Positions 1 through 64,000 of a DNA stretch of 64,000 bases are shown here, in pieces. The stretch covers positions 1 to 64,000 of the forward strand of contig CAWBZV010000005.1 of the NCBI GenBank assembly GCA_963793305.1, in the 5' to 3' direction. The position numbers and the translations under genes are program-made. Below the pieces are notes generated by a model. It ran no database searches. It was not told where the DNA came from and saw only the letters and a program-made list of their open reading frames with translations. The DNA is from an uncultured Gemmatimonadales bacterium. GTDB taxonomy: Bacteria > Gemmatimonadota > Gemmatimonadetes > Gemmatimonadales > Gemmatimonadaceae. Numbering within the stretch: position 1 is the first letter of the stretch; every line of letters begins with the position of its first letter.

Positions 1-457
1 CGTCGCGAACACCGTGAACAACGCGCTCAAGGGCCGCGTCTTCCCATTGGTGGTGACCTGCCGTTCCTGCATGGCCTCGAGCAACTCCGCCTGCGTCTTC
101 GCCGGCGCACGATTGATCTCGTCCGTCAGCAAGAGATCCGTGAACACCGGCCCCGCGCGAAATTCGAACCCGCGCGTCGCCTCGCTGAACACGGAGACGC
201 CGGTCACGTCCGACGGCATGAGGTCGGGCGTAAACTGTATCCGCCCGAAGCCCGCGCCGAGCGCTTCGGCCAGCGTGCGAACGAGCAACGTCTTGGCGGT
301 GCCCGGCACGCCCTCCACCAACACATGCCCGCGCGCGAGAAACGCCACCAGTATCTCGTCGATCAGGACGTTCCTGACCGATGATGCGCTGCCCCACGCT
401 GTCGCGAATGCGTCGCAGCGTCTCGGCGATTGCTGTGGCGTTGAGAGATCCCGTCAC
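1..457 (-). CDS. MoxR family AAA+ ATPase (5' part; runs off window; frameshift near 370)
   Basis: Manual minus-strand translation gives [16 protein letters not shown] (Walker A), [15 protein letters not shown] and [27 protein letters not shown] start at 457 overlaps the upstream TGA. One extra base near 370. Confidence 0.9.
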
Positions 458-1647
458 GTCCCCAGTACCCGGTCGATGCGGTCCACCGCGCGTCCGACCG
501 CCAACAGCTCGGCCGGAGCGATCCCGTCGCTCACGCCGTGAGGATATGCTGGACGTCATCGGCGAGCGGCGGATTCTGCGCCGCGACGCCCTGGAGATAC
601 GCTTCATCGTTCCGCACGCCCTTGCGCGAATGCCGCCGCCTGAGCCCCCGAATGAGCCGCCGCACGGCGGTACGCGTGGCGTTGACGCGCGCGTACGCCC
701 GCGCCAGCGCCGCGACATGCTCCAACGCCGATCGCCGCTCGATGCGCTTGCGGCTGGTCGGCGCCACCGGGCGCCACGCGGCAACCGCCAGCAGGATGAG
801 CGCCGCCACCGCGACCTGCGCCAAGGTGCGTCCTTCGGACGTGTCGGTGAGGAAATTGCTGACGGCCGACCATATCCCCGCCCTCGCCCCGAAATCATGT
901 TCGTCGAACACGAGCACGGGTCGCTTGCCGCCCGAGGCGTAGTCGAGCATGCGGACGGCGGCGGGGCCAAGGCCGTACCGACACACGCGAATGACGTCAT
1001 TCCGCGAAGAGATCCGCGTCCGACACCACGACGACTCGCCCCTCGCCAAATCGGTAGCCGACAGCTGCGGCCGATATCGTCTTGTCGGTGTCCGATTGGA
1101 CGGCGACGAATAGCGCGGTGTCATCCGGCGACGCGCGCGAGCGGCTGATCGAGTTGAGTCGCACGGAATCATTTGGCCACATTGGCACGGGCGACCCTGC
1201 GTCCTCATCCGGACAGTCGAGCGGTGGCTGTGGGACCATAACCCGGCCGGGTGCCGAGGCGACATGCAGTGAGTCGTTCAAGGCGGAGGCCCCATCAGAA
1301 ACAACGTAGACTAGCCCGGCGCCCCGGCGAACCGCGTCGAGAATCGCGTGCGCCTCACGGATGGTTGGCGACACCGGCGGATCGAGCAGAAGGTAGACGC
1401 GATCCGAGTCGAGCGGCGCGGCGAATGCTCCTCGACGCCGCGACTCGGGCCATCCCAATCGCCCAGCGATCTCGTACAACCCGCGGGCACCCCCGGGGCT
1501 CGCCGAATCGGACGACAGCGCTCCGCGGACCATGAGGGGCGTCGCCGAGGGCGTCGGTTCGAGCAGGATCGCCGCGATGAGCGCGGCGGCGATGACGGGC
1601 AGCGCGATCTTCGGCGAGAGGAGCCGTTCGACGAGTGACTTCGCCAT
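454..1647 (-). CDS. DUF4350-like membrane protein of MoxR cluster (frameshifts near 540 and 1005)
   Basis: ORFs 997..1647 and 531..1265 join (VVVSDADLF|RNDVIR...FDEHDFG...LEHVAALARAY); a further shift gives ...[11 protein letters not shown] ending at 454, coupled to the MoxR start. Confidence 0.7.
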
Positions 1648-1653
1648 ACCGCG

Positions 1654-2169
1654 TCAGCCGAGCGACCCGAGCTCGGGGTCGATCCGCCCGGCGAGCTCCA
1701 GGAGCGACTGGAACCTGGGCTGGTCGCACGACCCGAGCCGATAGATCACCACCTCGTAGCCTCTGGCGAACTCACGAAACGGACCGAAGACCGTGGGCGC
1801 CGTGCGCCGCAGGTCGCGCGCGTAGTCGCCCGCGGTCTTGGAGGGATCCAATCGGAGCGGCACCCGCGCGGACACGCGGTCGAGGAGCGCTTCATAGAGC
1901 GCGTGGGCCGCGTCGGTGTATGCACCGCTCGCCGCGAGTCGTTTGGCGAGCGCCCACGGATCACCACCCTTGCCGGGGCGCATCCGGCGCGTGAAATGCG
2001 CCGCGTATCCTCCGCCCGGCGAGTATGCGAGCAGCACGAAATGCCCGATGGTGAGCAGGGCGACCGCCACGATGCCATACACGATGAGGTGCTTGGCCGC
2101 CGGGGATCGGTCGATCGCGTTGAAGAAACTCGCCACCCAGGTCATGACGCGCAGCAGCCAGCGACTCAT
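1654..2169 (-). CDS. DUF4129-like membrane protein
   Basis: TM segment followed by G.Y..A..ALY.ALL...DPSKTAGDYAR...F.R.YEVVIY pattern; typical MoxR-cluster context. Start may lie further upstream. Confidence 0.7.
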   Translation of the reverse strand: MSRWLLRVMTWVASFFNAIDRSPAAKHLIVYGIVAVALLTIGHFVLLAYSPGGGYAAHFTRRMRPGKGGDPWALAKRLAASGAYTDAAHALYEALLDRVSARVPLRLDPSKTAGDYARDLRRTAPTVFGPFREFARGYEVVIYRLGSCDQPRFQSLLELAGRIDPELGSLG

Positions 2170-2275
2170 GATCGAGGTCGGCCCCGTCGTCGTGCGACCG
2201 TACGCGTGCTGCCGAAATACGGCGGCGACCGTATCCTGTACGGTCGCCGCGCCAGCGGAATCGAGTTGCAGGTGG

Positions 2276-3073
2276 CTACGCCGGTTGGGGCTTCGCCGGG
2301 GGTGCTCCGGGTCCGCCCGTTTGCTGCGCCATCAATTCGATGTCGTATCCCTCTTTCCGAATGCGCGCATTGTAGTACAACAGCGTCATCGTGACTGGCG
2401 CGAGGGGCAGCAGCGCGCTGGCTCCGAGTGCCAGGATGATCTGGCTGATCAACGTCTGTCCGCCGAAGCCGCCCGCGAGGCCCGCGATGAAAAAGATGAT
2501 GAGGAAGCCGACGAAGTAGATGACGAACCCGACGAGCCCGGTGAGAAAAATGTGTCCTTTGAGCCCCTTCGACAAATCGAACGATCGGGACGCGGCATTA
2601 CCAGCGCTCAACCCTTCGAACGCGATGATGTACGGCATCGCGAACAGGCCGAGGGCGACATAAATGCCCGGAATAATGAAGAGGAGCGATGCGAGACCAA
2701 TCGCGACCGACTGATAGACGTAGCCCCAGGCCATCCCTGGCGCTCGCTTCATGGCGCGACTGATCGCGTCGGCGACGACGACGGGCTTGCCGAGATACGC
2801 ATCCGAGCTGGCCAGGAAGAGGGCGGTCTGGAAGATCGCGCTCAGGGCAATGAAGAGGATAAAAAACACGATCAACGCGGTGATGCTGAAGGCGCTCGGC
2901 GTGGCAACCGTTCCGCGCGCGCTTTGGGGCACGAGCAGTGGCGGGATCACGTAGAGCGGCACCGTGAACAGCGCCGACAACGTGTAGAACGTCGCGAAGT
3001 TGCGGCGCATGATCTGTATCGTCGCGTCGATCAACTCCGTGGCCGAGCGGGCACGGTACGCGGCAGCCGACAC
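2276..3073 (-). CDS. Integral membrane protein of MoxR cluster
   Basis: 265 aa multi-TM ORF with N-terminal RARSATELIDAT and C-terminal LLYYNARIRKEGYDIE motif; GGAGG RBS upstream. Confidence 0.75.
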   Translation of the reverse strand: MSAAAYRARSATELIDATIQIMRRNFATFYTLSALFTVPLYVIPPLLVPQSARGTVATPSAFSITALIVFFILFIALSAIFQTALFLASSDAYLGKPVVVADAISRAMKRAPGMAWGYVYQSVAIGLASLLFIIPGIYVALGLFAMPYIIAFEGLSAGNAASRSFDLSKGLKGHIFLTGLVGFVIYFVGFLIIFFIAGLAGGFGGQTLISQIILALGASALLPLAPVTMTLLYYNARIRKEGYDIELMAQQTGGPGAPPAKPQPA

Positions 3074-3145
3074 TGGAGCCTCCAGGAAGGGGAAAGGCTT
3101 ATCGCGCTAAGATCGCGCCGAAGGGCCCTGGAAGTAAATAGCTGG

Positions 3146-3436
3146 TTACGTCGAGGGCTCGCCCGCGCCGGCCTCGTAGTGCGCCTCGCACTCATCCCAC
3201 ACCCACGCCGCCAGCAAGTAGCCGACCGCACCGCACGCGACAAAGAGTCCGACGACCGCACTCCAAACGATCGCGCGCTCACGGAGGGTGTGATACGCAA
3301 CCGTGACGATACTGCACGGCACACCCCACCCGGCGACGCCGTAGCGCCACAGAAACGCAGACCGCCCACCGGCACGCAATCGCGTCCAGCGGGCCAACGC
3401 GTCCGGATGCGCGGCGTCGGGCCAGGGAATGCTCAG
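3146..3436 (-). CDS. Small hypothetical membrane protein
   Basis: 3' part of ORF 3146..3595 (SIPWPD...W..LRAGG..AFLWRYGVAGWG, two hydrophobic segments) directly after the acyl-CoA dehydrogenase stop; start uncertain. Confidence 0.5.
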   Translation of the reverse strand: MSIPWPDAAHPDALARWTRLRAGGRSAFLWRYGVAGWGVPCSIVTVAYHTLRERAIVWSAVVGLFVACGAVGYLLAAWVWDECEAHYEAGAGEPST

Positions 3437-4605
3437 CGCAGCACCGCCTTGGCGATCGTCTGAAGCTGCATGTTCGACGTCCCTTCGTAGATCGTGCCGA
3501 TCTTCGCGTCCCGATAGAACTTCTCGACGGGATACTCCGTCGTATACCCATACCCGCCGAACAACTCCACGCAGAGCGAGGTCACGCGCTCGCACACCTG
3601 CGAGGAGAAGAGCTTCGCCATTGCCCCTTCACGCGCAATATCCTGCCCGGCGTCCTTGAGCCGCGCGGCGTTGTACACCATGAGCCGCGCCGCCTCGAGC
3701 TCCGTCGCGGCCTGCGCAACCTGGAATTGAATCCCCTGGAACTCGGCCAACGGCTTGCCGAACTGCTTGCGCTCCTTCAGGTACCCGAGCGCAGCGTTGA
3801 GCGCGCCGCCCGCGACCCCGATCATTTGCGCGCCGATGCCGATTCGCCCGCCATTCAACGTCTCGATCGCGATCTTGTAGCCCTGGCCCACGGGACCCAG
3901 CACGTTCTCGCCCGGCACGACACAGTCGTCGAGGATCAACTCGACGGTGCTCGACGCCCGAATCCCCAGCTTGTCCTCCCGCTTGCCGACGCTGAATCCC
4001 GGTGCATCCCGCTCGACGATGAACGCGGTGATCCCGCGATACCCTTGGGCAGGGTTCACGTTGGCGAAGATCACGAAGATGTTGGCCTCGCCGCCATTCG
4101 TGATCCACATCTTGCGGCCATTCAGCACCCAATCGGAACCGCGTTGAGTCGCCACGGTCGCCAGGCCGAACGCGTCAGAGCCGGAGCCTGGCTCCGACAG
4201 CGCGTACGCGCCGACTTCGCCGGACACGAGACGCGTCAGGTACTTCGAGCGCTGGGCCTCGGTTCCGTAGCGAGTGATCGGGTAGTTGACCAGCGTGTTC
4301 TGCACGTCGACCATAATGGCCGCCGCGGCATCCACCTGGCTGATCGCCTCGACGGCCAGCGCAACCATGGTGAGTGTGCCGGCCGCGCCGCCGTAGCTCT
4401 CCGGGACCTCGATGCCCATGAGTCCGAGCGCGAAGTACTGGGGAATCAGCTCGGGGTCGATCCGTCCGGCGGATTCCATTGCTTTGACGCGAGGCCGAAC
4501 TTCGCTCTCCGCGAACGCCGAAACGGCGTCGCGAAACATGATCTCCTCGTCGGAGAAGGTCGTGAGAGCGGGACGGCTGAGGGGGAGAGGAGGGGCACTC
4601 GACAT
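3433..4605 (-). CDS. Acyl-CoA dehydrogenase (short/branched-chain type)
   Basis: YALSEPGSGSDA, LNGRKMWITNG, ERKQFGKPL, FGGYGYTTEYPVEKFYRDAKIGTIYEGTSNMQ motifs. Confidence 0.95.
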   Translation of the reverse strand: MSSAPPLPLSRPALTTFSDEEIMFRDAVSAFAESEVRPRVKAMESAGRIDPELIPQYFALGLMGIEVPESYGGAAGTLTMVALAVEAISQVDAAAAIMVDVQNTLVNYPITRYGTEAQRSKYLTRLVSGEVGAYALSEPGSGSDAFGLATVATQRGSDWVLNGRKMWITNGGEANIFVIFANVNPAQGYRGITAFIVERDAPGFSVGKREDKLGIRASSTVELILDDCVVPGENVLGPVGQGYKIAIETLNGGRIGIGAQMIGVAGGALNAALGYLKERKQFGKPLAEFQGIQFQVAQAATELEAARLMVYNAARLKDAGQDIAREGAMAKLFSSQVCERVTSLCVELFGGYGYTTEYPVEKFYRDAKIGTIYEGTSNMQLQTIAKAVLR

Positions 4606-4632
4606 GCCCTAAAAACTAACGCCTGCCCTGTC

Positions 4633-5121
4633 CTATCTCACCCAGTCGACGGACTGAACCGCGGCGTCGATCTGATCTTCGAGCGTCGTCAACGCGCCCG
4701 GGGAGAACGGCGAGCCCACGTCGTGCGTGACGGTCTTCACGCGGTCGCTCTGCCGCCATGACGTAATCGCCACCGGATTCTGGCTCAAACCGCCGGCGTA
4801 CGAGTTCTCCAACGTGAAATAATTGATCCGCTGGAAGTCGGTGACGATCTGGTTGAGCGTCTCGCGCGAGATCGTCGCATGCCAGTGGCCAGCCTTGCTG
4901 ACGTTGGCCTTGCCCTCGTAGTCCACCCGGCCGTCACCGTAGAACGACAACTTGTACTCGGCGCACTGCCCTTTGCACTGCGTGCGCTCGAGCGTGAAGA
5001 CGGGCGTCGCGGCCGGCGCTTTCGCCAGCTTGGCGTGACTGACGTGGGTCTGCGCGGAAGCCCGGACTGCTGTTGCGCACAGCAGCGCAAGGGCCAGCAT
5101 CACAGTTGTCCGCGACGGCAT
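4633..5121 (-). CDS. Secreted DUF6438-like protein
   Basis: Signal peptide, then TLERTQCKGQCAEYKLSFYGDGRVDYEG pattern. Confidence 0.65.
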   Translation of the reverse strand: MPSRTTVMLALALLCATAVRASAQTHVSHAKLAKAPAATPVFTLERTQCKGQCAEYKLSFYGDGRVDYEGKANVSKAGHWHATISRETLNQIVTDFQRINYFTLENSYAGGLSQNPVAITSWRQSDRVKTVTHDVGSPFSPGALTTLEDQIDAAVQSVDWVR

Positions 5122-5145
5122 ACCTACATGACGACGCCAGGCCGC

Positions 5146-5517
5146 CTAAGATACGGCGGACACGCCCGCCCGCTCGGCGATAATCTCCCCGAGCTTCTCA
5201 TGAATCCCAAACGCGGGCGTCACGCGATATCGGACCCCAGGGTACGGCGCCGCCGCCTCGGCCACCATGCGGGGAATGTCCGCAGTCGAATGTTTCCCGG
5301 GGGACAGCATATAAGGAAAGGCGATGATCTCGTCCGCGCCCGCGTCGACGCAGTCCCCGAATCCCCGGGCGATCGACGGCTCCGCGATCTCCATATGGGC
5401 GTAGCGAACCACCGCGGTCGTGCCCAACTGCCGCTGCACCAGCTCGGCCATTTCGCCGAGCATCGCGTTGGCCTCGTCACGGCGAGACCCGTGGTCGATC
5501 AAGAGAATGGCTTTCAT
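5146..5517 (-). CDS. CbiX/SirB-family sirohydrochlorin chelatase (small form)
   Basis: MKAILLIDHGSRR...AHMEIAEPSI...PYMLSPGKH..DIP motifs; ATG at 5517. Confidence 0.85.
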   Translation of the reverse strand: MKAILLIDHGSRRDEANAMLGEMAELVQRQLGTTAVVRYAHMEIAEPSIARGFGDCVDAGADEIIAFPYMLSPGKHSTADIPRMVAEAAAPYPGVRYRVTPAFGIHEKLGEIIAERAGVSAVS

Positions 5518-5545
5518 ACCCCGGGAAATATACAATTCGCACGGA

Positions 5546-6688
5546 ATGGCACCCCAGCCACGGCGCGTCCTGCTCGTCGAGCAGAATCGGGATGGCACGG
5601 CCGGCGGCTCCTACCAGTCGCTGTACGATATTGCCCGGTCGCTCGACCGGAGCCGGTACACGCCAGAAGTGCTGTTCTACGCGACAAACCGGTTCGTCGA
5701 CCGACTGACCGATCTCGGCGTCCCCGTCCATATCTGGTCGCCATCCCGACGGTCCAACCGACTGGCGAACGCCATCGGTGGCGTGTTCGACTGCGTGGGA
5801 TTGTTGCAGCGGCTACATATCGACATCGTCCACCTGAACAACGCGCCAGCCGCGGGCGCCGACACTTGGCTCCCGGCGTCCTGGATCCGCCGGATCCCCT
5901 GCATCACGCACGCCCGTACGGTCGTCCGCCCCGGCCACACCGCCATCGATCGGCGGCTGCACCGCCGATATGATCTGGTGCTGGGCGACAGCCGGCACGT
6001 CGCGGAGGCCGTCATAGCCACGACCGGTATCGCGCGCGAACGCGTCCGCGTGGTCTACGAGGGTGTCGATGCCGATGCGTTCCGCGACTCGGTCCGTCGG
6101 CCCGCCGCGGAAGTCCGCCAGCAATTCGGCGTTCGCCCCGACGACGTGCTGATCGTGATGGCCGGGCACCTGCGTCCCTGGAAGGGGCAACACGTACTCG
6201 TCGACGCGCTCTCGCGCGTCACGAACCGCGATCACATCAAAGCGATATTCGTCGGCGGCACGCCCGCGGGCCACACCGACTACGTCGAGCAACTCCAAGC
6301 GACGGCGGCCGCCACGGGTCTCACCGGTATCATATCGTTCGTCGGTGAGCGCAACGATGTCGCCGATTTCATGAACGCCGCCGACATTGTCGTGCACGCG
6401 TCGACCGACCCCGAGCCATTCGGCATCGTCGTCGTCGAAGGCATGGCTTTGGGCAAAGCCGTCCTCGCCTCTGCCCTCGGCGGTCCGCTCGAGATCATTA
6501 CGCCAGGCACGGGCTTGCTCTTTGACCCCGCCCATCCCGAAGAGCTAGCGGCTGCCATAGACCGCGTCGCTGCCGACGCCAACTTCCGCGCCGACCTCGG
6601 CCGCGCCGCGAGGGAGCGCGCTGATGTCTTCTCCGTTCGCGCGCTCGTCAGCGGAACTGAAGCGGCTTACGACTTGGTCAGCCAGTAA
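5546..6688 (+). CDS. Glycosyltransferase family 4
   Basis: GHLRPWKGQ and EPFGIVVVEGMALGKAV GT-B motifs. Confidence 0.9.
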   Translation: MAPQPRRVLLVEQNRDGTAGGSYQSLYDIARSLDRSRYTPEVLFYATNRFVDRLTDLGVPVHIWSPSRRSNRLANAIGGVFDCVGLLQRLHIDIVHLNNAPAAGADTWLPASWIRRIPCITHARTVVRPGHTAIDRRLHRRYDLVLGDSRHVAEAVIATTGIARERVRVVYEGVDADAFRDSVRRPAAEVRQQFGVRPDDVLIVMAGHLRPWKGQHVLVDALSRVTNRDHIKAIFVGGTPAGHTDYVEQLQATAAATGLTGIISFVGERNDVADFMNAADIVVHASTDPEPFGIVVVEGMALGKAVLASALGGPLEIITPGTGLLFDPAHPEELAAAIDRVAADANFRADLGRAARERADVFSVRALVSGTEAAYDLVSQ

Positions 6689-7242
6689 CGGCTAAATATC
6701 TCGGCAACGGGGCATTCAAAACCCGGCAGCACATTGTAACCGGACAGGCGATCACCCAAGTTCAGCACGATCGCATTGAGCTGCGGCCGGTACACCGTGA
6801 TCGTGCGACGATTCGTGTCGACGTACCAGACCAGCCGCGATCCCGTGCGGAGATATTGCGCGATTTTCTCGGCCATCTCCCGCTTCCGGTTGCTCGGCGA
6901 CTTGACCTCGACGGCGAGATCGGGAGCGCCATCGAGATAGGTCGGCATCTCCTCGCTTGGCACGCGGTCCGCCCGCACGAATGACACGTCAGGCGCGCGA
7001 ACGGTGTCTGGATTCCTTTCCAACACGAAACCGGGATCACCAAAGACCACTCCGAGCTTTCGCGATGCGACAAACTCGTATAGCAGATGGCTGATCTTGC
7101 TGGCGATCCAACCGTGGTCCGACGCTGCTGGTGCTTCGCGGACGCAGATGACGCCCCGGATAAGCTCGCTCTCACGGGGTGCTACGGAGTCTGGCAGAGC
7201 GCCGTATTCCTCCGCCGTGAGGAGTTTCTGTGAAGTTGTCAT
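6667..7242 (-). CDS. Uma2 family (PD-(D/E)xK) putative endonuclease
   Basis: RAPDVSFV...APDLAVEVKSPS...K...YLRTG.RLVW.VD...LPGF motifs. Confidence 0.9.
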   Translation of the reverse strand: MTTSQKLLTAEEYGALPDSVAPRESELIRGVICVREAPAASDHGWIASKISHLLYEFVASRKLGVVFGDPGFVLERNPDTVRAPDVSFVRADRVPSEEMPTYLDGAPDLAVEVKSPSNRKREMAEKIAQYLRTGSRLVWYVDTNRRTITVYRPQLNAIVLNLGDRLSGYNVLPGFECPVAEIFSRYWLTKS

Positions 7243-7323
7243 GTGTCCATCCTAGCGTTGAGGTTTGAGTGCCCGCAACGCGGAATATCGAACGGTGCCG
7301 TCAGTCGAGCGTCATCGTTGACG

Positions 7324-9216
7324 TCAGCGCTTCATCACCTCGAGCGCGAGCTCGATTTTCCCGAACGGCGCCGAGACCTGCACGCCTTGCACGTCGCCAC
7401 GGACCGCGTCGAGCATCTCGCGCGCAATCGCGAGCCCCTCCGCAACCGCATGCTCCTTGGATCGCTCGTTCGCCCGCCGCATACGGGCAATGATGGGCTC
7501 CGGCACCGTCACGCCGGGAACCTCGTTCGCCAGAAACTCGGCGTTGCGCAGAGAGACCAGCGGCCAGATCCCCGCGATGATCGGGATGCGCGCGGGCATC
7601 GTCTCCAGGAACCGCTCGAGCTGCGCCACGTCGAACACGGGCTGCGTAATCGCATACTCGGCGCCCGCATCGACCTTCCACGCGAACCGCCGGAGCTCCT
7701 CGGCGCTATCGATCGCCGCGGGATTGACGCCGACGCCGATCGCGAACCTGGTCGGCGCGCCGATCGGGTTCCCGCCCGGATCGAGACCGCGGTTCAACCG
7801 CGCGACGAGATTCGTGAGCCCGATCGAATCGATGTCGAAGACCGCCGTCGCATCGGGATACGGCCCCATCTTCGGCGGGTCCCCGGTGATGAGCAGCAAG
7901 TTGCGGAGGCCCATTGCCGCGGCGCCGAGCAAGTCGCTCAGCATCCCGAGGAAGTTGCGATCGCGACAACAGTAATGCGTGACGGCCTCGAGCCCCGAGA
8001 CTTGCTGCTGAATCAAAATGCTCACCAGCACCGCGCTCATGCGACTTTGTGCGCGGGGGCCATCAGGAACGTTCACCGCGTCGATGCCCGCATCGCGCAG
8101 CGCCGTGACGTCGCGCAGCATGCGCGAGGCGTCCACGCCGCGCGGCGGCACGATCTCGACCGACGAGACAAACTGCCCTTTCGCCAGCTTCGCGGCCAGC
8201 GACGAGCGCTCGGCAAACGGCACGGGCTCGACGCCCACCTGCTCGGTCGGCGTCGACACGCCGCCAGAGAACCGGCCGCGGCCCGCGGAGCTCGCGACCG
8301 TCGCATGACGTGGGGCGAGCGGTCGCACGCCTTCGGCCATGGCCCGCGTATGCTCGGGCGTCGTCCCGCAACACCCGCCGACGACGCGCGCGCCGGCGCG
8401 AATCAGGTGCGCGGCGTAGGTCGCCATATACTCGGGACTCGCCATGTACATGCTGCGGCCGCCGACATCCCGCGGCATTCCCGCGTTCGGCTGGGCCGAC
8501 AGCTTGCGGCGCGTCACCGGCGTCATCTTCTCGATCGCATCGAGAATCGCCTGCGGCCCGACCGAGCAATTGAGGCCGACGATATCGGCCCCGAATCGAT
8601 CGAGTGCCGCGGCGATATCCGCCGGCCGCACGCCGAACGGCGTCACCCCGTCGACGCCGATGGTCATCTGGGCAATGACCGGCATCGTCGGGTCGACCTC
8701 GCGCGCCGCGCGAATCGCCTGCTCGATCTCGTCGAGATCGCCGAACGTCTCGGCGATGAACAGGTCGGCGCCACCTTCGGCGAGCGCCTCCATCTGCTCG
8801 CGGAAATGCGCCCGCGCTTCGTCCCGACTCGTCGGGCCATACGGCTCGATGCGCAAGCCGAGTGGGCCCACGGCGCCGGCGACGAGGATCGAGTCGCCGG
8901 CGGCTTCGCGCGCCAGCCGCGCCGCGGCGGTGTTGAACGCGCGCACACTGTCCTCGAGCCCATACTGCGCCAGCTTCGGGCGGTTCGCGCCAAAGCTGTT
9001 GGTCTCCAACACCTCGGCGCCCGCCCGCACGTACTCCTCGTGCACGCCACGCACGAGATCGGGCGCGCGGACGTTCAGCTCATCGTAGCACTGATTGATG
9101 AACACGCCGCGCGAGTACAGCATCGTGCCCATCGCGCCGTCGAACATCGACACGCGCTCGGGATCGAGCAACCGCTCGAGCAACGCCCGGCGCGAGATGA
9201 CGACGGGTGCGGTCAT
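7324..9216 (-). CDS. yitJ: Bifunctional homocysteine S-methyltransferase / methylenetetrahydrofolate reductase
   Basis: N-terminal DGAMGT...GLNCS...GGCCGTTPEH; C-terminal MTHFR-like domain (NVPDGPRAQSRM, CRDRN, ITGDPP, AITQPVFD). Confidence 0.9.
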   Translation of the reverse strand: MTAPVVISRRALLERLLDPERVSMFDGAMGTMLYSRGVFINQCYDELNVRAPDLVRGVHEEYVRAGAEVLETNSFGANRPKLAQYGLEDSVRAFNTAAARLAREAAGDSILVAGAVGPLGLRIEPYGPTSRDEARAHFREQMEALAEGGADLFIAETFGDLDEIEQAIRAAREVDPTMPVIAQMTIGVDGVTPFGVRPADIAAALDRFGADIVGLNCSVGPQAILDAIEKMTPVTRRKLSAQPNAGMPRDVGGRSMYMASPEYMATYAAHLIRAGARVVGGCCGTTPEHTRAMAEGVRPLAPRHATVASSAGRGRFSGGVSTPTEQVGVEPVPFAERSSLAAKLAKGQFVSSVEIVPPRGVDASRMLRDVTALRDAGIDAVNVPDGPRAQSRMSAVLVSILIQQQVSGLEAVTHYCCRDRNFLGMLSDLLGAAAMGLRNLLLITGDPPKMGPYPDATAVFDIDSIGLTNLVARLNRGLDPGGNPIGAPTRFAIGVGVNPAAIDSAEELRRFAWKVDAGAEYAITQPVFDVAQLERFLETMPARIPIIAGIWPLVSLRNAEFLANEVPGVTVPEPIIARMRRANERSKEHAVAEGLAIAREMLDAVRGDVQGVQVSAPFGKIELALEVMKR

Positions 9217-12200
9217 GCCGCCTCCGCCGGTTGCGCGGCCGCTCCACGAACCGCGTAATACTTGGCGTCGGGATGGTGAACAATCAGCGCCACGGTGGAT
9301 TGCTCGGGCAGCAGCTGGAACGCCGACGTCAATGACATGCCCAGCGCCGACTCGGCTGGCAACAACTTGAAGACCGTCGCGTGGTCATCCAGATCGGGGC
9401 ATGCCCCATACCCCCACGAGTACCGCTTGCCGGCAGCCACGCCGAGCTCGCGCCGCACGCGACGGTGCATCCACTCGGCCACCGCCTCGGCCGCCTCGAC
9501 CGCGAGTCCATGGACGTAGTACGCCTCGGCGACGTGTCCAGCCGCATTCAGCCCGTCGACTTTCACGGTCGCCTCGTCACCAACCGTCACGATCTGCAGG
9601 CCGATGACGTCGACCTCGCCTGACTCCACCGACCGGAAATAGTCAGCGAGGCATAGGCGCTCGCGCCCAGCCTGTCGCGGAAAGTGGAACCGCGCGATCT
9701 CGCGGAGCGACCCACCGTCGCTCTCGTACGCGGCCGGATCATATACGATGACATCGTTCCCGCTCGACTGCGCGGGAAAATACCCGTACACCGCCCGAGG
9801 TTTGAGCCAGCCCTCCCGCTCGGCCTCGGCGGTAAGGCGCGCGAGCGTGGGCTCAAACTCGCTGCGCACCGTCCGCTCGAACTCCGGCCCCGACCCGCGC
9901 CCGCCCCACTGCAGGCGATACAGCTCGTCGAGATCGAGCAGCTCGAACACCTCCCCCAAGGGGATATCCCGCAACACCCGCGCGCCAAAAAATGGAGCCT
10001 GAGGCACGGCATTGTCCGCGCGAATGTCGCTGCGCGTCGTCGCGTCAGTCCCGGCGGCGATGTCCTTCCCGGTTTGCAAGAACACGTCGTCGCGCGCTGC
10101 CCGGAGCACGTCGGACACGAGGCCTGACCGCCGGGACGTGTCCATGAGCGCATCCATCGTCTCGAGCCCCTCGAACGCGTCCTTACAATAGAAGACACCG
10201 GATTCGTACGCGCGCTCGCCTTCGACGAACAAAGCCCGTCGGCCAAATCGCCGATTGATCGCGGCGCCGCCGATCAGCACCGGATACGCCAAGCCGCGCC
10301 GGTCGAGCTCCTGCACGCACAGTGGCATCTGCTTCGATGTCGACACGAGCAGCGCCGAGAGCCCGATCGCGTCGGCCCCGACTTCCTGTGCCTTGTCGAT
10401 GATCGTGTTCACCGGCACTTGCTTGCCGAGATCGTAGACCGTGTAGCCGTTGTTCGACAGGATGGTGTTGACCAGCGACTTGCCGATATCGTGGACATCG
10501 CCATACACCGTCGCCAGGACAACCTTGCCCTTGGTGTAGCCCTCGGCCTTCTCCAAGAACTGCTCCAGGTGCTTCACGGCCTTCTTCATGACCTCGGCGC
10601 TCTGCAGCACGAACGGCAGGATCAGCTCTCCAGCGCCGAACTTGTCGCCAACTTCTTTCATCGCTGGCAACAGGACGTCGTTCAGCAGGCGGACGGGATG
10701 CTCCCTCACCCCAGCAATATCCAGGTCGCTCTCGATACCGTCCTTCTGCCGATGCACGATTTTCCAATGAATGCGCTCATCGGGAGTCATGCCAGCAGTC
10801 GGATCTTCCCGGGTCTCGCGCGGTGCGCCGGAGGCGCCTGCGTAATGCTCAATGAACCGCTGCAGCGCGTCGGCTCGACGATTGAAGACGAGATCGTCGG
10901 CCATCGTGCGCTCGGTGTCCGGAATCTCGGCGTACGGCCGGACGTGAGCGGGGTTCACGATCGCGGCGTCGAGGCCGGCGGCGACGCAGTGGTGGAGGAA
11001 CACGGAATTGAGCACCGCCCGCGCCGGCGGCGTCAGCCCAAAGCTGACGTTCGACACGCCGAGCACGGTCAACACGCCAGGCAGCTCCCGCTTGATGAGC
11101 CGGATGCCCTCAATGGTCTCGTGCGCCGAGTCGATCCACTCCGGCTCGCCAGTCGCCAGCGTGAACGTCAGCGCATCAAAGATGAGATCCGACGGCGCCA
11201 GCCCGTACTCGGTCGTCGCGATCTCGTGGATGCGACGCGCGATCTCGAGCTTCCGGTCGCGTGTCTTCGCCATTCCCACCTGATCGATGGTGAGCGCGAC
11301 GACAGCCGCCCCATGCGTCTTGACCAGCGGAAGCACATCCTCGATGCGCTTCCGACCGTTCTCCATGTTGATCGAGTTGACGATCGCCCGACCGGGTACG
11401 TGCTCCAACGCGCGCGCGATGACCGCCGCCTCCGTCGAGTCGATCATGAGCGGCAACTCGACGCTCATCGACAGGAGCTTCACGGTCTTCGCCATCTGCT
11501 CGGCCTCGTCCCCGCGCTCCGTCAACGCCACGCACACGTCGAGCACGTGCGCGCCCGACTCGGCCTGGTCACGGGCGACACCGACCAGTCCCTCATAGTC
11601 GTCGGCGAGCAGCAGCTGCTTGACTTTGCGCGAGCCCTGCGCGTTGAGGCGCTCGCCGATGAGGAGCGGCGGCGGATCTTGATGCAGCGTGATCGCGCGC
11701 ATCGCGCTCGACACGCGCGGCACATCATGTCGCGCCGCTCGTCCGCTCTGGGCATCGGTCGCGCGCACGGCCGCGACGATAGCGCGCAGGTGCTCGGGCG
11801 TCGTGCCGCAACACCCGCCGACGATGCGGACGCCGAAATCATGGACGAAGACGCGAAGCGCTTCGGCCATCGGGTCCGGCTCCAACGGATAGACCGCATC
11901 GCCGGTTCCCGTATTCAGCGGCAAGCCCGCATTCGGGATGACGGAAATCGGGCGCCGCGCATGCTCCGTCAGATAGCGCACCGGCTCGCGCATATGCTCC
12001 GGGCCGGTCGAGCAATTGAGCCCGATGACGTCGACCGGCAACGCCTCGAGCGTGGTCATCGCGCTCGCGATGTCGGTGCCGAGGAGCATCCGGCCGCCGG
12101 TATCGAGCGTGACCTGGGCCTGTATGGGAACCCGGCGACCGAGCTCAACGAAGAGTCGCTCGAACCCCGCAATCGCCGCTTTCACTTCCAGGATATCCTG

Positions 12201-12698
12201 CAATGTCTCTATCAGCAGGACATCAACCCCGCCTTCGACGAGCGCTTTGGCTTGTTGATAGAAGTTCTCGCTCAGCTCATCGAACGAGATAGCAGAGAGC
12301 ACCGGGTCGCTGCTCGACGGCAGCATGCCGGTGGGCCCGATGGAGCCCGCGACATATCGCGGATGATCCGGCGTCGAGAACTTCTCACAGGCCGCGCGGG
12401 CGAGGCGTGCGGCAGTCACGTTGATGTCCCGGACTTTGTCGCCGAGTCCCCACTCCGTCAGCCGCCGGGGCGTCGATTGAAACGTGCAGGTCTCGACGAC
12501 ATCACACCCGACCGCGAGAAACGACTCGTGGATTCCCTGGATAACGTCTGGCCGCGTGAGGACGAGGTGATCATTACACCCTTCGAGCGCCTTCCCGCCG
12601 AAATCCTCAGGCGTGAGATGCGCGCGTTGGATGTTCGTCCCCATCGCCCCATCAAAGATCAGAACTTTCGATTCGAGCGCTTCGAGATATGAAACCAT
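9213..12698 (-). CDS. metH: Cobalamin-dependent methionine synthase
   Basis: Hcy-binding (DGAMGT, GGCCGTTP), pterin-binding (IGERLN), B12-binding (GDVHDIGK..V) and reactivation (RYSWGYGACPDL) regions; ATG at 12698. Confidence 0.95.
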   Translation of the reverse strand: MVSYLEALESKVLIFDGAMGTNIQRAHLTPEDFGGKALEGCNDHLVLTRPDVIQGIHESFLAVGCDVVETCTFQSTPRRLTEWGLGDKVRDINVTAARLARAACEKFSTPDHPRYVAGSIGPTGMLPSSSDPVLSAISFDELSENFYQQAKALVEGGVDVLLIETLQDILEVKAAIAGFERLFVELGRRVPIQAQVTLDTGGRMLLGTDIASAMTTLEALPVDVIGLNCSTGPEHMREPVRYLTEHARRPISVIPNAGLPLNTGTGDAVYPLEPDPMAEALRVFVHDFGVRIVGGCCGTTPEHLRAIVAAVRATDAQSGRAARHDVPRVSSAMRAITLHQDPPPLLIGERLNAQGSRKVKQLLLADDYEGLVGVARDQAESGAHVLDVCVALTERGDEAEQMAKTVKLLSMSVELPLMIDSTEAAVIARALEHVPGRAIVNSINMENGRKRIEDVLPLVKTHGAAVVALTIDQVGMAKTRDRKLEIARRIHEIATTEYGLAPSDLIFDALTFTLATGEPEWIDSAHETIEGIRLIKRELPGVLTVLGVSNVSFGLTPPARAVLNSVFLHHCVAAGLDAAIVNPAHVRPYAEIPDTERTMADDLVFNRRADALQRFIEHYAGASGAPRETREDPTAGMTPDERIHWKIVHRQKDGIESDLDIAGVREHPVRLLNDVLLPAMKEVGDKFGAGELILPFVLQSAEVMKKAVKHLEQFLEKAEGYTKGKVVLATVYGDVHDIGKSLVNTILSNNGYTVYDLGKQVPVNTIIDKAQEVGADAIGLSALLVSTSKQMPLCVQELDRRGLAYPVLIGGAAINRRFGRRALFVEGERAYESGVFYCKDAFEGLETMDALMDTSRRSGLVSDVLRAARDDVFLQTGKDIAAGTDATTRSDIRADNAVPQAPFFGARVLRDIPLGEVFELLDLDELYRLQWGGRGSGPEFERTVRSEFEPTLARLTAEAEREGWLKPRAVYGYFPAQSSGNDVIVYDPAAYESDGGSLREIARFHFPRQAGRERLCLADYFRSVESGEVDVIGLQIVTVGDEATVKVDGLNAAGHVAEAYYVHGLAVEAAEAVAEWMHRRVRRELGVAAGKRYSWGYGACPDLDDHATVFKLLPAESALGMSLTSAFQLLPEQSTVALIVHHPDAKYYAVRGAAAQPAEAA

Positions 12699-12702
12699 AT
12701 AT

Positions 12703-12732
12703 AAAGAAAACCCGGTCGCTAAAGCGGCCGGG
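12703..12732 (-). terminator. Intrinsic terminator of the metH leader (riboswitch expression platform)
   Basis: Minus strand CCCGGCCGCT-TT-AGCGACCGGG hairpin followed by TTTTCTTT, just upstream of the metH ATG. Confidence 0.7.
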
Positions 12733-12740
12733 CGGGCGAG

Positions 12741-12790
12741 CGCTTTAGCGGTTTGTTTTACGTGGTCGCAAGTCGCATAAATCGCCACGG
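12741..12790 (-). ncRNA. SAM-II (SAM_alpha-like) riboswitch
   Basis: Minus strand CCGTGG-CGATTT-ATGCGAC-TTGC-GA-CCACG-TAAAA-CAAACC-GCTAAAG follows the SAM-II pseudoknot pattern; lies in the metH-yitJ leader. Confidence 0.8.
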
Positions 12791-12821
12791 CAATCAGTTA
12801 TGCAGTGAACATAGCCGCCGG

Positions 12822-13790
12822 TCACGGGTCGGGCAAGGCGCGCGCGACAATGGTAAAGCTCTGAGTCAGGAGCGGCGCGTGGGGCCGAACACGCTTGGAC
12901 AGCTGGCCCACATGCCACCACGTTTGTTGCAACCCGCTCAGCCGCGTCCGCGAATAGGGCGCGGGAAGCCGCGAAACGACTTGAAATCCCGCTCGCTCCA
13001 GCGGACGCGCTATGGACCGCGGTGTAAACCCCCAAAGGTGCTCGACCGGTAGCGCGCTGCGTCCGATCTCGCGCGCCGGCGCTACCCGCGCGTGCTCGGC
13101 GTTGCGGAGGCGAAGCAGCAGGTATCCGCCCGGGCGGAGCAACCGCCGCATGCCACGGAGCTCCTGCACCGGGTCCGCCGTGTAATAGAGCGCGTCGAAC
13201 GAGGTCACGCAGTCGACGACCGGGAGCGGCGGCTCGAGGCTCGCGACCGTCCCCTCTCGCAATCGCACGCCGAGCTCGGCCCGTCCGCGACGGATGGCGC
13301 TCGGGCTCACGTCGCACCCTTCGGCGTCGAGACCCGCCGCGAGTGCCGCGGCTACAAAGTGTCCGTAGGCCGTACCAACGTCGAAGACGCTGCGGGCGCC
13401 GATGCCGCGCAGGATGCGGATCGCGTCGTCGAAGATCGGTTCGCGCCAATGACCCCACCGTTCAATGTCGGCGTGGTCGAAGTACGAAGTATCGAACACC
13501 TGGCGCATGGCCACGGCTGAGAGGCGCGGCGACACGAACAGCGTGCCGCAGGACCGGCACCGGCGGAGCCCCAGGAGATTCCAGAAGATGAACGAGACCA
13601 GCGCCTCACTGTCGGTCGACCCGCAGCAGCACGCCGCGACCCGTTCCACCGCCATGAACTTGAAGTCGCCGGCCAGCGCGGCCCCGAGCCAGACTTGAGG
13701 GTCATCGATCGTGTCGCCGTGGCGGCGCAGCGCGTCCAGTTGCGCATCGACTTTGGCATCGCCATAACGGGCACGGTAGTCGGCGGTCAC
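12822..13790 (-). CDS. Class I SAM-dependent methyltransferase (N-terminal Cys cluster)
   Basis: CCCG...CRSCG, VFDVGTAYGHF, LRPGGYL, EHLWGFT motifs. Confidence 0.85.
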   Translation of the reverse strand: MTADYRARYGDAKVDAQLDALRRHGDTIDDPQVWLGAALAGDFKFMAVERVAACCCGSTDSEALVSFIFWNLLGLRRCRSCGTLFVSPRLSAVAMRQVFDTSYFDHADIERWGHWREPIFDDAIRILRGIGARSVFDVGTAYGHFVAAALAAGLDAEGCDVSPSAIRRGRAELGVRLREGTVASLEPPLPVVDCVTSFDALYYTADPVQELRGMRRLLRPGGYLLLRLRNAEHARVAPAREIGRSALPVEHLWGFTPRSIARPLERAGFQVVSRLPAPYSRTRLSGLQQTWWHVGQLSKRVRPHAPLLTQSFTIVARALPDP

Positions 13791-13791
13791 G

Positions 13792-14526
13792 CTACAGATT
13801 TATGACGACGAGCTCGTACGGCGCCAGAGCCAATGGCAGGGGGCGCGGGCGCAGCCGCCGCCGAAGCGGGAACGGAAGAGTGGCCAGCGCGGCCTGAACG
13901 CGGTGGCGGCCGCCGCGGAAGTCGGACTCCGGATCGATGCCGGTCAGCACGCGATACACGGTATCGGCCCACGCCAGAATGCGCGGGGTAACGCAGATCA
14001 CGCGACCCCCGGCTCGGGTCACGCGGCGTGCCTCTATGAGGCATGACCGTGGGTCGTCCATGAACTCGAGCGCGCTCACGATCACGACGGCATCGAACGA
14101 GGCGTCGCGGAACGGGAGCACCATGCCGCTCGCGCGCGCGGCCGAGAGATCGATATCGCTCTCCCCCAGCCGGTCGCGGACGACGCGGCCGTGCGCGTGA
14201 ATGTCGATGCCGTAGAGTGCCCGCGCGTGTCGCGCGAGCGTGTACATGAACACGCCGCTGCCGTAGCCGATTTCCAACAGGGCATCGACCGGCCGGCGCG
14301 GCAACGCGGCCTCGACCCATCGGAGCCGCTCCCGCAGCACCCACCCCATGCCGCCCTGATAGTAGTGGTCGACGAAATCGACCTCGCTCGTCCGCCGCAA
14401 ATGGCCGCGCGCCGGCAGCTCAATGCTTTTCGGGATCGGGACTGCTCGCTCGGCCACCGTGGGGACGCGACGAGACTCACGCTCGGGCGGCGACGCCGGA
14501 ACGTCTGGCTGTGGATCGATGGGCAT
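13792..14526 (-). CDS. Class I SAM-dependent methyltransferase
   Basis: LLEIGYGSG, LPFRDASFDAV, RVTRAGG motifs. Confidence 0.85.
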   Translation of the reverse strand: MPIDPQPDVPASPPERESRRVPTVAERAVPIPKSIELPARGHLRRTSEVDFVDHYYQGGMGWVLRERLRWVEAALPRRPVDALLEIGYGSGVFMYTLARHARALYGIDIHAHGRVVRDRLGESDIDLSAARASGMVLPFRDASFDAVVIVSALEFMDDPRSCLIEARRVTRAGGRVICVTPRILAWADTVYRVLTGIDPESDFRGGRHRVQAALATLPFPLRRRLRPRPLPLALAPYELVVINL

Positions 14527-14543
14527 TGGGTTCTGTGATCAAT

Positions 14544-14559
14544 AGCAAACCCGAGCCCA
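14544..14559 (-). promoter_or_regulatory. Candidate sigma-54 promoter
   Basis: Minus strand TGGGCTCGGGTTTGCT (GG-N10-GC) upstream of the 14526 ATG. Confidence 0.35.
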
Positions 14560-14603
14560 AAGTGTTGGGCGATTGCGTCCCTCGTTACGCGACTGGCGTC
14601 AAT

Positions 14604-15200
14604 TCACAACACTCGCTGCAGAAGCAACCCGGTCGCCCAGAGAATCGCATACGCGACGATCGGCGAGATGTCGAACATGCCGACGTTCGGGAGTCGCTTC
14701 CGGAGTGGGCGCACGAGCCACTCGGTGAGGATGAACGACCATCGCACCCATCGCGAATACGGCGAGATCCTGACCCAGGAGGCGATCACGCGGACAATGA
14801 GCGCGAGCTGCAGAAGCCCAATCGTCCAACCGACCAACACTGAGATGAGCGCCCTCGGCCCAAACGCAGCAGCCCTGAGGATGAGGATGATGTTGTCGCG
14901 CACCACGCCCAACAGGCTCAATACGATGATGCCCGCGATGATGACCGCCAACAGCGCCCAGAGAGGCGCGGAGCTCGGTACCCCGCCGGAGCGCACGACG
15001 GCCTGTTCGACAGGGGCAATCGCCGGATCCACGGTCTTCCGGAAGAATCGAGCGGCGGGACCGAACGGACTGAGTCGGCGTGTTCGCACCAGCCAATCGC
15101 CGGCGCAGACGATACCGGTGAGCCCCGCGGCGCCGAGGAAGACGTAGCGCAGGACGCCTATGACGGCATCCAGTCCAATGACAATCGTGTTTTGGTCCAT
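14604..15200 (-). CDS. YggT family membrane protein
   Basis: IVRVIASW...LTEWLVRPLRKRLP.VGMFDISPIVA YggT motif; ATG at 15200. Confidence 0.85.
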   Translation of the reverse strand: MDQNTIVIGLDAVIGVLRYVFLGAAGLTGIVCAGDWLVRTRRLSPFGPAARFFRKTVDPAIAPVEQAVVRSGGVPSSAPLWALLAVIIAGIIVLSLLGVVRDNIILILRAAAFGPRALISVLVGWTIGLLQLALIVRVIASWVRISPYSRWVRWSFILTEWLVRPLRKRLPNVGMFDISPIVAYAILWATGLLLQRVL

Positions 15201-16430
15201 ATGAAACCGAGCAACAGGCCGATCGCGCCCGCGATCCAGACGTGAGGCGGCGCCGGTCGCGAGCCGACGCCCATAGGGATGATAGCGAGCGAAACGATCA
15301 GTGTAACGCCACTCACCCCGAGCCCGAACCTCCGGCCGGGGCTTCGACCCAACCAGTATCCAAGGGGGAGCAGCCACAGCATCGTCCAGAGCGCCGTCAG
15401 ATACGGCCCGTAGCGCGCTTGTCTCCCATAGTTGTCGGAGATGAGGAGACGCCATCCTTGCCAGGCGCCGGCGTCGGGACGCGCCGAAGCGGTCTTGCCG
15501 GCGCGCCGCGCGGCCAGCAACAGTCCGACGCGATCGACGGTCGCGGCGATTCGGATGGTATCGCTGGGCGTCGAGGTCGAGTCGCACGGGATGGCGCCGT
15601 GCAACCGGTGGGCGGGCGAGTGGAACTTGAGATCATCGAGGTGCGTGCGGACGCCGAAGATGAGATCCTGGCCCGCGCACGCGATCATGAAGATTTCTTG
15701 ACGGTCCCCGTCGAACACGCCGACGATTGGCGCGAGGTGACCCCCTTCGTTCGGCGCCGGGATCGTCGTGATGTCGACGCGCGCGCGGCCCTGCCGGAAG
15801 GCGTCGCGCATGGCCGCGCTGGCCGAGTCCGACAAGCGGCCGTTGCGGAAAGGCTGGCCATTGTACGTCGCCGAGAGGATTTGGCCCGTGTATCTGCCGA
15901 ACTTCGGCAGGTCGGCCGCGACTTGCTCCCAGTACTGGGTTCTGGGGAGCGATGGTCCCATAGACCACGGCATGAGGATCGCGAGTCCGAGCCAAGCCGC
16001 GGCGGCCCCGAGCGCCAGGCGTCGACCAGTCCTGGGATCGGGCGTGAAAATGAGACGCATGTGGTCAGCGAGCCAGACACCAACGATCCCCCCCAGCGGA
16101 TTCGAAATGATGTCATTCAGACCGGACTCGCGTCCCGAAATGACGAAATCCTGAAGGGTCTCGATCGTCCCTGCGAGAAGCAGTCCGAAGAGATAGAATG
16201 GGCCAGCGTCGAAGACCCGCCGTGCGCAGTCCCCAACCCAAGGGAACGAAGAGCGCAATGTTGAGCAGAAAATCGGCGGCGCCGAACGAGCCACAGAAGA
16301 CGCACCAATGGAAACCCGACGGCAGCGGACCGCCGAGCGGCTTCAACGTCAATCGGGCTATGAGTGCCAACGCGCACAGACTCGTGGCGAACCCGAGTGC
16401 CTTCTGTTGCGCCCGCGCTACACTGACCAT
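15158..16430 (-). CDS. VanZ family membrane protein (frameshift near 16190)
   Basis: ORF 16113..16430 (DFLLNIALFVPLG) joins ORF 15158..16294 (IETLQ..ISGR..GLNDIISN.LG); together these form the VanZ motif. Confidence 0.75.
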
Positions 16431-16460
16431 CGTAGTTGTGGGTTAACAGAGGCTCATGAA

Positions 16461-16475
16461 TGGCACTCTAACTGC
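16461..16475 (+). promoter_or_regulatory. Candidate sigma-54 promoter
   Basis: TGGCACTCTAACTGC (TGGCAC-N5-CTGC) about 22 nt upstream of the deacetylase ATG. Confidence 0.55.
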
Positions 16476-16496
16476 GAATCGAGCCCTGAGCGACGA

Positions 16497-17366
16497 ATGC
16501 TAAACTCGAGTACACCCGCGATAAAGCACTTCTTTACGGTTGACGTGGAAGACTACTTCCAGGTCAGCGCGTTCGAGGGCGTGGTGTCTCGCGACCAATG
16601 GCCGCGCTTCCCCAGCCGCATCGAGGCGGCGGTCGACCGGCTGCTCGGTCTCTGCTCTCGCCACGGCATTCGCGGGACGTTCTTCTCGCTGGGCTGGATC
16701 GCCAAGCATCATCCGAACGTGATCCGTCGGATTGCGGCCGAAGGACATGAGATCGCGTCGCATGGGTGGTGGCACCAGAAGGTGACCACGCTGACCCCGC
16801 TGCAATTTCGCGAGGATGTCAGAAACGCCAAGCGCGATATCGAGGATTGCTGTGGCCAGGCGGTCATCGGCTATCGGGCTCCCAGCTTCTCGATCGTTCC
16901 CGGACGCGAATGGGCGTTCAATGTTCTGATTGAAGAAGGCTATGAGTACGACTCCAGCTTGTTTCCCGTCAACCGCAACGACTACGGGTATCCGACCGCG
17001 CCTCCGATCGCGCATTTTCTGGAGCGCGCCGCTGGCCGGCTCTGCGAATTTCCGTTGGCCACGACCGTGTGGAATGGCGTCCGCATTCCCGCCGCTGGCG
17101 GTGGCTACTTCCGCCATTTCCCTTATCACATCATTCGTCGGGCATTCCAGGAGCACACGGACGACGGGATTCCGGCCGTCTTCTATATCCATCCGTGGGA
17201 GATCGATCCGGAGCAGCCGCGCTTGCCGGTCTCTTTGCTCACCCGCGTCCGTCACTATCGCGGGCTTCGCAATACCGAGGAACGCCTCGAGCGATTGCTC
17301 GGCGAGTTCCGGTTCACGTCTCTCAGCGACGGGATGCGCCAGGCTCAGTTGCAAGAAAGCGCGTGA
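16497..17366 (+). CDS. Polysaccharide deacetylase (XrtA/PEP-CTERM-locus type, DUF3473)
   Basis: FTVDVEDYFQVSAF, GHEIASHG, GYRAPSFSI, GGGYFR, FYIHPWEIDPEQP. Confidence 0.9.
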   Translation: MLNSSTPAIKHFFTVDVEDYFQVSAFEGVVSRDQWPRFPSRIEAAVDRLLGLCSRHGIRGTFFSLGWIAKHHPNVIRRIAAEGHEIASHGWWHQKVTTLTPLQFREDVRNAKRDIEDCCGQAVIGYRAPSFSIVPGREWAFNVLIEEGYEYDSSLFPVNRNDYGYPTAPPIAHFLERAAGRLCEFPLATTVWNGVRIPAAGGGYFRHFPYHIIRRAFQEHTDDGIPAVFYIHPWEIDPEQPRLPVSLLTRVRHYRGLRNTEERLERLLGEFRFTSLSDGMRQAQLQESA

Positions 17367-18383
17367 TACGAGTCGAACGCTTCGCGGGGCAGCCAGACGA
17401 GTGGGATCAGTTCGTCCGGAGCGCTGCTGGTTGGACGCACTTCCATCTATACGGTTGGCGGAGCGTGATGGAGCGCGTCTTTCATCACGGGTGTCTCTAC
17501 CTCGCCGCCCGGGACGGTAACGCGCTGGTCGGCGTCCTTCCCCTCGTTCGAGTCAAGAGCGCGCTCTTCGGCCACTATCTGGTGTCGATGCCGTTCGTGA
17601 ACTACGGCGGGCCACTGGGTTCCGACGCTGCGGTGCTCGCCCTGACCGAAGCCGCCGAGAACCAGGCACGGCAAGACAAAGTCAAGCTGCTCGAATTGCG
17701 CAGCCGCCGGCAACTTCCGATAGGGCTTCCGGTCTCGACCAGAAAGATCACGGTTGTGCTCGATCTGCCGAGCGACCCTGATCGCTTGATGAAGCAGCTC
17801 GACGCGAAGGTCAGGAGCCAGGTGCGCCGCCCCATGAAAGACGGCGTGACCGTTCGTTTCGGTCGCGACCAGCTCGACCCATTCTTCTCGGTATTCGCGC
17901 ACCACATGCGCGACCTCGGCACGCCGACGCAGTCTCAGCGTTTGTTCGAGGTCATCGCCGAGACCTTCCCCGACGACGTTCTGGTTCGGCTGCGCGTACC
18001 TGGGCGAAGAGGCTATCGCTGGCGGCTGCGGGTTTCGCTGGGGAAACGAGTTCGAGATGACGTGGGCCTCGGCGCTCAACGCCCACAAAAAGCTCTCGGC
18101 GAACATGCTCCTGTACTGGTCGTTCATGGAGCGCGCGATGAACGTCGGCTGCACCGTCTTCAACTTCGGACGCTGCTCGCCCGACGGCGGCACGCACCGT
18201 TTCAAGAAGCAATGGGGCTCGCGCGACGAGCAGCTCTATTGGTATGACTGGTCTGCCGCGGCTGGTACCAAGACGCCATCGCCCGACGATGGCGTCTATG
18301 GGTGGGGTCCGCGTCTCTGGCAGCGTCTGCCCGTGCCGCTAGCGACTGCCCTCGGCCCGAACATCGTCAAGTACATCCCCTGA
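17363..18383 (+). CDS. FemAB-family / GNAT protein of XrtA-type EPS loci (frameshift near 17980)
   Basis: WDQFV...THFH..GW..V...GVLPL..VKS.LFG..LVSMPF.NYGG; after removing one base it continues DDVWFGCAY...NMLLYW...FNFGR...GT.RFKKQWG. Confidence 0.85.
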
Positions 18384-18398
18384 AGTAGATTTTTCGGG

Positions 18399-19553
18399 GT
18401 GTTCGGTCGCTGGCAGCCGCCCGTGCTCTCCCCAGTCGCTCCGGCGACTTTGTTGCGTGCCGTTCCCGCCATTCTGACGCGAAGCGGGAACGCCTTCGAC
18501 AGCCTCGATCGCGTCATCCGGACACGGTTCTCGGCGGAACACGTCGCGCTCACCGACAGCGGGACGTCCGCGCTCGTGCTCGCGTTCCGCTATGCGCTCC
18601 CTGCTCGTGGCACGGTCGCTCTCCCGGCCTATGCGTGCGTCGATCTACTCGCGGCCGCGGCGTTCGCGGGGCTGCGCGTGCGTCTCTACGATGTCGACCC
18701 GGCAACACTGAGCCCTGACCTCGACAGCGTTCGTGCCACACTCGGCCGTGGCGCCGACGGGATCGTCGTCGCGCACTTGTACGGTTTCCCAGCCGACGTC
18801 CCGGGCGTAGCATCGCTGGCCGCTGAGTACGGCACCGTCGTGATCGAGGACGCCGCGCAGCATGCCGCCGGCACCCTAGGCGGTAGGCCGCTCGGCGCAT
18901 TTGGTCCGTTCGTCGTGCTGAGTTTCGGCAGGGGCAAGGGGACAACGGGTGGAAGCGGCGGAGCGCTCTTGTCCCGCGATCCATTCCCGGAATGGCAGCC
19001 GCCCGCGGCAGCCGCAGGTTGGCGCGACTGGTTCGTCACCGCGGCGCAGCTGGCGATAGGACGGCCATCCCTCTACGCCATTCCCGCGAGCATGCCCGGC
19101 CTGCGCCTCGGCGAGACCATCTATAGAGAGGCGCATGAGCCCCGATCGATCTCCTACGCTGCCGCCGCTCTTGCCACCGATGCACTCATGGTTGCCGGCG
19201 CCGAGGCCGTGCGTCGCACGTGGTATGCTGAGAGGATCATCGAGTTGCTAAATGGCGCCCCAGGGCTCGACATCGTCCAACCAGTCAATGGCGGCACGAG
19301 CGGCTACCTCAGGCTTCCGGTGCTCGACAACGTAGGTAGGCATGCGGCGCCCAAGCTGGGCGTCGTGCGAAGCTACCCGCGTCCGCTCGGCGAAGAGTCG
19401 GCGGCTTCGGGTCTGCTCGCGTCAGGAGAACCGGCAACACCGGGTGCGCGGAGGGTCTGCTCGTCGCTGTTCACTCTCCCGACACACGCCAGAGTTGACG
19501 AGGCAGATCGCGAACAGCTCTCTCTCTGGGCTCGTGGCGACCGGTCACCCTGA
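18399..19553 (+). CDS. DegT/DnrJ/EryC1/StrS-family PLP aminotransferase-like protein
   Basis: SGTSAL, VVAHLYG, IEDAAQ, SFGRGK, LFTLPTH motifs. Confidence 0.8.
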   Translation: MFGRWQPPVLSPVAPATLLRAVPAILTRSGNAFDSLDRVIRTRFSAEHVALTDSGTSALVLAFRYALPARGTVALPAYACVDLLAAAAFAGLRVRLYDVDPATLSPDLDSVRATLGRGADGIVVAHLYGFPADVPGVASLAAEYGTVVIEDAAQHAAGTLGGRPLGAFGPFVVLSFGRGKGTTGGSGGALLSRDPFPEWQPPAAAAGWRDWFVTAAQLAIGRPSLYAIPASMPGLRLGETIYREAHEPRSISYAAAALATDALMVAGAEAVRRTWYAERIIELLNGAPGLDIVQPVNGGTSGYLRLPVLDNVGRHAAPKLGVVRSYPRPLGEESAASGLLASGEPATPGARRVCSSLFTLPTHARVDEADREQLSLWARGDRSP

Positions 19554-19702
19554 CCGCGCGATTTTCAGCGAGCTCGACCGTTAATCGGGCCATCGCCTGG
19601 CCAACTCGAGTTCCGGGTCAGGCTGACCGATACGAGACTGGCGTTGTTTCAGCTCGACGATTAACCTGCGGGACGTAAGCGCAAGTGCCCCCCTCGGGGC
19701 GT

Positions 19703-19800
19703 TGCGACAATGGCAAAGCCGTGGGAAACCCGGCGACGCAAAGCTCAGGAGGCTAAGGCGCTCTCTCCACGAGGCGCTATGCCAGTCCGGCCGCCGAACA
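19703..19800 (+). ncRNA. Cyclic di-GMP-I (GEMM) riboswitch #1
   Basis: GGCAAA-GCCGTGG-GAAA-CCCGGC-GACGCAAAGC...GGCTAA...TATGCC-AG...GCCG: P2 with GNRA tetraloop, GACGCAAAGC junction, CUAA/UAUG receptor; ends just before the GGAGG RBS. Confidence 0.9.
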
Positions 19801-19815
19801 GACGCTGGAGGGGGC

Positions 19816-22608
19816 ATGCGTTACCGGATTCCGGTAGTCGCGCTGGCCGCCGTCGCCTTTTTCGGTTACGGCTGTGTGCAGGGTAAAGTGCTCGACGACC
19901 CTGCCAATGCTAGAACTACTCAAGACACCAGCACGACGATCAGTCTGCTGACCATATCGCCCACGTCCATCAGTGGAACCGTGGGTCAGAGCAAGCAGCT
20001 GACTGCCACCGCGACCAATCAGAGCGGCCAGCCGATCACCGGCGCGACGTTCACTTGGGCCTCGTCCAATACGCAAGTCGCGAGCGTCGATACCTCAGGA
20101 AACGTCACGCTCGTCGGCGCGGGCAGCGCGAATATCAGCGCGTCCTCCGGCGGGCTCACGACTTCTGTACCAGCCACAGCGACCGCGGCCACGATCCACG
20201 TCGCGACCGTCAGTGTCAACCCATCGACCGTCACGCTCAACCCCGGAAACACGGTGCAGTTGACTGCCGTGGCGATGGATTCCCTCGGCAACGTGCTCGC
20301 CAATCAGACGGTGACGTGGTCGTCGTCCAACACGGGCGTCGCGACGGTGTCAGCCACCGGCTTGCTGTCGGCGGTAACGGTCGGCTCGGGCGTCATCTCG
20401 GCGACGGCTGGTGGGAAGAGTGGGTTCGCGAACGTCGCTGTCGTCGCCGCTTCTCCGGCGTCAGTCGCATCGGTGACGGTGTCGCCCGCAACTGCGAGCA
20501 TCACCGCCGGTAAGACGGTGCAGCTCACGGCCACGCTGAAAGATTCGGTCGGCAACATCCTCGGTGGTCGTGCCGTGACGTGGAGCTCCAGTAACCCGAC
20601 GGTCGCGACGGTTTCGTCGAACGGCGTGGTGACTGGTGTCGCCGCCGGCGCCGCGACGATCTCGGCCGCGAGCGGTGGCCAACAGGGCTCAAGCCAGATC
20701 ACCGTCACTGCGGTTGTCGTGGGCTCAGTCTCGGTGTCACCGGGGTGGGCCAACCTGAGTGCTCGCCAGACGCTTCAGCTGACAGCAACAGCGCTCGACG
20801 GGAGCGGTAACCCGATGGGCGGTGTGACGATCAGCTGGCTCTCGAACGCCCCGTCCCTCGCCTCCGTCTCGTCGTCCGGCCTCGTCACGGTCTTGAGCAC
20901 CACCGGTACCGGCAGCGTGCAAATCTACGCGAGCGCCGGCGGGCAGACGGGCCACTCGACCATCACCTTCATTGCGGCGCCGGTCGCGACGGTCACGCTG
21001 TCGCCGACGACCGTCACACTGAATTCCGGTCAGACCTCGCAGCTCACCGCGACGGCGAAAGACCAGTATGGCGACGTGATCACCACCGACGCTGCCACCT
21101 GGAGCAGCTCGAAAACCAGCGTCGCGACGGTCTCGTCGAGCGGTCTCGTGACGGCGGTTGGCTCAGGATCAGCGACGATCACGGTCACGATTGGCGGTGT
21201 GCAGGCGACCGCCAGCGTCACCGTCGCACAAGCGGCTGTCGCGTCGGTGACAGTTTCTCCGACTTCGCTGTCGCTCACCGCGGGACAGAGCTCTGGCCTC
21301 ACCGCGACCGCCAAGGATGGCAGCGGGAACGTGCTCACTGGTTACCCGGCGACGTGGACGAGCTCGAACACGAGCGCGGCCACGGTGTCGACCTCGGGGG
21401 TCGTGACTGGTGTCGCGGCCGGTACGGCGACCATCACGGTCACGATCGGGGGCAAGAGCGCAACTGCGTCCGTCACGGTCACGGCGTCCACGCAGACTGT
21501 CAGTACCGTCAGCGTGTCTCCGGCGACGTCGAGCATTCAGGTTGGCAATCAGGTGCAGTTGACCGCGACCGACAAAACGTCGAGCGGTGGAGTGGTCACG
21601 GGGCAGAGTGTCTCGTGGTCCTCATCGAATACCGCCGCCGCAACCGTGTCGTCGAGCGGTCTCATTACCGCGGTCGCGGGCGGCTCGGCGACGATCACCG
21701 CGACGAGCGATGGCGTACAAGGCACCTCGTCCGTGACGGTGACGGCTGCCGGCAGCGGGCCGTATCACGAGCCGGCCGGCATGACGATGCAGATCAACAC
21801 GGGCTCCATGACGACGGCGCCCGCGAACAATGGCACCGTCTCGCAGTGGACCGAAGGAACGGCGACGTTCACGAACTTCTCGCCGGTCTCGCCGATCGCG
21901 GTAGGCTCGCTGTTCGCTGATGCCGCGGCCAACATCACGGCGGTGCCGGGTGAGCCTGGGCTCCGGGTGAACTACCCGACGGACCTCGCTGGCGGCTATT
22001 CACCCGTCCGCTGGGGAACGCCGATTGCCGGCGTGGGCACGGGACATCTCTACATCCGGTTCAAGATCCGCCTCTCTCCGAACTGGACGTTGAGCCAAGC
22101 GCTCGGCATCAAGGTCATGGAACCACGGACGTCGAGCGGTGTCGAGAATCACGTGATCTCGCTCACGGCCGCCGATGGAGCGAAAACCGGATCCGACATG
22201 TGGGTGCAGTTCCTGCTCCAGGGTGGCAGCGGTGTCGATCTGCCGGGCGCACCGCAGGGATTCACCGCGCCGCGCGCGGACTACCTCTCGAGCCTGGCGA
22301 ACCTCGGCGGCTCGGCGTTGGGCTCGTGGCACACGGTCGAGGTGTACTGCATGCCCGAGTCACCGGCCGGAGCACGGAACGGTAATCTCACGTGGTGGGT
22401 CGATGGCACGATGGTGTGGACCTCGGTCGGCGTGACGCCGGGTACCGGCGGTCTGCCAAGCGCCGGCATCGCGTACTGGTCAGCCGGCGAGACACAAGGA
22501 TGGAACTACTTGCTGTTCGATCCGACATACGGTGGTGACTCGGACACCGACCATCCGCCGTATCTGATCTACTGGGATCTGGATCAGCTCTACGTGAGCA
22601 CGAAGTAA
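19816..22608 (+). CDS. Surface lipoprotein with 7 Big_2 (Ig-like) repeats and a C-terminal polysaccharide-lyase-like beta-sandwich domain
   Basis: Lipobox FGYG-C; seven repeats of V.VSP....L..G.T.QLTATA.D..G......TWSSS...VATVS..G.VT.V..G.ATI; C-terminal ~280 aa with LRV.YP, LYIRF, WHTVE...NG.LTWWVDG, FDPTYGG, DQLYVS. Confidence 0.85.
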   Translation: MRYRIPVVALAAVAFFGYGCVQGKVLDDPANARTTQDTSTTISLLTISPTSISGTVGQSKQLTATATNQSGQPITGATFTWASSNTQVASVDTSGNVTLVGAGSANISASSGGLTTSVPATATAATIHVATVSVNPSTVTLNPGNTVQLTAVAMDSLGNVLANQTVTWSSSNTGVATVSATGLLSAVTVGSGVISATAGGKSGFANVAVVAASPASVASVTVSPATASITAGKTVQLTATLKDSVGNILGGRAVTWSSSNPTVATVSSNGVVTGVAAGAATISAASGGQQGSSQITVTAVVVGSVSVSPGWANLSARQTLQLTATALDGSGNPMGGVTISWLSNAPSLASVSSSGLVTVLSTTGTGSVQIYASAGGQTGHSTITFIAAPVATVTLSPTTVTLNSGQTSQLTATAKDQYGDVITTDAATWSSSKTSVATVSSSGLVTAVGSGSATITVTIGGVQATASVTVAQAAVASVTVSPTSLSLTAGQSSGLTATAKDGSGNVLTGYPATWTSSNTSAATVSTSGVVTGVAAGTATITVTIGGKSATASVTVTASTQTVSTVSVSPATSSIQVGNQVQLTATDKTSSGGVVTGQSVSWSSSNTAAATVSSSGLITAVAGGSATITATSDGVQGTSSVTVTAAGSGPYHEPAGMTMQINTGSMTTAPANNGTVSQWTEGTATFTNFSPVSPIAVGSLFADAAANITAVPGEPGLRVNYPTDLAGGYSPVRWGTPIAGVGTGHLYIRFKIRLSPNWTLSQALGIKVMEPRTSSGVENHVISLTAADGAKTGSDMWVQFLLQGGSGVDLPGAPQGFTAPRADYLSSLANLGGSALGSWHTVEVYCMPESPAGARNGNLTWWVDGTMVWTSVGVTPGTGGLPSAGIAYWSAGETQGWNYLLFDPTYGGDSDTDHPPYLIYWDLDQLYVSTK
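19936..21750 (+). repeat. Seven tandem Big_2 domain-coding repeats (~255 bp unit)
   Basis: Repeated protein motif visible in the translation. Confidence 0.85.
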
Positions 22609-22628
22609 TAATCGATCGGCTGGTCACG

Positions 22629-22666
22629 ACCCGGGTCGCGCGCACGCGCGGCCCGGGTTTCTTTTC
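22629..22666 (+). terminator. Rho-independent terminator
   Basis: ACCCGGGTCGCGC-GCAC-GCGCGGCCCGGGT stem-loop followed by TTCTTTT. Confidence 0.85.
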
Positions 22667-22764
22667 AATAAAGATTCGCGTGACGGCCTTGCATCGTGAT
22701 GTCTCGTCGCTCATCGTACACGCACAATCGTAGTCGCGCAGGCTGAGGCCGTTGGCCTGAAGCC

Positions 22765-22865
22765 CGCGATAACGGCAAACCCGTCGAAAGGCGGGGACGC
22801 AAAGCTCTGGAGGCTACAGTGCTCGATCTCTGATCGAGCGCCACGCCAGTCCGGCTACCGAACGG
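22765..22865 (+). ncRNA. Cyclic di-GMP-I (GEMM) riboswitch #2
   Basis: GGCAAA-CCCGTC-GAAA-GGCGGG-GACGCAAAGC-TCTGGAGGCTAC...CACGCC-AG-TCCGGCT-ACCG; P3 closely resembles riboswitch #1. Confidence 0.9.
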
Positions 22866-22886
22866 ACAACTTCAGAGGTCACAGCC

Positions 22887-24212
22887 ATGCATCCCATGCA
22901 CGGCGGGGCGGTCGCGCGCATACGACCCCCGCATCCCCGTACTGGTGTTCCCGTGCTCGCCTTTGCCGCCGCTGTTCTGCTTTCGGCCTGTGGCGATTCT
23001 ACGACGGCGCCGAGCGCGACGACCGCCAAGCTGCGCGAAGCGAAAGCATTCGAGGTCAACGGCGTCACCTATCCTACCGTCTCGATCCAGGGGGCCAACG
23101 CGGCGTTGGCGGTCGGCGGTCACGAGACACTCAAAGCACAACTGGCGACACCCACGGCGACGTGGATGGGACAGTACATGACGTGGGCGTCATCGAATTC
23201 CGCCGTCGTGTCGGTGGCCACCCAGAGCTGGGGTGGGACCGGGGGCGACGTCGGCTACCTGACCGGAGTCGCCAATGGAACGGCGACGATCACCGCCACC
23301 ACGCAGAGCGGGACCACCGCCAGCTACGCGATCACGGTTGGGAATAACGCCGAGGTCAGCAGCGGCAACGGGCCATGGCACGAGCCGGCGGGAATGGCGG
23401 CGCAAATCAACACGGGCTCGATGACGACGGCGCCCGCGAACAATGGCAGCGCCACGCAGTGGAAAGAGGGGACCGCGACGTTCTCGAATTTCTCGCCGGT
23501 CTCGCCGATCGCGGTGGGCTCGCTGTTCGCCGATGCCGCGGCGAACATCACGGCGGTTCCGGGTGAGCCCGGGCTGCGGGTGCTATACCCGTCGACACTG
23601 GCCGGCGGCTACTCCCCGGTCCGCTTCGGGACCCCGATCGCGAACCCAGGCACGGGATATCTCTACATCCGTTGGAAGTTCCGCCTGTCGACGAACTGGA
23701 CACTGAGTCAGGCGCTCGGCATCAAGGTGATGGAGCCGCGCACCGGTGGCGAGAACGACGTGGTCAGCTTGACCGCGTCCGACGGGTCAAAGGACGGAGC
23801 GGACATGTGGCCGCAGTTCCTGCTGCAAGGCACGTCCTACGCCGACCTGCCCAGCGCGCCGCAAGGCTACACGGCGTCGCGGTCCACGTACCTCTCGACC
23901 ACCGCGAACGTTGGTGGTTCCGCGCGCGGATCGTGGCACACGATGGAGCTCTACATCCAACCAGAGACATCCGGCGGGCACAACGGACAGTTCACGTGGT
24001 GGGTCGATGGCACGATGGCGTGGACGTCGGTCGGTCACGCGGCGGGGAGCGGTGGCGTTCCATCGAGCGGGATCGCGTACTGGGCGGGCGCCGTGCCATT
24101 GGGATGGAACTACTTGATGTTCGATCCGACGTACGGTGGCGACGCGGCGACCGACCATCCGCCGGATACGATCTACTGGGACATCGACGAGCTCTATGTG
24201 AGTACGAAGTAG
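22887..24212 (+). CDS. Surface lipoprotein with one Big_2-like domain and the same lyase-like C-terminal domain (paralog of 19816..22608)
   Basis: Lipobox LLSA-C; TWASSNSAVVSV...G.ATITAT; C-terminal domain highly similar to the upstream gene; GAGGT RBS. Confidence 0.85.
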   Translation: MHPMHGGAVARIRPPHPRTGVPVLAFAAAVLLSACGDSTTAPSATTAKLREAKAFEVNGVTYPTVSIQGANAALAVGGHETLKAQLATPTATWMGQYMTWASSNSAVVSVATQSWGGTGGDVGYLTGVANGTATITATTQSGTTASYAITVGNNAEVSSGNGPWHEPAGMAAQINTGSMTTAPANNGSATQWKEGTATFSNFSPVSPIAVGSLFADAAANITAVPGEPGLRVLYPSTLAGGYSPVRFGTPIANPGTGYLYIRWKFRLSTNWTLSQALGIKVMEPRTGGENDVVSLTASDGSKDGADMWPQFLLQGTSYADLPSAPQGYTASRSTYLSTTANVGGSARGSWHTMELYIQPETSGGHNGQFTWWVDGTMAWTSVGHAAGSGGVPSSGIAYWAGAVPLGWNYLMFDPTYGGDAATDHPPDTIYWDIDELYVSTK

Positions 24213-24263
24213 CTCACGCCGCGACGTTGACATGAGAACCCGGGCGGGCTTAGCCTCCTGCCA

Positions 24264-24875
24264 ATGGAGCTCGCCCGGGCGATCAACATAGGTACACGCG
24301 CCCTGCGCGATCCACGCCGGGCCTGGTCGGCCGGGATCGCGTCACTGCGCGGCTGGTGGTACAAGATCAGTCTCCCGGCACGCGGCATCCGCTTCTCGGC
24401 GGGCAAGCAGTTTCGCGTCGCGGGTCGTCTGATCGTTCGCGGCCCCGGCGAAGTGCGATTCGGCGACCGCGTGCGCGTGAATATGACGGTCACGCCATGG
24501 ACGCACGCGCGAGACGCGCGAATCGAAGTCGGCGACGATACGTTCCTCAACGGTACGCGCTTCGGTTGCGCCGAGTCGATTCGCGTCGGCCGGCGCTGCA
24601 TCCTCGCCGATGCGTCCATTCTCGACACGAACTTTCACAGCACGCGCGCCGATCGACACGATCCGGCGGCGCCCGTCCGCGTCGCGCCGGTGGTGCTCGC
24701 CGACAATGTCTGGGTCGCGGCGTCCGCCGGGATCCTCCCCGGAACACACGTCGGCGAGAACTCGGTCGTGAGCTTCGGCGCCGTCGTGAGTGGCACCTTC
24801 CCCGCGGATGTGATCATCGCGGGGAATCCGGCCAGCATCCTCCGGCCCATTCCCTCGGTGACGGACGCTCAGTGA
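24264..24875 (+). CDS. Hexapeptide-repeat (LbH) O-acetyltransferase
   Basis: ILDTNFH...PVVLADNVWVAASAGILPG..VGENSVV.FGAVV...AGNPA. Confidence 0.9.
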   Translation: MELARAINIGTRALRDPRRAWSAGIASLRGWWYKISLPARGIRFSAGKQFRVAGRLIVRGPGEVRFGDRVRVNMTVTPWTHARDARIEVGDDTFLNGTRFGCAESIRVGRRCILADASILDTNFHSTRADRHDPAAPVRVAPVVLADNVWVAASAGILPGTHVGENSVVSFGAVVSGTFPADVIIAGNPASILRPIPSVTDAQ

Positions 24876-26077
24876 CCCCGCCGCGGGGGGAGCTGCTCGT
24901 CCTGTCTCACCGCGTGCCCTATCCACCACACAACGGGGCGGCGCTCCGCACGTACAACATGCTGCGCCTGCTCGCGCGTGACTTCAATATCACGGGCCTC
25001 TGCTTCGACCGACAGGATGCGGCAACCGCGCGCTTGGGACTCGAGGCCCGTCGCGACGGGCTGCGCCCGTTCGGTCGGTTCGAGGCCTACCCGATTCCGC
25101 AGGAGGCGTCGCGGGCGCGGTTCGCGTGGGACCACGCACGGAGCGTGCTCACGGGACGCCCGTATACGTGGTACGTTCACGACTCCGCCGCCTACCGCGT
25201 GCGCCTCGCCGAGCTACTCGGCTCTCAACGATGGGACGCGGTCCACGTCGATAGCATGGATCTCGTGCGCATGCTCCCGCTCGTGCACCATCTGCCCGTC
25301 ATCGTCACGCACCACAACGTCGAATCCGCGCTCCTCCGGCGCCGCGGTGGCGCCTACCTGCGCCTCCAAGCGAATGCGATCGAGCGCGCGGAGCGATACT
25401 GGCTGCCCCGCGTCACGCTCAACATTGCCGTCTCGCCGGACGACGCGCAGGCGTTTCGTGCGTTGGCGCCGGCGGCTCGCGTGGAGGTCGTGCCGAATGG
25501 CGTCGACACGCAGTACTTTGCGCCGAGCGAGGAGCCGCAATCCGGCTGCGTGTTCGTCGGCGGGACGAGCTGGCACCCGAATCGCGACGCACTCCACTGG
25601 TTCGCCCAGGAGATCGCGCCGCGGCTGCGCACGCGCGGCGTGCCGGCCGACGTCACGTGGGTGGGCCGGGCGACCGACGCCGAACGGCGCGAATTCTCGC
25701 GCGTCGAGGGGCTCACGCTGACCGGATACGTCGACGACATCCGGCCGTACGTGGCGCGCGCGGCCTGCTACATCGCGCCGCTCCGTGTCGGTGGAGGGAC
25801 GCGGCTCAAGCTGCTCGACGCGTGGGCGATGGGCAAAGCCATCGTGTCGACGACGATCGGCGCGGAGGGTCTGGGCGCACGGCACGGCGAGACGATGCTC
25901 CTCGCCGATACCGCCGATGCATTCGCCGACGCGATCGCCAGTGTGTTGCGTGATGAGGTCTTGCGTCGCCGGATCGGCGCGGCCGCGCGGCGCGAGGCCG
26001 AGGAGCGGTTCAGTTGGGATGTGATCGGCGAGACGGTGCGCCGACTTTATGTCGTGGCCGAGGGCAGCGCGGTCTGA
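24872..26077 (+). CDS. Glycosyltransferase family 4
   Basis: SHRVPYPPHNG, HNVES, VPNGVD, GGGTRLKLLDAWAMGKAIVST; GTG start coupled to the upstream TGA. Confidence 0.9.
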   Translation: MTPPRGELLVLSHRVPYPPHNGAALRTYNMLRLLARDFNITGLCFDRQDAATARLGLEARRDGLRPFGRFEAYPIPQEASRARFAWDHARSVLTGRPYTWYVHDSAAYRVRLAELLGSQRWDAVHVDSMDLVRMLPLVHHLPVIVTHHNVESALLRRRGGAYLRLQANAIERAERYWLPRVTLNIAVSPDDAQAFRALAPAARVEVVPNGVDTQYFAPSEEPQSGCVFVGGTSWHPNRDALHWFAQEIAPRLRTRGVPADVTWVGRATDAERREFSRVEGLTLTGYVDDIRPYVARAACYIAPLRVGGGTRLKLLDAWAMGKAIVSTTIGAEGLGARHGETMLLADTADAFADAIASVLRDEVLRRRIGAAARREAEERFSWDVIGETVRRLYVVAEGSAV

Positions 26078-27009
26078 GCGGGCGGCGCGCCGCGCGGGAT
26101 CGTCAGCCGAAGGAACAGCTTCCACCGCCGGAGCCCGCGACCCATCGAGTACCGCGGTAGGAGCTCGTCGGCGCCGACGCCACGGAGCGAGCGATTGGCG
26201 AGTGTCAACGACGCCTCCATTCCGGCCTCCCGCGCCAGCCGGGCGGTCCGCGCATCGTACAGCCCGAACGGGATGGCCAACACCGGTACCGCTGCCCCCG
26301 CGCGCTCTCGGATCGTGCGATACGCGCCGGCCACTTCGCCGACTAGCTCCTCGTCGCCGAGGAGCGGCAGCACGGGGTGCGAAACCGTGTGCACGCCAAT
26401 ATCGACCGGCGCGCTGGCGGCAAAGCGGGCGATCTCGTCCCACGTCATGGCCCGGTGCCGTGTCACCGATGCGTGCTCACGCTCGAGCGCGGCCAACGCG
26501 TCTTCGAGATGCTCCGGCCAGCGACCCCGATGCGTTGCCAGCATCCATTGGCGGAGGGGGCGGAGCGGACCGAACTCCGGCGGTTGCCCCGCGCGGTACG
26601 ATTCCGGCACACCGACTTGGCGTTCGAACGCCCGCCACCGGTCGGGGGTGACGCGCGGGAAGACGTTGTCGACGCGATCCCACCAGAAGCGCGCGCCGCG
26701 CTCCGTCGCCGTGGTCGTCACGAATATCGTGATGGGAACGCCGGTCCGCGCGAGATACGCGCCAATCGCCGTCGGAAGAGCAGCGTACGCATCATCGAAC
26801 GTCAACGCGGCGAGACCCCGCGTCGCTCGTCCGGCGCGATGTCGCGCGACCAGCTCGCGCAACGGCACGATCTCGGCGACGCGGCGGACCACGTCGACCG
26901 CGGCCGTGAGCTCGTTGTCGCTCACGTGCATCCCGCTCGCCGACGGCAGGTCGGCGTTCGTCACGCTGTGATAGCAGAGAATCGAAGCCGGTGGCGCGAC
27001 GAGCCGCAC
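26047..27009 (-). CDS. Polysaccharide deacetylase (NodB-like)
   Basis: ILCYHSV, LTFDDAY, IGVHTVSHP motifs. Confidence 0.85.
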   Translation of the reverse strand: MRLVAPPASILCYHSVTNADLPSASGMHVSDNELTAAVDVVRRVAEIVPLRELVARHRAGRATRGLAALTFDDAYAALPTAIGAYLARTGVPITIFVTTTATERGARFWWDRVDNVFPRVTPDRWRAFERQVGVPESYRAGQPPEFGPLRPLRQWMLATHRGRWPEHLEDALAALEREHASVTRHRAMTWDEIARFAASAPVDIGVHTVSHPVLPLLGDEELVGEVAGAYRTIRERAGAAVPVLAIPFGLYDARTARLAREAGMEASLTLANRSLRGVGADELLPRYSMGRGLRRWKLFLRLTIPRGAPPAQTALPSATT

Positions 27010-27010
27010 G

Positions 27011-28162
27011 TCAGCCGCGCCGTTGCATCACGTCGAGCATCCGCCCAACCGCGGCCTGCCAGCTGAAGAGCTGCCGCGCCCGACGGCGGCCCGCATCGCC
27101 CATGCGAGCGCCGCGCTCCGGATCTCCGAGGAGCGCGAGCAACCGCTCGGCCAGCATCGGCGCATCGTTCACGGGGACGAGAAAGCCGGTCTCCCCGTCG
27201 ACGATCATTTCCGGGACGGCGCCCGTGTCGGTCCCGATGCACGGCAGCCCGAAATACATCGCCTCGAGATACGAGATGCCGAACGGCTCGTAGCGTGTCG
27301 GCAGGCAGTACACCGCGGCCCGCGCGTATGCGTCGAGCAGCGTGCGGCGCGCCGCCGGATCATCCTGCCGCAAGTGCCCCAGCAGCTCGACGCCATCGTC
27401 GTTGGTGACGACTTCGCGTGGCCCAACGATGACGAGGCGCGCGTCCGGCATGGTGCGTCGCACGACGCGGAACGCTTCCAACAAGGTGTCTCCACCCTTG
27501 CGCTGAAATTGCGTGCCGACGAACAAAATCGTGCGGCTCGCCGGCGGCCGCCGGTCGGCGGGCAGCTCCCGTGGATCGAAATTCGGCCCGGCGTGCACGG
27601 CGTGCACCCGCTCCGGCGGCAGGTGGAAATCGTCGACGAACGACTGACGCAGACGGTCGCTGATCGTGAAGATGCCGCTCGCATCCCGGTACACGTCCTC
27701 TTCCCGGTCGATGACCTCGCGCAACTCGTGGGGGTTGATCGCCACGGCCTGCGAGAAACCCGAGGCGATGCCGCGCTCCGCCATGCGGATGTTCGAGTCA
27801 CAATAGAGATAGTACGGCACCGTGCCGTGACCGTCGGGCCGGAACGTGGCGCCGATCTGCAAGATCGCATCGACGGAATTCCGGGCCGCTGTGATCGCTC
27901 TCCGTGCCGCCGCCGTTCTCAGTGCGGACGGTCGTTTGCCAAGACGGAACCGCACGCTCCAGCGTCGCCGATTCGGCGCCCAGCTGGCGAGCGCACCGAG
28001 CCAACGCGCCGGCCCATAGAGCTCCGCATCCGCCGTCCGGACCTCGACGCCGCGCTCGCGCATCGTCACCAGAATGCTGTGCGTGATGCCGGAGAAGGAC
28101 TCGGCGGGATTCTCGGCGTCACCTTCGCACACCAGCAGTACACGAAAGGGGGCGGACGGCAT
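27011..28162 (-). CDS. Glycosyltransferase family 4
   Basis: FVGTQFQRKGG, YEPFGISYLEAM.GLPCI motifs. Confidence 0.9.
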   Translation of the reverse strand: MPSAPFRVLLVCEGDAENPAESFSGITHSILVTMRERGVEVRTADAELYGPARWLGALASWAPNRRRWSVRFRLGKRPSALRTAAARRAITAARNSVDAILQIGATFRPDGHGTVPYYLYCDSNIRMAERGIASGFSQAVAINPHELREVIDREEDVYRDASGIFTISDRLRQSFVDDFHLPPERVHAVHAGPNFDPRELPADRRPPASRTILFVGTQFQRKGGDTLLEAFRVVRRTMPDARLVIVGPREVVTNDDGVELLGHLRQDDPAARRTLLDAYARAAVYCLPTRYEPFGISYLEAMYFGLPCIGTDTGAVPEMIVDGETGFLVPVNDAPMLAERLLALLGDPERGARMGDAGRRRARQLFSWQAAVGRMLDVMQRRG

Positions 28163-28308
28163 TGGCTAGAAGAGTATCGGCGCCATCACCTTTCCGCCCC
28201 GCTGCGACATGGCTGTTGCGTGTGCGCAACAGTCGGGCAATTTCGGTGAGCTTGAGCCGTTACTACCGGGTGGGAGGCAGGCAACTTCTTTGCATTATCT
28301 TCCCAGTT

Positions 28309-29712
28309 ATGACGGAGCGTTTGTTTCGCGCATCCCGCGATCCGTTTCGAATCTTGCTGTTCCTGCTCACGGTCATGACGATCAGCCGCATCCACCAGCA
28401 GTTCAAGTGGCTGTCGGTGTTGCGTCCTGCGCTCGTGGCCACGGCGCTGGCCGTGCTCTACGCGTTCTTGAGACCCGCGGTGGTCGCCCACCGTCCGCTC
28501 CTCGCGACCTGGCCCGCGAAGGTGATCGTCGCGTTCCTCATCTGGGCGTGCATCGGCGCCCCATTCGGCATCTCGTTCGGGAATTCGGCGACGTTTCTCC
28601 TCAATGTGTATTTCAAGACCATCGTCTACGCATTCCTGCTGATCGCGGCGATCCGGTCGACCGAGGATCTGAAGACGCTCATGTGGGCCTACGTGATCGC
28701 CACGTTGTTGCTCGTGTATACCAGTTTGTTCGTGTTCAAGATGCAGCACTACGGATCGGGCGCCGGGTATGACCGGCTGGCGGCCGGGGATACCTACGAC
28801 TCCAACGACATCGGTCTCGTGCTCGTGCTCGGCATGGCGTTCACGCTGTTGGCGTTCACGACCTCGGGGATCGTCGGCAAGCTGTTCTGCGTTGGTGTGC
28901 TGTGCCTCGTCGGGGCCGGGATCGCCAAGACGGGTTCCCGCGGCGCGTTCGTCGGCATGCTCGCGATCGGAGTCGGGATGCTGCTCCTGATCGACCGGAT
29001 CCCGATCGCGCAGCGGGTCACGTTCATCATCGTCACCATCATCGGGCTGTCGTGGTTCGCTCCGCCCGGGTACTGGAAGCAGATGTCGACGCTCCAGGAC
29101 CCGCAGTCTGACTACAACTGGAGCTCGGTCAACGGTCGTCGCCAGGTCGCGATCCGCGGCATGGGCTATATGATGAGCTATCCGATCTTCGGTCTCGGCA
29201 TGCACAATTTCTCGAAGGCCGAGTGCTTCATTTCGGAAAAGGCCCTCAACCACGAGGTCGGGACGGGCATCCGCTGCACGCCGCCGCACAACGCCTATAT
29301 CGAGGCGGGCGCGGAGCTCGGGATTCCCGGCCTGGCGCTGTGGCTGTTCATCATTCCGGGTGGCGTCGTGCAGATGGTCATGCTGCGGCTCAAACTGCCG
29401 CGGTCGTGGGCTCGCGGCGATCCCGAGCAGCGATACCTGTATTGCGTCGTCGTCTACATGACCTGCGGCCTGCTCGGCTATGCGTTTGGGTCGTTCTTCC
29501 TGTCATTTGCCTGGACCGACGTCAGCTACTACTTGATGGCGATGATCGCGGGCACGTGGATTTGCGTGTTCGATCGACTCGCCCGCGATCGTGCGGGACT
29601 CGGGACCGGACCAACGTCGCAGACGCCGGCGATCGCCGCTGGCACCAGCGGGTGGCGTGCCGCGGCATCGGAAGCGGCGGTCGCTCGGCGGCTCGCGGCC
29701 GGCGGGCGCTGA
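28309..29712 (+). CDS. O-antigen ligase / Wzy-like polymerase
   Basis: Multi-TM protein with DSND, TGSRGAFVG, P.FGLG..NF and HNAYIE.GAELGIPGL motifs. Confidence 0.85.
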   Translation: MTERLFRASRDPFRILLFLLTVMTISRIHQQFKWLSVLRPALVATALAVLYAFLRPAVVAHRPLLATWPAKVIVAFLIWACIGAPFGISFGNSATFLLNVYFKTIVYAFLLIAAIRSTEDLKTLMWAYVIATLLLVYTSLFVFKMQHYGSGAGYDRLAAGDTYDSNDIGLVLVLGMAFTLLAFTTSGIVGKLFCVGVLCLVGAGIAKTGSRGAFVGMLAIGVGMLLLIDRIPIAQRVTFIIVTIIGLSWFAPPGYWKQMSTLQDPQSDYNWSSVNGRRQVAIRGMGYMMSYPIFGLGMHNFSKAECFISEKALNHEVGTGIRCTPPHNAYIEAGAELGIPGLALWLFIIPGGVVQMVMLRLKLPRSWARGDPEQRYLYCVVVYMTCGLLGYAFGSFFLSFAWTDVSYYLMAMIAGTWICVFDRLARDRAGLGTGPTSQTPAIAAGTSGWRAAASEAAVARRLAAGGR

Positions 29713-29727
29713 CGGCCCGCGCGGCGC

Positions 29728-30915
29728 TTGTCGACGATACTCATCACGGACGGAGAGCAGCGCTCGGCGCTCGCGGTCGTCCGGTCTCTGGGCCGGGCGG
29801 GGTACCGCGTCGTCGTCGCGGCGCGTGGCCGCCGGAGTCTGGCGGGTGCGTCTCGATGGGCCGCGGCGCACGTGACGACTCCCGATCCGTTGGCCGATCC
29901 AACTGCGTTCGTCGAGGCAGTCGGCAATGCCATCGCGGCGCATGAGGCGCGGGTTGTCATCCCCGTCACCGACGCGAGCGCGCTCGCGCTGCTCGCGTGC
30001 CGGCAGCGCCTCGTGCCGGCGATCATCCCCATGCCCGACGTGACGACGTTTCAGCGGATATCGGACAAGGGCGCGCTCCGCGAGCACGCCGAACGAGCCG
30101 GCCTCGCGTTTCCGCCGCAACACGAAGTGCGGGACGTCGCTGAGGCTCGCGCGCTGGCGGCGACCCTGCGCTATCCGATCGTCCTCAAGCCCTCTCGCTC
30201 CGTGGGCGAAGCCAACGGCGCGCGCGTCAAGATGTCGGTCCGTCACGCGTCGGGGCCGGCCGCGCTCGCGGCGCACCTCGACACGCTGCCGGCGCAGGCC
30301 TATCCGCTGCTCTTGCAGCAGCGCATCGTCGGTCCCGGCGTCGGCGTGTTCGTGCTGCGCTGGAACGGGGAGCGCGTCGCGACATTCATGCACCGGCGCC
30401 TGCGGGAGAAACCGCCGAGCGGCGGCGTGAGTGTCTACGCCGAGAGCGTCACGCCGGACGAGAGCCTCATCGCCCGCGCGACGGCGCTCGTCGACGCATT
30501 CGACTGGTGCGGCGTCGCCATGGTCGAGTGCAAAGTCGACCGCGCGACCGGCACGCCGTACCTCATGGAAGTGAACGGCCGGTTCTGGGGCTCGCTCCAG
30601 TTGGCGATCAATGCCGGCGTGGATTTCCCCGTGCTGCTCGTCCGCCTCGCGCTGGGCGAATCCGTGCGGGGTCCCGACCAGTATCGCGCCGGTCTCGGCG
30701 GGCGATGGTGGTGGGGCGAGGTCGATCATTTGCTGGCCCGACTGCGCCATTCCAATGCCGCGCTGGCGCTCCCGAGCGATGCGCCTGGACGCGCGAGCGC
30801 CGTCGTCGATTTCGTCGGATCGTGCCTGCGCTTTGCGCCGGATCAGGTGTTCCGCATAAGCGACCCCATGCCGTTCTTTCTGGAGAGCGTTCGATGGCTC
30901 GCGCGGTCGGCGTAA
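29728..30915 (+). CDS. ATP-grasp domain protein
   Basis: LAVVRSLG, YPIVLKP, LLQQRI.G, HRRLRE.PP.GG, GVAMVE.K, LMEVNGRFWGSL. Confidence 0.85.
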   Translation: MSTILITDGEQRSALAVVRSLGRAGYRVVVAARGRRSLAGASRWAAAHVTTPDPLADPTAFVEAVGNAIAAHEARVVIPVTDASALALLACRQRLVPAIIPMPDVTTFQRISDKGALREHAERAGLAFPPQHEVRDVAEARALAATLRYPIVLKPSRSVGEANGARVKMSVRHASGPAALAAHLDTLPAQAYPLLLQQRIVGPGVGVFVLRWNGERVATFMHRRLREKPPSGGVSVYAESVTPDESLIARATALVDAFDWCGVAMVECKVDRATGTPYLMEVNGRFWGSLQLAINAGVDFPVLLVRLALGESVRGPDQYRAGLGGRWWWGEVDHLLARLRHSNAALALPSDAPGRASAVVDFVGSCLRFAPDQVFRISDPMPFFLESVRWLARSA

Positions 30916-31647
30916 TCCACGTCCACAGCGCGTATTCGCACGACTCGCGCGACGCGCTGAGCGCGCTGCGCGACTTCGCGCTCGCGCGCGAGCTCCGCTT
31001 CGTCGGGCTCACGGATCACGCGGAAGATTTTGATGAGAGCCGCTTCGCGGCCTATCGCGCCGAGTGTGCATCGCTGTCGGACGCCGCGGTCACGCTGATC
31101 CCCGGACTGGAATTCCGTTTCGAGGGGTACACCGGCTTACATCTGCTCGCGTTGGGCTTGAACCGATGGATCGAACCGGCGAAGCCGGCCGATTTTATTG
31201 CCGACACGCGAGGCGTGGCCAGCCTGACGATCGCCGCCCACCCGGTGCTGTTCAAATATCAAATGCCGGACGAGGTCCGCGACGGGATCGATGCGATCGA
31301 GGTCTGGAACGCGAAGTACAACACCCGCTATCTCCCGGACCCGGCGGCGATTCGGCTGTTGCATGCCACGCGTCGAGTGCGTCCGGAACGTCGTGGGCAC
31401 CGTCGGCCTGGATCAACACGACGCGGCAAACGATCGCCGGACCCGCGTCATCGTGGATGCCGCGGCTGTCGAACCGCTGGCCGAGATCCGCGGGGGTCGG
31501 TTTCACAACCGTGGACTGGGATGCTCGTTCGGCCCCACGGTCGAATGGCCGCCGTACGGCCTGCCGTTGCTCGAGGCAACGCGATACGTATTCGATCGCG
31601 TGGAGCGCGCCCAGGAGCGGCTCGCCAAGAAAATGGCGGCCCGTTAG
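30894..31647 (+). CDS. PHP-domain metallophosphoesterase (frameshift near 31387)
   Basis: IHVHSAYSHD, LTDH, PGLE, AHP, IEVWN; continues in another frame as VVGTVGLDQH. Confidence 0.8.
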
Positions 31648-32702
31648 TGCGCTCGACCGCCATGACGGTGGCGCTGGCGATCGTGTTCGCGGTCGCGTTG
31701 GAGCTCTCATGCCGCCTCGATGACGCCATCCGATTTGGCACGCCGATCTTCTCGCGGGTCGAGTCGGAGGGCGATCTCCTGGTGCGCGACGCCGCCGGCG
31801 AGCACGGACGCCCGAACGCGCGCTACGGAAAATGGGTGATCAACAACGTGGGCATGCGCGGCCCGGATATCGATCCCGTCAAAGCGCCGGGCACGCTCCG
31901 GGTGGTCACCGCCGGTGCATCGGAGACGTTCGGGCTGTACGAGTCGCCGGGGCACGAGTTTCCCCGACAGCTCGAGGACACGCTCCGTGCGCGCCGGGGA
32001 CCGCGCGTCGAGGTGCTCAATGCCGCGATCTTCGGCATGTCGTTGCCGACGCTCGAGCAGGATCTCCGTCTGCGCGTCCGCGCGCTCCAACCCGACGTCG
32101 TCGTGCTGTACCCGACGCCCGTGCAGTATTTGAATGACGAACGCCCCGTACCGGCCGAACCGGACTCCGCCGCGTCGGATCGCTTGCCGTTCCGCGATGC
32201 GCTCTATCCGCGCGCGATGGAGCGTCTCCGAAACCAGGCGAAGGCGCTCATCCCCGCATGGCTCGCCACCTCGCTCCGCCGCGACGACATCGCGCGCGAC
32301 GCGCGTGAGCACCCGGCCGGTTGGCGGTTCACCGGAGTGCCGGCGGAGCGACTGGCGGCGTACGACACGGATCTGCGCCGCACGATCGGGACGATCCACG
32401 CGATTGGCGCGGCGCCGGTGCTGGCTATCCACGCCAACGTATTCGACGCCGGCGGGCCCCTCGATGAGCCGCTGCTCGTGAGCTGGGAAAACCAATACCA
32501 TCGGGCGACGGGCGACGCGTTGATCGCCTTCGACGCCGCGGCCGCGCGGGCGACCGTCCGTGCGGCGCGCGACTCGAACGTCACCTTCGTCGACCTCCGG
32601 CAAGTGCACGCGACACCGATGTTCGCTGATTACGCCCACTTCACGGATGCCGGCGCCGCGGCCGTCGCCGGCGCACTCGCCCGCGCGGTGCTGGCGCGAT
32701 GA
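31647..32702 (+). CDS. Membrane-anchored SGNH/GDSL-like protein
   Basis: N-terminal TM; IN..GMRG, GASETFG, VLNAAI.G, D.AHFT..G motifs. Confidence 0.75.
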   Translation: MRSTAMTVALAIVFAVALELSCRLDDAIRFGTPIFSRVESEGDLLVRDAAGEHGRPNARYGKWVINNVGMRGPDIDPVKAPGTLRVVTAGASETFGLYESPGHEFPRQLEDTLRARRGPRVEVLNAAIFGMSLPTLEQDLRLRVRALQPDVVVLYPTPVQYLNDERPVPAEPDSAASDRLPFRDALYPRAMERLRNQAKALIPAWLATSLRRDDIARDAREHPAGWRFTGVPAERLAAYDTDLRRTIGTIHAIGAAPVLAIHANVFDAGGPLDEPLLVSWENQYHRATGDALIAFDAAAARATVRAARDSNVTFVDLRQVHATPMFADYAHFTDAGAAAVAGALARAVLAR

Positions 32703-33709
32703 CGTCCCGTTCCATCTCGGTAGTCATCCCGACATACAACCGTGCCGGATTGTTGCCCCGCGCGGTCGCCTCGGCGCTGGCCCAGACGATGGCGCCCGCT
32801 GAAGTGTTGATCGTCGACGACGGCTCGACAGATGAGACGAGAGCCGTCTGCGCCCAATGGAGCGCTCCGGTGCGCTACATCGCGACGCCCAACGGCGGTG
32901 TCGCCCGGGCGCGCAACGTCGGGATCGCCGAGGCGCGCGGCGACTGGGTCGCGCTCCTCGACTCCGACGACGAGTGGGAGCCCGACAAGCTCGCCGCACA
33001 GTGCGCGGCCCTTGATGCCGCGTCCGAGGCACGGTGGTGCATCACCGGTTGCACCCTCATCGACGGCAACGGCGAGCCACGCGCCGGCCGACAAGGCTAC
33101 GAGGCCGCGTTTCCCGTATTTTCCGAAGTCAAGGACAGCGCCGCCGAGTATTTTGGCCGGACGTTGCGCCAGATCGGGCCCGACGCCTACGCCGGCGATC
33201 TGTTCGAGACGCTCTTTCGCGGCAACGTCGTGCTCCCATCGTCAGCGCTGGTGCACAAGTCCGTCTTCGAGCGTTGTGGCGTGTTCGATCCCCAGTTCCG
33301 GTACGCCGAAGAGACCGAATTCTTTCATCGTGTCGCGGCGTCGTTTCCCGTGGCGGTGTTGCTGTCGCCTCTCGTACGCTACCGCGTGGCCCAAGCTGGT
33401 TCGCTCACGTCGCCCGAGAATACGGCGGTGCTCATCAAGAATGCGCTGCGGAGCCTGGACAAGGCGAGGCAGCTGCGGCCGCGCGACCGGTCGATCTGGC
33501 GCGCGTGCCGTGTCGGTTCGGCGAGCCTGATCGTGCGATTGGCCTACACGCATCTGTCGAACTACGATCCACGCCTCGCGCGCCACGTGATACGCATCGC
33601 GTTGAACAATGGCGCGGCCGGCAAGCCACGCGCCTGGGGTATCCTCCTCGCATCGTTCCTTCCGGCGTCGACGCTCCGCGGTCTCCACGCACTCAAACGG
33701 CGGGTCTGA
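32699..33709 (+). CDS. Glycosyltransferase family 2
   Basis: SVVIPTYNR, VDDGSTD, ARARN.G, LDSDD. Confidence 0.92.
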   Translation: MTSRSISVVIPTYNRAGLLPRAVASALAQTMAPAEVLIVDDGSTDETRAVCAQWSAPVRYIATPNGGVARARNVGIAEARGDWVALLDSDDEWEPDKLAAQCAALDAASEARWCITGCTLIDGNGEPRAGRQGYEAAFPVFSEVKDSAAEYFGRTLRQIGPDAYAGDLFETLFRGNVVLPSSALVHKSVFERCGVFDPQFRYAEETEFFHRVAASFPVAVLLSPLVRYRVAQAGSLTSPENTAVLIKNALRSLDKARQLRPRDRSIWRACRVGSASLIVRLAYTHLSNYDPRLARHVIRIALNNGAAGKPRAWGILLASFLPASTLRGLHALKRRV

Positions 33710-33711
33710 CC

Positions 33712-34815
33712 ATGATCATCGCCGAGATGCTGGAGTCCGACGGCCCCGGCGGGGCGGAGCTGGTCGAGTTGCGTCTCGCGAAGGCGCTCCGGGACCGCGG
33801 ACACACGATCGTGCCCGTCGGTCCATCCATGGGGTGCGGCTGGTTGGCCGGACAATTCCGGGAGGCGGGATTCGACCCGCAAACATTCACGCTGCGCCGG
33901 CCGCTCGACTGGCGGTGTCTCCAGGGCATGATCGAGCTGCTGCGTCGGTATCGCGTCGACGTCGTGCACAGTCACGAATTCACCATGGCGGTCTACGGCG
34001 CCGCCGCAGCGCGCTGGCTCGGCATCCCGCACGTCATCACGATGCACGGCAGCCAGTACGTGACATCGAAGTGGCGCCGCCAGGTGTTGCTGCGTTGGGC
34101 CTTCCGTTTCAGCACAGCAACGGTGGCGGTGTCGGAGGACACGAAGCGACACTTGCAGAAAGAACTGAGCCTGCCCGACACCATGTTGCGTGTCGTCCCG
34201 AACGGTGTCCCGGCGCGTCTGGGCAACCGGACCACGGTACGAACCGCGCTCGGCATCCCGGACGATCACGTCCTCCTCTTGGCGGTTGGCAGCTTGATCC
34301 CTCGCAAGGGGCACGCGGTGCTCATCGAGGCCCTGTCGACCCTCGGCGCCGGTCCCTGGCTGCTCGCGATTGCCGGCGGCGGAGTCGAGAAGGATCGCCT
34401 GGAAGCGCTCGCCGCCTCGAAAGGCCTGACGGCGCACGTGAAGATCCTCGGCCACCGGGAGGATGTGCCGGATCTCTTGGCGGCGACTGACGTCTTCGTC
34501 ATGCCGTCGCTCTGGGAAGGTCTGCCACTGGCGCTCCTCGAGGCGATGCTCGCCGGCAAGCCGGTCATTGCCTCGCGCACGTCCGGGATTCCGGAAGCCG
34601 TGACCGATGGCGTCGACGGCATTCTGACCACGCCCGGCGATGTGGCGGCGCTCGCCAACGCGCTCGGAGGTGTCCTGGCGGACCCCGCACGCCGCGTCAG
34701 TCTCGGCGCGGCGGCCCGCGCGCGCGCCGAGGCCAACTTCACGCTCGACGCGATGGCGGACGGCTATGAGGCTGTCTTTCGCGACGCGCTAGGCCGGGCG
34801 AACGGTCGGCCGTAG
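33712..34815 (+). CDS. Glycosyltransferase family 4
   Basis: GGAE, VGSLIPRKGH, EGLPLALLEAM.GKPVIAS. Confidence 0.92.
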   Translation: MIIAEMLESDGPGGAELVELRLAKALRDRGHTIVPVGPSMGCGWLAGQFREAGFDPQTFTLRRPLDWRCLQGMIELLRRYRVDVVHSHEFTMAVYGAAAARWLGIPHVITMHGSQYVTSKWRRQVLLRWAFRFSTATVAVSEDTKRHLQKELSLPDTMLRVVPNGVPARLGNRTTVRTALGIPDDHVLLLAVGSLIPRKGHAVLIEALSTLGAGPWLLAIAGGGVEKDRLEALAASKGLTAHVKILGHREDVPDLLAATDVFVMPSLWEGLPLALLEAMLAGKPVIASRTSGIPEAVTDGVDGILTTPGDVAALANALGGVLADPARRVSLGAAARARAEANFTLDAMADGYEAVFRDALGRANGRP

Positions 34816-36378
34816 CCGCGCCCGCACGGACGTTGAGATCGTCGCCGGCAACGCCAGCAGCGCGCGCTTGTCGCCCGCGTTCAGGATCGGCAGCCACCAC
34901 ACGAGCGCCAGGAAGACCGCGAACTCGGCCACGCGCGTCCCCAACGCCGCGACCAGCGAATGGGCGGGGACCAGCACGCTCACCACGACCGTCACGACCG
35001 AGAGCGCGGCGAGTCGCAGCACCGGCGCCCAGTGGTAGCGGATGGGCCAGAGGCGCTGGGAGAACGCGTAGGTGCACCCGTACCGGACGGCGTAGGCGAT
35101 AGCGGTGGCGATCGCCGCACCCCATCCCGCGTATCGAGGAATGAGGAGCGCATAGGCGATGAGCACGACGCCGGCCGATATCCAATTGGCGATCGCGATG
35201 TACTTCGTCTTCTCCGTGACGCCGATGCCGACATCCTGCGACGCCGTCCAGGCTTGGAAGACGATGGCAATGAGCAGGATCGGCACGAAGTTCGCGGCGC
35301 CATAGAATGGCGGCGTGGCCATGACGCGGAGGACGCCGTGCACGAAGAGCGACATGCCGACCGCCGCCGTCATCAGGATCACGTTCTGATACACGAACAC
35401 CCGCGCGTAGATGCTATCGCGATCCGCGCGCTTGGCGATCTCGAACTTCTTCGGCTCCCAGACGAGATCGAAGGGCGTCTGCGCGAGGTACGCCAGCAGG
35501 AACGCGAACGAGTACGCCATCGTATAGAGGCCGACGGACGTCAGGTTCGTCACCACGCGCAGGAACGGCCGATCGCCGTACGTGAGAATGAACGTCGCGA
35601 ATTGCGTGACGATGAGCGGAAACCCATAGCGATAGAGATCCTTGGCGACCTGCTTGTCGTACCCGAAGCCGACCTCGCGGAAGACCATTGCGGTCATGAT
35701 GCCGCCGATCACGACGTTGCAGATCAGCGTGCTCAGGAAGATCGCGGCCGGCCCCAGGTGAAAGTGCACGAGGAAGAGCACGTTCATCGCCACTTGGAGC
35801 GGGAGCCGGAACAGGTTCATCCGCACGAGGGTGGTGAATCGTCCGGTCAGCCTCAAGAACGCCGGTGGCACGAAGTACAGCGCGACCACGGCGAGATTCG
35901 CGCTCGCCAGACGAGCGAGCCCCGTGTACTTGATGTCGCCGATGACGTATCGGGCGAGTTGCGGCGCCAGCACGTAGGCGATGATCGCCGCGCAGGCGTA
36001 CCCCGCGTAGATCGTGAGCATCGCCGTCGAGACCACGCGGCGCCGCATGGTCTGGTCGTCGGTTTTGTAGTAGAACCGGAACACGCCGCCGAGGAGCCGC
36101 GAGCCGGCGATGATCTGCAGGATATCGAGGCTGTTTTCGATCAGCTCGATGACGCCATAATCCGCTGGCGTGAGATAGCGGACGTACAGCGGCAGCATGA
36201 AGAACGACACGCCCTTGCTGAGCAGCGTGAGCGCCGCGAACAGCACCGCATACCCGCCCAGCGCCTGCAAACGGAGGGGGGCCGGCTCCTCGGGCGCCAG
36301 AGGCGCTGGGAGCTCACCCGGCGGAAGCGTCGACTCGTCTGGGAGGAGCGGGTCTTCCGCGGCATACGGATTCGTCAC
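34789..36378 (-). CDS. wzx: Wzx-type polysaccharide flippase
   Basis: Multi-TM protein with F.MLPLY.RYLTPADYG, YGFPL, DR.FL, VGLY..AY; GTG start coupled to the upstream TGA. Confidence 0.85.
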   Translation of the reverse strand: MTNPYAAEDPLLPDESTLPPGELPAPLAPEEPAPLRLQALGGYAVLFAALTLLSKGVSFFMLPLYVRYLTPADYGVIELIENSLDILQIIAGSRLLGGVFRFYYKTDDQTMRRRVVSTAMLTIYAGYACAAIIAYVLAPQLARYVIGDIKYTGLARLASANLAVVALYFVPPAFLRLTGRFTTLVRMNLFRLPLQVAMNVLFLVHFHLGPAAIFLSTLICNVVIGGIMTAMVFREVGFGYDKQVAKDLYRYGFPLIVTQFATFILTYGDRPFLRVVTNLTSVGLYTMAYSFAFLLAYLAQTPFDLVWEPKKFEIAKRADRDSIYARVFVYQNVILMTAAVGMSLFVHGVLRVMATPPFYGAANFVPILLIAIVFQAWTASQDVGIGVTEKTKYIAIANWISAGVVLIAYALLIPRYAGWGAAIATAIAYAVRYGCTYAFSQRLWPIRYHWAPVLRLAALSVVTVVVSVLVPAHSLVAALGTRVAEFAVFLALVWWLPILNAGDKRALLALPATISTSVRARLRPTVRPA

Positions 36379-37340
36379 CGGCTGGGGGTCGCGTGGTTCC
36401 GCGACCACAGCGGCGCGAACGGCAGCAGCGGCAACGCAGCGAGGTGCTTGAGCGCGTTCAACTTCGATCCCGGCATCCGCATGGCTTCGAAATACGCATC
36501 CACTGCTGGCCTGGCCTCCCCGCGCCAGAAATGATGGTGCCCGAGTGAGAGCCACGCCCGTCCCAACCGACGCTTCACGGCCTCGCGCTGTCCGTCATCG
36601 TGGACCTCGCGCGCCACACGCGTCAGCGCGTCGATGTCGGGTCGCAGCTTCTCCTCCGGCCGGCGATAGCTGTTGGCATTGTGCCGTCGCACCTCGACGA
36701 GCGGCTCCTGAATGAAGGCCGCCCGCGCGACGGAATAAATCCGCAACATGTAACAGTAATCTTGGCTGAGCCGCATGTCTTCCGGAAACTCGATGTCACG
36801 AGCGGAGTCGGCCCGGATGAGCGCCGTCTGTATCCATGCGGGGAACTGCCGCGTCGCGACCAGACTGACCAGCGCGTCCGCCTGGATGACCCGAGCGTGG
36901 CCTTCCCGACTGTCCCGCAGCGGCAACGCATAGAGCTCGGGCACGATGTCGAACTGCGTATTGGGATGCCGGCCGTTCTCGTCGAACCGCACGAAGTTGG
37001 TGAACACGAACCCGACATCGGGCTCGCTGCACAGAACCTCGAGTTGTGCCTTGAGCTTGCCCGGGCACCAGCGGTCATCCGCATCGAGGTACGCGATGAA
37101 GCGGCCTCGAGCAATGCGCAGTCCATGGTTTCTCGCCGCACCGACGCCGACTTTCTGCAGATACTCGACCCTGAGCCGGGGGTCGCCGATCATCGCGAGC
37201 CGCTGCTGGGTGTCATCCGTCGACGCGTCGTCGACGACGATGACCTCGAGGTCATCGACACCTTGCGTGAGGATGCTCATCACCGCTTCGGTGATATACT
37301 CACCGAAGTTGTGACTGGCGATAATGACGCTAACGAGCAT
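36375..37340 (-). CDS. Glycosyltransferase family 2
   Basis: VSVII..HN, VVDDASTD, AARN.GL, YLDADD.W. Confidence 0.92.
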   Translation of the reverse strand: MLVSVIIASHNFGEYITEAVMSILTQGVDDLEVIVVDDASTDDTQQRLAMIGDPRLRVEYLQKVGVGAARNHGLRIARGRFIAYLDADDRWCPGKLKAQLEVLCSEPDVGFVFTNFVRFDENGRHPNTQFDIVPELYALPLRDSREGHARVIQADALVSLVATRQFPAWIQTALIRADSARDIEFPEDMRLSQDYCYMLRIYSVARAAFIQEPLVEVRRHNANSYRRPEEKLRPDIDALTRVAREVHDDGQREAVKRRLGRAWLSLGHHHFWRGEARPAVDAYFEAMRMPGSKLNALKHLAALPLLPFAPLWSRNHATPSR

Positions 37341-38823
37341 ACGGTCGAGTCTCGAGGCGCGTGACCTGCACACCGCGAAAATGCAGCGGGGACCTCACAA
37401 CGTAATGACGACGGACAAACGCGTCGATCACGCCGGCACTCGATTGCAGGTCCGGTACGAGCCGGTTGGCTTGGACCAGCCAGACTCCGCCGGTGGTACC
37501 CAGGCTCGAGAAACGCGCCGCCAGGATCGTCGTGTCACGCGTCGCGTACTGACTCGGCTCGTAATGATCCAGGTCTGGATCGACCGGGAGTCCCGACACG
37601 GCCGCTCCGTGTCCCAGATAGTACTGCAGGGGCAGGACGCGATCGGGGTCGAACACGAGCACGTGGTCGCCCGGGGTCATGTGTCGCACCAGATAATCGG
37701 CGACCTGCCGCCAATCCTCGGGATATTGCGGATCGATCTCGAAGCTGACAACGAAGGCCAGCAGCAAAGCCACCAGGCTGGTGGCGCCGAGCGCCCGTGG
37801 CCAACCCGCCCGTGTCTGGGCGATCCACAGACTGTACAGCGTCAGCGTCGCGGGCAGGAGCAGCACCAGGTGCCGATGCCGCATCGGAATCCGGTGCAGA
37901 TACATGAGCGCGCACAATGCGACGAGGGGGACCACCACCGATGCGATGAGCGCCCGTTCCGCTGGTGTCGACTTCCCGCCGAACGCGATCCGCAGCGCGG
38001 GCACGATCGCCAGGATGGCCCAGACGATGATCACCGCGTGCGGGAAGTAGAGCGCACCCGTGTCGGTGAGCAACGCTTTGAGCGGCTGACCCGCGAGGAC
38101 GAATACCGGATTCGACACGATCGTCGTCTGATCGCTCACGGGGGCTTCGATCGGATGCGCGGCGCCCTGCGACAGGATCGTCGGGACCCATGGGACGATC
38201 CCGATGCCAACCACGGCGAGCGCGCCCGTGACGCGTCGCACCTGTCGCCCGATCGCGAGCGCGCCGATCCATTGGCCGAGGAGCAGAAACGCGTTGTAGT
38301 AAAACGTCAGAACCGACAGATACGCCACGACCGCGTACAGAACGGTCGAGCGGTTGAGATGCTCGTCGGGGCCGACGACGATGCGCAAATACCAGTACAG
38401 CGTCACCGTGGCCAGAAGCAACGACATGCCATACGTGCGCGCCTCGGCGGCCGCCCAGATGATGCCTGGCGTCGCCGCCGCGAGCACGGCCGGTGTCAAC
38501 CACCCGCGTATCCCGATCAGCCGCCCGATCGCCGCCAGGGTCGTCAGCATCCCGAGGATGCAGCCGAGCGACAGCAGGCGCGCGAAGATGATGCCGTCGT
38601 GAAGGCGGAGCCACAGATTCAGCGCGACGAAGTAGAGCGGCGGCTGCAGCTCGAAGTGCAGCGCTTGATGCACGGTCCCCGCGAGCGGGCGCATCGCCGT
38701 GTTGAGCGAGTACGACTCGTCCGTCCACAGACTCTTGTGGAGGGAATTCCAGAGCACCAGCGCCGTCAGCGCCAGCGTGACAACGGTCAGAACCGTCGCG
38801 TCTCGCTTACTGGCGGAACTCAT
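37330..38823 (-). CDS. GT-C fold (GT39/PMT-like) membrane glycosyltransferase
   Basis: SLWTDE, QPPLYF, RLLS, EARTY, many TM segments, C-terminal EDWRQVADYL domain. Confidence 0.75.
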   Translation of the reverse strand: MSSASKRDATVLTVVTLALTALVLWNSLHKSLWTDESYSLNTAMRPLAGTVHQALHFELQPPLYFVALNLWLRLHDGIIFARLLSLGCILGMLTTLAAIGRLIGIRGWLTPAVLAAATPGIIWAAAEARTYGMSLLLATVTLYWYLRIVVGPDEHLNRSTVLYAVVAYLSVLTFYYNAFLLLGQWIGALAIGRQVRRVTGALAVVGIGIVPWVPTILSQGAAHPIEAPVSDQTTIVSNPVFVLAGQPLKALLTDTGALYFPHAVIIVWAILAIVPALRIAFGGKSTPAERALIASVVVPLVALCALMYLHRIPMRHRHLVLLLPATLTLYSLWIAQTRAGWPRALGATSLVALLLAFVVSFEIDPQYPEDWRQVADYLVRHMTPGDHVLVFDPDRVLPLQYYLGHGAAVSGLPVDPDLDHYEPSQYATRDTTILAARFSSLGTTGGVWLVQANRLVPDLQSSAGVIDAFVRRHYVVRSPLHFRGVQVTRLETRPYAR

Positions 38824-40405
38824 ACAGGTAACGTGGGAACCCGTGATTGTATCGCTTCGGCGTTCCGGTCAACGCGATGAATCGGTCGCCATAATCCTGC
38901 ACCAGCGTGTAATGCGGTTCGAGCAACGAGAGCGGCGCCGTCATGCCCACGAGTGGTCTCGCGGTCAGCACGAACTGTTGTCCCGTCGGGTGCACCACGG
39001 GATCGAGCAGGGCGAACGCGCGGGCCTCATCGGCCGCATTGTGCCCGGGACCCCTCTCCATGTCCTCGATCGCGACCCAATGGGCGCCCGGCGAGAATAT
39101 CGGCGGTCCGGCAAATTGCCCGATGCCAGGCGCGTACACCGGTCCAGTCAGCGCTTTCACGGCGCCCTTGAGATCCGCGAGGGCCTCGTGCGAATGGGAC
39201 GAGACGACAACGGTCTGGGGTGCGTACGTGAGCGGCGTGAATGCGATCGCCACCGCTGCTGCCTGCAGCACGACTGACTTGATCTCGGCTAGTCCGAACG
39301 TACCGAGAACAATCGTAAACGCGCCGAAGGGGATAAAGACATTATCGGATGATCCCCAGTCGAGCGAGCCCATGAACGCTGTCGCGCAGGCCATGATGAA
39401 CTGCACATGCCATACGGTCGCCGCTCCGCGGCGCGTCGATGCAGCGCTATCGCGCTGCTCGACTGGTCGGTTGAGATGTCGCTCGGCTGCGCCTCGCTCC
39501 TCGCGCACCGCTCTCGTGATCTCCACCGCGGCCGCGATGAACAGGGGCAGGTAATTGCCGGCGACGAATCGAATCAGCCTCGCGAACGTCTCGACGTTGA
39601 CCTTGGACCACCCGCGCGGGACGTCGAGTGTGAAGTAATGAAAGTCGACCCCCAGAGGAGCGATCGCATAGAGAACGGGCCCCAACACGATCGCCACGAC
39701 CCAGTATGGCCAAGACTTGACGAGCCCTTCGCGCCACGTGAGGTACAGGACCCCGCCGATGGCGAACAGGGCCCCATGCTGCTTGAACCAGAACGAAAGG
39801 GTCAGTAGGACGACGCCACCCAGCCGCCCGAGCCGAGTCTCCGAGCGCCCGATCACATACGTCCCGGCCAAAGCCGACGCCAGGAGCCAGGAATCAGAAT
39901 GCGCCGTGTCCAGATATGCGTCCATGACGCGATACGCCGTCGCATAGAACGCGAGCGCGATCAGCCCCCACCAAGCCGACTGCGTCCGATCCCGAACGGC
40001 CGCATAGATGATGTACCCAGCCAACGCCATGCCGATGATCGCAACGATCCTGAGCGCGGGCAGATCCAGCCCCATGACCCAAGTGAATGGCACGCACAGG
40101 TAGTAGTACAGGGGATTGTACGCCAGCGGCACATACGCCGGTGTCGGTGCCGGGTAGACCGGAAGCCCATGCGCAGCCTGCGCGACGTGCTGCAGAATCG
40201 CGCCTTCCATGAGGTCCAGGTGGCCCGCGAAGTTGACGTGATTGAACCACAGAAACCCAACGAACGCGATCATCAAGACGGACCACGCGGCCAGCAGGGC
40301 TCGTGATCGCTCGCGAGTCGGGCGCGGCTCACGGATGTCGAGCCATATCGCGAGGGCGACCGCGCCGAGGAAGATGACGCGCAGGATCGTGAGACGACCG
40401 GTCAT
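38807..40405 (-). CDS. GT-C-like multi-TM membrane protein
   Basis: DLMEG...G.PVY...Y.PLYY, HSDS, WFKQHG; multi-TM. Confidence 0.65.
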   Translation of the reverse strand: MTGRLTILRVIFLGAVALAIWLDIREPRPTRERSRALLAAWSVLMIAFVGFLWFNHVNFAGHLDLMEGAILQHVAQAAHGLPVYPAPTPAYVPLAYNPLYYYLCVPFTWVMGLDLPALRIVAIIGMALAGYIIYAAVRDRTQSAWWGLIALAFYATAYRVMDAYLDTAHSDSWLLASALAGTYVIGRSETRLGRLGGVVLLTLSFWFKQHGALFAIGGVLYLTWREGLVKSWPYWVVAIVLGPVLYAIAPLGVDFHYFTLDVPRGWSKVNVETFARLIRFVAGNYLPLFIAAAVEITRAVREERGAAERHLNRPVEQRDSAASTRRGAATVWHVQFIMACATAFMGSLDWGSSDNVFIPFGAFTIVLGTFGLAEIKSVVLQAAAVAIAFTPLTYAPQTVVVSSHSHEALADLKGAVKALTGPVYAPGIGQFAGPPIFSPGAHWVAIEDMERGPGHNAADEARAFALLDPVVHPTGQQFVLTARPLVGMTAPLSLLEPHYTLVQDYGDRFIALTGTPKRYNHGFPRYLYEFRQ

Positions 40406-42906
40406 AGCGGGCAGTCCCGGTCGATGATCTGCTGGGCCCGCAGGGTCTGGAGCATGGTTGTTGCGGCCGTCCGCTGCCCCTCGGGCGTCCAATGCCAGGC
40501 GTTCGAGTAGTACGTCGGCTGCGGGTCAGCCCTGAGTGGCCCGGTCAGGTCCACCACGCTGACGCCGACGGAATCCGCGATGGTCTTGAGCGTGGTATAC
40601 GGTCGCAGCAAGTCGTAATGCACGGGGTCTGTCAGCGGGACCCCCGACCTCGGCAAATACTGGATGCGATCACGCGGGAGCACGGTGACCCCGCCCGGCG
40701 TATAGAACACGAGCAATCGCGCGTTGACGCTCTTGGCTTCATCCCGAAACTCGGCCATGAAGCGCGTCATGCGCGCGACATTGGCCGTGTCGTAGAGGGA
40801 ATTCTGTCCGCGCGCATAATACGGAAGCATGAGCTTCCATGTCTGATCGGGCGACGGCTTCCCGGTGACCTCGGCCACGCCGGCTTCGTACCACCGCCGT
40901 ATGTTCGCAACCAGATGCGATCGATCGCGGAAGATCCCGCGCACCGACCCGCCACTCTGCGTCAGCCCGATGCCGCGACGCCGCTGCTCGGTGCCGATCG
41001 TAATATCTTGCCAGTCGTTCACGAAGAACTCGTGTACGACGACGTCGGGCGTGAACAACGGCCCGAGCTCGCGGAACTGCGCGATCTCTTCCAGCGGCCC
41101 ATAGCCGGTGACGCCGGCGTTGATGACCTCGACGGGCCGCGGCGCGAGGCAGCGCGCCAGCGCGGTCTGGAGCAGTGCCGGATACGACTGCTCGTACGGC
41201 AGCGCCTCGGGCATCGTGAACGCGTCGCCCATCGTCAGCACGCGGAAGGTATTCGCGCTCCGGCGCGCGGCCGGGATCTCAGGGCTCGCGAGCCCGAACG
41301 AGTTCGTGCGGATGACGTAGTCGTAGTCGTTGTAGCGCAGATGCGTGGTCTTGTTCGGGATGAGCCCGAACACCCGCGTCGGATGGATCTCGAGCGCCGG
41401 TTTCTCTCCCCAGCCACCGACTTCCCGCGGCGCGAATCGCTTGGCCGCCAGCTCGCCGGCGATGACAATGACCACCGTCACCGCGACGCCGATAACCAGC
41501 GACCCACCCATCGACGCCAGCGCGATCAACACCCCCAGCATCGCCGCCAAGAATCCTGACCCGGCGGGAATCACGAACAGATAGAGGACGGTTGACAGGA
41601 CTCCCGCATTGCGCGGTGCGCGGACGAGCCAAATCAGCGTGATGGCGTCGACCGCGAGCAACCAACAGAGTGTGCGCTGCCAGTGGCCGTCGGGCGTTAA
41701 TTGCGGCTCGACCGTAAACAGCACCAACGGAACGATGATAGCGCTGGCCCACGCAATGGGTCCGGCAACCCGCCGCAACCTGTCGGCTCCATCGCGCTCG
41801 ATGTCCGCCACCACGCGCTCGATCCACACGGCGACCGGCCACGATAAGACCAACACCAGCGCGGCAGCGAGAAAGTGCGCCCCTCCGTTGCTAAACCACG
41901 CGGCAGTCCATTTGAGGGGTGGCTGGTGCAATAGAAAAATCGCGTACGACGCCGCACCGAGTCGTGTAATCCACGCGGCCGGCGCCATACGCCAGATCGC
42001 GTAGAACACACCGGTGAGTCCCAACGTGATCAGGAGGTTGGAGAAAACGACCGTTGGGAGAAAGAATTGCGCGCCGAATCCCACGATGTAGCTCCCGATC
42101 GCCCAGCCTACGGACGGGAGCTGGCGACCGTTCGTGATCCACCACGCGGCGACCATGCCGGCAGCAAACTCCGCCAACCGGCTGCCAAAGAACATGCCGG
42201 TCAGCCAATCATATCTGATAGCGGGAAGCGCCAGGCCAATTCCGCGCGAGACGATCGTGAACGCCAACGCGGCTGCGAAGAACCGCATCGGCCCCAGTCG
42301 CTCCAACCCGCGGAACAAGATGGGATAGACGATATAGATCTGCAGGATCAACCAGACGAACCACCACGAGGGCGAGATATAGAAGAAAAGCCCACGCGTG
42401 AACCTGAGCCCCGCGAGACTGAGCAACGTCGCCGGCGAGCCAAACGACAGCGTATTGCCGGGCACGAACAGAGCGCCGCCCAGGATGACGACGTGCATGG
42501 CGATATACAACGGATAGAGCCGGAGCAGCCGCCGGCGATAGAACGCCTTGGTGTCCATCCCGTTGCGAAGCGCCGAGAGCGTGAGGCCGACGCCACTGGC
42601 AAAGATGAACACGCCGGGCGCCGCGTCGCCGAGCCAGCCGAGCATACGCAGGGCTCCCCACAGGGGACCGGAGCCGTGCGGAAGGGCCGTCGCCACACGC
42701 GTCGACAACGCCGGCCACGAGGCTGTGGGATTGGTGAACCACGGCCCGGGGCCGAACTCCTCGACGAAATGGTTGAGGAGAATGCCGAGCAGCGCCAACG
42801 CCTTGATCGGGTCGAGCCAGTCGAGCCGCGTCGCTTGGATGTCGGGCGCCGCCTGGGTCGGCCTCGCCTCGATCCGTGACGCTGCGGCTGATCCGGCTGC
42901 GCTCAT
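40402..42906 (-). CDS. Acyltransferase-3 + SGNH-like fusion protein
   Basis: N-terminal RLDWLD..KALA.L.I...H, F...SG, FY.RR..RLYP, WFV, SY.IFL.H; C-terminal TNSFG, MGDAFT, INAGV.GYG, H.T.EG. Confidence 0.8.
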   Translation of the reverse strand: MSAAGSAAASRIEARPTQAAPDIQATRLDWLDPIKALALLGILLNHFVEEFGPGPWFTNPTASWPALSTRVATALPHGSGPLWGALRMLGWLGDAAPGVFIFASGVGLTLSALRNGMDTKAFYRRRLLRLYPLYIAMHVVILGGALFVPGNTLSFGSPATLLSLAGLRFTRGLFFYISPSWWFVWLILQIYIVYPILFRGLERLGPMRFFAAALAFTIVSRGIGLALPAIRYDWLTGMFFGSRLAEFAAGMVAAWWITNGRQLPSVGWAIGSYIVGFGAQFFLPTVVFSNLLITLGLTGVFYAIWRMAPAAWITRLGAASYAIFLLHQPPLKWTAAWFSNGGAHFLAAALVLVLSWPVAVWIERVVADIERDGADRLRRVAGPIAWASAIIVPLVLFTVEPQLTPDGHWQRTLCWLLAVDAITLIWLVRAPRNAGVLSTVLYLFVIPAGSGFLAAMLGVLIALASMGGSLVIGVAVTVVIVIAGELAAKRFAPREVGGWGEKPALEIHPTRVFGLIPNKTTHLRYNDYDYVIRTNSFGLASPEIPAARRSANTFRVLTMGDAFTMPEALPYEQSYPALLQTALARCLAPRPVEVINAGVTGYGPLEEIAQFRELGPLFTPDVVVHEFFVNDWQDITIGTEQRRRGIGLTQSGGSVRGIFRDRSHLVANIRRWYEAGVAEVTGKPSPDQTWKLMLPYYARGQNSLYDTANVARMTRFMAEFRDEAKSVNARLLVFYTPGGVTVLPRDRIQYLPRSGVPLTDPVHYDLLRPYTTLKTIADSVGVSVVDLTGPLRADPQPTYYSNAWHWTPEGQRTAATTMLQTLRAQQIIDRDCPL

Positions 42907-44651
42907 CGCGCGGCAGTTACCGGTGCGCGAGCGCCAGCGAGCGCCCGTTCAACGAGCGTACTCCGAAACGGCGTGACCCCGGCTGGGACACTGACAGCCC
43001 CCGGATCCGCGATGGCGCACCCGGTCACACACGTGCCCGCGAGCCGCTGCACCTCGGTGAACTGCACCCGATTGAACGAATCGTTCGGCGCGTATCGCTC
43101 GTTCAGAAACTCGGCGGTGTCCAACACCTCGTTGGCCAGGCCGCGCTCCATAATCCGGAATCCAGCATAGACGCTCTCCAGGAACTCGGCACTCGGCGCC
43201 TTGGCGCCGCGCCCAATGCCGGTATACGCCACGCGCCCCTCGATCTCGGCCGCCCGATACAGATTGCACCCATCAATGAGCGCCCGCGCCTTCGGCGCCG
43301 CGCGCAGCATCGCATCTCGTCCAGCACCGAGATAATCCCGATGCCCCGTGCACATGATCAAAATCTCGGCGTCGCGAACGGCATCATCGAGATCGTTCGT
43401 GAAGAGCGCCGTCAACGAGAACTTCGCCAGATTCTGGTCGTCGGGCTTGACGTACGGGTCATGCAAACGGACCTTGCAGCCCCGGTCGAGCAGCAGCCGA
43501 GCCAGTGACAACGTCGGCGAGTTCCGCGTATCCTCGGAATTGAACCGATACGCCGTGCCGAGCAGCGCCACCGACTTGCCAGCGATAGACCCGATGCGCT
43601 GCTCGGCCAGCCGCACGGTCTCGGCCGGCGACGCATCATTGATCCGGCGCGCCTCGAGAATGAGGCTCTTGCTCGTATCCGCGCCGCTCTCGATGCGGCG
43701 CCACCAGAAGAGAATGCCGTCCTTCGGCAAGCAGTGCCCACCGACACCCACGGTCGGAATCAACAGGCCACCGCTCGGCACGGCGTTGGGATCACTGCTC
43801 GCGCCATCCGCCTGATGGAGCCGGGCATTGACCTGATCGCGCACCGCGTAGAAATCGACATTGGCCTCGTCACACGCCCGCGCGACTTCGGCCGAGTACG
43901 CGATCCGCACGTCGCGATACGCGTTCTCGAGGGTCTTGACCGACTCGGCGGTCATGCTGTTGGTCGGGTACAGCGTCCCACCGGTCACGATGCGCGCATA
44001 CAGTCGCTTGATCAACTCCGGTGTGATCGGATGCAAGCCGCCGATCAATTTGTCGCTGGCCGCTACGCGCTCGACCAATCGACCAGGCATCACCCGATTG
44101 GGGCTGTTGCCGAGTAACAGGTCGCGCCCTTCGATCAGCCCATACTTCGCGAAATGGTCTTTGATCAACGTGGCCATGGACGATGGCGCGAGCGTCGACT
44201 CGAAGACGATAATCGGCATGTTGCCGGCGGGCCGTTGCCGCAGCTCTTCGCCGATGTGCCCCAGGGCCTCGAACAACGGTCCATAGTCCGGTGCAAACCC
44301 CGTTTTATCGGTCTGCACGCAAATCAAGATCACGTCGGCGTCGCGAACCCCAGCGTAGTCAGACGTGGCTGAGAGCAACCCGTCTTTGACCGATTCGGCG
44401 ACAATGCGATCGAGATCGGGCTCGACGCCGCCGATCGGTGACTTGCCGGCATTGATCGCGTCGACTTTCCATCCCGACGTCGGCGAGGCGCGTTGCACCA
44501 CGAGGACTCGGGCTGGTGTGTCGCTGCCCTCGCGAATCCGGGCGTGCGCGAGCAGTGCCGCCATCGGCATCCCGACGATGCCGGGGCCGACGACCGCGAT
44601 TTTCTTTACGTGCCAGTCAGGCACGCCTGATGGATCGAGTTTTAGGGGCAT
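42903..44651 (-). CDS. Nucleotide-sugar dehydrogenase (UDP-glucose/GDP-mannose family)
   Basis: VVGPGIVGMP, FESTL, PNRVMPG, AE.VK..ENAYRDV.IA, GVGGHCLPKD, D.RNSP. Confidence 0.9.
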   Translation of the reverse strand: MPLKLDPSGVPDWHVKKIAVVGPGIVGMPMAALLAHARIREGSDTPARVLVVQRASPTSGWKVDAINAGKSPIGGVEPDLDRIVAESVKDGLLSATSDYAGVRDADVILICVQTDKTGFAPDYGPLFEALGHIGEELRQRPAGNMPIIVFESTLAPSSMATLIKDHFAKYGLIEGRDLLLGNSPNRVMPGRLVERVAASDKLIGGLHPITPELIKRLYARIVTGGTLYPTNSMTAESVKTLENAYRDVRIAYSAEVARACDEANVDFYAVRDQVNARLHQADGASSDPNAVPSGGLLIPTVGVGGHCLPKDGILFWWRRIESGADTSKSLILEARRINDASPAETVRLAEQRIGSIAGKSVALLGTAYRFNSEDTRNSPTLSLARLLLDRGCKVRLHDPYVKPDDQNLAKFSLTALFTNDLDDAVRDAEILIMCTGHRDYLGAGRDAMLRAAPKARALIDGCNLYRAAEIEGRVAYTGIGRGAKAPSAEFLESVYAGFRIMERGLANEVLDTAEFLNERYAPNDSFNRVQFTEVQRLAGTCVTGCAIADPGAVSVPAGVTPFRSTLVERALAGARAPVTAAR

Positions 44652-46536
44652 TTAATGGGAGTCGATGAACTGTCTGTGCCACAGCTCGAGATTGATCAGG
44701 CCCCACAGACGGCGACTGAACGCCGTCTCGTTGGACATGAGGTGTTCCACTTCGGCTACGTCGAACAATCCGCGATCGCGCGTCGTCGGCGACAGCAGCA
44801 CGTCGGCGAAGAAATCGCGCGCCTGTCCCTTCGCCCACAGATGCAGCGGCACCGGGAACCCCATCTTGTCTTTTCGGTCGGCGACCGCACGGGGTAACAC
44901 GTGGGATGCGGAGCGCTTGAGAATATATTTGAGCTCGCCCCCGCGGAATTTCGTGCGCGGCGGCATGCTCGTCACGAGATCGGCCAGCCGGTGATCGAGC
45001 AACGGCACCCGTGACTCCAGCGACGCCGCCATGCTGACGCGGTCTTCGACGTGGAGCAGGGCGGGCAGCCCCGTCACCAGGTCGAAATGCGTCATCTTGT
45101 TGTAGTACGACTTCGTGTCCGGGTGATTGAACACGCGCTGGAACCGGGCGAACAAATGCTCGGTCTCATATTCGGCCCGGAAATCGTCACTGAATAAGCC
45201 CAACGCCCCACCGGATCGATCGATCAACCGGAAATACCGGCGATCCATGGGCTCGAACATATCCTGCGACCAAAATTGTTGCAGCATCGGCGCGTATTGT
45301 CTCAACGCCGGCAAGTTCGGGATGATTGACTTGAGCGAGACGATGTGCTCAGCCTCTTCCGTCGTCTCGAAGATCGCGCCCTTGATGGCCTGCTCTAAAT
45401 AGGCCACCAGGTATCTCGCATACCCGCCGAAAATTTCGTCCCCACCTTGGCCGCCGAGGACCACTTTCACATGTTGCGCGGCGCAGCGCGCAACAATGAA
45501 CTGGGGAAAGAGCCCGGGTCCAGCCACGGGCTCGTCCATCTGATAGATGATATGCGGCAACAAATCGATGAACTGCTGCTCGGTCGGCACGATCTCGTGC
45601 ATCGTCGCGCCACAGGCCTGCGCAACAACCTTCGCGTAGCGACTCTCGTCGAACTCGGGTCCCTCTCGGAAAGAACCGGTGAACGTATGCAGCGGTCCAC
45701 CCGCATGCGGCGCCGCGAGCAACGTGACGATGCTCGAGTCCATGCCGCCGGAGAGGTACGCACCGACCGGCACGTCCGAGCGCAGCTGCAAGCGCACGGC
45801 GTCCTCGATGATGCGCCGGGTCTCGTGGACGAAGTACTCCTCGGTGTGATACGGATCGATGACGAACCGGGGTTCCCAAAATCGAGTGATCGTGCTGGAG
45901 CCGGAGGCGAGATCAGTGACCTGAAAGTGCCCGGGCTCGAGCTTCCGGATGCCATCGAACAGCGTCCGATCCCCGGTCACGAACTGAAACGTCACGTACT
46001 CCCGCACCGAGTCGAAATCGACCTTGCGCGGCACATCGGGATGGGCGAGAATCGCTTTGATCTCCGACCCGAACAGCATGCGCCGGTCGTCCGACCAGTA
46101 GTACAGCGGTTTGATCCCGAAATGATCGCGCGCGGCAAAGACTCGTTGACGCTCGGCGTCATAGAGCAAGAACGCGAACATGCCGTTGAGCTGCCGCACG
46201 CATTCGGGCCCATACTGCGCGTACATCGCCGAGAATGACCTCGGTGTCCGAGGTCGTCCGGAACGTGTGCCCGAGCCGTATCAGCTCGGCCTTGAGCTCG
46301 ATGTAGTTATAGATCTCGCCGTTGAAGACGATCGTATACGGCCCGGTCGTCATTGGCTGATGCCCGGTCTTCAAGTCGATGATCGAGAGGCGCTTGAAGC
46401 CGAGCCCAACACGTCCGTCGACGAACACACCGTCGTCGTCCGGCCCGCGATGCCGGATGACGTGCGTCATGGCCGAGATCTGGCTCGGCTCGACGGCGGT
46501 GCCGTCCTTCTGTATGATCCCGACTATGCCGCACAT
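44652..46536 (-). CDS. asnB: Asparagine synthase (glutamine-hydrolysing) / amidotransferase (frameshift near 46230)
   Basis: MCGIVG...HRGPDD...FNGEIYN...SDTEVIL joined to ...GMFAF...RD.FGIKPLY...LSGG.DSS...G.GGDE.FGGY...SLESRVPLLD. Confidence 0.9.
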
Positions 46537-47489
46537 AGGTCGATGGCTCGATCTTGGAGTGAGGGTCGGGATAAAATGGCGCGGGCGTGGGTGCTCATGT
46601 TGACCAGGTCGAAATGGTCTTTGAGCACCCGCAAGACGCGGTGGAAGGTCCGCGCCTTGACTCGCCCGCTCAGGTCCATGCCGGGGAAAAACTTCAATGC
46701 CGGCGCTTGGTCTCCGCCGAGGAGATCAAGCGGGTGCAACAGGAAGCTCGGTTCCACTCCCATGAGACGACAGGAAGCGATGGCGGTTCTCAGATACGCC
46801 ATCATGAGAGTGTTCGAATACCGACTGAGATACAGCAGGTAGCTCAGATGAAACGGCGTCTTGATGACCGGGATGGTCGTAACAGGTATCTCCAGCAGGC
46901 TGCGCCCGGAGGGCAGTCTCCACCGATACGGTGCAACCGGTCTCAGTCCATCACGAACAGTTCCAAATAGCGCCCCACGCTCAGCCTTCTGCTCCGCCGT
47001 CAGTTTGGCGGTCCAGAAGTAATAGGCTCTGGCTAGGGGCCCGAGATATGTCGGGAGCGTCGATGCGTCGTAGATGTATCCCCGGTCGAGCAGCACTTCG
47101 AGCAGATCGGGGCTCCAGCTAAATCCGGGCCCTCGGAAACCAACGGGCCGCTGTCCCGTGGCCGCGAAGATATTTTCTTCGGCCGTCGCGATCTCCGTCG
47201 TGAGCTGCTCGCGGGAGTATCGATGCAACCAGGGCTCGTGCTCGTGCGAGTGATTCCCGACCTCATGTCCAGCATCGACGGCCGAGCGCAATGCCGTCCG
47301 ATTGGCTTCCGCGGCGGCATCGATGCCGACGATGAAGAACGTGATCTTGATGCCGAGCGCATCGAGCGCTTCGAGCGCCGCGGGGAAGAAGACGTCGTAA
47401 TACGACGGCCGCGACTCCCACCCGGCGTCGCCGTGCGTCTTCATGTACGACCACAGATTATCGACGTCGAGCGAGACGCTGGCCTTCAT
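46524..47489 (-). CDS. Polysaccharide deacetylase
   Basis: MKASVSLDVDN, TFFIVG, HEVGNHS, GFRGPGF, LHPLD. Confidence 0.85.
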   Translation of the reverse strand: MKASVSLDVDNLWSYMKTHGDAGWESRPSYYDVFFPAALEALDALGIKITFFIVGIDAAAEANRTALRSAVDAGHEVGNHSHEHEPWLHRYSREQLTTEIATAEENIFAATGQRPVGFRGPGFSWSPDLLEVLLDRGYIYDASTLPTYLGPLARAYYFWTAKLTAEQKAERGALFGTVRDGLRPVAPYRWRLPSGRSLLEIPVTTIPVIKTPFHLSYLLYLSRYSNTLMMAYLRTAIASCRLMGVEPSFLLHPLDLLGGDQAPALKFFPGMDLSGRVKARTFHRVLRVLKDHFDLVNMSTHARAILSRPSLQDRAIDLCAA

Positions 47490-48820
47490 GACGGGACCGC
47501 CGGAGCCGACGTCGCCAGCATCGGAACGAGCGCCCGCGCCTGCCGATCCGCCAGCATGAGCGTCTCGTTCACGTTCAGGGTCCCATTGGCGATCTGCGCC
47601 GAGTTGACCACGAAGAGTCGTTCTTGCGAGGTCTTGAGCGGCGGCAGACAGTTCGCGGTGTAGTCGCGCGTGGTCACCGCGAGGACGTTGCGCACCCGCG
47701 AGACTTGCGTCGCCCGCACCTGTCCGCGATGAAAGTGCGGATACATGCGCTCGAGGGCCGAGACGGACTCGTCGAGTATCGTTTCGTCGCTCTTGCCCCA
47801 GTCGTTCGCGGTCTGGGTGAGATATCTCGGCAGATAGACGAGGTGCTTGCCGCCGAACGTCGCGGGATCCACGAGCGCCGTCATCTCGATGACCGCGGTA
47901 AACGGCACCCAGTCGTCCGTGATGTTCGTGACGTAATAGGGAGCCAGAGGCCGGTCGAGGAGCAACGAGGGGCACACGATGCCCTGATAGACGACCCGGT
48001 TGAGTCGCTCCCGCTCGCTATCAGTCAGCTGGGGACAGAGCGCGCTCACGCGCGGGCAGGGCACCGTCATGACGACCGCGTCAAACCGCCGCGTCGTCCC
48101 GTCGCCGAATCGAACCGTCGCCCCATCGCTATCGCTTTCGACGTTGTCGACGGGCTGTCCGGTGACGAGCTCGACGCCTTTTTGGGTGAGATAGTGTTCG
48201 AGGCGCGCGAGCACGGCGTCGTAGCCACCCTGCACGTACCCGAACCGCTCCTCTTTCAGCCCCGAGCGACGAGCCGCGTACATGCGCGCGATGATCGCCC
48301 AGATGAACGACGCGCTCGCCTGCGTCGCATTCGCCCCGAGCTTGGCCTTGAGCAGCGGCAGCCAGATGCGCTCGACCGTCCGGCTCCCCGACAACCGCGT
48401 GAGCCAATCAACCGCCAGCTCGCGTTCCAGTGGCTCGCCATCGGTGATCCGGGAGGCGGTCATGATCGTGAGACCGAGCCGCACCTTGTCGATCAGATTG
48501 AGCGGCGGGAATCGCAGGAAGTCGAGAGCGTTGTTGAACGGATAGAGGTGCCCGTCCGTGAAGAATCCAGTGCGTGTCGTGCGCCATTGGATGCTGTCTG
48601 CCAAGCCCAGTTCGCCGAGTAGGTCTCGAAGGGCGGCATCCGACAGAAGTGTCACGTGGTAAAAGCGATCCCACGTGATGGGCCCGAGCTGCTGCGCGCT
48701 CGCCAGGCCGCCGATCCGAGGGGCGCCCTCGATGACCGTGACCTCGCAACCGGCGTGTTTGAGCCGACGCGCGAGTCCCAGTCCGAGCATGCCGCCGCCG
48801 ACAATACCGACGTGTGTCAC
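47486..48820 (-). CDS. FAD-dependent oxidoreductase (protoporphyrinogen-oxidase-like family)
   Basis: VGIVGGGMLGL dinucleotide motif, E...GGLA, DRFYH; GTG start at 48820 preferred. Confidence 0.85.
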   Translation of the reverse strand: MTHVGIVGGGMLGLGLARRLKHAGCEVTVIEGAPRIGGLASAQQLGPITWDRFYHVTLLSDAALRDLLGELGLADSIQWRTTRTGFFTDGHLYPFNNALDFLRFPPLNLIDKVRLGLTIMTASRITDGEPLERELAVDWLTRLSGSRTVERIWLPLLKAKLGANATQASASFIWAIIARMYAARRSGLKEERFGYVQGGYDAVLARLEHYLTQKGVELVTGQPVDNVESDSDGATVRFGDGTTRRFDAVVMTVPCPRVSALCPQLTDSERERLNRVVYQGIVCPSLLLDRPLAPYYVTNITDDWVPFTAVIEMTALVDPATFGGKHLVYLPRYLTQTANDWGKSDETILDESVSALERMYPHFHRGQVRATQVSRVRNVLAVTTRDYTANCLPPLKTSQERLFVVNSAQIANGTLNVNETLMLADRQARALVPMLATSAPAVPS

Positions 48821-48832
48821 GCTAGGAACTTT

Positions 48833-48848
48833 AGCAAGCAGCCGGCCA
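48833..48848 (-). promoter_or_regulatory. Candidate sigma-54 promoter (or extended -10)
   Basis: Minus strand TGGCCGGCTGCTTGCT, nearly identical to the site at 50798-50813. Confidence 0.5.
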
Positions 48849-48944
48849 CCTGTCTGTGCCACCCATCACGCGTGTAACTGAAAGCATGGCATAGGATAAG
48901 CGCGAGGCTCACCTGGCGGTCAGACCCCCTCTGTCGCGCTCGCT

Positions 48945-50783
48945 CTACACTGATGTGGTTCGCTGCTTGGGGCTGGGCAGCTTCCACCGGAGCAGCAAGA
49001 GCTCCATGAGTAGTTTCACGTGACCGGCGATCGTCCGCAGCACTTTCATCTTCGACCGTCCGATCATGCGAACAGCGAGCGTCGTGGGGAACTCGACGAT
49101 CCGCGATCCCGTGAGATCGAGCTTCCCGATCATCTCGGCGACACCGAGGAATCCCGGATGGTCGATGTTGGTGGGCGCGACGGCGTCGCGGCGATAGACC
49201 CGGAAGCAGCTCGTGTACGTCGCGAGCCGCTGGTGGAGGACGACCCGGTACATGCGCGACAGCGTCTTCGACAGCGTGAGCCGCCAGCGCGGCACGTTGA
49301 GGACCGCGCCCTTCGGGTGGTACGGCGACGCCGTCACCAGATCCACGCCATCCGCGAGGAGGGGGATCATGCGCGCGAGCTCGTGCGGATCGTACGTGCA
49401 GTCACAGTCCATGGAACACACGATCTCGGTCGATGCCTTCCGAATCCCCGTCATGATCCCGGCCGCGACGCCGCGATTGTGCGCGTGACGAACCATCACG
49501 CAGTTCGCCCGCTCGCCGAAGATGCGGTGCAGTGCCGGCCAGGTATTATCGGTCGAGTGATCGTCGACGAAGATGAACGTGAGGTCGAACTGTGCGAGCT
49601 GTTCCTCGACGCTGTTGAGCGTGTTCGCGAGATACGGGAGGATCAGCTCCTCGTTGTAGCACGGGATAACGACCGTCACCGGCGTGCGCGTCGCGGGCAA
49701 GGATACTGGCGCCGCCGCGACCGCGCCGGTGGTGATGACCGGCGCCGGCCCCGATGTCCGCGCGCGCAGCATCCGCGCCGGTTGAGGGACGGCGGGCAGC
49801 GATGTCACGCCCTCCGTTCGGGTCAGCGTCATGTTGTTGACGCCGATGTAATCGGCCGCGCTCGTGAACCGATACCGGCTCAGGTAATAGCGCAGGTACT
49901 CCGGCATGAGGCGGAGGTTGCGATACTGACGGACGCGCTGCATCCACGGCGCCGACTGGATCTTCGGCTGATCCGGATCGAGCTCCCACGTGTGGAAGTA
50001 CATCACGAACGGCGCCGAGAACGTGCGCGTCCAGTGCGAGACACCGCGCCGGACGAGTCCATGCGGCAGCTGGCGGAAGTAGTTCCCACCGGCGATCGGA
50101 ACGAGGAATCCCAGAATGTCCGCCGTCGAGATCGGCAGCTCCCACAGTGTGCGATCGCCGTAGCGGTGCAGGTGCGCGAATCGGCGCCACGGCTCCGAGG
50201 CATACGAGCGCAGAATCGGCCCGATGCTCGAGTCGTACTCGTATCCCTGCTCGGCCAACACGTCGAGCGCCCACAGATCCGAAGGGCGGAACCACCGGTC
50301 GGCGACGCGGTATCCCACGACGCGCTGTCCGCCGGCGTGCTCGATCGCTTCGCGCGAGCGCGCGAGGTCGTCCCGGAACTCGCCCGGTGTCAGCTGCTGG
50401 ACATTGCGGTGATAGTAGCCCTTGCTCGCGATCTCATGGCCGCGATTCGCGACCTGGCGGACGAGCTCGGGCACTTGGTCTGCGACCCAGCCGAGGACGA
50501 AGAAGGTCGCGTGGACCCCGTATTCGTCCAGGAGGTCGAGGGTACGCTCAGTGGATTGCTCCAGCCGGCGCTCGAACCGGTACCATTGGCCGCGCTGAAT
50601 CAGGCGGTTGAAGGCGCCGACGTGGAAGTAATCTTCCAGCGCGATCGTGAGGACGTGGGTGCCGGTATCCCCGGACGCCGTCGCCCCAATGTCGCCTTGC
50701 GAGCGTCGGATAGGCAGCGCCGCCGCGGTCGACCAGTTGCCTCGGCGGCCCGAAGGGTCTAGCGAGAGGGTAGGGCCTTTCAC
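48945..50783 (-). CDS. Polysaccharide deacetylase (DUF3473 type) - GT2 fusion protein
   Basis: N-terminal LEDYFHV..F, HEIASKG, GG.YFR, YFHTWELDP.QP; Pro/Ala linker; C-terminal VVIPCYNEE, VDDHSTD, MDCDCTYDP, TSCFRVYRR. Confidence 0.88.
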   Translation of the reverse strand: MKGPTLSLDPSGRRGNWSTAAALPIRRSQGDIGATASGDTGTHVLTIALEDYFHVGAFNRLIQRGQWYRFERRLEQSTERTLDLLDEYGVHATFFVLGWVADQVPELVRQVANRGHEIASKGYYHRNVQQLTPGEFRDDLARSREAIEHAGGQRVVGYRVADRWFRPSDLWALDVLAEQGYEYDSSIGPILRSYASEPWRRFAHLHRYGDRTLWELPISTADILGFLVPIAGGNYFRQLPHGLVRRGVSHWTRTFSAPFVMYFHTWELDPDQPKIQSAPWMQRVRQYRNLRLMPEYLRYYLSRYRFTSAADYIGVNNMTLTRTEGVTSLPAVPQPARMLRARTSGPAPVITTGAVAAAPVSLPATRTPVTVVIPCYNEELILPYLANTLNSVEEQLAQFDLTFIFVDDHSTDNTWPALHRIFGERANCVMVRHAHNRGVAAGIMTGIRKASTEIVCSMDCDCTYDPHELARMIPLLADGVDLVTASPYHPKGAVLNVPRWRLTLSKTLSRMYRVVLHQRLATYTSCFRVYRRDAVAPTNIDHPGFLGVAEMIGKLDLTGSRIVEFPTTLAVRMIGRSKMKVLRTIAGHVKLLMELLLLRWKLPSPKQRTTSV

Positions 50784-50797
50784 AGCCAGTTAGTCAT

Positions 50798-50813
50798 AGC
50801 AAGCCTACGGCCA
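50798..50813 (-). promoter_or_regulatory. Candidate sigma-54 promoter
   Basis: Minus strand TGGCCGTAGGCTTGCT (GG-N10-GC) 16 nt upstream of the GTG at 50783. Confidence 0.5.
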
Positions 50814-50884
50814 CCATGTGGCTTTCGCTAACAGACACAGCCGTCTAACTTTGCGCGTCTTCGGGCCACTCCAGCGCGGCCGGC

Positions 50885-51958
50885 GTGTTGCAAACATACG
50901 ACAATCTCGCAGTTCTCCATGTGGTTGCGCCAGGGCAGGTAGGCGGGCTCGAGAGTGTCGTCCTTGCCCTCACGGCCGCCCAGGCGGCCCGTGGGGACCG
51001 GGTACACGTGGCCGCCATAGTAGACGAGCCAACCCCTCAGCGCCATACGTTTATCGAGGCCTTGGGGGTCGAACGCACGGTGATCGCGCTGCCGCCCCGG
51101 GCATACGGCCGCGAACGCGCGGGCATAGCCGACGTGTGCGGCCGCATACGACCCGACGTTGTCCATACGCACGGCTATCGGACCGACGTAATCGATTCTG
51201 GCGTGGCCCGCCGAATGGGCATCCCTACGGTCACTACGGTCCACGGCTTCACCGGAATCGGCGGCTGGCGAGGGCGCCTCTACGAGTACCTTCAGCGTCG
51301 GGCTTTTCGTCGCTTCGATGCTGTGGTCGCCGTCTCGCGTCCGCTCGTCACGTTGCTGACCAACGATGGCGTCGCCCCCGATCGCGTACACATGATCCCC
51401 AACGCCTATGCCCCTGGTGAGTTCATCGCCCGCGACGACGCCCGCCGCACGCTCGGCCTCGGCGATGGCTTCATCGCCGGGTGGATCGGCCGCCTTTCTC
51501 AGGAAAAAGCTCCCGATGTTTTCGTGGCAGCGGTTGACCTGGTAGAGGGAATGTCTGCCGCGATAATTGGGAGCGGTCGCGAAGCGCCGCGTCATTCGCT
51601 CCGAGTAAAAATGCTCGGCCAGGTCGCCGATGCCGCACGCTTGATGAAGGCTTTCGATGTGCTCGTGCTGAGCTCACGAACAGAGGGAACGCCGATGGTG
51701 TTGTTCGAAGCGATGGCCGCACAGGTGCCCGTTGTCGCGACGGCAGTCGGCGGCGTCCCGGATGTCGTGCGCGAGACCGAAGCCTTGCTCGTCCCCCCGG
51801 AACGCCCGGATGCATTGGCCCGCGCCATGGCCGCGGTACGTGACAACCCGGACGCGGCTCGAGCGCGGGCTCGAGCTGCGGCAACGCGAATGTCGACCGA
51901 ATACGCCGTCGGGCCATGGGTCGAGCGCTACGCCGCGGTCTACCGGGGCGTGTTGTGA
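50885..51958 (+). CDS. Glycosyltransferase family 4
   Basis: GGLE, VHTHG, IGRLSQEK, EGTPMVLFEAM..VPVVAT.VGG. Confidence 0.9.
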   Translation: MLQTYDNLAVLHVVAPGQVGGLESVVLALTAAQAARGDRVHVAAIVDEPTPQRHTFIEALGVERTVIALPPRAYGRERAGIADVCGRIRPDVVHTHGYRTDVIDSGVARRMGIPTVTTVHGFTGIGGWRGRLYEYLQRRAFRRFDAVVAVSRPLVTLLTNDGVAPDRVHMIPNAYAPGEFIARDDARRTLGLGDGFIAGWIGRLSQEKAPDVFVAAVDLVEGMSAAIIGSGREAPRHSLRVKMLGQVADAARLMKAFDVLVLSSRTEGTPMVLFEAMAAQVPVVATAVGGVPDVVRETEALLVPPERPDALARAMAAVRDNPDAARARARAAATRMSTEYAVGPWVERYAAVYRGVL

Positions 51959-53112
51959 TCATTCTCGCCTGGATTCTCGTCGCCGCTCCAGTTGCGCTCG
52001 CCGTATACGCCTACGCGCTCTATCCTGCGCTCCTCCGACTGCTGGCGCTCGGGCGCTCCGCACCGGGGACATTGAGCGATCCAACGTCCTGGCCATGCAT
52101 CAGCATCACGGTCCCGGCGTACAACGAAGAACGCGCCATCCGTGCGACGATCGAGAATCTGCTCGCCTGCGACTATCCAGCGGATTGCCGCGAGATCATG
52201 GTCGTCTCGGATGCATCGACTGATGGGACCGACGCGATTGTCACCGAGTACGCCGACCGCGGGGTCACCCTGCTGCGCTTGCCGCAGCGTGGTGGCAAGA
52301 CCGCGGCCGAGAACGCCGCCGGCGCCGCGGTGCGGCACGACATCGTGATCAACACGGATGCCTCGGTGCGCGTCAGGCGCGACAGCCTCAAGCCCCTCGT
52401 CCGCATGTTCGGCGACCCGACCGTCGGCGTCGCATCGGGCCGCGATGTCAGCGTCGGCGATGTCGCCGCCGAAAGCAGTTCCGGCGAGTCCGGCTACGTC
52501 GGATACGAGATGGGCCTGCGTGCACTCGAAACGCGCGTCGGCTCAATCATTGGCGCCTCCGGATGCTTTTACGCATTTCGCCGCTCGGTGTACGACACAC
52601 AATTTCCCGATGCGCTTTCCCGTGATTTCGCGAGTGTGCTCATCGCGCGTGAACAAGGCTATCGCTCGGTATCAGTGGACGAAGCGGTCTGTTTCGTCCC
52701 TCGCACGGTCTCGCTCGAAGCGGAGTTCCGCCGGAAGATTCGCACGATGGCGCGCGGGCTGGCGACCTTGTGGTACAAGCGCGCGCTGCTCAACCCATTT
52801 CGCTATGGCGCATTCTCCTTCATGCTCGCGTCCCACAAGCTCGCCCGCTGGCTGGTGTACGCGGCACTCCCGTTTGCGGCGGTTGGTCTCCTCGTGCTCG
52901 GCACCACAGGTCGCTTAGGGCTAGCTGTCCTGGCATTGAGCATACTCGGAGTAGCCGCGGGCGTGCTGGGTATGCGTTGGCGCGGAGCGCCACGTGTCAT
53001 CCGAATGAGCGGCTTCGCCTTCGCGAGCGCCTTGGCCGGTGTCATTGCGTGGCGCGATGCGCTCGCCCGCAAGCGCCGTCCGATCTGGGAGCCTACGCGC
53101 CGCCCTGCTTGA
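51955..53112 (+). CDS. Glycosyltransferase family 2 (membrane-associated)
   Basis: N-terminal TM, PAYNEE, SDASTD, GK..A.N, DA, GASG..YA.R, EF.RK.R. Confidence 0.9.
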   Translation: MIILAWILVAAPVALAVYAYALYPALLRLLALGRSAPGTLSDPTSWPCISITVPAYNEERAIRATIENLLACDYPADCREIMVVSDASTDGTDAIVTEYADRGVTLLRLPQRGGKTAAENAAGAAVRHDIVINTDASVRVRRDSLKPLVRMFGDPTVGVASGRDVSVGDVAAESSSGESGYVGYEMGLRALETRVGSIIGASGCFYAFRRSVYDTQFPDALSRDFASVLIAREQGYRSVSVDEAVCFVPRTVSLEAEFRRKIRTMARGLATLWYKRALLNPFRYGAFSFMLASHKLARWLVYAALPFAAVGLLVLGTTGRLGLAVLALSILGVAAGVLGMRWRGAPRVIRMSGFAFASALAGVIAWRDALARKRRPIWEPTRRPA

Positions 53113-53986
53113 GTCGCCAGACGACGACCGCTGCCCACAAGAGAACCGTGATGATGAGCGGCGGATCCGCCCACACCGCGTCTGTGGGCGACTCCCCCCG
53201 CCCGCCGGTCTCGACGATATACCAGTAGCGAAAGAGCCCGAACAGGACGAAGGGAATCGTCACGTTGAGCTTGGGCCGCACCGTCACGACGAACAATCCG
53301 TAGAACATGATCGCCGACAGCGCCGCCGTCTCGGCATACCGGTCGAGCAGCCGCAGCGTATAGAACTGCAGCACGGACCGCGACGCATCGCCAGTCGTCG
53401 CGAGCTCGTCTCGCCGCTTGATGGCGGCGAGATACAACGCCAGCGAGAGCGTCGTCACCATCATCCACGTCGACAACGGCACGTCGATGGCGACCGCGCC
53501 CCCGTAGACGCGCAGCACAAACCCCGCGGCCAGGCAGAAGATGTCGATGACGGGGATGTGTTTCAACTTGAGCGAATACGCCAGATTGAGCCCGATGTAC
53601 CCGACCGCGACTGCCGCCGTCGGCGGACTCCAGACGAAGGACGCGAGAACGATCGCGTACAGCACTCCCAGGAGCACCTTCGCGGCGCCGGGCTTGACCT
53701 CGCCGGACGCCAGCGGCCGCTTGCGCGACTTGACCGGATGCTGAGCATCGGCCTCCCGGTCCTTGAGGTCGTTGAAGACATAGGTGGCCGAGGACGCAAC
53801 GCAGAACAGCGCGAACGCAATGAATGCTTGCCCGACGGCGGCGGGCTTGACGAACTCTCCCGAGAAAATGAGCGGGGCGAGCACGAACCCGTTCTTGATC
53901 CATTGGCGAGGCCGAAGAAGCCTCACCAGTGGGAACACTGCAGGCCGGGCGACCTGACCCGCGCGGTCGCCGACTGCGTCCGCCAT
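53093..53986 (-). CDS. Decaprenyl(polyprenyl)-phosphate phosphoribosyltransferase, UbiA family
   Basis: RP.QWIKN.FV.APL.F, Y.FND..D.E.D..HP.K..RPLASG, YS..LK, GFVLR, KRR.EL, FRY, GESPT. Confidence 0.85.
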   Translation of the reverse strand: MADAVGDRAGQVARPAVFPLVRLLRPRQWIKNGFVLAPLIFSGEFVKPAAVGQAFIAFALFCVASSATYVFNDLKDREADAQHPVKSRKRPLASGEVKPGAAKVLLGVLYAIVLASFVWSPPTAAVAVGYIGLNLAYSLKLKHIPVIDIFCLAAGFVLRVYGGAVAIDVPLSTWMMVTTLSLALYLAAIKRRDELATTGDASRSVLQFYTLRLLDRYAETAALSAIMFYGLFVVTVRPKLNVTIPFVLFGLFRYWYIVETGGRGESPTDAVWADPPLIITVLLWAAVVVWRLKQGGA

Positions 53987-53991
53987 GAGCG

Positions 53992-54780
53992 CTACCAGCC
54001 GCCCCGTTTGAAGAGCATCACGGGGACGGTGCGCAGCATGATGCGCATGTCTTCGATGACACTCTGGCGCCGCAGATACTCGAGGTCGAGGTCGACCTTC
54101 TTGCGCACGTCCTCGATCGTGCTGTCGTACGCGAGATTGACCTGCGCCCACCCGGTGATGCCGGGCTTGGCGCGCTGGCGCAGCGAATAATCCCCGATAT
54201 CCTGGCGCAGCCGCGCGAAGATGGTCGGACGCTCGGGACGCGGGCCGACGATGTTCATGTCGCCCTTGACCACGTTGAACAGCTGCGGCAGCTCATCGAG
54301 CCGCGTTTTCCGCAAGAACCGTCCCACATACGTCACGCGCGGATCGTTCTTGGTGGCCCACACGGCGCCCGACTGCGTCTCGGCGTCGCACCGCATCGAG
54401 CGGAACTTGTAGATCGTGAACACCGACCCGCCGTGGTCGCTCGCGCGGCGGTCATAGAGCGCCAGCGCGCGGCGCGACCGGCGATCGATGCCGACACGAT
54501 CCTGCGTGTAGAGGACCGGGCCCGGCGAGGTCAGCCACACCGCGAGCGCCACGAGCAGGAACACCGGCAGCAGCAGCACGATGGCCAGCGACGCCAAGAC
54601 GATGTTGATCACGCGGTTGATCATTTCGGATCGCGTGCGTGGAACAACCGATACCGCGGTCGGCGTGATCAGCGTGCCCGGTGCGGGCGCGGTGATCGGC
54701 CTGAGGGATACACCTCCCGACGAACGATAAGGTCGGCGGTCGCCTGACGTGCGGGTCGCGGCCAGCGAGGGTAAGGTCAT
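53992..54780 (-). CDS. Priming sugar transferase (polyprenyl-phosphate glycosyl-1-phosphate transferase)
   Basis: [56 protein letters not shown]. Confidence 0.93.
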
Positions 54781-54788
54781 GGGAGTGT

Positions 54789-55565
54789 CTAGTGTCTCGT
54801 AACGAGGATGATTATCCCGACGACAGCAGTGAGGCCGCCGATCACGGGTAATACGATCGTCAGGAACGTGCTCGGTTTGGTCGAGCCAACTTCGATCTGA
54901 TCGCCCGCACGCAAACTCAACTGATCGAGCGTGGAGCCGTCTTTGATCGCTTCAGTGACTTCCTTCGATCCCAATACGGGTACGCCTGCGCGCGTCACGA
55001 CCGTATGCTGAATCTCGGACGTATTGCCGAGGCCACCGGCATGCATCACCGCATCGCCCAGCTGCATGTCGGCTGGCAGCGCATAAAAGCCCGGATGCGC
55101 AACACCACCAAGAACAGCGAGGCGGACCAACGACCCAGTCCGGACGACGGGATCACGAAGGAACTTGCTCACCGCGGCGTACACATGGCCCTGCAGCTCC
55201 GAGCGCAGGACGCCGTGCAGCTCGACGTTGGTGAGGGTAGAGAGGTGAACGATCTGTCCCTCGCGGACCGTGAACGTGTCAGTAAGGGCTTGTTGGCCTT
55301 GCACACTGATGAGAACGCGGTCACCGACCTGAAAATCTCCATTGGTCAGACGGTCGTTCAGCGTGGACACCGTCATCCGCGCCAGATCTTTATCCTTGTC
55401 CGATCCTGACTGCGTCTCCCGCTGCGCTACGGCGAGCTGGGATTCGAGCTCGGAGCGCGATGCCTCCGCATTCAGCGTTGGCGGCGGAGTCGTCTGACCC
55501 CCAACGGGAACGGAAACAGAAAGAGCGAAAACAAACGACAGAAGAATCACTGCACTCCTCATCAT
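54789..55565 (-). CDS. Polysaccharide export protein, Wza/SLBB-like
   Basis: Signal peptide, GDRV.I.V.G, V.G.V..PG.Y.L SLBB motif, L.AGD.I.V, C-terminal hydrophobic helix. Confidence 0.8.
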   Translation of the reverse strand: MMRSAVILLSFVFALSVSVPVGGQTTPPPTLNAEASRSELESQLAVAQRETQSGSDKDKDLARMTVSTLNDRLTNGDFQVGDRVLISVQGQQALTDTFTVREGQIVHLSTLTNVELHGVLRSELQGHVYAAVSKFLRDPVVRTGSLVRLAVLGGVAHPGFYALPADMQLGDAVMHAGGLGNTSEIQHTVVTRAGVPVLGSKEVTEAIKDGSTLDQLSLRAGDQIEVGSTKPSTFLTIVLPVIGGLTAVVGIIILVTRH

Positions 55566-56015
55566 GCCCCACGTATACGCACCTGGCGTGCTCGCGTCGC
55601 CTGATACGCCGCGAGATCGTAAGTGCAAGTCCAAGTGTTGGTTGATTCTTATGGAACGGTGCGTACCGTCCAGTTCGTGCGCTTCGCTGTAGGACTGCGC
55701 CCACACATATTCGGCTCGGTCCCCACACTGTAAGCGCGACAGGAACTTACAAGGCCACCTCAACTACTTCGGGCCGGTACTAGCAACGTTTACAGAAACG
55801 GTGATGGCCCACACTGAATCTTTAGGCTTCAAGCGTGCCGCTGTTACATCGATCCTGTGGTGCCAGCGCGGCAGCGTCTCCCACACGGCTGAGTGCGCTA
55901 AAGCGTGTAAACGGTGACACGACAGGAGTTGCGAAATTCGACGCGGGCTGCACGGGACATGCATCCGCGCCGAGCACGACTCACTTCGCAATTTTTTCTA
56001 CCTTCGCAGACAGTT

Positions 56016-56985
56016 ATGGGCGCACCCGTCGCCACTCGACAACCCGATCTCATGCTTGAGACTGACCGGCCGGCGCGTCCGCCCCTGGTTCTGATCGCCA
56101 ACGACCAGGAATGGTCCGCTCGTTCGCTAGAGACGATCCTTGGCCCTCGTGGGTACGCGGTGCTCCGCGCATACAACGGGCGACAAACGTTGTCGATGGC
56201 TCGGAGCATCCAACCCGACGCCGTGATCCTCGACGTACGTCTGCCGGACGCTGACGGATTCGAGATCTGTCGCGCGCTCTACGCGGACAAACATCTCGTT
56301 CCCGGCACGCCGGTGCTCATGACGACCTCCGATCCCGTCAATCGCCAGCAGCAGCTGACGGCGTTCCGGGTCGGTGCTTGGGACTTCATGATGCAGCCGC
56401 TCGATGGCGACGTGCTGCTCCTCAAGCTCGACACGTATGTGCGCGCCAAGCGCGAGGCGGACTCGCTACGGCAGAGATGGCCTGCTCGATCCCGTGACTG
56501 GTGTCTACAACTCGCGCGGCCTCGTGCGCCGCGCGCGCGAGATCGGCGCCGAAGCGCTGCGTCAACGGCACGCGCTCGCCTGCATTGCGTTCGCGCCCGA
56601 GACCGTCTCCTCGGATGACGAGGGCGTCGGTCGTGTCGCCGAGCACCTCGGTGCGCTCATTGGCCGCACCGCGCGTATGTCCGATGCGATCGGCCGACTC
56701 GGCGCCTCCGAGTTCGCGATCGTGGCTCCGTCGACCGAATCCGCGGGCGCGGTGCGCCTCGCCGAGCGCATCCAGCAGGCCATCGCCGCGGCCCCGCTCG
56801 AAGAAACCGAGCGTCCGGCGCTCCACGTGCGCGCGGGGTACTGCGCGGTCGCCGATTTCGCCGCATCGCCCGTTGATGCGGTCGAGATGCTCGTGCGCGC
56901 GGCCTCCGCGCTGCGCCAAAGCCCGGCCGGCGGTCAGCCGGCGATGATACAGGCGTTCGACGAGGGCTCGACCCGGTTCTCCTGA
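56016..56985 (+). CDS. Response regulator REC + degenerate GGDEF domain (frameshift near 56470)
   Basis: REC (LVLIAND, VILDVRLPDADG, GAWDF) joined to D.VTGVYN.R...RMSD-AIGRL-GASEF...A..LAERI. Confidence 0.8.
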
Positions 56986-57887
56986 TCGAACAACGCTGTG
57001 GTGAGATATCGCGCGCCCGAGTCGGGGGCGATGCAAGCCACGCGTGCGTGTGGGCCCAACTCTTTCGCCACTTGCATGGCCGCCCACACGATGGCGCCCG
57101 AGGACATCCCCACAAAGACACCTTCGTCTCGTGCGAGGCGGCGCGCGACCGGGAACGCGTCCTCTTCCCATGCCTGGATGATGCGATCCACCACTGAGCG
57201 GTCGAAGTTCGCCGGCACGAACCCGGGGCCCATTCCCTGAAACTGGTGCGGTCCGCGCTGGCCGCCCGAGAGCACAGGCGAGCGCGCCGGCTCGACCGCG
57301 ATGATCTGAATCGACCGTCTCCTCTCCTTCAAGAATCGTCCAACCCCGCTGATGGTACCCCCAGTGCCGGACCCGTAGACAAAGGCGTCGATGCGCTGAT
57401 CCATCTGCTGCCAGATCTCGGGTCCTGTCGTCGTGTAGTGGATGCGGGGATTCGCGGGATTCGCGAACTGATTCGGCAGCCACGCGCCGGTGGCATTGCG
57501 GATGCGTTCAGCTTCTTCGATCGCCGCGAGCATCCGCCGCTCGGGGTCCGTGAGCACCAGTTCGGCGCCATAGGCCGTGAGTGTGCGCAGCCGCTCCTCG
57601 CTCATCGATGACGGAATCGTGAGTGTCAGATGATAGCCACGCGCGGACGCGACCTGCGCGAGCCCGATGCCGGTGTTGCCCGACGTCGGCTCGACGATAC
57701 GACCGCCCGGCAGCAGTTGGCCGCACTCCTCGGCGTCGAGAATCATGCCGAGCGCGGTGCGATCCTTGATCGATCCACCCGGGTTCATGCCCTCCATCTT
57801 GACCCAGACTTCGGCCATCCCGGGCTCGACGACTCGCTCGAGGCGGACGATCGGCGTCCGGCCGATCGAGCTATCAATTCGCGGCAT
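56934..57887 (-). CDS. cysK: Cysteine synthase (O-acetylserine sulfhydrylase)
   Basis: IG.TP.V.L, NPGGSIKDR, EPTSGNTGIGLA, NQFANPAN, GTGGT, G.SSGA, PDSG.RYL. Confidence 0.93.
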   Translation of the reverse strand: MPRIDSSIGRTPIVRLERVVEPGMAEVWVKMEGMNPGGSIKDRTALGMILDAEECGQLLPGGRIVEPTSGNTGIGLAQVASARGYHLTLTIPSSMSEERLRTLTAYGAELVLTDPERRMLAAIEEAERIRNATGAWLPNQFANPANPRIHYTTTGPEIWQQMDQRIDAFVYGSGTGGTISGVGRFLKERRRSIQIIAVEPARSPVLSGGQRGPHQFQGMGPGFVPANFDRSVVDRIIQAWEEDAFPVARRLARDEGVFVGMSSGAIVWAAMQVAKELGPHARVACIAPDSGARYLTTALFDQENRVEPSSNACIIAG

Positions 57888-57940
57888 ACTCGAAACGTAA
57901 CGTTGTTGGCAGGGATGAGTCCGAGGTTTACTGTAGAGGC

Positions 57941-59014
57941 GTGTCGGACACCCGCACCACACTCCCTGAACGCAACCTTGACGTGTTGCGCGCATTGGCT
58001 GTGTCCAGCGTGCTCGCGGACCACCTGTACATGTCGATATCGGGCGGGCGGTTCATGTGGCTCGCCTACTGGCTCGGACAGGCCGGTGTGCTGGCGTTCT
58101 TCGTTCACACCTCGCTCGTGTTGATGTCGTCTATCGAGCGATTGGGCGGCGCCAGGGGATGGGTCGGTCGGTTCTACGTTCGCCGTGCGTTCCGCATCTA
58201 TCCGCTCGCGATCGCCGCGATCCTGTTCGTGCTCGTCCTGCGCATCGGCTCCGAAGTCCCCGTGGCGCAGAAAACCCAACCATTCGTCGCGCCAGGCGCC
58301 ATCGGGGTACTCTCGAACCTGTTGCTCGTGCAAAATCTCACGGGTAGCTGGAACATCATTCGAGTCCTGTGGTCGCTGCCGATCGAAGTGCAGATGTACG
58401 TGGTGTTGCCGCTCTGCTATGTCGTCGCCCGGTATCGCCCCCGTCTCCTGCCACTGCTCTTCGCGCTCGGCATCGCCGGCGCGTATCTCCGCAGCGCTGA
58501 CATCGTGCGAGGGCTCTGGCGATTCGACACGCTGTTCTTCGTTCCGTGCTTTCTCTCGGGCGTCCTGGCCTACGCGATCCTGCGCCGCCAACGTCCGGGC
58601 CGGCGCCTGCCGAGCGCGGTCTGGCTGGTGTTGCTTCCGCTGCTCTTTGCCGGCTGCGCGATCCTGTTCGTGCCGCACGCCTCGTCGATCGTGTGGGACG
58701 ATCACAAGTGGATGCAGTGGGGGTACTGTCTCCTCATCGGCCTGATGGTGCCGGCAGTCGCCGAGCTGCGCGAGAGTCCGCTCACGCGCGCCGCGCATAC
58801 GGTCGCGAAGTACAGTTACGGCGTCTATCTCCTGCACACGCCGGTATTGTGGTTGACGTTCGCCTACTTCAAACCGGCAGCCGCGCTGATCGTGATTCTG
58901 CCGGTCGTGGCCTATCATGCCATAGAAGAGCCCTGCATCAAACTCGGCGCGCGCATCAGTGCCCGGCAGGCGATGACACGTAACGCCCCAGATGCGCGAC
59001 CAGCCCCATTGTAG
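57941..59014 (+). CDS. Acyltransferase family 3 membrane protein
   Basis: LDVLRALAV..V...H, GV..FFV, FY.RR.FRIYP, WSL.IE.Q.Y, SYGVYL.H. Confidence 0.88.
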   Translation: MSDTRTTLPERNLDVLRALAVSSVLADHLYMSISGGRFMWLAYWLGQAGVLAFFVHTSLVLMSSIERLGGARGWVGRFYVRRAFRIYPLAIAAILFVLVLRIGSEVPVAQKTQPFVAPGAIGVLSNLLLVQNLTGSWNIIRVLWSLPIEVQMYVVLPLCYVVARYRPRLLPLLFALGIAGAYLRSADIVRGLWRFDTLFFVPCFLSGVLAYAILRRQRPGRRLPSAVWLVLLPLLFAGCAILFVPHASSIVWDDHKWMQWGYCLLIGLMVPAVAELRESPLTRAAHTVAKYSYGVYLLHTPVLWLTFAYFKPAAALIVILPVVAYHAIEEPCIKLGARISARQAMTRNAPDARPAPL

Positions 59015-59858
59015 GGGTCATCTGCGAGTATCCGGCGACCAACTGCTCCGCGTAGTGGGGCAAGCTCAGGTCGAACGCTCCGTGGGGATTGGCGCTGACG
59101 ATCAGCACATCGGCGCTGTCCATGGTCAGCCGCCCGAATCGGAGACGCCCACCGCGAACGTGCACGAACCCGGGATGCGTTGAGTCTGCCGCCGTGGACG
59201 AATCCCCAACGAACCGCTCAACGAGCTGGTTCCCTTCGATATGGATGTCCACCAGTCGCCCATCGATCGCTGGTGGCGGGAGCGATGCCGTCGCCTCGAT
59301 CAGGATGTCGTCTTGGTCGATCGTGATCCCTTTCGCATGCTTGACGTCAATCATGTCGTTCATATGCAGCCCCAGCGTGTGCATCAGCTTCTGATCGGTC
59401 ATCTTGGTCGGATGGACGCGAATGCGCCCGTCAGGGGTGACGCTCACGTCGGCGCGCATCCGAAAATTGATATCCACGATTTTGTGAAGCGTGCCGGTCT
59501 GAAGGAGACTCCCGCTGTCGATCACTACCCGGAGGTTCTTGAGCGGAGACCCAGGATAGGCGAAGACCACACCATTCAGGAACGACGTCAGGTCGTCGCC
59601 GGTCATCGCCACCGTACCCGACGTTACGCGAATGCGATACGACCGCGGATCATCGAGCGTGGCCGGCGCGGACGGGCTCGTCCGAGTCATCTCGCCGCGG
59701 AGCGCGCGCGCGTGAAACAAGATCGCATCGCTCAAGTGGAGATCGACGTTGCGAATGTCGATCGTTTGTTGCGGAACCCCTTGCGCTGAGCAAGGTGTCG
59801 TCGTTAGGATAGCGATGACAATCGAAGCTCGTGGCGAGTTACGGCGTATTGCGGCCAC
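58956..59858 (-). CDS. Hypothetical secreted protein (start uncertain)
   Basis: Long ORF with protein-like composition (RNVDLH...LRGEM...DD.RSY...VFAYPGSPLKNL); the candidate GTG start overlaps the riboswitch on the opposite strand. Confidence 0.6.
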   Translation of the reverse strand: MAAIRRNSPRASIVIAILTTTPCSAQGVPQQTIDIRNVDLHLSDAILFHARALRGEMTRTSPSAPATLDDPRSYRIRVTSGTVAMTGDDLTSFLNGVVFAYPGSPLKNLRVVIDSGSLLQTGTLHKIVDINFRMRADVSVTPDGRIRVHPTKMTDQKLMHTLGLHMNDMIDVKHAKGITIDQDDILIEATASLPPPAIDGRLVDIHIEGNQLVERFVGDSSTAADSTHPGFVHVRGGRLRFGRLTMDSADVLIVSANPHGAFDLSLPHYAEQLVAGYSQMTPTMGLVAHLGRYVSSPAGH

Positions 59859-59879
59859 GTTAAACAACCTGCTAAAAAG
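59830..59879 (+). ncRNA. SAM-II (SAM_alpha-like) riboswitch
   Basis: CGTGG-CGAGTT-ACGGCGTA-TTGC-GG-CCACG-TTAAA-CAACCT-GCTAAAAAG; same architecture as the metH leader element. Confidence 0.78.
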
Positions 59880-59885
59880 CCCCCG

Positions 59886-59922
59886 CGTCCCGCGGCCTTT
59901 TTGGCTCCGGGACGTTTGTGTT
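59886..59922 (+). terminator. Terminator-like hairpin of the riboswitch expression platform
   Basis: CGTCCCG(C)GGCC-TTTTT-GGCT(C)CGGGACG hairpin followed by TTTGTGTT. Confidence 0.6.
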
Positions 59923-59944
59923 GCCGGGGCGGGAGAACTGAAGG

Positions 59945-61207
59945 ATGACAGCATCAGTAACGTTTCCTTTCCCGGAAGTGGCGGCCGCATCGCTCGCTGC
60001 GCTTCCACAGGCGTGCGCACACTGCGGCGCGACGTTCGACCCGGCACCGATCGCGATCTGCGAGCACTGCTTGGGGCCACTCGAACCCGTGTACAACGCA
60101 CGGATCATTCCTGACCGTGCGATTATCGGCGCTCGCGAGCCATCGCTCTGGCGCTATCGCGAGTGGCTCCCGTTTACGGGTCAACCCACACGGTCGCTCG
60201 ACAGTGGCTGGACGCCGCTCGTGGAGGCCCCCGTGCTCGCTCGCGCGCTCAACGTCGAGCGGGCATGGATCAAGAACGACGCCGTCTCTCACCCGACGCT
60301 GTCCTTCAAAGACCGCGTGGTCGCCAGCGCGATCAACGCCGCTGCCGCGTTCGGCTTGGAGACGATCGGCTGTGCCTCCACGGGCAACCTCGCCAACGCG
60401 GTCGCGGCCCATGCGGCGCGAGCCGGCCTGACCGCTTGGATCTTCGTGCCCGAGGACCTGGAGGTTGGCAAGATCGTCGGCACGCTCGTCTATGGACCGC
60501 GATTGGTCCGTGTGAAAGGCACCTACGATGACGTCAATCGCCTCTGCGCTCAGGTCGCCGACAGGTTCGGTTGGGGCATCGTCAACGTGAACCTGCGCGG
60601 GTACTACGGCGAAGGGTCAAAGACCATGGCCTTCGAGATCATCGAGCAACTCGGTTGGCGCTCTCCGACCGCGGTCGTTGCGCCGATGGCCGGCGGGTCG
60701 CTCGTCACCAAGCTGCGCAAAGGCTTTCGCGAATTCTCAGCCGCCGGTCTCGTCAGCGGACCTGCCCCACGCCTCTACGGCGCCCAGGCGTCGGGTTGCG
60801 CGCCGATCGTCCGCTTGTTCGAATCAGGCGGCGAGACGCTCGTACCTGAAATCCCGAACACGATCGCGCGCTCGATCGCCATTGGAAACCCGGCCGACGG
60901 CCCTTCAGCCGTTCGCGCGATTCGCGAGACGGGGGGTTCGGCACGCGCAGTCAGCGACGACGCGATCGTGCGCGGCATTCGCGTGCTCGCCGAGACCACC
61001 GGCATTTTCACGGAGACCGCCGGCGGCGCCACCGTGGCCGCGGCGTTGGAGCTCGCCGAAGCTGGTCATTTCAAGCCCGACGACGAAGTCGTGCTGTGCA
61101 TCACCGGCAACGGACTCAAAACCATCGAAGCCATCCATGCCTCTCTACCCGCCGCGCCCGTCATCGCGCCCCGGCTGCGCGAGGTGACCGCCCTTGTCGA
61201 ACACTAG
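59945..61207 (+). CDS. thrC: Threonine-synthase-like PLP enzyme (candidate O-phosphohomoserine sulfhydrylase)
   Basis: N-terminal CAHC...CEHC, SLWRYREWLP, PTLSFKDR (PLP Lys), CASTGNLA, EGSKT, TGNGLKT. Confidence 0.8.
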   Translation: MTASVTFPFPEVAAASLAALPQACAHCGATFDPAPIAICEHCLGPLEPVYNARIIPDRAIIGAREPSLWRYREWLPFTGQPTRSLDSGWTPLVEAPVLARALNVERAWIKNDAVSHPTLSFKDRVVASAINAAAAFGLETIGCASTGNLANAVAAHAARAGLTAWIFVPEDLEVGKIVGTLVYGPRLVRVKGTYDDVNRLCAQVADRFGWGIVNVNLRGYYGEGSKTMAFEIIEQLGWRSPTAVVAPMAGGSLVTKLRKGFREFSAAGLVSGPAPRLYGAQASGCAPIVRLFESGGETLVPEIPNTIARSIAIGNPADGPSAVRAIRETGGSARAVSDDAIVRGIRVLAETTGIFTETAGGATVAAALELAEAGHFKPDDEVVLCITGNGLKTIEAIHASLPAAPVIAPRLREVTALVEH

Positions 61208-61220
61208 GAGAAAGCGACAC

Positions 61221-61496
61221 ATGCCTATCACAATCACCCTGCCCAACGTCCTCGCCAAGCTCGCGGACGGCCAGCGCACCATCACCGCCTACGGGACTAC
61301 GCTCGGCGGGGCAGTCGCCGACGCGTCGCGGCGATACCCCGCGCTCAAGCCCAGACTCACCGACGATGCGGGCAATCCGTATCCGTTTGTCACCTATTAT
61401 CTTAATGACGAGGATATTCGATTCTCTGGTGGCTTCGCCGCGGCGATTCGGGATGGAGATGAAGTGACCATCGTTCCGGCCGGGGCGGGAGGGTGA
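61221..61496 (+). CDS. MoaD/ThiS-family ubiquitin-like sulfur carrier protein
   Basis: 91 aa, YLNDEDIRF..G....DGDEVTIVPAGAGG with C-terminal GG; AGGAG RBS. Confidence 0.9.
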   Translation: MPITITLPNVLAKLADGQRTITAYGTTLGGAVADASRRYPALKPRLTDDAGNPYPFVTYYLNDEDIRFSGGFAAAIRDGDEVTIVPAGAGG

Positions 61497-62647
61497 TCAT
61501 GACTGCGACATACACTGAATTGCCAGAGCTGACGCGCGAAGAGCTGGCCCGCTACAGCCGACACCTCATCCTCCCGGACGTGGGTGTCGAAGGACAGAAG
61601 CGCCTCAAAGCCGCGCGGGTGTTGCTCGTTGGCGCGGGCGGCCTCGGATCCCCTCTCGCGCTGTATCTGAGTGCGGCGGGAGTGGGCACACTCGGCATTG
61701 TCGACTTCGACAAGGTCGACGTCACGAATCTGCAGCGCCAAGTCGTCCACGGGACCGCCGACGTTGGCCGCTCGAAGATCGACTCCGCGGCCGAGCGCAT
61801 CTACGATATCAATCCGTACGTCAACGTCGAGCGCTTCGAGACGCGGCTCACGAGTGACAACGCACTCGAGATCATTCGCGAGTTCGATATCGTAGTCGAC
61901 GGCACCGATAACTTCCCCACGCGCTATCTCGTCAACGACGCCTGCGTGATCCTCGGCAAGCCGAACGTCTACGGCAGCATCTTCCGCTTCGAGGGCCAGG
62001 CGTCGGTCCTCGCAACGCCCGATGGTCCCTGCTACCGCTGCTTGTTCCGTGAGCCACCACCTCCGGGCTTGGTGCCGAGTTGCGCCGAGGGCGGTGTGCT
62101 CGGCGTGCTGCCGGGGCTCGTGGGCACGATTCAGGCAACTGAAGCGATCAAGCTCATCCTCGGCATCGGCGAGCCGCTGATCGGACGCCTACTGTTAGTC
62201 GATGCGCTCACGGCCCAGTTCCGCACGGTGAAAATACGCCGTGATCCCACGTGCCCCGCGTGCGGGACACACGAGATCCAGGAGCTGATTGACTATGATG
62301 CGTTTTGCGGAGGCGCCGAACCAGTGACCGTAAAAGAAATCACGCCGCGTGAGCTCGCCCAAAAGCTCGCGCGTGGCGACGACTTCGATCTGATCGATGT
62401 GCGCGAGCCGTTCGAGTGGGAGATCGCGCATATCGAAGGCGCACGGCTCGTGCCCCTGAGCACGTTCCCGGGTGCAATCAAAGAGCTCGACGCATCGCGC
62501 GAGATCGTCGTGCAGTGCAAGGTCGGTGGTCGCAGCGCCCGCGCGGCGGACGCTCTCGTTGCGGCGGGGTTCCGCGACGTCACCAACCTGGCGGGCGGGA
62601 TCACGCGCTGGAGCGACGACGTTGACCCGACAATCCCGAAATACTAG
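61493..62647 (+). CDS. moeB: MoeB/ThiF adenylyltransferase - rhodanese fusion (MoeZ-type)
   Basis: RYSRH..L..VG..GQ..L, GAGGLG, SNLQRQ-like TNLQRQ, CYRC, C..GGVLG, C-terminal rhodanese (DVREP.E, CKVGGRS, LAGGI..W). Confidence 0.92.
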   Translation: MIMTATYTELPELTREELARYSRHLILPDVGVEGQKRLKAARVLLVGAGGLGSPLALYLSAAGVGTLGIVDFDKVDVTNLQRQVVHGTADVGRSKIDSAAERIYDINPYVNVERFETRLTSDNALEIIREFDIVVDGTDNFPTRYLVNDACVILGKPNVYGSIFRFEGQASVLATPDGPCYRCLFREPPPPGLVPSCAEGGVLGVLPGLVGTIQATEAIKLILGIGEPLIGRLLLVDALTAQFRTVKIRRDPTCPACGTHEIQELIDYDAFCGGAEPVTVKEITPRELAQKLARGDDFDLIDVREPFEWEIAHIEGARLVPLSTFPGAIKELDASREIVVQCKVGGRSARAADALVAAGFRDVTNLAGGITRWSDDVDPTIPKY

Positions 62648-62660
62648 AACAGCCCCTTGA

Positions 62661-64000
62661 CTAGAACTGGAAATACAAGAACGGTGACGAGCCGGATCCA
62701 GCCATAATCGCAATACACGCCCCAAATGCCGCCGCCAACGCGAACGCGTGGCGGCGGTTTGGCTGCCACTTGACGTCCATGTCGAACGCGTTCGGCCCCG
62801 CCATGCTCCATACGGCCGCGAAGCCCAGCAGCGCGACGGCGCCGACCGTGACGACGCCGCTCGAGCCCGACGAGTAGCTGAACATGCGACCGAGCATGAC
62901 GGCCGCCATGTGAAAATCGGTCGAGCGGAAAAAGACCCACCCGATCACCGCAAACAGGAACATGCTGGCGCGTCGCACGAGCGCCGGCGCGGCATCCCAT
63001 TGCTTGCTGAACAGCCGGTGGATGCAGAGCAGCACTCCGTGATATCCGCCCCAGAACACGAACGTCCAGTTCGCGCCGTGCCAGAGACCGCCGATGAGCA
63101 TCGTCAGCATCAAGTTCCGGTACGTTTTCCAGACGCCCTTTCGGTTGCCACCGAGGGGGATGTACAGGTAGTCCCTGAGGCAGCTGGAAAGCGAGATGTG
63201 CCACCGCTTCCAGAAGTCCGACGGGTCCAGCGACTTGTACGGCGAGTTGAAGTTCTGTGGGATTCGGATGCCAAAGAGGAACCCGAGCCCCACGGCCATC
63301 GTGCTGTACCCGTCGAAATCGAACAGCAGCTGGAACGTGTAGCCGAGCATGGCGACCCAGGCGTCGGCGGTGGTCAGGGTCGCGTAGTGCGCCAAGGCCG
63401 GATCAACGACCGCCGCCAAGCTATCGGCGACGAGGACCTTCATTACCAGACCGATGATGAAAAACCGAATGCCGCGCTCGAGCCACCGGTTGCGGTCGGC
63501 CGTTCCGAGGTTATCGAGATCGCTCTCGATCTGGCGGAACCGGACGATCGGGCCCGCGATCAGCTGTGAGAACAGCGAGACGTAGGCCGCGAATTCGAAG
63601 AAGTTGCGCGTCGGCTTGATCGTCTTCCGGTAGCTGTCGACGATATAGCTGATGGTGTGAAAAGTGTAGAACGAGATCCCGATCGGCAGCACGATGTCGA
63701 AGTGCGCGACCGCGATCGGGTGCCCGGTGAGCGCCGACAGGTCGCCGATCGAGCGCAACACGAAATTCGCGTACTTGAAGAATCCGAGCAGCAGGAGGTC
63801 GACGGTGACCGGCAGAACCAAGCAGAGTTTTCGCGCCCGGGCGTTGTCCGGGTACTTGAGGAATCCCAGGCCGGCTGTATAGCTGACCAGCGTCGAGAAC
63901 GCCATCAGCAGGCAGAACTTCGGGTTCCAGTAGCCGTAAAAGACGTACCCCGTGATCGCCAGCCAGATGTAGCGCTGCTGGGCGTTGCGGAGCAGCCAGA
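62661..64000 (-). CDS. MBOAT family O-acyltransferase (AlgI/PatA/DltB-like); 5' end outside window
   Basis: FFKY.NF, LPIGISFYTF, AGPI.R, NF..PY...DFW.RWHISLS..LRDYLYIPLGG, GLWHGA.WTF..WG. Confidence 0.93.
   Translation of the reverse strand, partial: WLLRNAQQRYIWLAITGYVFYGYWNPKFCLLMAFSTLVSYTAGLGFLKYPDNARARKLCLVLPVTVDLLLLGFFKYANFVLRSIGDLSALTGHPIAVAHFDIVLPIGISFYTFHTISYIVDSYRKTIKPTRNFFEFAAYVSLFSQLIAGPIVRFRQIESDLDNLGTADRNRWLERGIRFFIIGLVMKVLVADSLAAVVDPALAHYATLTTADAWVAMLGYTFQLLFDFDGYSTMAVGLGFLFGIRIPQNFNSPYKSLDPSDFWKRWHISLSSCLRDYLYIPLGGNRKGVWKTYRNLMLTMLIGGLWHGANWTFVFWGGYHGVLLCIHRLFSKQWDAAPALVRRASMFLFAVIGWVFFRSTDFHMAAVMLGRMFSYSSGSSGVVTVGAVALLGFAAVWSMAGPNAFDMDVKWQPNRRHAFALAAAFGACIAIMAGSGSSPFLYFQF

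What the first reader, a model, noticed from the sequence alone, without database searches (positions are those of the whole stretch)
19560..24212. Two c-di-GMP-riboswitch-gated paralogous Ig-stalk lipoproteins with a lyase-like head inside an EPS locus
Seen: two transcription units separated by a strong terminator (22629-22666). Each has a GEMM-I aptamer followed by a lipoprotein gene. One protein has 7 Big_2 repeats and the other has 1, and both end in the same ~280-aa domain. Established: GEMM-I riboswitches sense c-di-GMP, and Big_2 arrays act as stalks in surface proteins. The C-terminal pattern (LRV.YP, LYIR, WHT.E...G...WWVDG, F.PTYGG, D.LYVS) resembles the beta-jelly-roll of PL14-type polysaccharide lyases. 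Inference: a long-stalk/short-stalk pair displaying one glycan-binding or glycan-cleaving head at two distances from the membrane, switched by c-di-GMP to tether or release the locus's own EPS. I know of no described system with this layout.
Basis: partly seen in the sequence, partly recalled or inferred. Interest (0 to 1): 0.85.

Follow-up and report, generated by a model that had tools for sequence, protein, structure and literature searches.

The report
Riboswitch-gated stalked glycan-head lipoprotein pair
A soil bacterium keeps, inside its slime-polysaccharide gene cluster, a long and a short membrane-anchored protein that carry the same unnamed, probably sugar-binding head, each behind its own c-di-GMP RNA switch, and related heads also occur among phage structural genes.

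Summary
There are two c-di-GMP-I riboswitches (62.7 and 67.8 bits), each before a lipoprotein gene (7 or 1 Big_2 domains, heads 76% identical), with a terminator between them, inside an XrtA-type Wzy polysaccharide cluster. Relatives are labelled Gemmatimonadaceae.

The head folds like PL36/PL14 lyases (Z 17.2 to Aly36B). It keeps only the catalytic Lys (188/196 homologs); the Arg and both Tyr are replaced, so it is a new family and not PL14 or PL36. Homologs occur in 89/401 phylum genomes. 14/17 sampled chromosomal loci lie in this kind of cluster, and 7/17 have a riboswitch directly upstream.

Heads group by genome while stalks group by long/short type (AU p 1e-5), and one A/B chimera was found. 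Heads also sit in phage structural-gene modules. In the close clade, the aptamer's ligand-contact strand can pair with the start codons, which predicts a translational ON switch.

Best reading: c-di-GMP-induced tethers for the cell's own polysaccharide (0.45); an active lyase is the main rival (0.27). Binding, cleavage, surface exposure and switch direction are untested.

The parts
19639..19653 (+). GG-N10-GC motif resembling a sigma-54 promoter (lead only; the -12 element is atypical)
   Evidence: present in 5 of 7 aligned upstream regions; the genome has rpoN; consensus recalled
19702..19798 (+). c-di-GMP-I riboswitch 1; G at 19712 and C at 19794 are the G20/C92 equivalents (c-di-GMP type); strand 19730-19740 can pair with the first codons of gene A
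   Evidence: meaning of G20/C92 from PMC6140456 passages; numbering register recalled
19807..19814 (+). Shine-Dalgarno of gene A; complementary to a 10-nt stretch in the distal aptamer hairpin
   Evidence: sequence
19816..22608 (+). gene A: 930-aa long-stalk lipoprotein (Cys20, 7 Big_2, head)
21757..22605 (+). head domain of A (P0001): beta-jelly roll; conserved Lys codon 22111-22113 (Aly36B K143 position) and Gln codon 22219-22221 (Aly36B Y187 position)
22628..22667 (+). intrinsic-terminator-like hairpin separating the two units
22689..22728 (+). conserved promoter-like elements of gene B (TTGCAT, 17 variable nt, CATCGT; then CACAAT)
   Evidence: conserved in 8 of 8 aligned B leaders; missed by the consensus scan; function inferred
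22764..22862 (+). c-di-GMP-I riboswitch 2 (G20/C92 type); the 5' strand of its second arm can pair with the SD region of gene B
22887..24212 (+). gene B: 441-aa short-stalk lipoprotein (Cys35, 1 Big_2, head)
23370..24209 (+). head domain of B, 76% identical to the head of A; conserved Lys codon 23724-23726
16497..19553 (+). upstream cluster genes: XrtA-system polysaccharide deacetylase, FemAB-like protein, DegT aminotransferase
   Evidence: TIGR03006 above cut-off, TIGR03019 below
24264..26077 (+). downstream hexapeptide acetyltransferase and GT4 (TIGR03087-like)
28354..30915 (+). Wzy-like polymerase/ligase and ATP-grasp protein of the cluster
34789..36408 (-). Wzx flippase
42903..46226 (-). 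NDP-sugar dehydrogenase and AsnB-type amidotransferase (suggest uronic acids and their amidation)
   Evidence: the chemistry is inference
53992..55550 (-). priming glycosyltransferase and Wza-like export protein
   Evidence: a Wzc homolog lies just beyond the window at C5:72639-74858

Best explanation
A and B are paralogous lipoproteins that present one strain-matched glycan-recognising head on a long (7 Ig) and a short (1 Ig) stalk. The head descends from PL36/PL14 lyases and most likely binds the cell's own acidic, decorated Wzy polysaccharide without efficient cleavage, tying it to the cell at two distances from the membrane. Each gene has its own promoter and its own riboswitch. Without c-di-GMP the ligand-contact strand and second arm of the aptamer pair with the start codons and ribosome site; bound c-di-GMP frees them, so the proteins are made in the sessile state. 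Occasional recombination between the tandem heads keeps them matched, and phages carry the same head on virion proteins, presumably to bind the same glycan. Shown by computation: riboswitches, architecture, fold, locus linkage, discordant head and stalk trees, phage contexts. Inferred: ON polarity, lipidation and surface exposure, ligand, absence of catalysis.
For: Fold: AF2 pLDDT 92; top hits Aly36B Z 17.2 (rmsd 3.1, 217 aligned), AkAly30 16.4, vAL-1 16.1; a profile reaches 6kcw at E 3e-9. Only the Lys is kept: K 188/196, R 1/196 at the R169 column, Y 2/196 and 0/196 at the Y185 and Y187 columns. The head is also appended to GH10 or alginate-lyase domains and occurs in tandem copies, as binding modules do. 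14 of 17 chromosomal loci lie in the same kind of polysaccharide cluster; 7 of 17 have a riboswitch directly upstream of a head gene. A and B heads are mutual best partners in 6 of 8 genomes (sister strains set aside), while the 95 stalk residues before the head split by type at 98/96 support; an A-head clade is rejected, p-AU 1e-5. L152's single gene switches from A-type (19/20 sites) to B-type (77/78) inside the head. Start-codon pairing: CGT at codon 2 in 13 of 15 genes against 22 of 151 Arg second codons in the genome, 0 of 1000 synonymous recodings pair as well, and opening the ribosome footprint is cheaper in the bound model in 15 of 15. Phage contexts: L044, L150, L151.
Against: No ligand or activity data exist. 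The Lys is the very residue that is both acid and base in Aly36B (PMC13709232), so catalysis is not excluded. Cip1 and TtX122 share the fold and no clear activity was shown for either (PMC10916295). 3 of 17 loci are not polysaccharide loci and 10 of 17 lack a riboswitch. L138 and L147 do not show clean within-genome pairing, and window A and B heads still group with their own orthologs in L136, so homogenisation is episodic. Head similarity did not visibly follow glycosyltransferase content (by eye). The 15 leaders are close kin of two types, the bound-state model forbids the pairing by construction, window B has CAT instead of CGT (difference only 1.7 kcal), and across 34 wider riboswitches SD pairing showed no covariation (p 0.15). 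The residue mapping rests on profile alignment, not on superposition.
Confidence: 0.45

Rival explanations
1. The head is an active lyase of a new family. The Lys acts as base and acid, and Gln/Asn replace the Arg because the substrate is an amidated or otherwise neutralised uronate. It trims, releases or clears the cell's own polysaccharide at the surface or in the periplasm, as RbmB does in Vibrio; the phage copies are depolymerases.
For: Lys 188/196 and Gln 177/196 are conserved, including in the 6 phage-type heads listed. The three best folds are lyases. The locus encodes an NDP-sugar dehydrogenase, an AsnB amidotransferase, FemAB-like and ATP-grasp proteins. RbmB is related to prophage tail proteins (PMC11451748 section 8). 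Seven Ig domains could span a periplasm (size recalled).
Against: Three of four PL36 centre residues are lost. The predicted ON polarity would make a releasing enzyme at high c-di-GMP. Fusion to other catalytic domains suggests a binding module.
Confidence: 0.27
2. The heads recognise each other or another protein. Matched heads give strain-specific cell-cell adhesion (kin recognition), or the proteins act as phage receptors or decoys, and head turnover reflects that conflict.
For: Heads diverge faster than stalks between genomes (W_A vs L147_A: stalk 89%, head 58%) yet match within genomes. Phage-type and host heads interleave in the tree.
Against: The cleft-type Lys/Gln/Asn are conserved, the nearest folds act on carbohydrates, and the link to polysaccharide clusters is tight.
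Confidence: 0.12
3. The head binds a foreign glycan (plant, fungal or other bacterial surfaces) as an adhesin, and sits in the cluster only because both serve the sessile state.
For: Other c-di-GMP riboswitch targets are adhesins, such as cap in B. thuringiensis (PMC6366702). Five further riboswitches in this genome control unlinked genes, mostly exported-looking. 3 of 17 loci lie outside clusters.
Against: Phage structural proteins carry the same head, which fits a host-surface ligand; within-genome matching has no obvious use for an external ligand.
Confidence: 0.1

Closest known systems
PL36 Aly36B / PL14 AkAly30 and vAL-1 lyases (Pfam PF21294)
   Same: beta-jelly roll (Z 16-17); catalytic Lys position kept
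   Different: 10-15% identity; Arg169, Tyr185 and Tyr187 positions hold Ser, Leu and Gln; no Pfam hit for the window head; carried on Big_2 lipoprotein stalks
Vibrio rbm cluster (RbmB lyase, RbmA/RbmC/Bap1 matrix proteins)
   Same: polysaccharide-acting proteins encoded with the polysaccharide genes; RbmB shares ancestry with prophage tail proteins (PMC11451748 abstract and section 8)
   Different: RbmB is a secreted beta-helix; here a jelly-roll head sits on lipid-anchored stalks of two lengths, each gene with a c-di-GMP riboswitch
Leptospira LigA/LigB
   Same: tandem paralogous Big_2 surface lipoproteins, gene conversion between them, control by a structured 5' leader (PMC7821625 passages)
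   Different: Lig shares leader and N-terminal stalk and differs distally; here leaders and stalks differ and the distal head is shared; the leader senses c-di-GMP, not temperature
c-di-GMP riboswitch-controlled surface factors (Bc2-cap in B. thuringiensis; C. difficile pili and flagella)
   Same: class I aptamer before a surface-protein gene; Bc2 is an ON switch (PMC6366702 part 1 of 3)
   Different: those act through terminators in Gram-positives; here no terminator follows the aptamer and control is predicted at the start codon
XrtA/PEP-CTERM (zooglan-type) exopolysaccharide clusters
   Same: deacetylase TIGR03006 above cut-off; FemAB, stp1/stp2, O-ligase and amidotransferase models hit below cut-off
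   Different: no exosortase or PEP-CTERM found in this 92%-complete genome; stalked lipoproteins are present in the cluster
Cip1 and TtX122 domains
   Same: same fold neighbourhood (Cip1 Z 15.9, TtX122A Z 13.2)
   Different: different conserved cleft residues; both lack demonstrated activity (PMC10916295 passages), a caution for any lyase call

Membership tests
c-di-GMP-I riboswitch (RF01051) | covariance-model score above gathering | tested here: met
   62.7 and 67.8 bits against 35
c-di-GMP-I riboswitch (RF01051) | G20 and C92 ligand contacts (A20 marks cGAMP sensing) | tested here: met
   G and C in 15 of 15 close-clade leaders including both window copies; meaning from PMC6140456; numbering register recalled
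c-di-GMP-I riboswitch (RF01051) | ligand-dependent change in structure and expression | not testable with these tools
   folding models only
PL36 (Aly36B) | beta-jelly roll fold | tested here: met
PL36 (Aly36B) | catalytic Lys143 | tested here: met
   K119, 188 of 196; placed by the K-to-A mutant chains and the matching W-to-K spacing of the sister subfamily; HMMER's own column is about 3 positions off; no superposition
PL36 (Aly36B) | conserved Arg169, Tyr185, Tyr187 | tested here: not met
   features from PMC8286568; R 0/196 and 1/196 in the two possible columns, Y 2/196 and 0/196
PL14 / PF21294 | Pfam score above cut-off | tested here: not met
   no hit for the window heads; sub-cut-off hits in homologs; some distant phylum members and the sister subfamily pass
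PL14 / PF21294 | Tyr-x-Tyr strand | tested here: not met
   kept in the sister subfamily A2, replaced by Leu-x-Gln here; its role in PL14 is recalled
polysaccharide lyases | beta-elimination activity | not testable with these tools
   needs an assay
bacterial lipoproteins | signal peptide with lipobox Cys | tested here: inconclusive
   B is canonical (LSAC); A is atypical (GYGC) but the Cys is kept in orthologs; judged by eye, no predictor run
XrtA/PEP-CTERM exopolysaccharide system | exosortase and PEP-CTERM genes in the genome | tested here: inconclusive
   none found in G000, 92% complete (the PEP-CTERM control rang nowhere); exosortase in 36 of 88 other head-carrying genomes

The most novel reading that the evidence does not exclude
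A new family of lyase-derived glycan-recognition heads is shared between Gemmatimonadota and their phages. The host displays it on Ig stalks of graded length, keeps the copies matched by recombination so that they follow its own strain-specific polysaccharide, and switches each copy with a riboswitch that hides the start codon in its ligand-binding strand; some relatives appear to use the cGAMP-type switch instead. If catalytic, it is a Lys/Gln lyase for amidated uronates.
Probability: 0.3. Interest if true: 0.82.

Novelty: new variant of a known kind. Interest (0 to 1): 0.62.

Why it matters
Gemmatimonadota are common in soil and poorly studied (recalled), and my searches found no paper on their riboswitches or this protein family. 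The finding names a widespread, unannotated head family (at least 132 clusters at 50% identity) with a changed lyase cleft, places it in the phylum's polysaccharide cluster, and links host surface display to phage structural proteins. The riboswitch and head predictions can be tested in E. coli with standard reporters and purified 30-kDa domains. Each ingredient has a precedent (RbmB, LigA/B, Bc2-cap); the combination, and sharing the head rather than the stalk, did not appear in the papers I saw.

Tried and rejected
(1) 'The heads replace PEP-CTERM proteins' was rejected: exosortase occurs in 36 of 88 head-carrying genomes against 111 of 401 overall.
(2) A universal anti-SD in the distal aptamer hairpin was rejected across 19 riboswitches; it holds in 5 of 7 A-type leaders of the close clade (by eye).
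(3) Covariation between the second-arm 5' strand and the SD region across 34 riboswitches was not significant (p 0.15; 2 leaders dropped for pattern failure, and those without a nearby SD-led ORF were not entered).
(4) Single-sequence and A1-profile PDB searches gave only unrelated hits; the broader profiles A2 and A3 were needed.
(5) No head was found in viral contigs (pattern-based, close relatives only) or in INPHARED phages, and PHROGs has no family for it; the phage claim rests on three loci and on domain fusions.
(6) Head homodimer prediction gave no answer.
(7) The sigma-70 consensus scan found no promoter.
(9) Earlier scan findings: none.
(10) Literature: 'Gemmatimonad + c-di-GMP + riboswitch' gave 2 papers, not on this topic by title and abstract start; 'c-di-GMP riboswitch + surface protein + polysaccharide lyase + biofilm' gave 0; one search listed nothing on this system among 20 of 38 shown; the epsSMASH preprint has no mention of Gemmatimonad or lyase. 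The library is open-access only, no supplements were read, and start-codon pairing in c-di-GMP riboswitches was not searched.
(11) No formal random control was run for proximity to polysaccharide genes.

Full report
OBSERVATION. All elements are present. Rfam finds c-di-GMP-I aptamers at 19702-19798 and 22764-22862 (62.7 and 67.8 bits). Gene A (19816-22608, 930 aa) has 7 Big_2 stretches and gene B (22887-24212, 441 aa) has 1. Their ~280-aa C-terminal heads are 76% identical and unique in the genome. A 14-bp hairpin with a T-run (22628-22667) separates them. Both start with a signal peptide and Cys. Relatives at 52-95% identity are labelled Gemmatimonadaceae. The surrounding genes form a Wzy-type cluster related to XrtA/PEP-CTERM systems: deacetylase (TIGR03006 above cut-off), FemAB-like, DegT, glycosyltransferases, Wzy-like, Wzx, NDP-sugar dehydrogenase, AsnB amidotransferase, priming transferase and Wza-like protein, with a Wzc homolog just past the window.

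THE HEAD. It has no Pfam, NCBIfam or PHROGs match but 132 relatives among 50%-identity representatives. The AlphaFold model (pLDDT 92) matches PL36 Aly36B best (Foldseek E 2e-9; Z 17.2, rmsd 3.1 over 217 residues), then PL14 AkAly30 (16.4), vAL-1 (16.1), Cip1 (15.9) and PL20 (14.5), above GH16 at about 13. A sister subfamily from the same phylum bridges it to Aly36B by sequence (hhalign 98.6%; PDB E 3e-5 and 3e-9). The mutant chains locate K143, M171 and Y185, which allows a mapping: K143 to K119, R169 to S135, Y185 to L153, Y187 to Q155. PL36 conserves K143, R169, Y185 and Y187 (PMC8286568 passages), and K143 is both acid and base (PMC13709232 passages). Among 196 non-redundant heads (of 229 collected), K119 is kept in 188 and Q155 in 177, while Arg and Tyr are nearly absent from the matching columns. 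The head is therefore a distinct family, not PL36 or PL14. The mapping is by profile, not by superposition. Cip1 and TtX122 show that this fold need not have detectable activity (PMC10916295 passages).

DISTRIBUTION. 89 of 401 phylum genomes have a match, and 45 of the 88 others have two or more. I fetched 18 high-scoring loci on long contigs from 17 of those 88 genomes. Pfam was run on 229 of 232 non-head ORFs of at least 150 aa from the 17 chromosomal loci. 14 of the 17 lie in the same kind of cluster; G215, G045 and G386 do not. A riboswitch lies directly before a head gene in 7 of 17. The exact long-plus-short layout after DegT, each gene with its own switch, recurs in a close clade: complete in L136, L137, L146 and L147; cut by contig ends in L143 and L145; with the long gene interrupted and an acetyltransferase between in L138; a single gene in L152. 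RF01051 is common in the phylum (97 of 151 genomes, a tally that includes two unpublished genomes).

MATCHED HEADS. The 95 residues before the head split cleanly into long-type and short-type clades (98/96), but the heads group largely by genome. They are mutual best partners in 6 of 8 genomes with both types, sister strains set aside; L138 and L147 are exceptions. An AU test rejects a clade of long-type heads (p 1e-5; G084_B left out; run after the tree was seen). Within genomes the stalk ends are 35-41% identical and the heads 71-88%; between the window and L147 the long stalk is 89% identical and the head 58%. L152's single gene is A-like at 19 of the first 20 diagnostic sites and B-like at 77 of the next 78, consistent with a crossover inside the head, although an assembly collapse is not excluded. 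Window A and B still pair with their own orthologs in L136, so exchange is episodic. Gene conversion between tandem Big_2 lipoproteins is known from LigA/LigB, where the leader and proximal stalk are shared instead (PMC7821625 passages).

PHAGE COPIES. The head ends a 1401-aa protein directly before terminase and portal genes in L044. It is fused to a head-completion domain among neck, virion and tail genes in L151, and lies near a head-morphogenesis gene in L150. Phage-type and host heads interleave, and the window's clade groups with phage-type heads at 99 in a quick tree of 76 rows (for most rows 'phage-type' is judged from fusions or N-termini only). The direction of transfer was not tested. 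RbmB and prophage tail proteins are a precedent (PMC11451748 abstract and section 8). Scans of viral collections found nothing.

THE SWITCH. Both aptamers have the G20/C92 pattern of c-di-GMP rather than the A20 of cGAMP (PMC6140456 passages; numbering recalled). The genome has 10 GGDEF matches, and the 7 with a full motif are canonical. No terminator follows either aptamer, and the start codons lie 17 and 24 nt downstream. In the close clade the strand bearing the ligand contacts (GACGCA) is complementary to codons 1-4. Codon 2 is CGT in 13 of 15 genes against 22 of 151 Arg second codons in the genome. Own-type pairing is about -16 against -12 to -13 kcal cross-type, 0 of 1000 synonymous recodings match it, and opening the ribosome footprint is cheaper in the bound model in 15 of 15. 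These leaders are close kin, the bound model excludes the pairing by construction, window B carries CAT, and wider tests of SD pairing failed. I put ON at about 0.7. Polarity cannot be read from class alone (PMC6366702, part 1 of 3). Gene B has its own conserved promoter-like elements (8 of 8), and gene A a possible sigma-54-like motif (5 of 7).

MECHANISM AND VERDICT. The most likely reading is a pair of c-di-GMP-induced tethers that hold the cell's own polysaccharide through a lyase-derived head at two heights (0.45). Reasons: predicted ON polarity, loss of three of four centre residues, use of the head as an appended or repeated module, cluster linkage, within-genome matching and phage carriage. 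An active Lys/Gln lyase for amidated uronates is a serious rival (0.27), then protein-protein recognition (0.12) and a foreign-glycan adhesin (0.10). Whether the proteins face outward or into the periplasm is unknown. The searches named under Tried and rejected found no description of this system in the open-access library; supplements were not read. It is a new variant of known kinds with a new head family. Interest 0.62.

Noticed in passing
L055:314-403, 1595-1683, 3978-4067 (G046); L054:6756-6843 (G001); L119, L122: These riboswitches have A at the position-20 equivalent (cGAMP type) and, in G046, a terminator-like hairpin with a T-run. Each genome has one GGDEF with Ser where canonical enzymes have Asp, the Hypr signature (PMC6456294 passages; column assignment recalled). 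Possible cGAMP signalling in Gemmatimonadota.
   Followed up: partly
L055:6985-7417 (G046): Three c-di-GMP-I aptamers in tandem before one head gene; G046 also has two further pairs of near-identical heads on proteins of different length.
   Followed up: partly
G000 C3:81900, C10:13779, C10:201324, C5:662234, C12:198556: Five more riboswitches precede a receiver-domain protein, a di-haem DHOR protein, two related lipoprotein-like genes and a Pro/Ala-rich protein. A GH30-like look of the related pair is recalled only; Pfam found nothing for the one scanned.
   Followed up: partly
window 12724-12798 (-) and 59821-59896 (+): Two SAM-alpha riboswitch hits (40.2 and 43.2 bits). The first overlaps the 5' end of the called metH ORF, and matches recur at the same place in relatives.
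   Followed up: no
window 56494-56985 (+): Short, apparently degenerate GGDEF-domain gene at the edge of the cluster.
   Followed up: no
L040:14853-16755 (G278); L138:7798-10849: Head genes interrupted by frameshifts behind intact riboswitches; pseudogenes or sequencing errors.
   Followed up: no
L098:1234-2034 and the A2 set: A sister head subfamily keeps the PL14-type Tyr-x-Tyr strand; some members have His in place of the Lys. At least 705 relatives, mostly annotated PF21294 among those listed.
   Followed up: partly
P0008, P0010, P0058: Heads on lipoprotein-like proteins with DAG-repeat linkers, which resemble myxobacterial proteins (recalled), suggesting a range beyond this phylum.
   Followed up: no
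L053:10002-10856 (G045), L059:9346-10176 (G386): Stand-alone heads between a galactokinase gene and a tRNA, outside any polysaccharide cluster.
   Followed up: no
window 24229-24279: Strong hairpin without a T-run after gene B, so B may read through into the acetyltransferase and GT4 genes.
   Followed up: no
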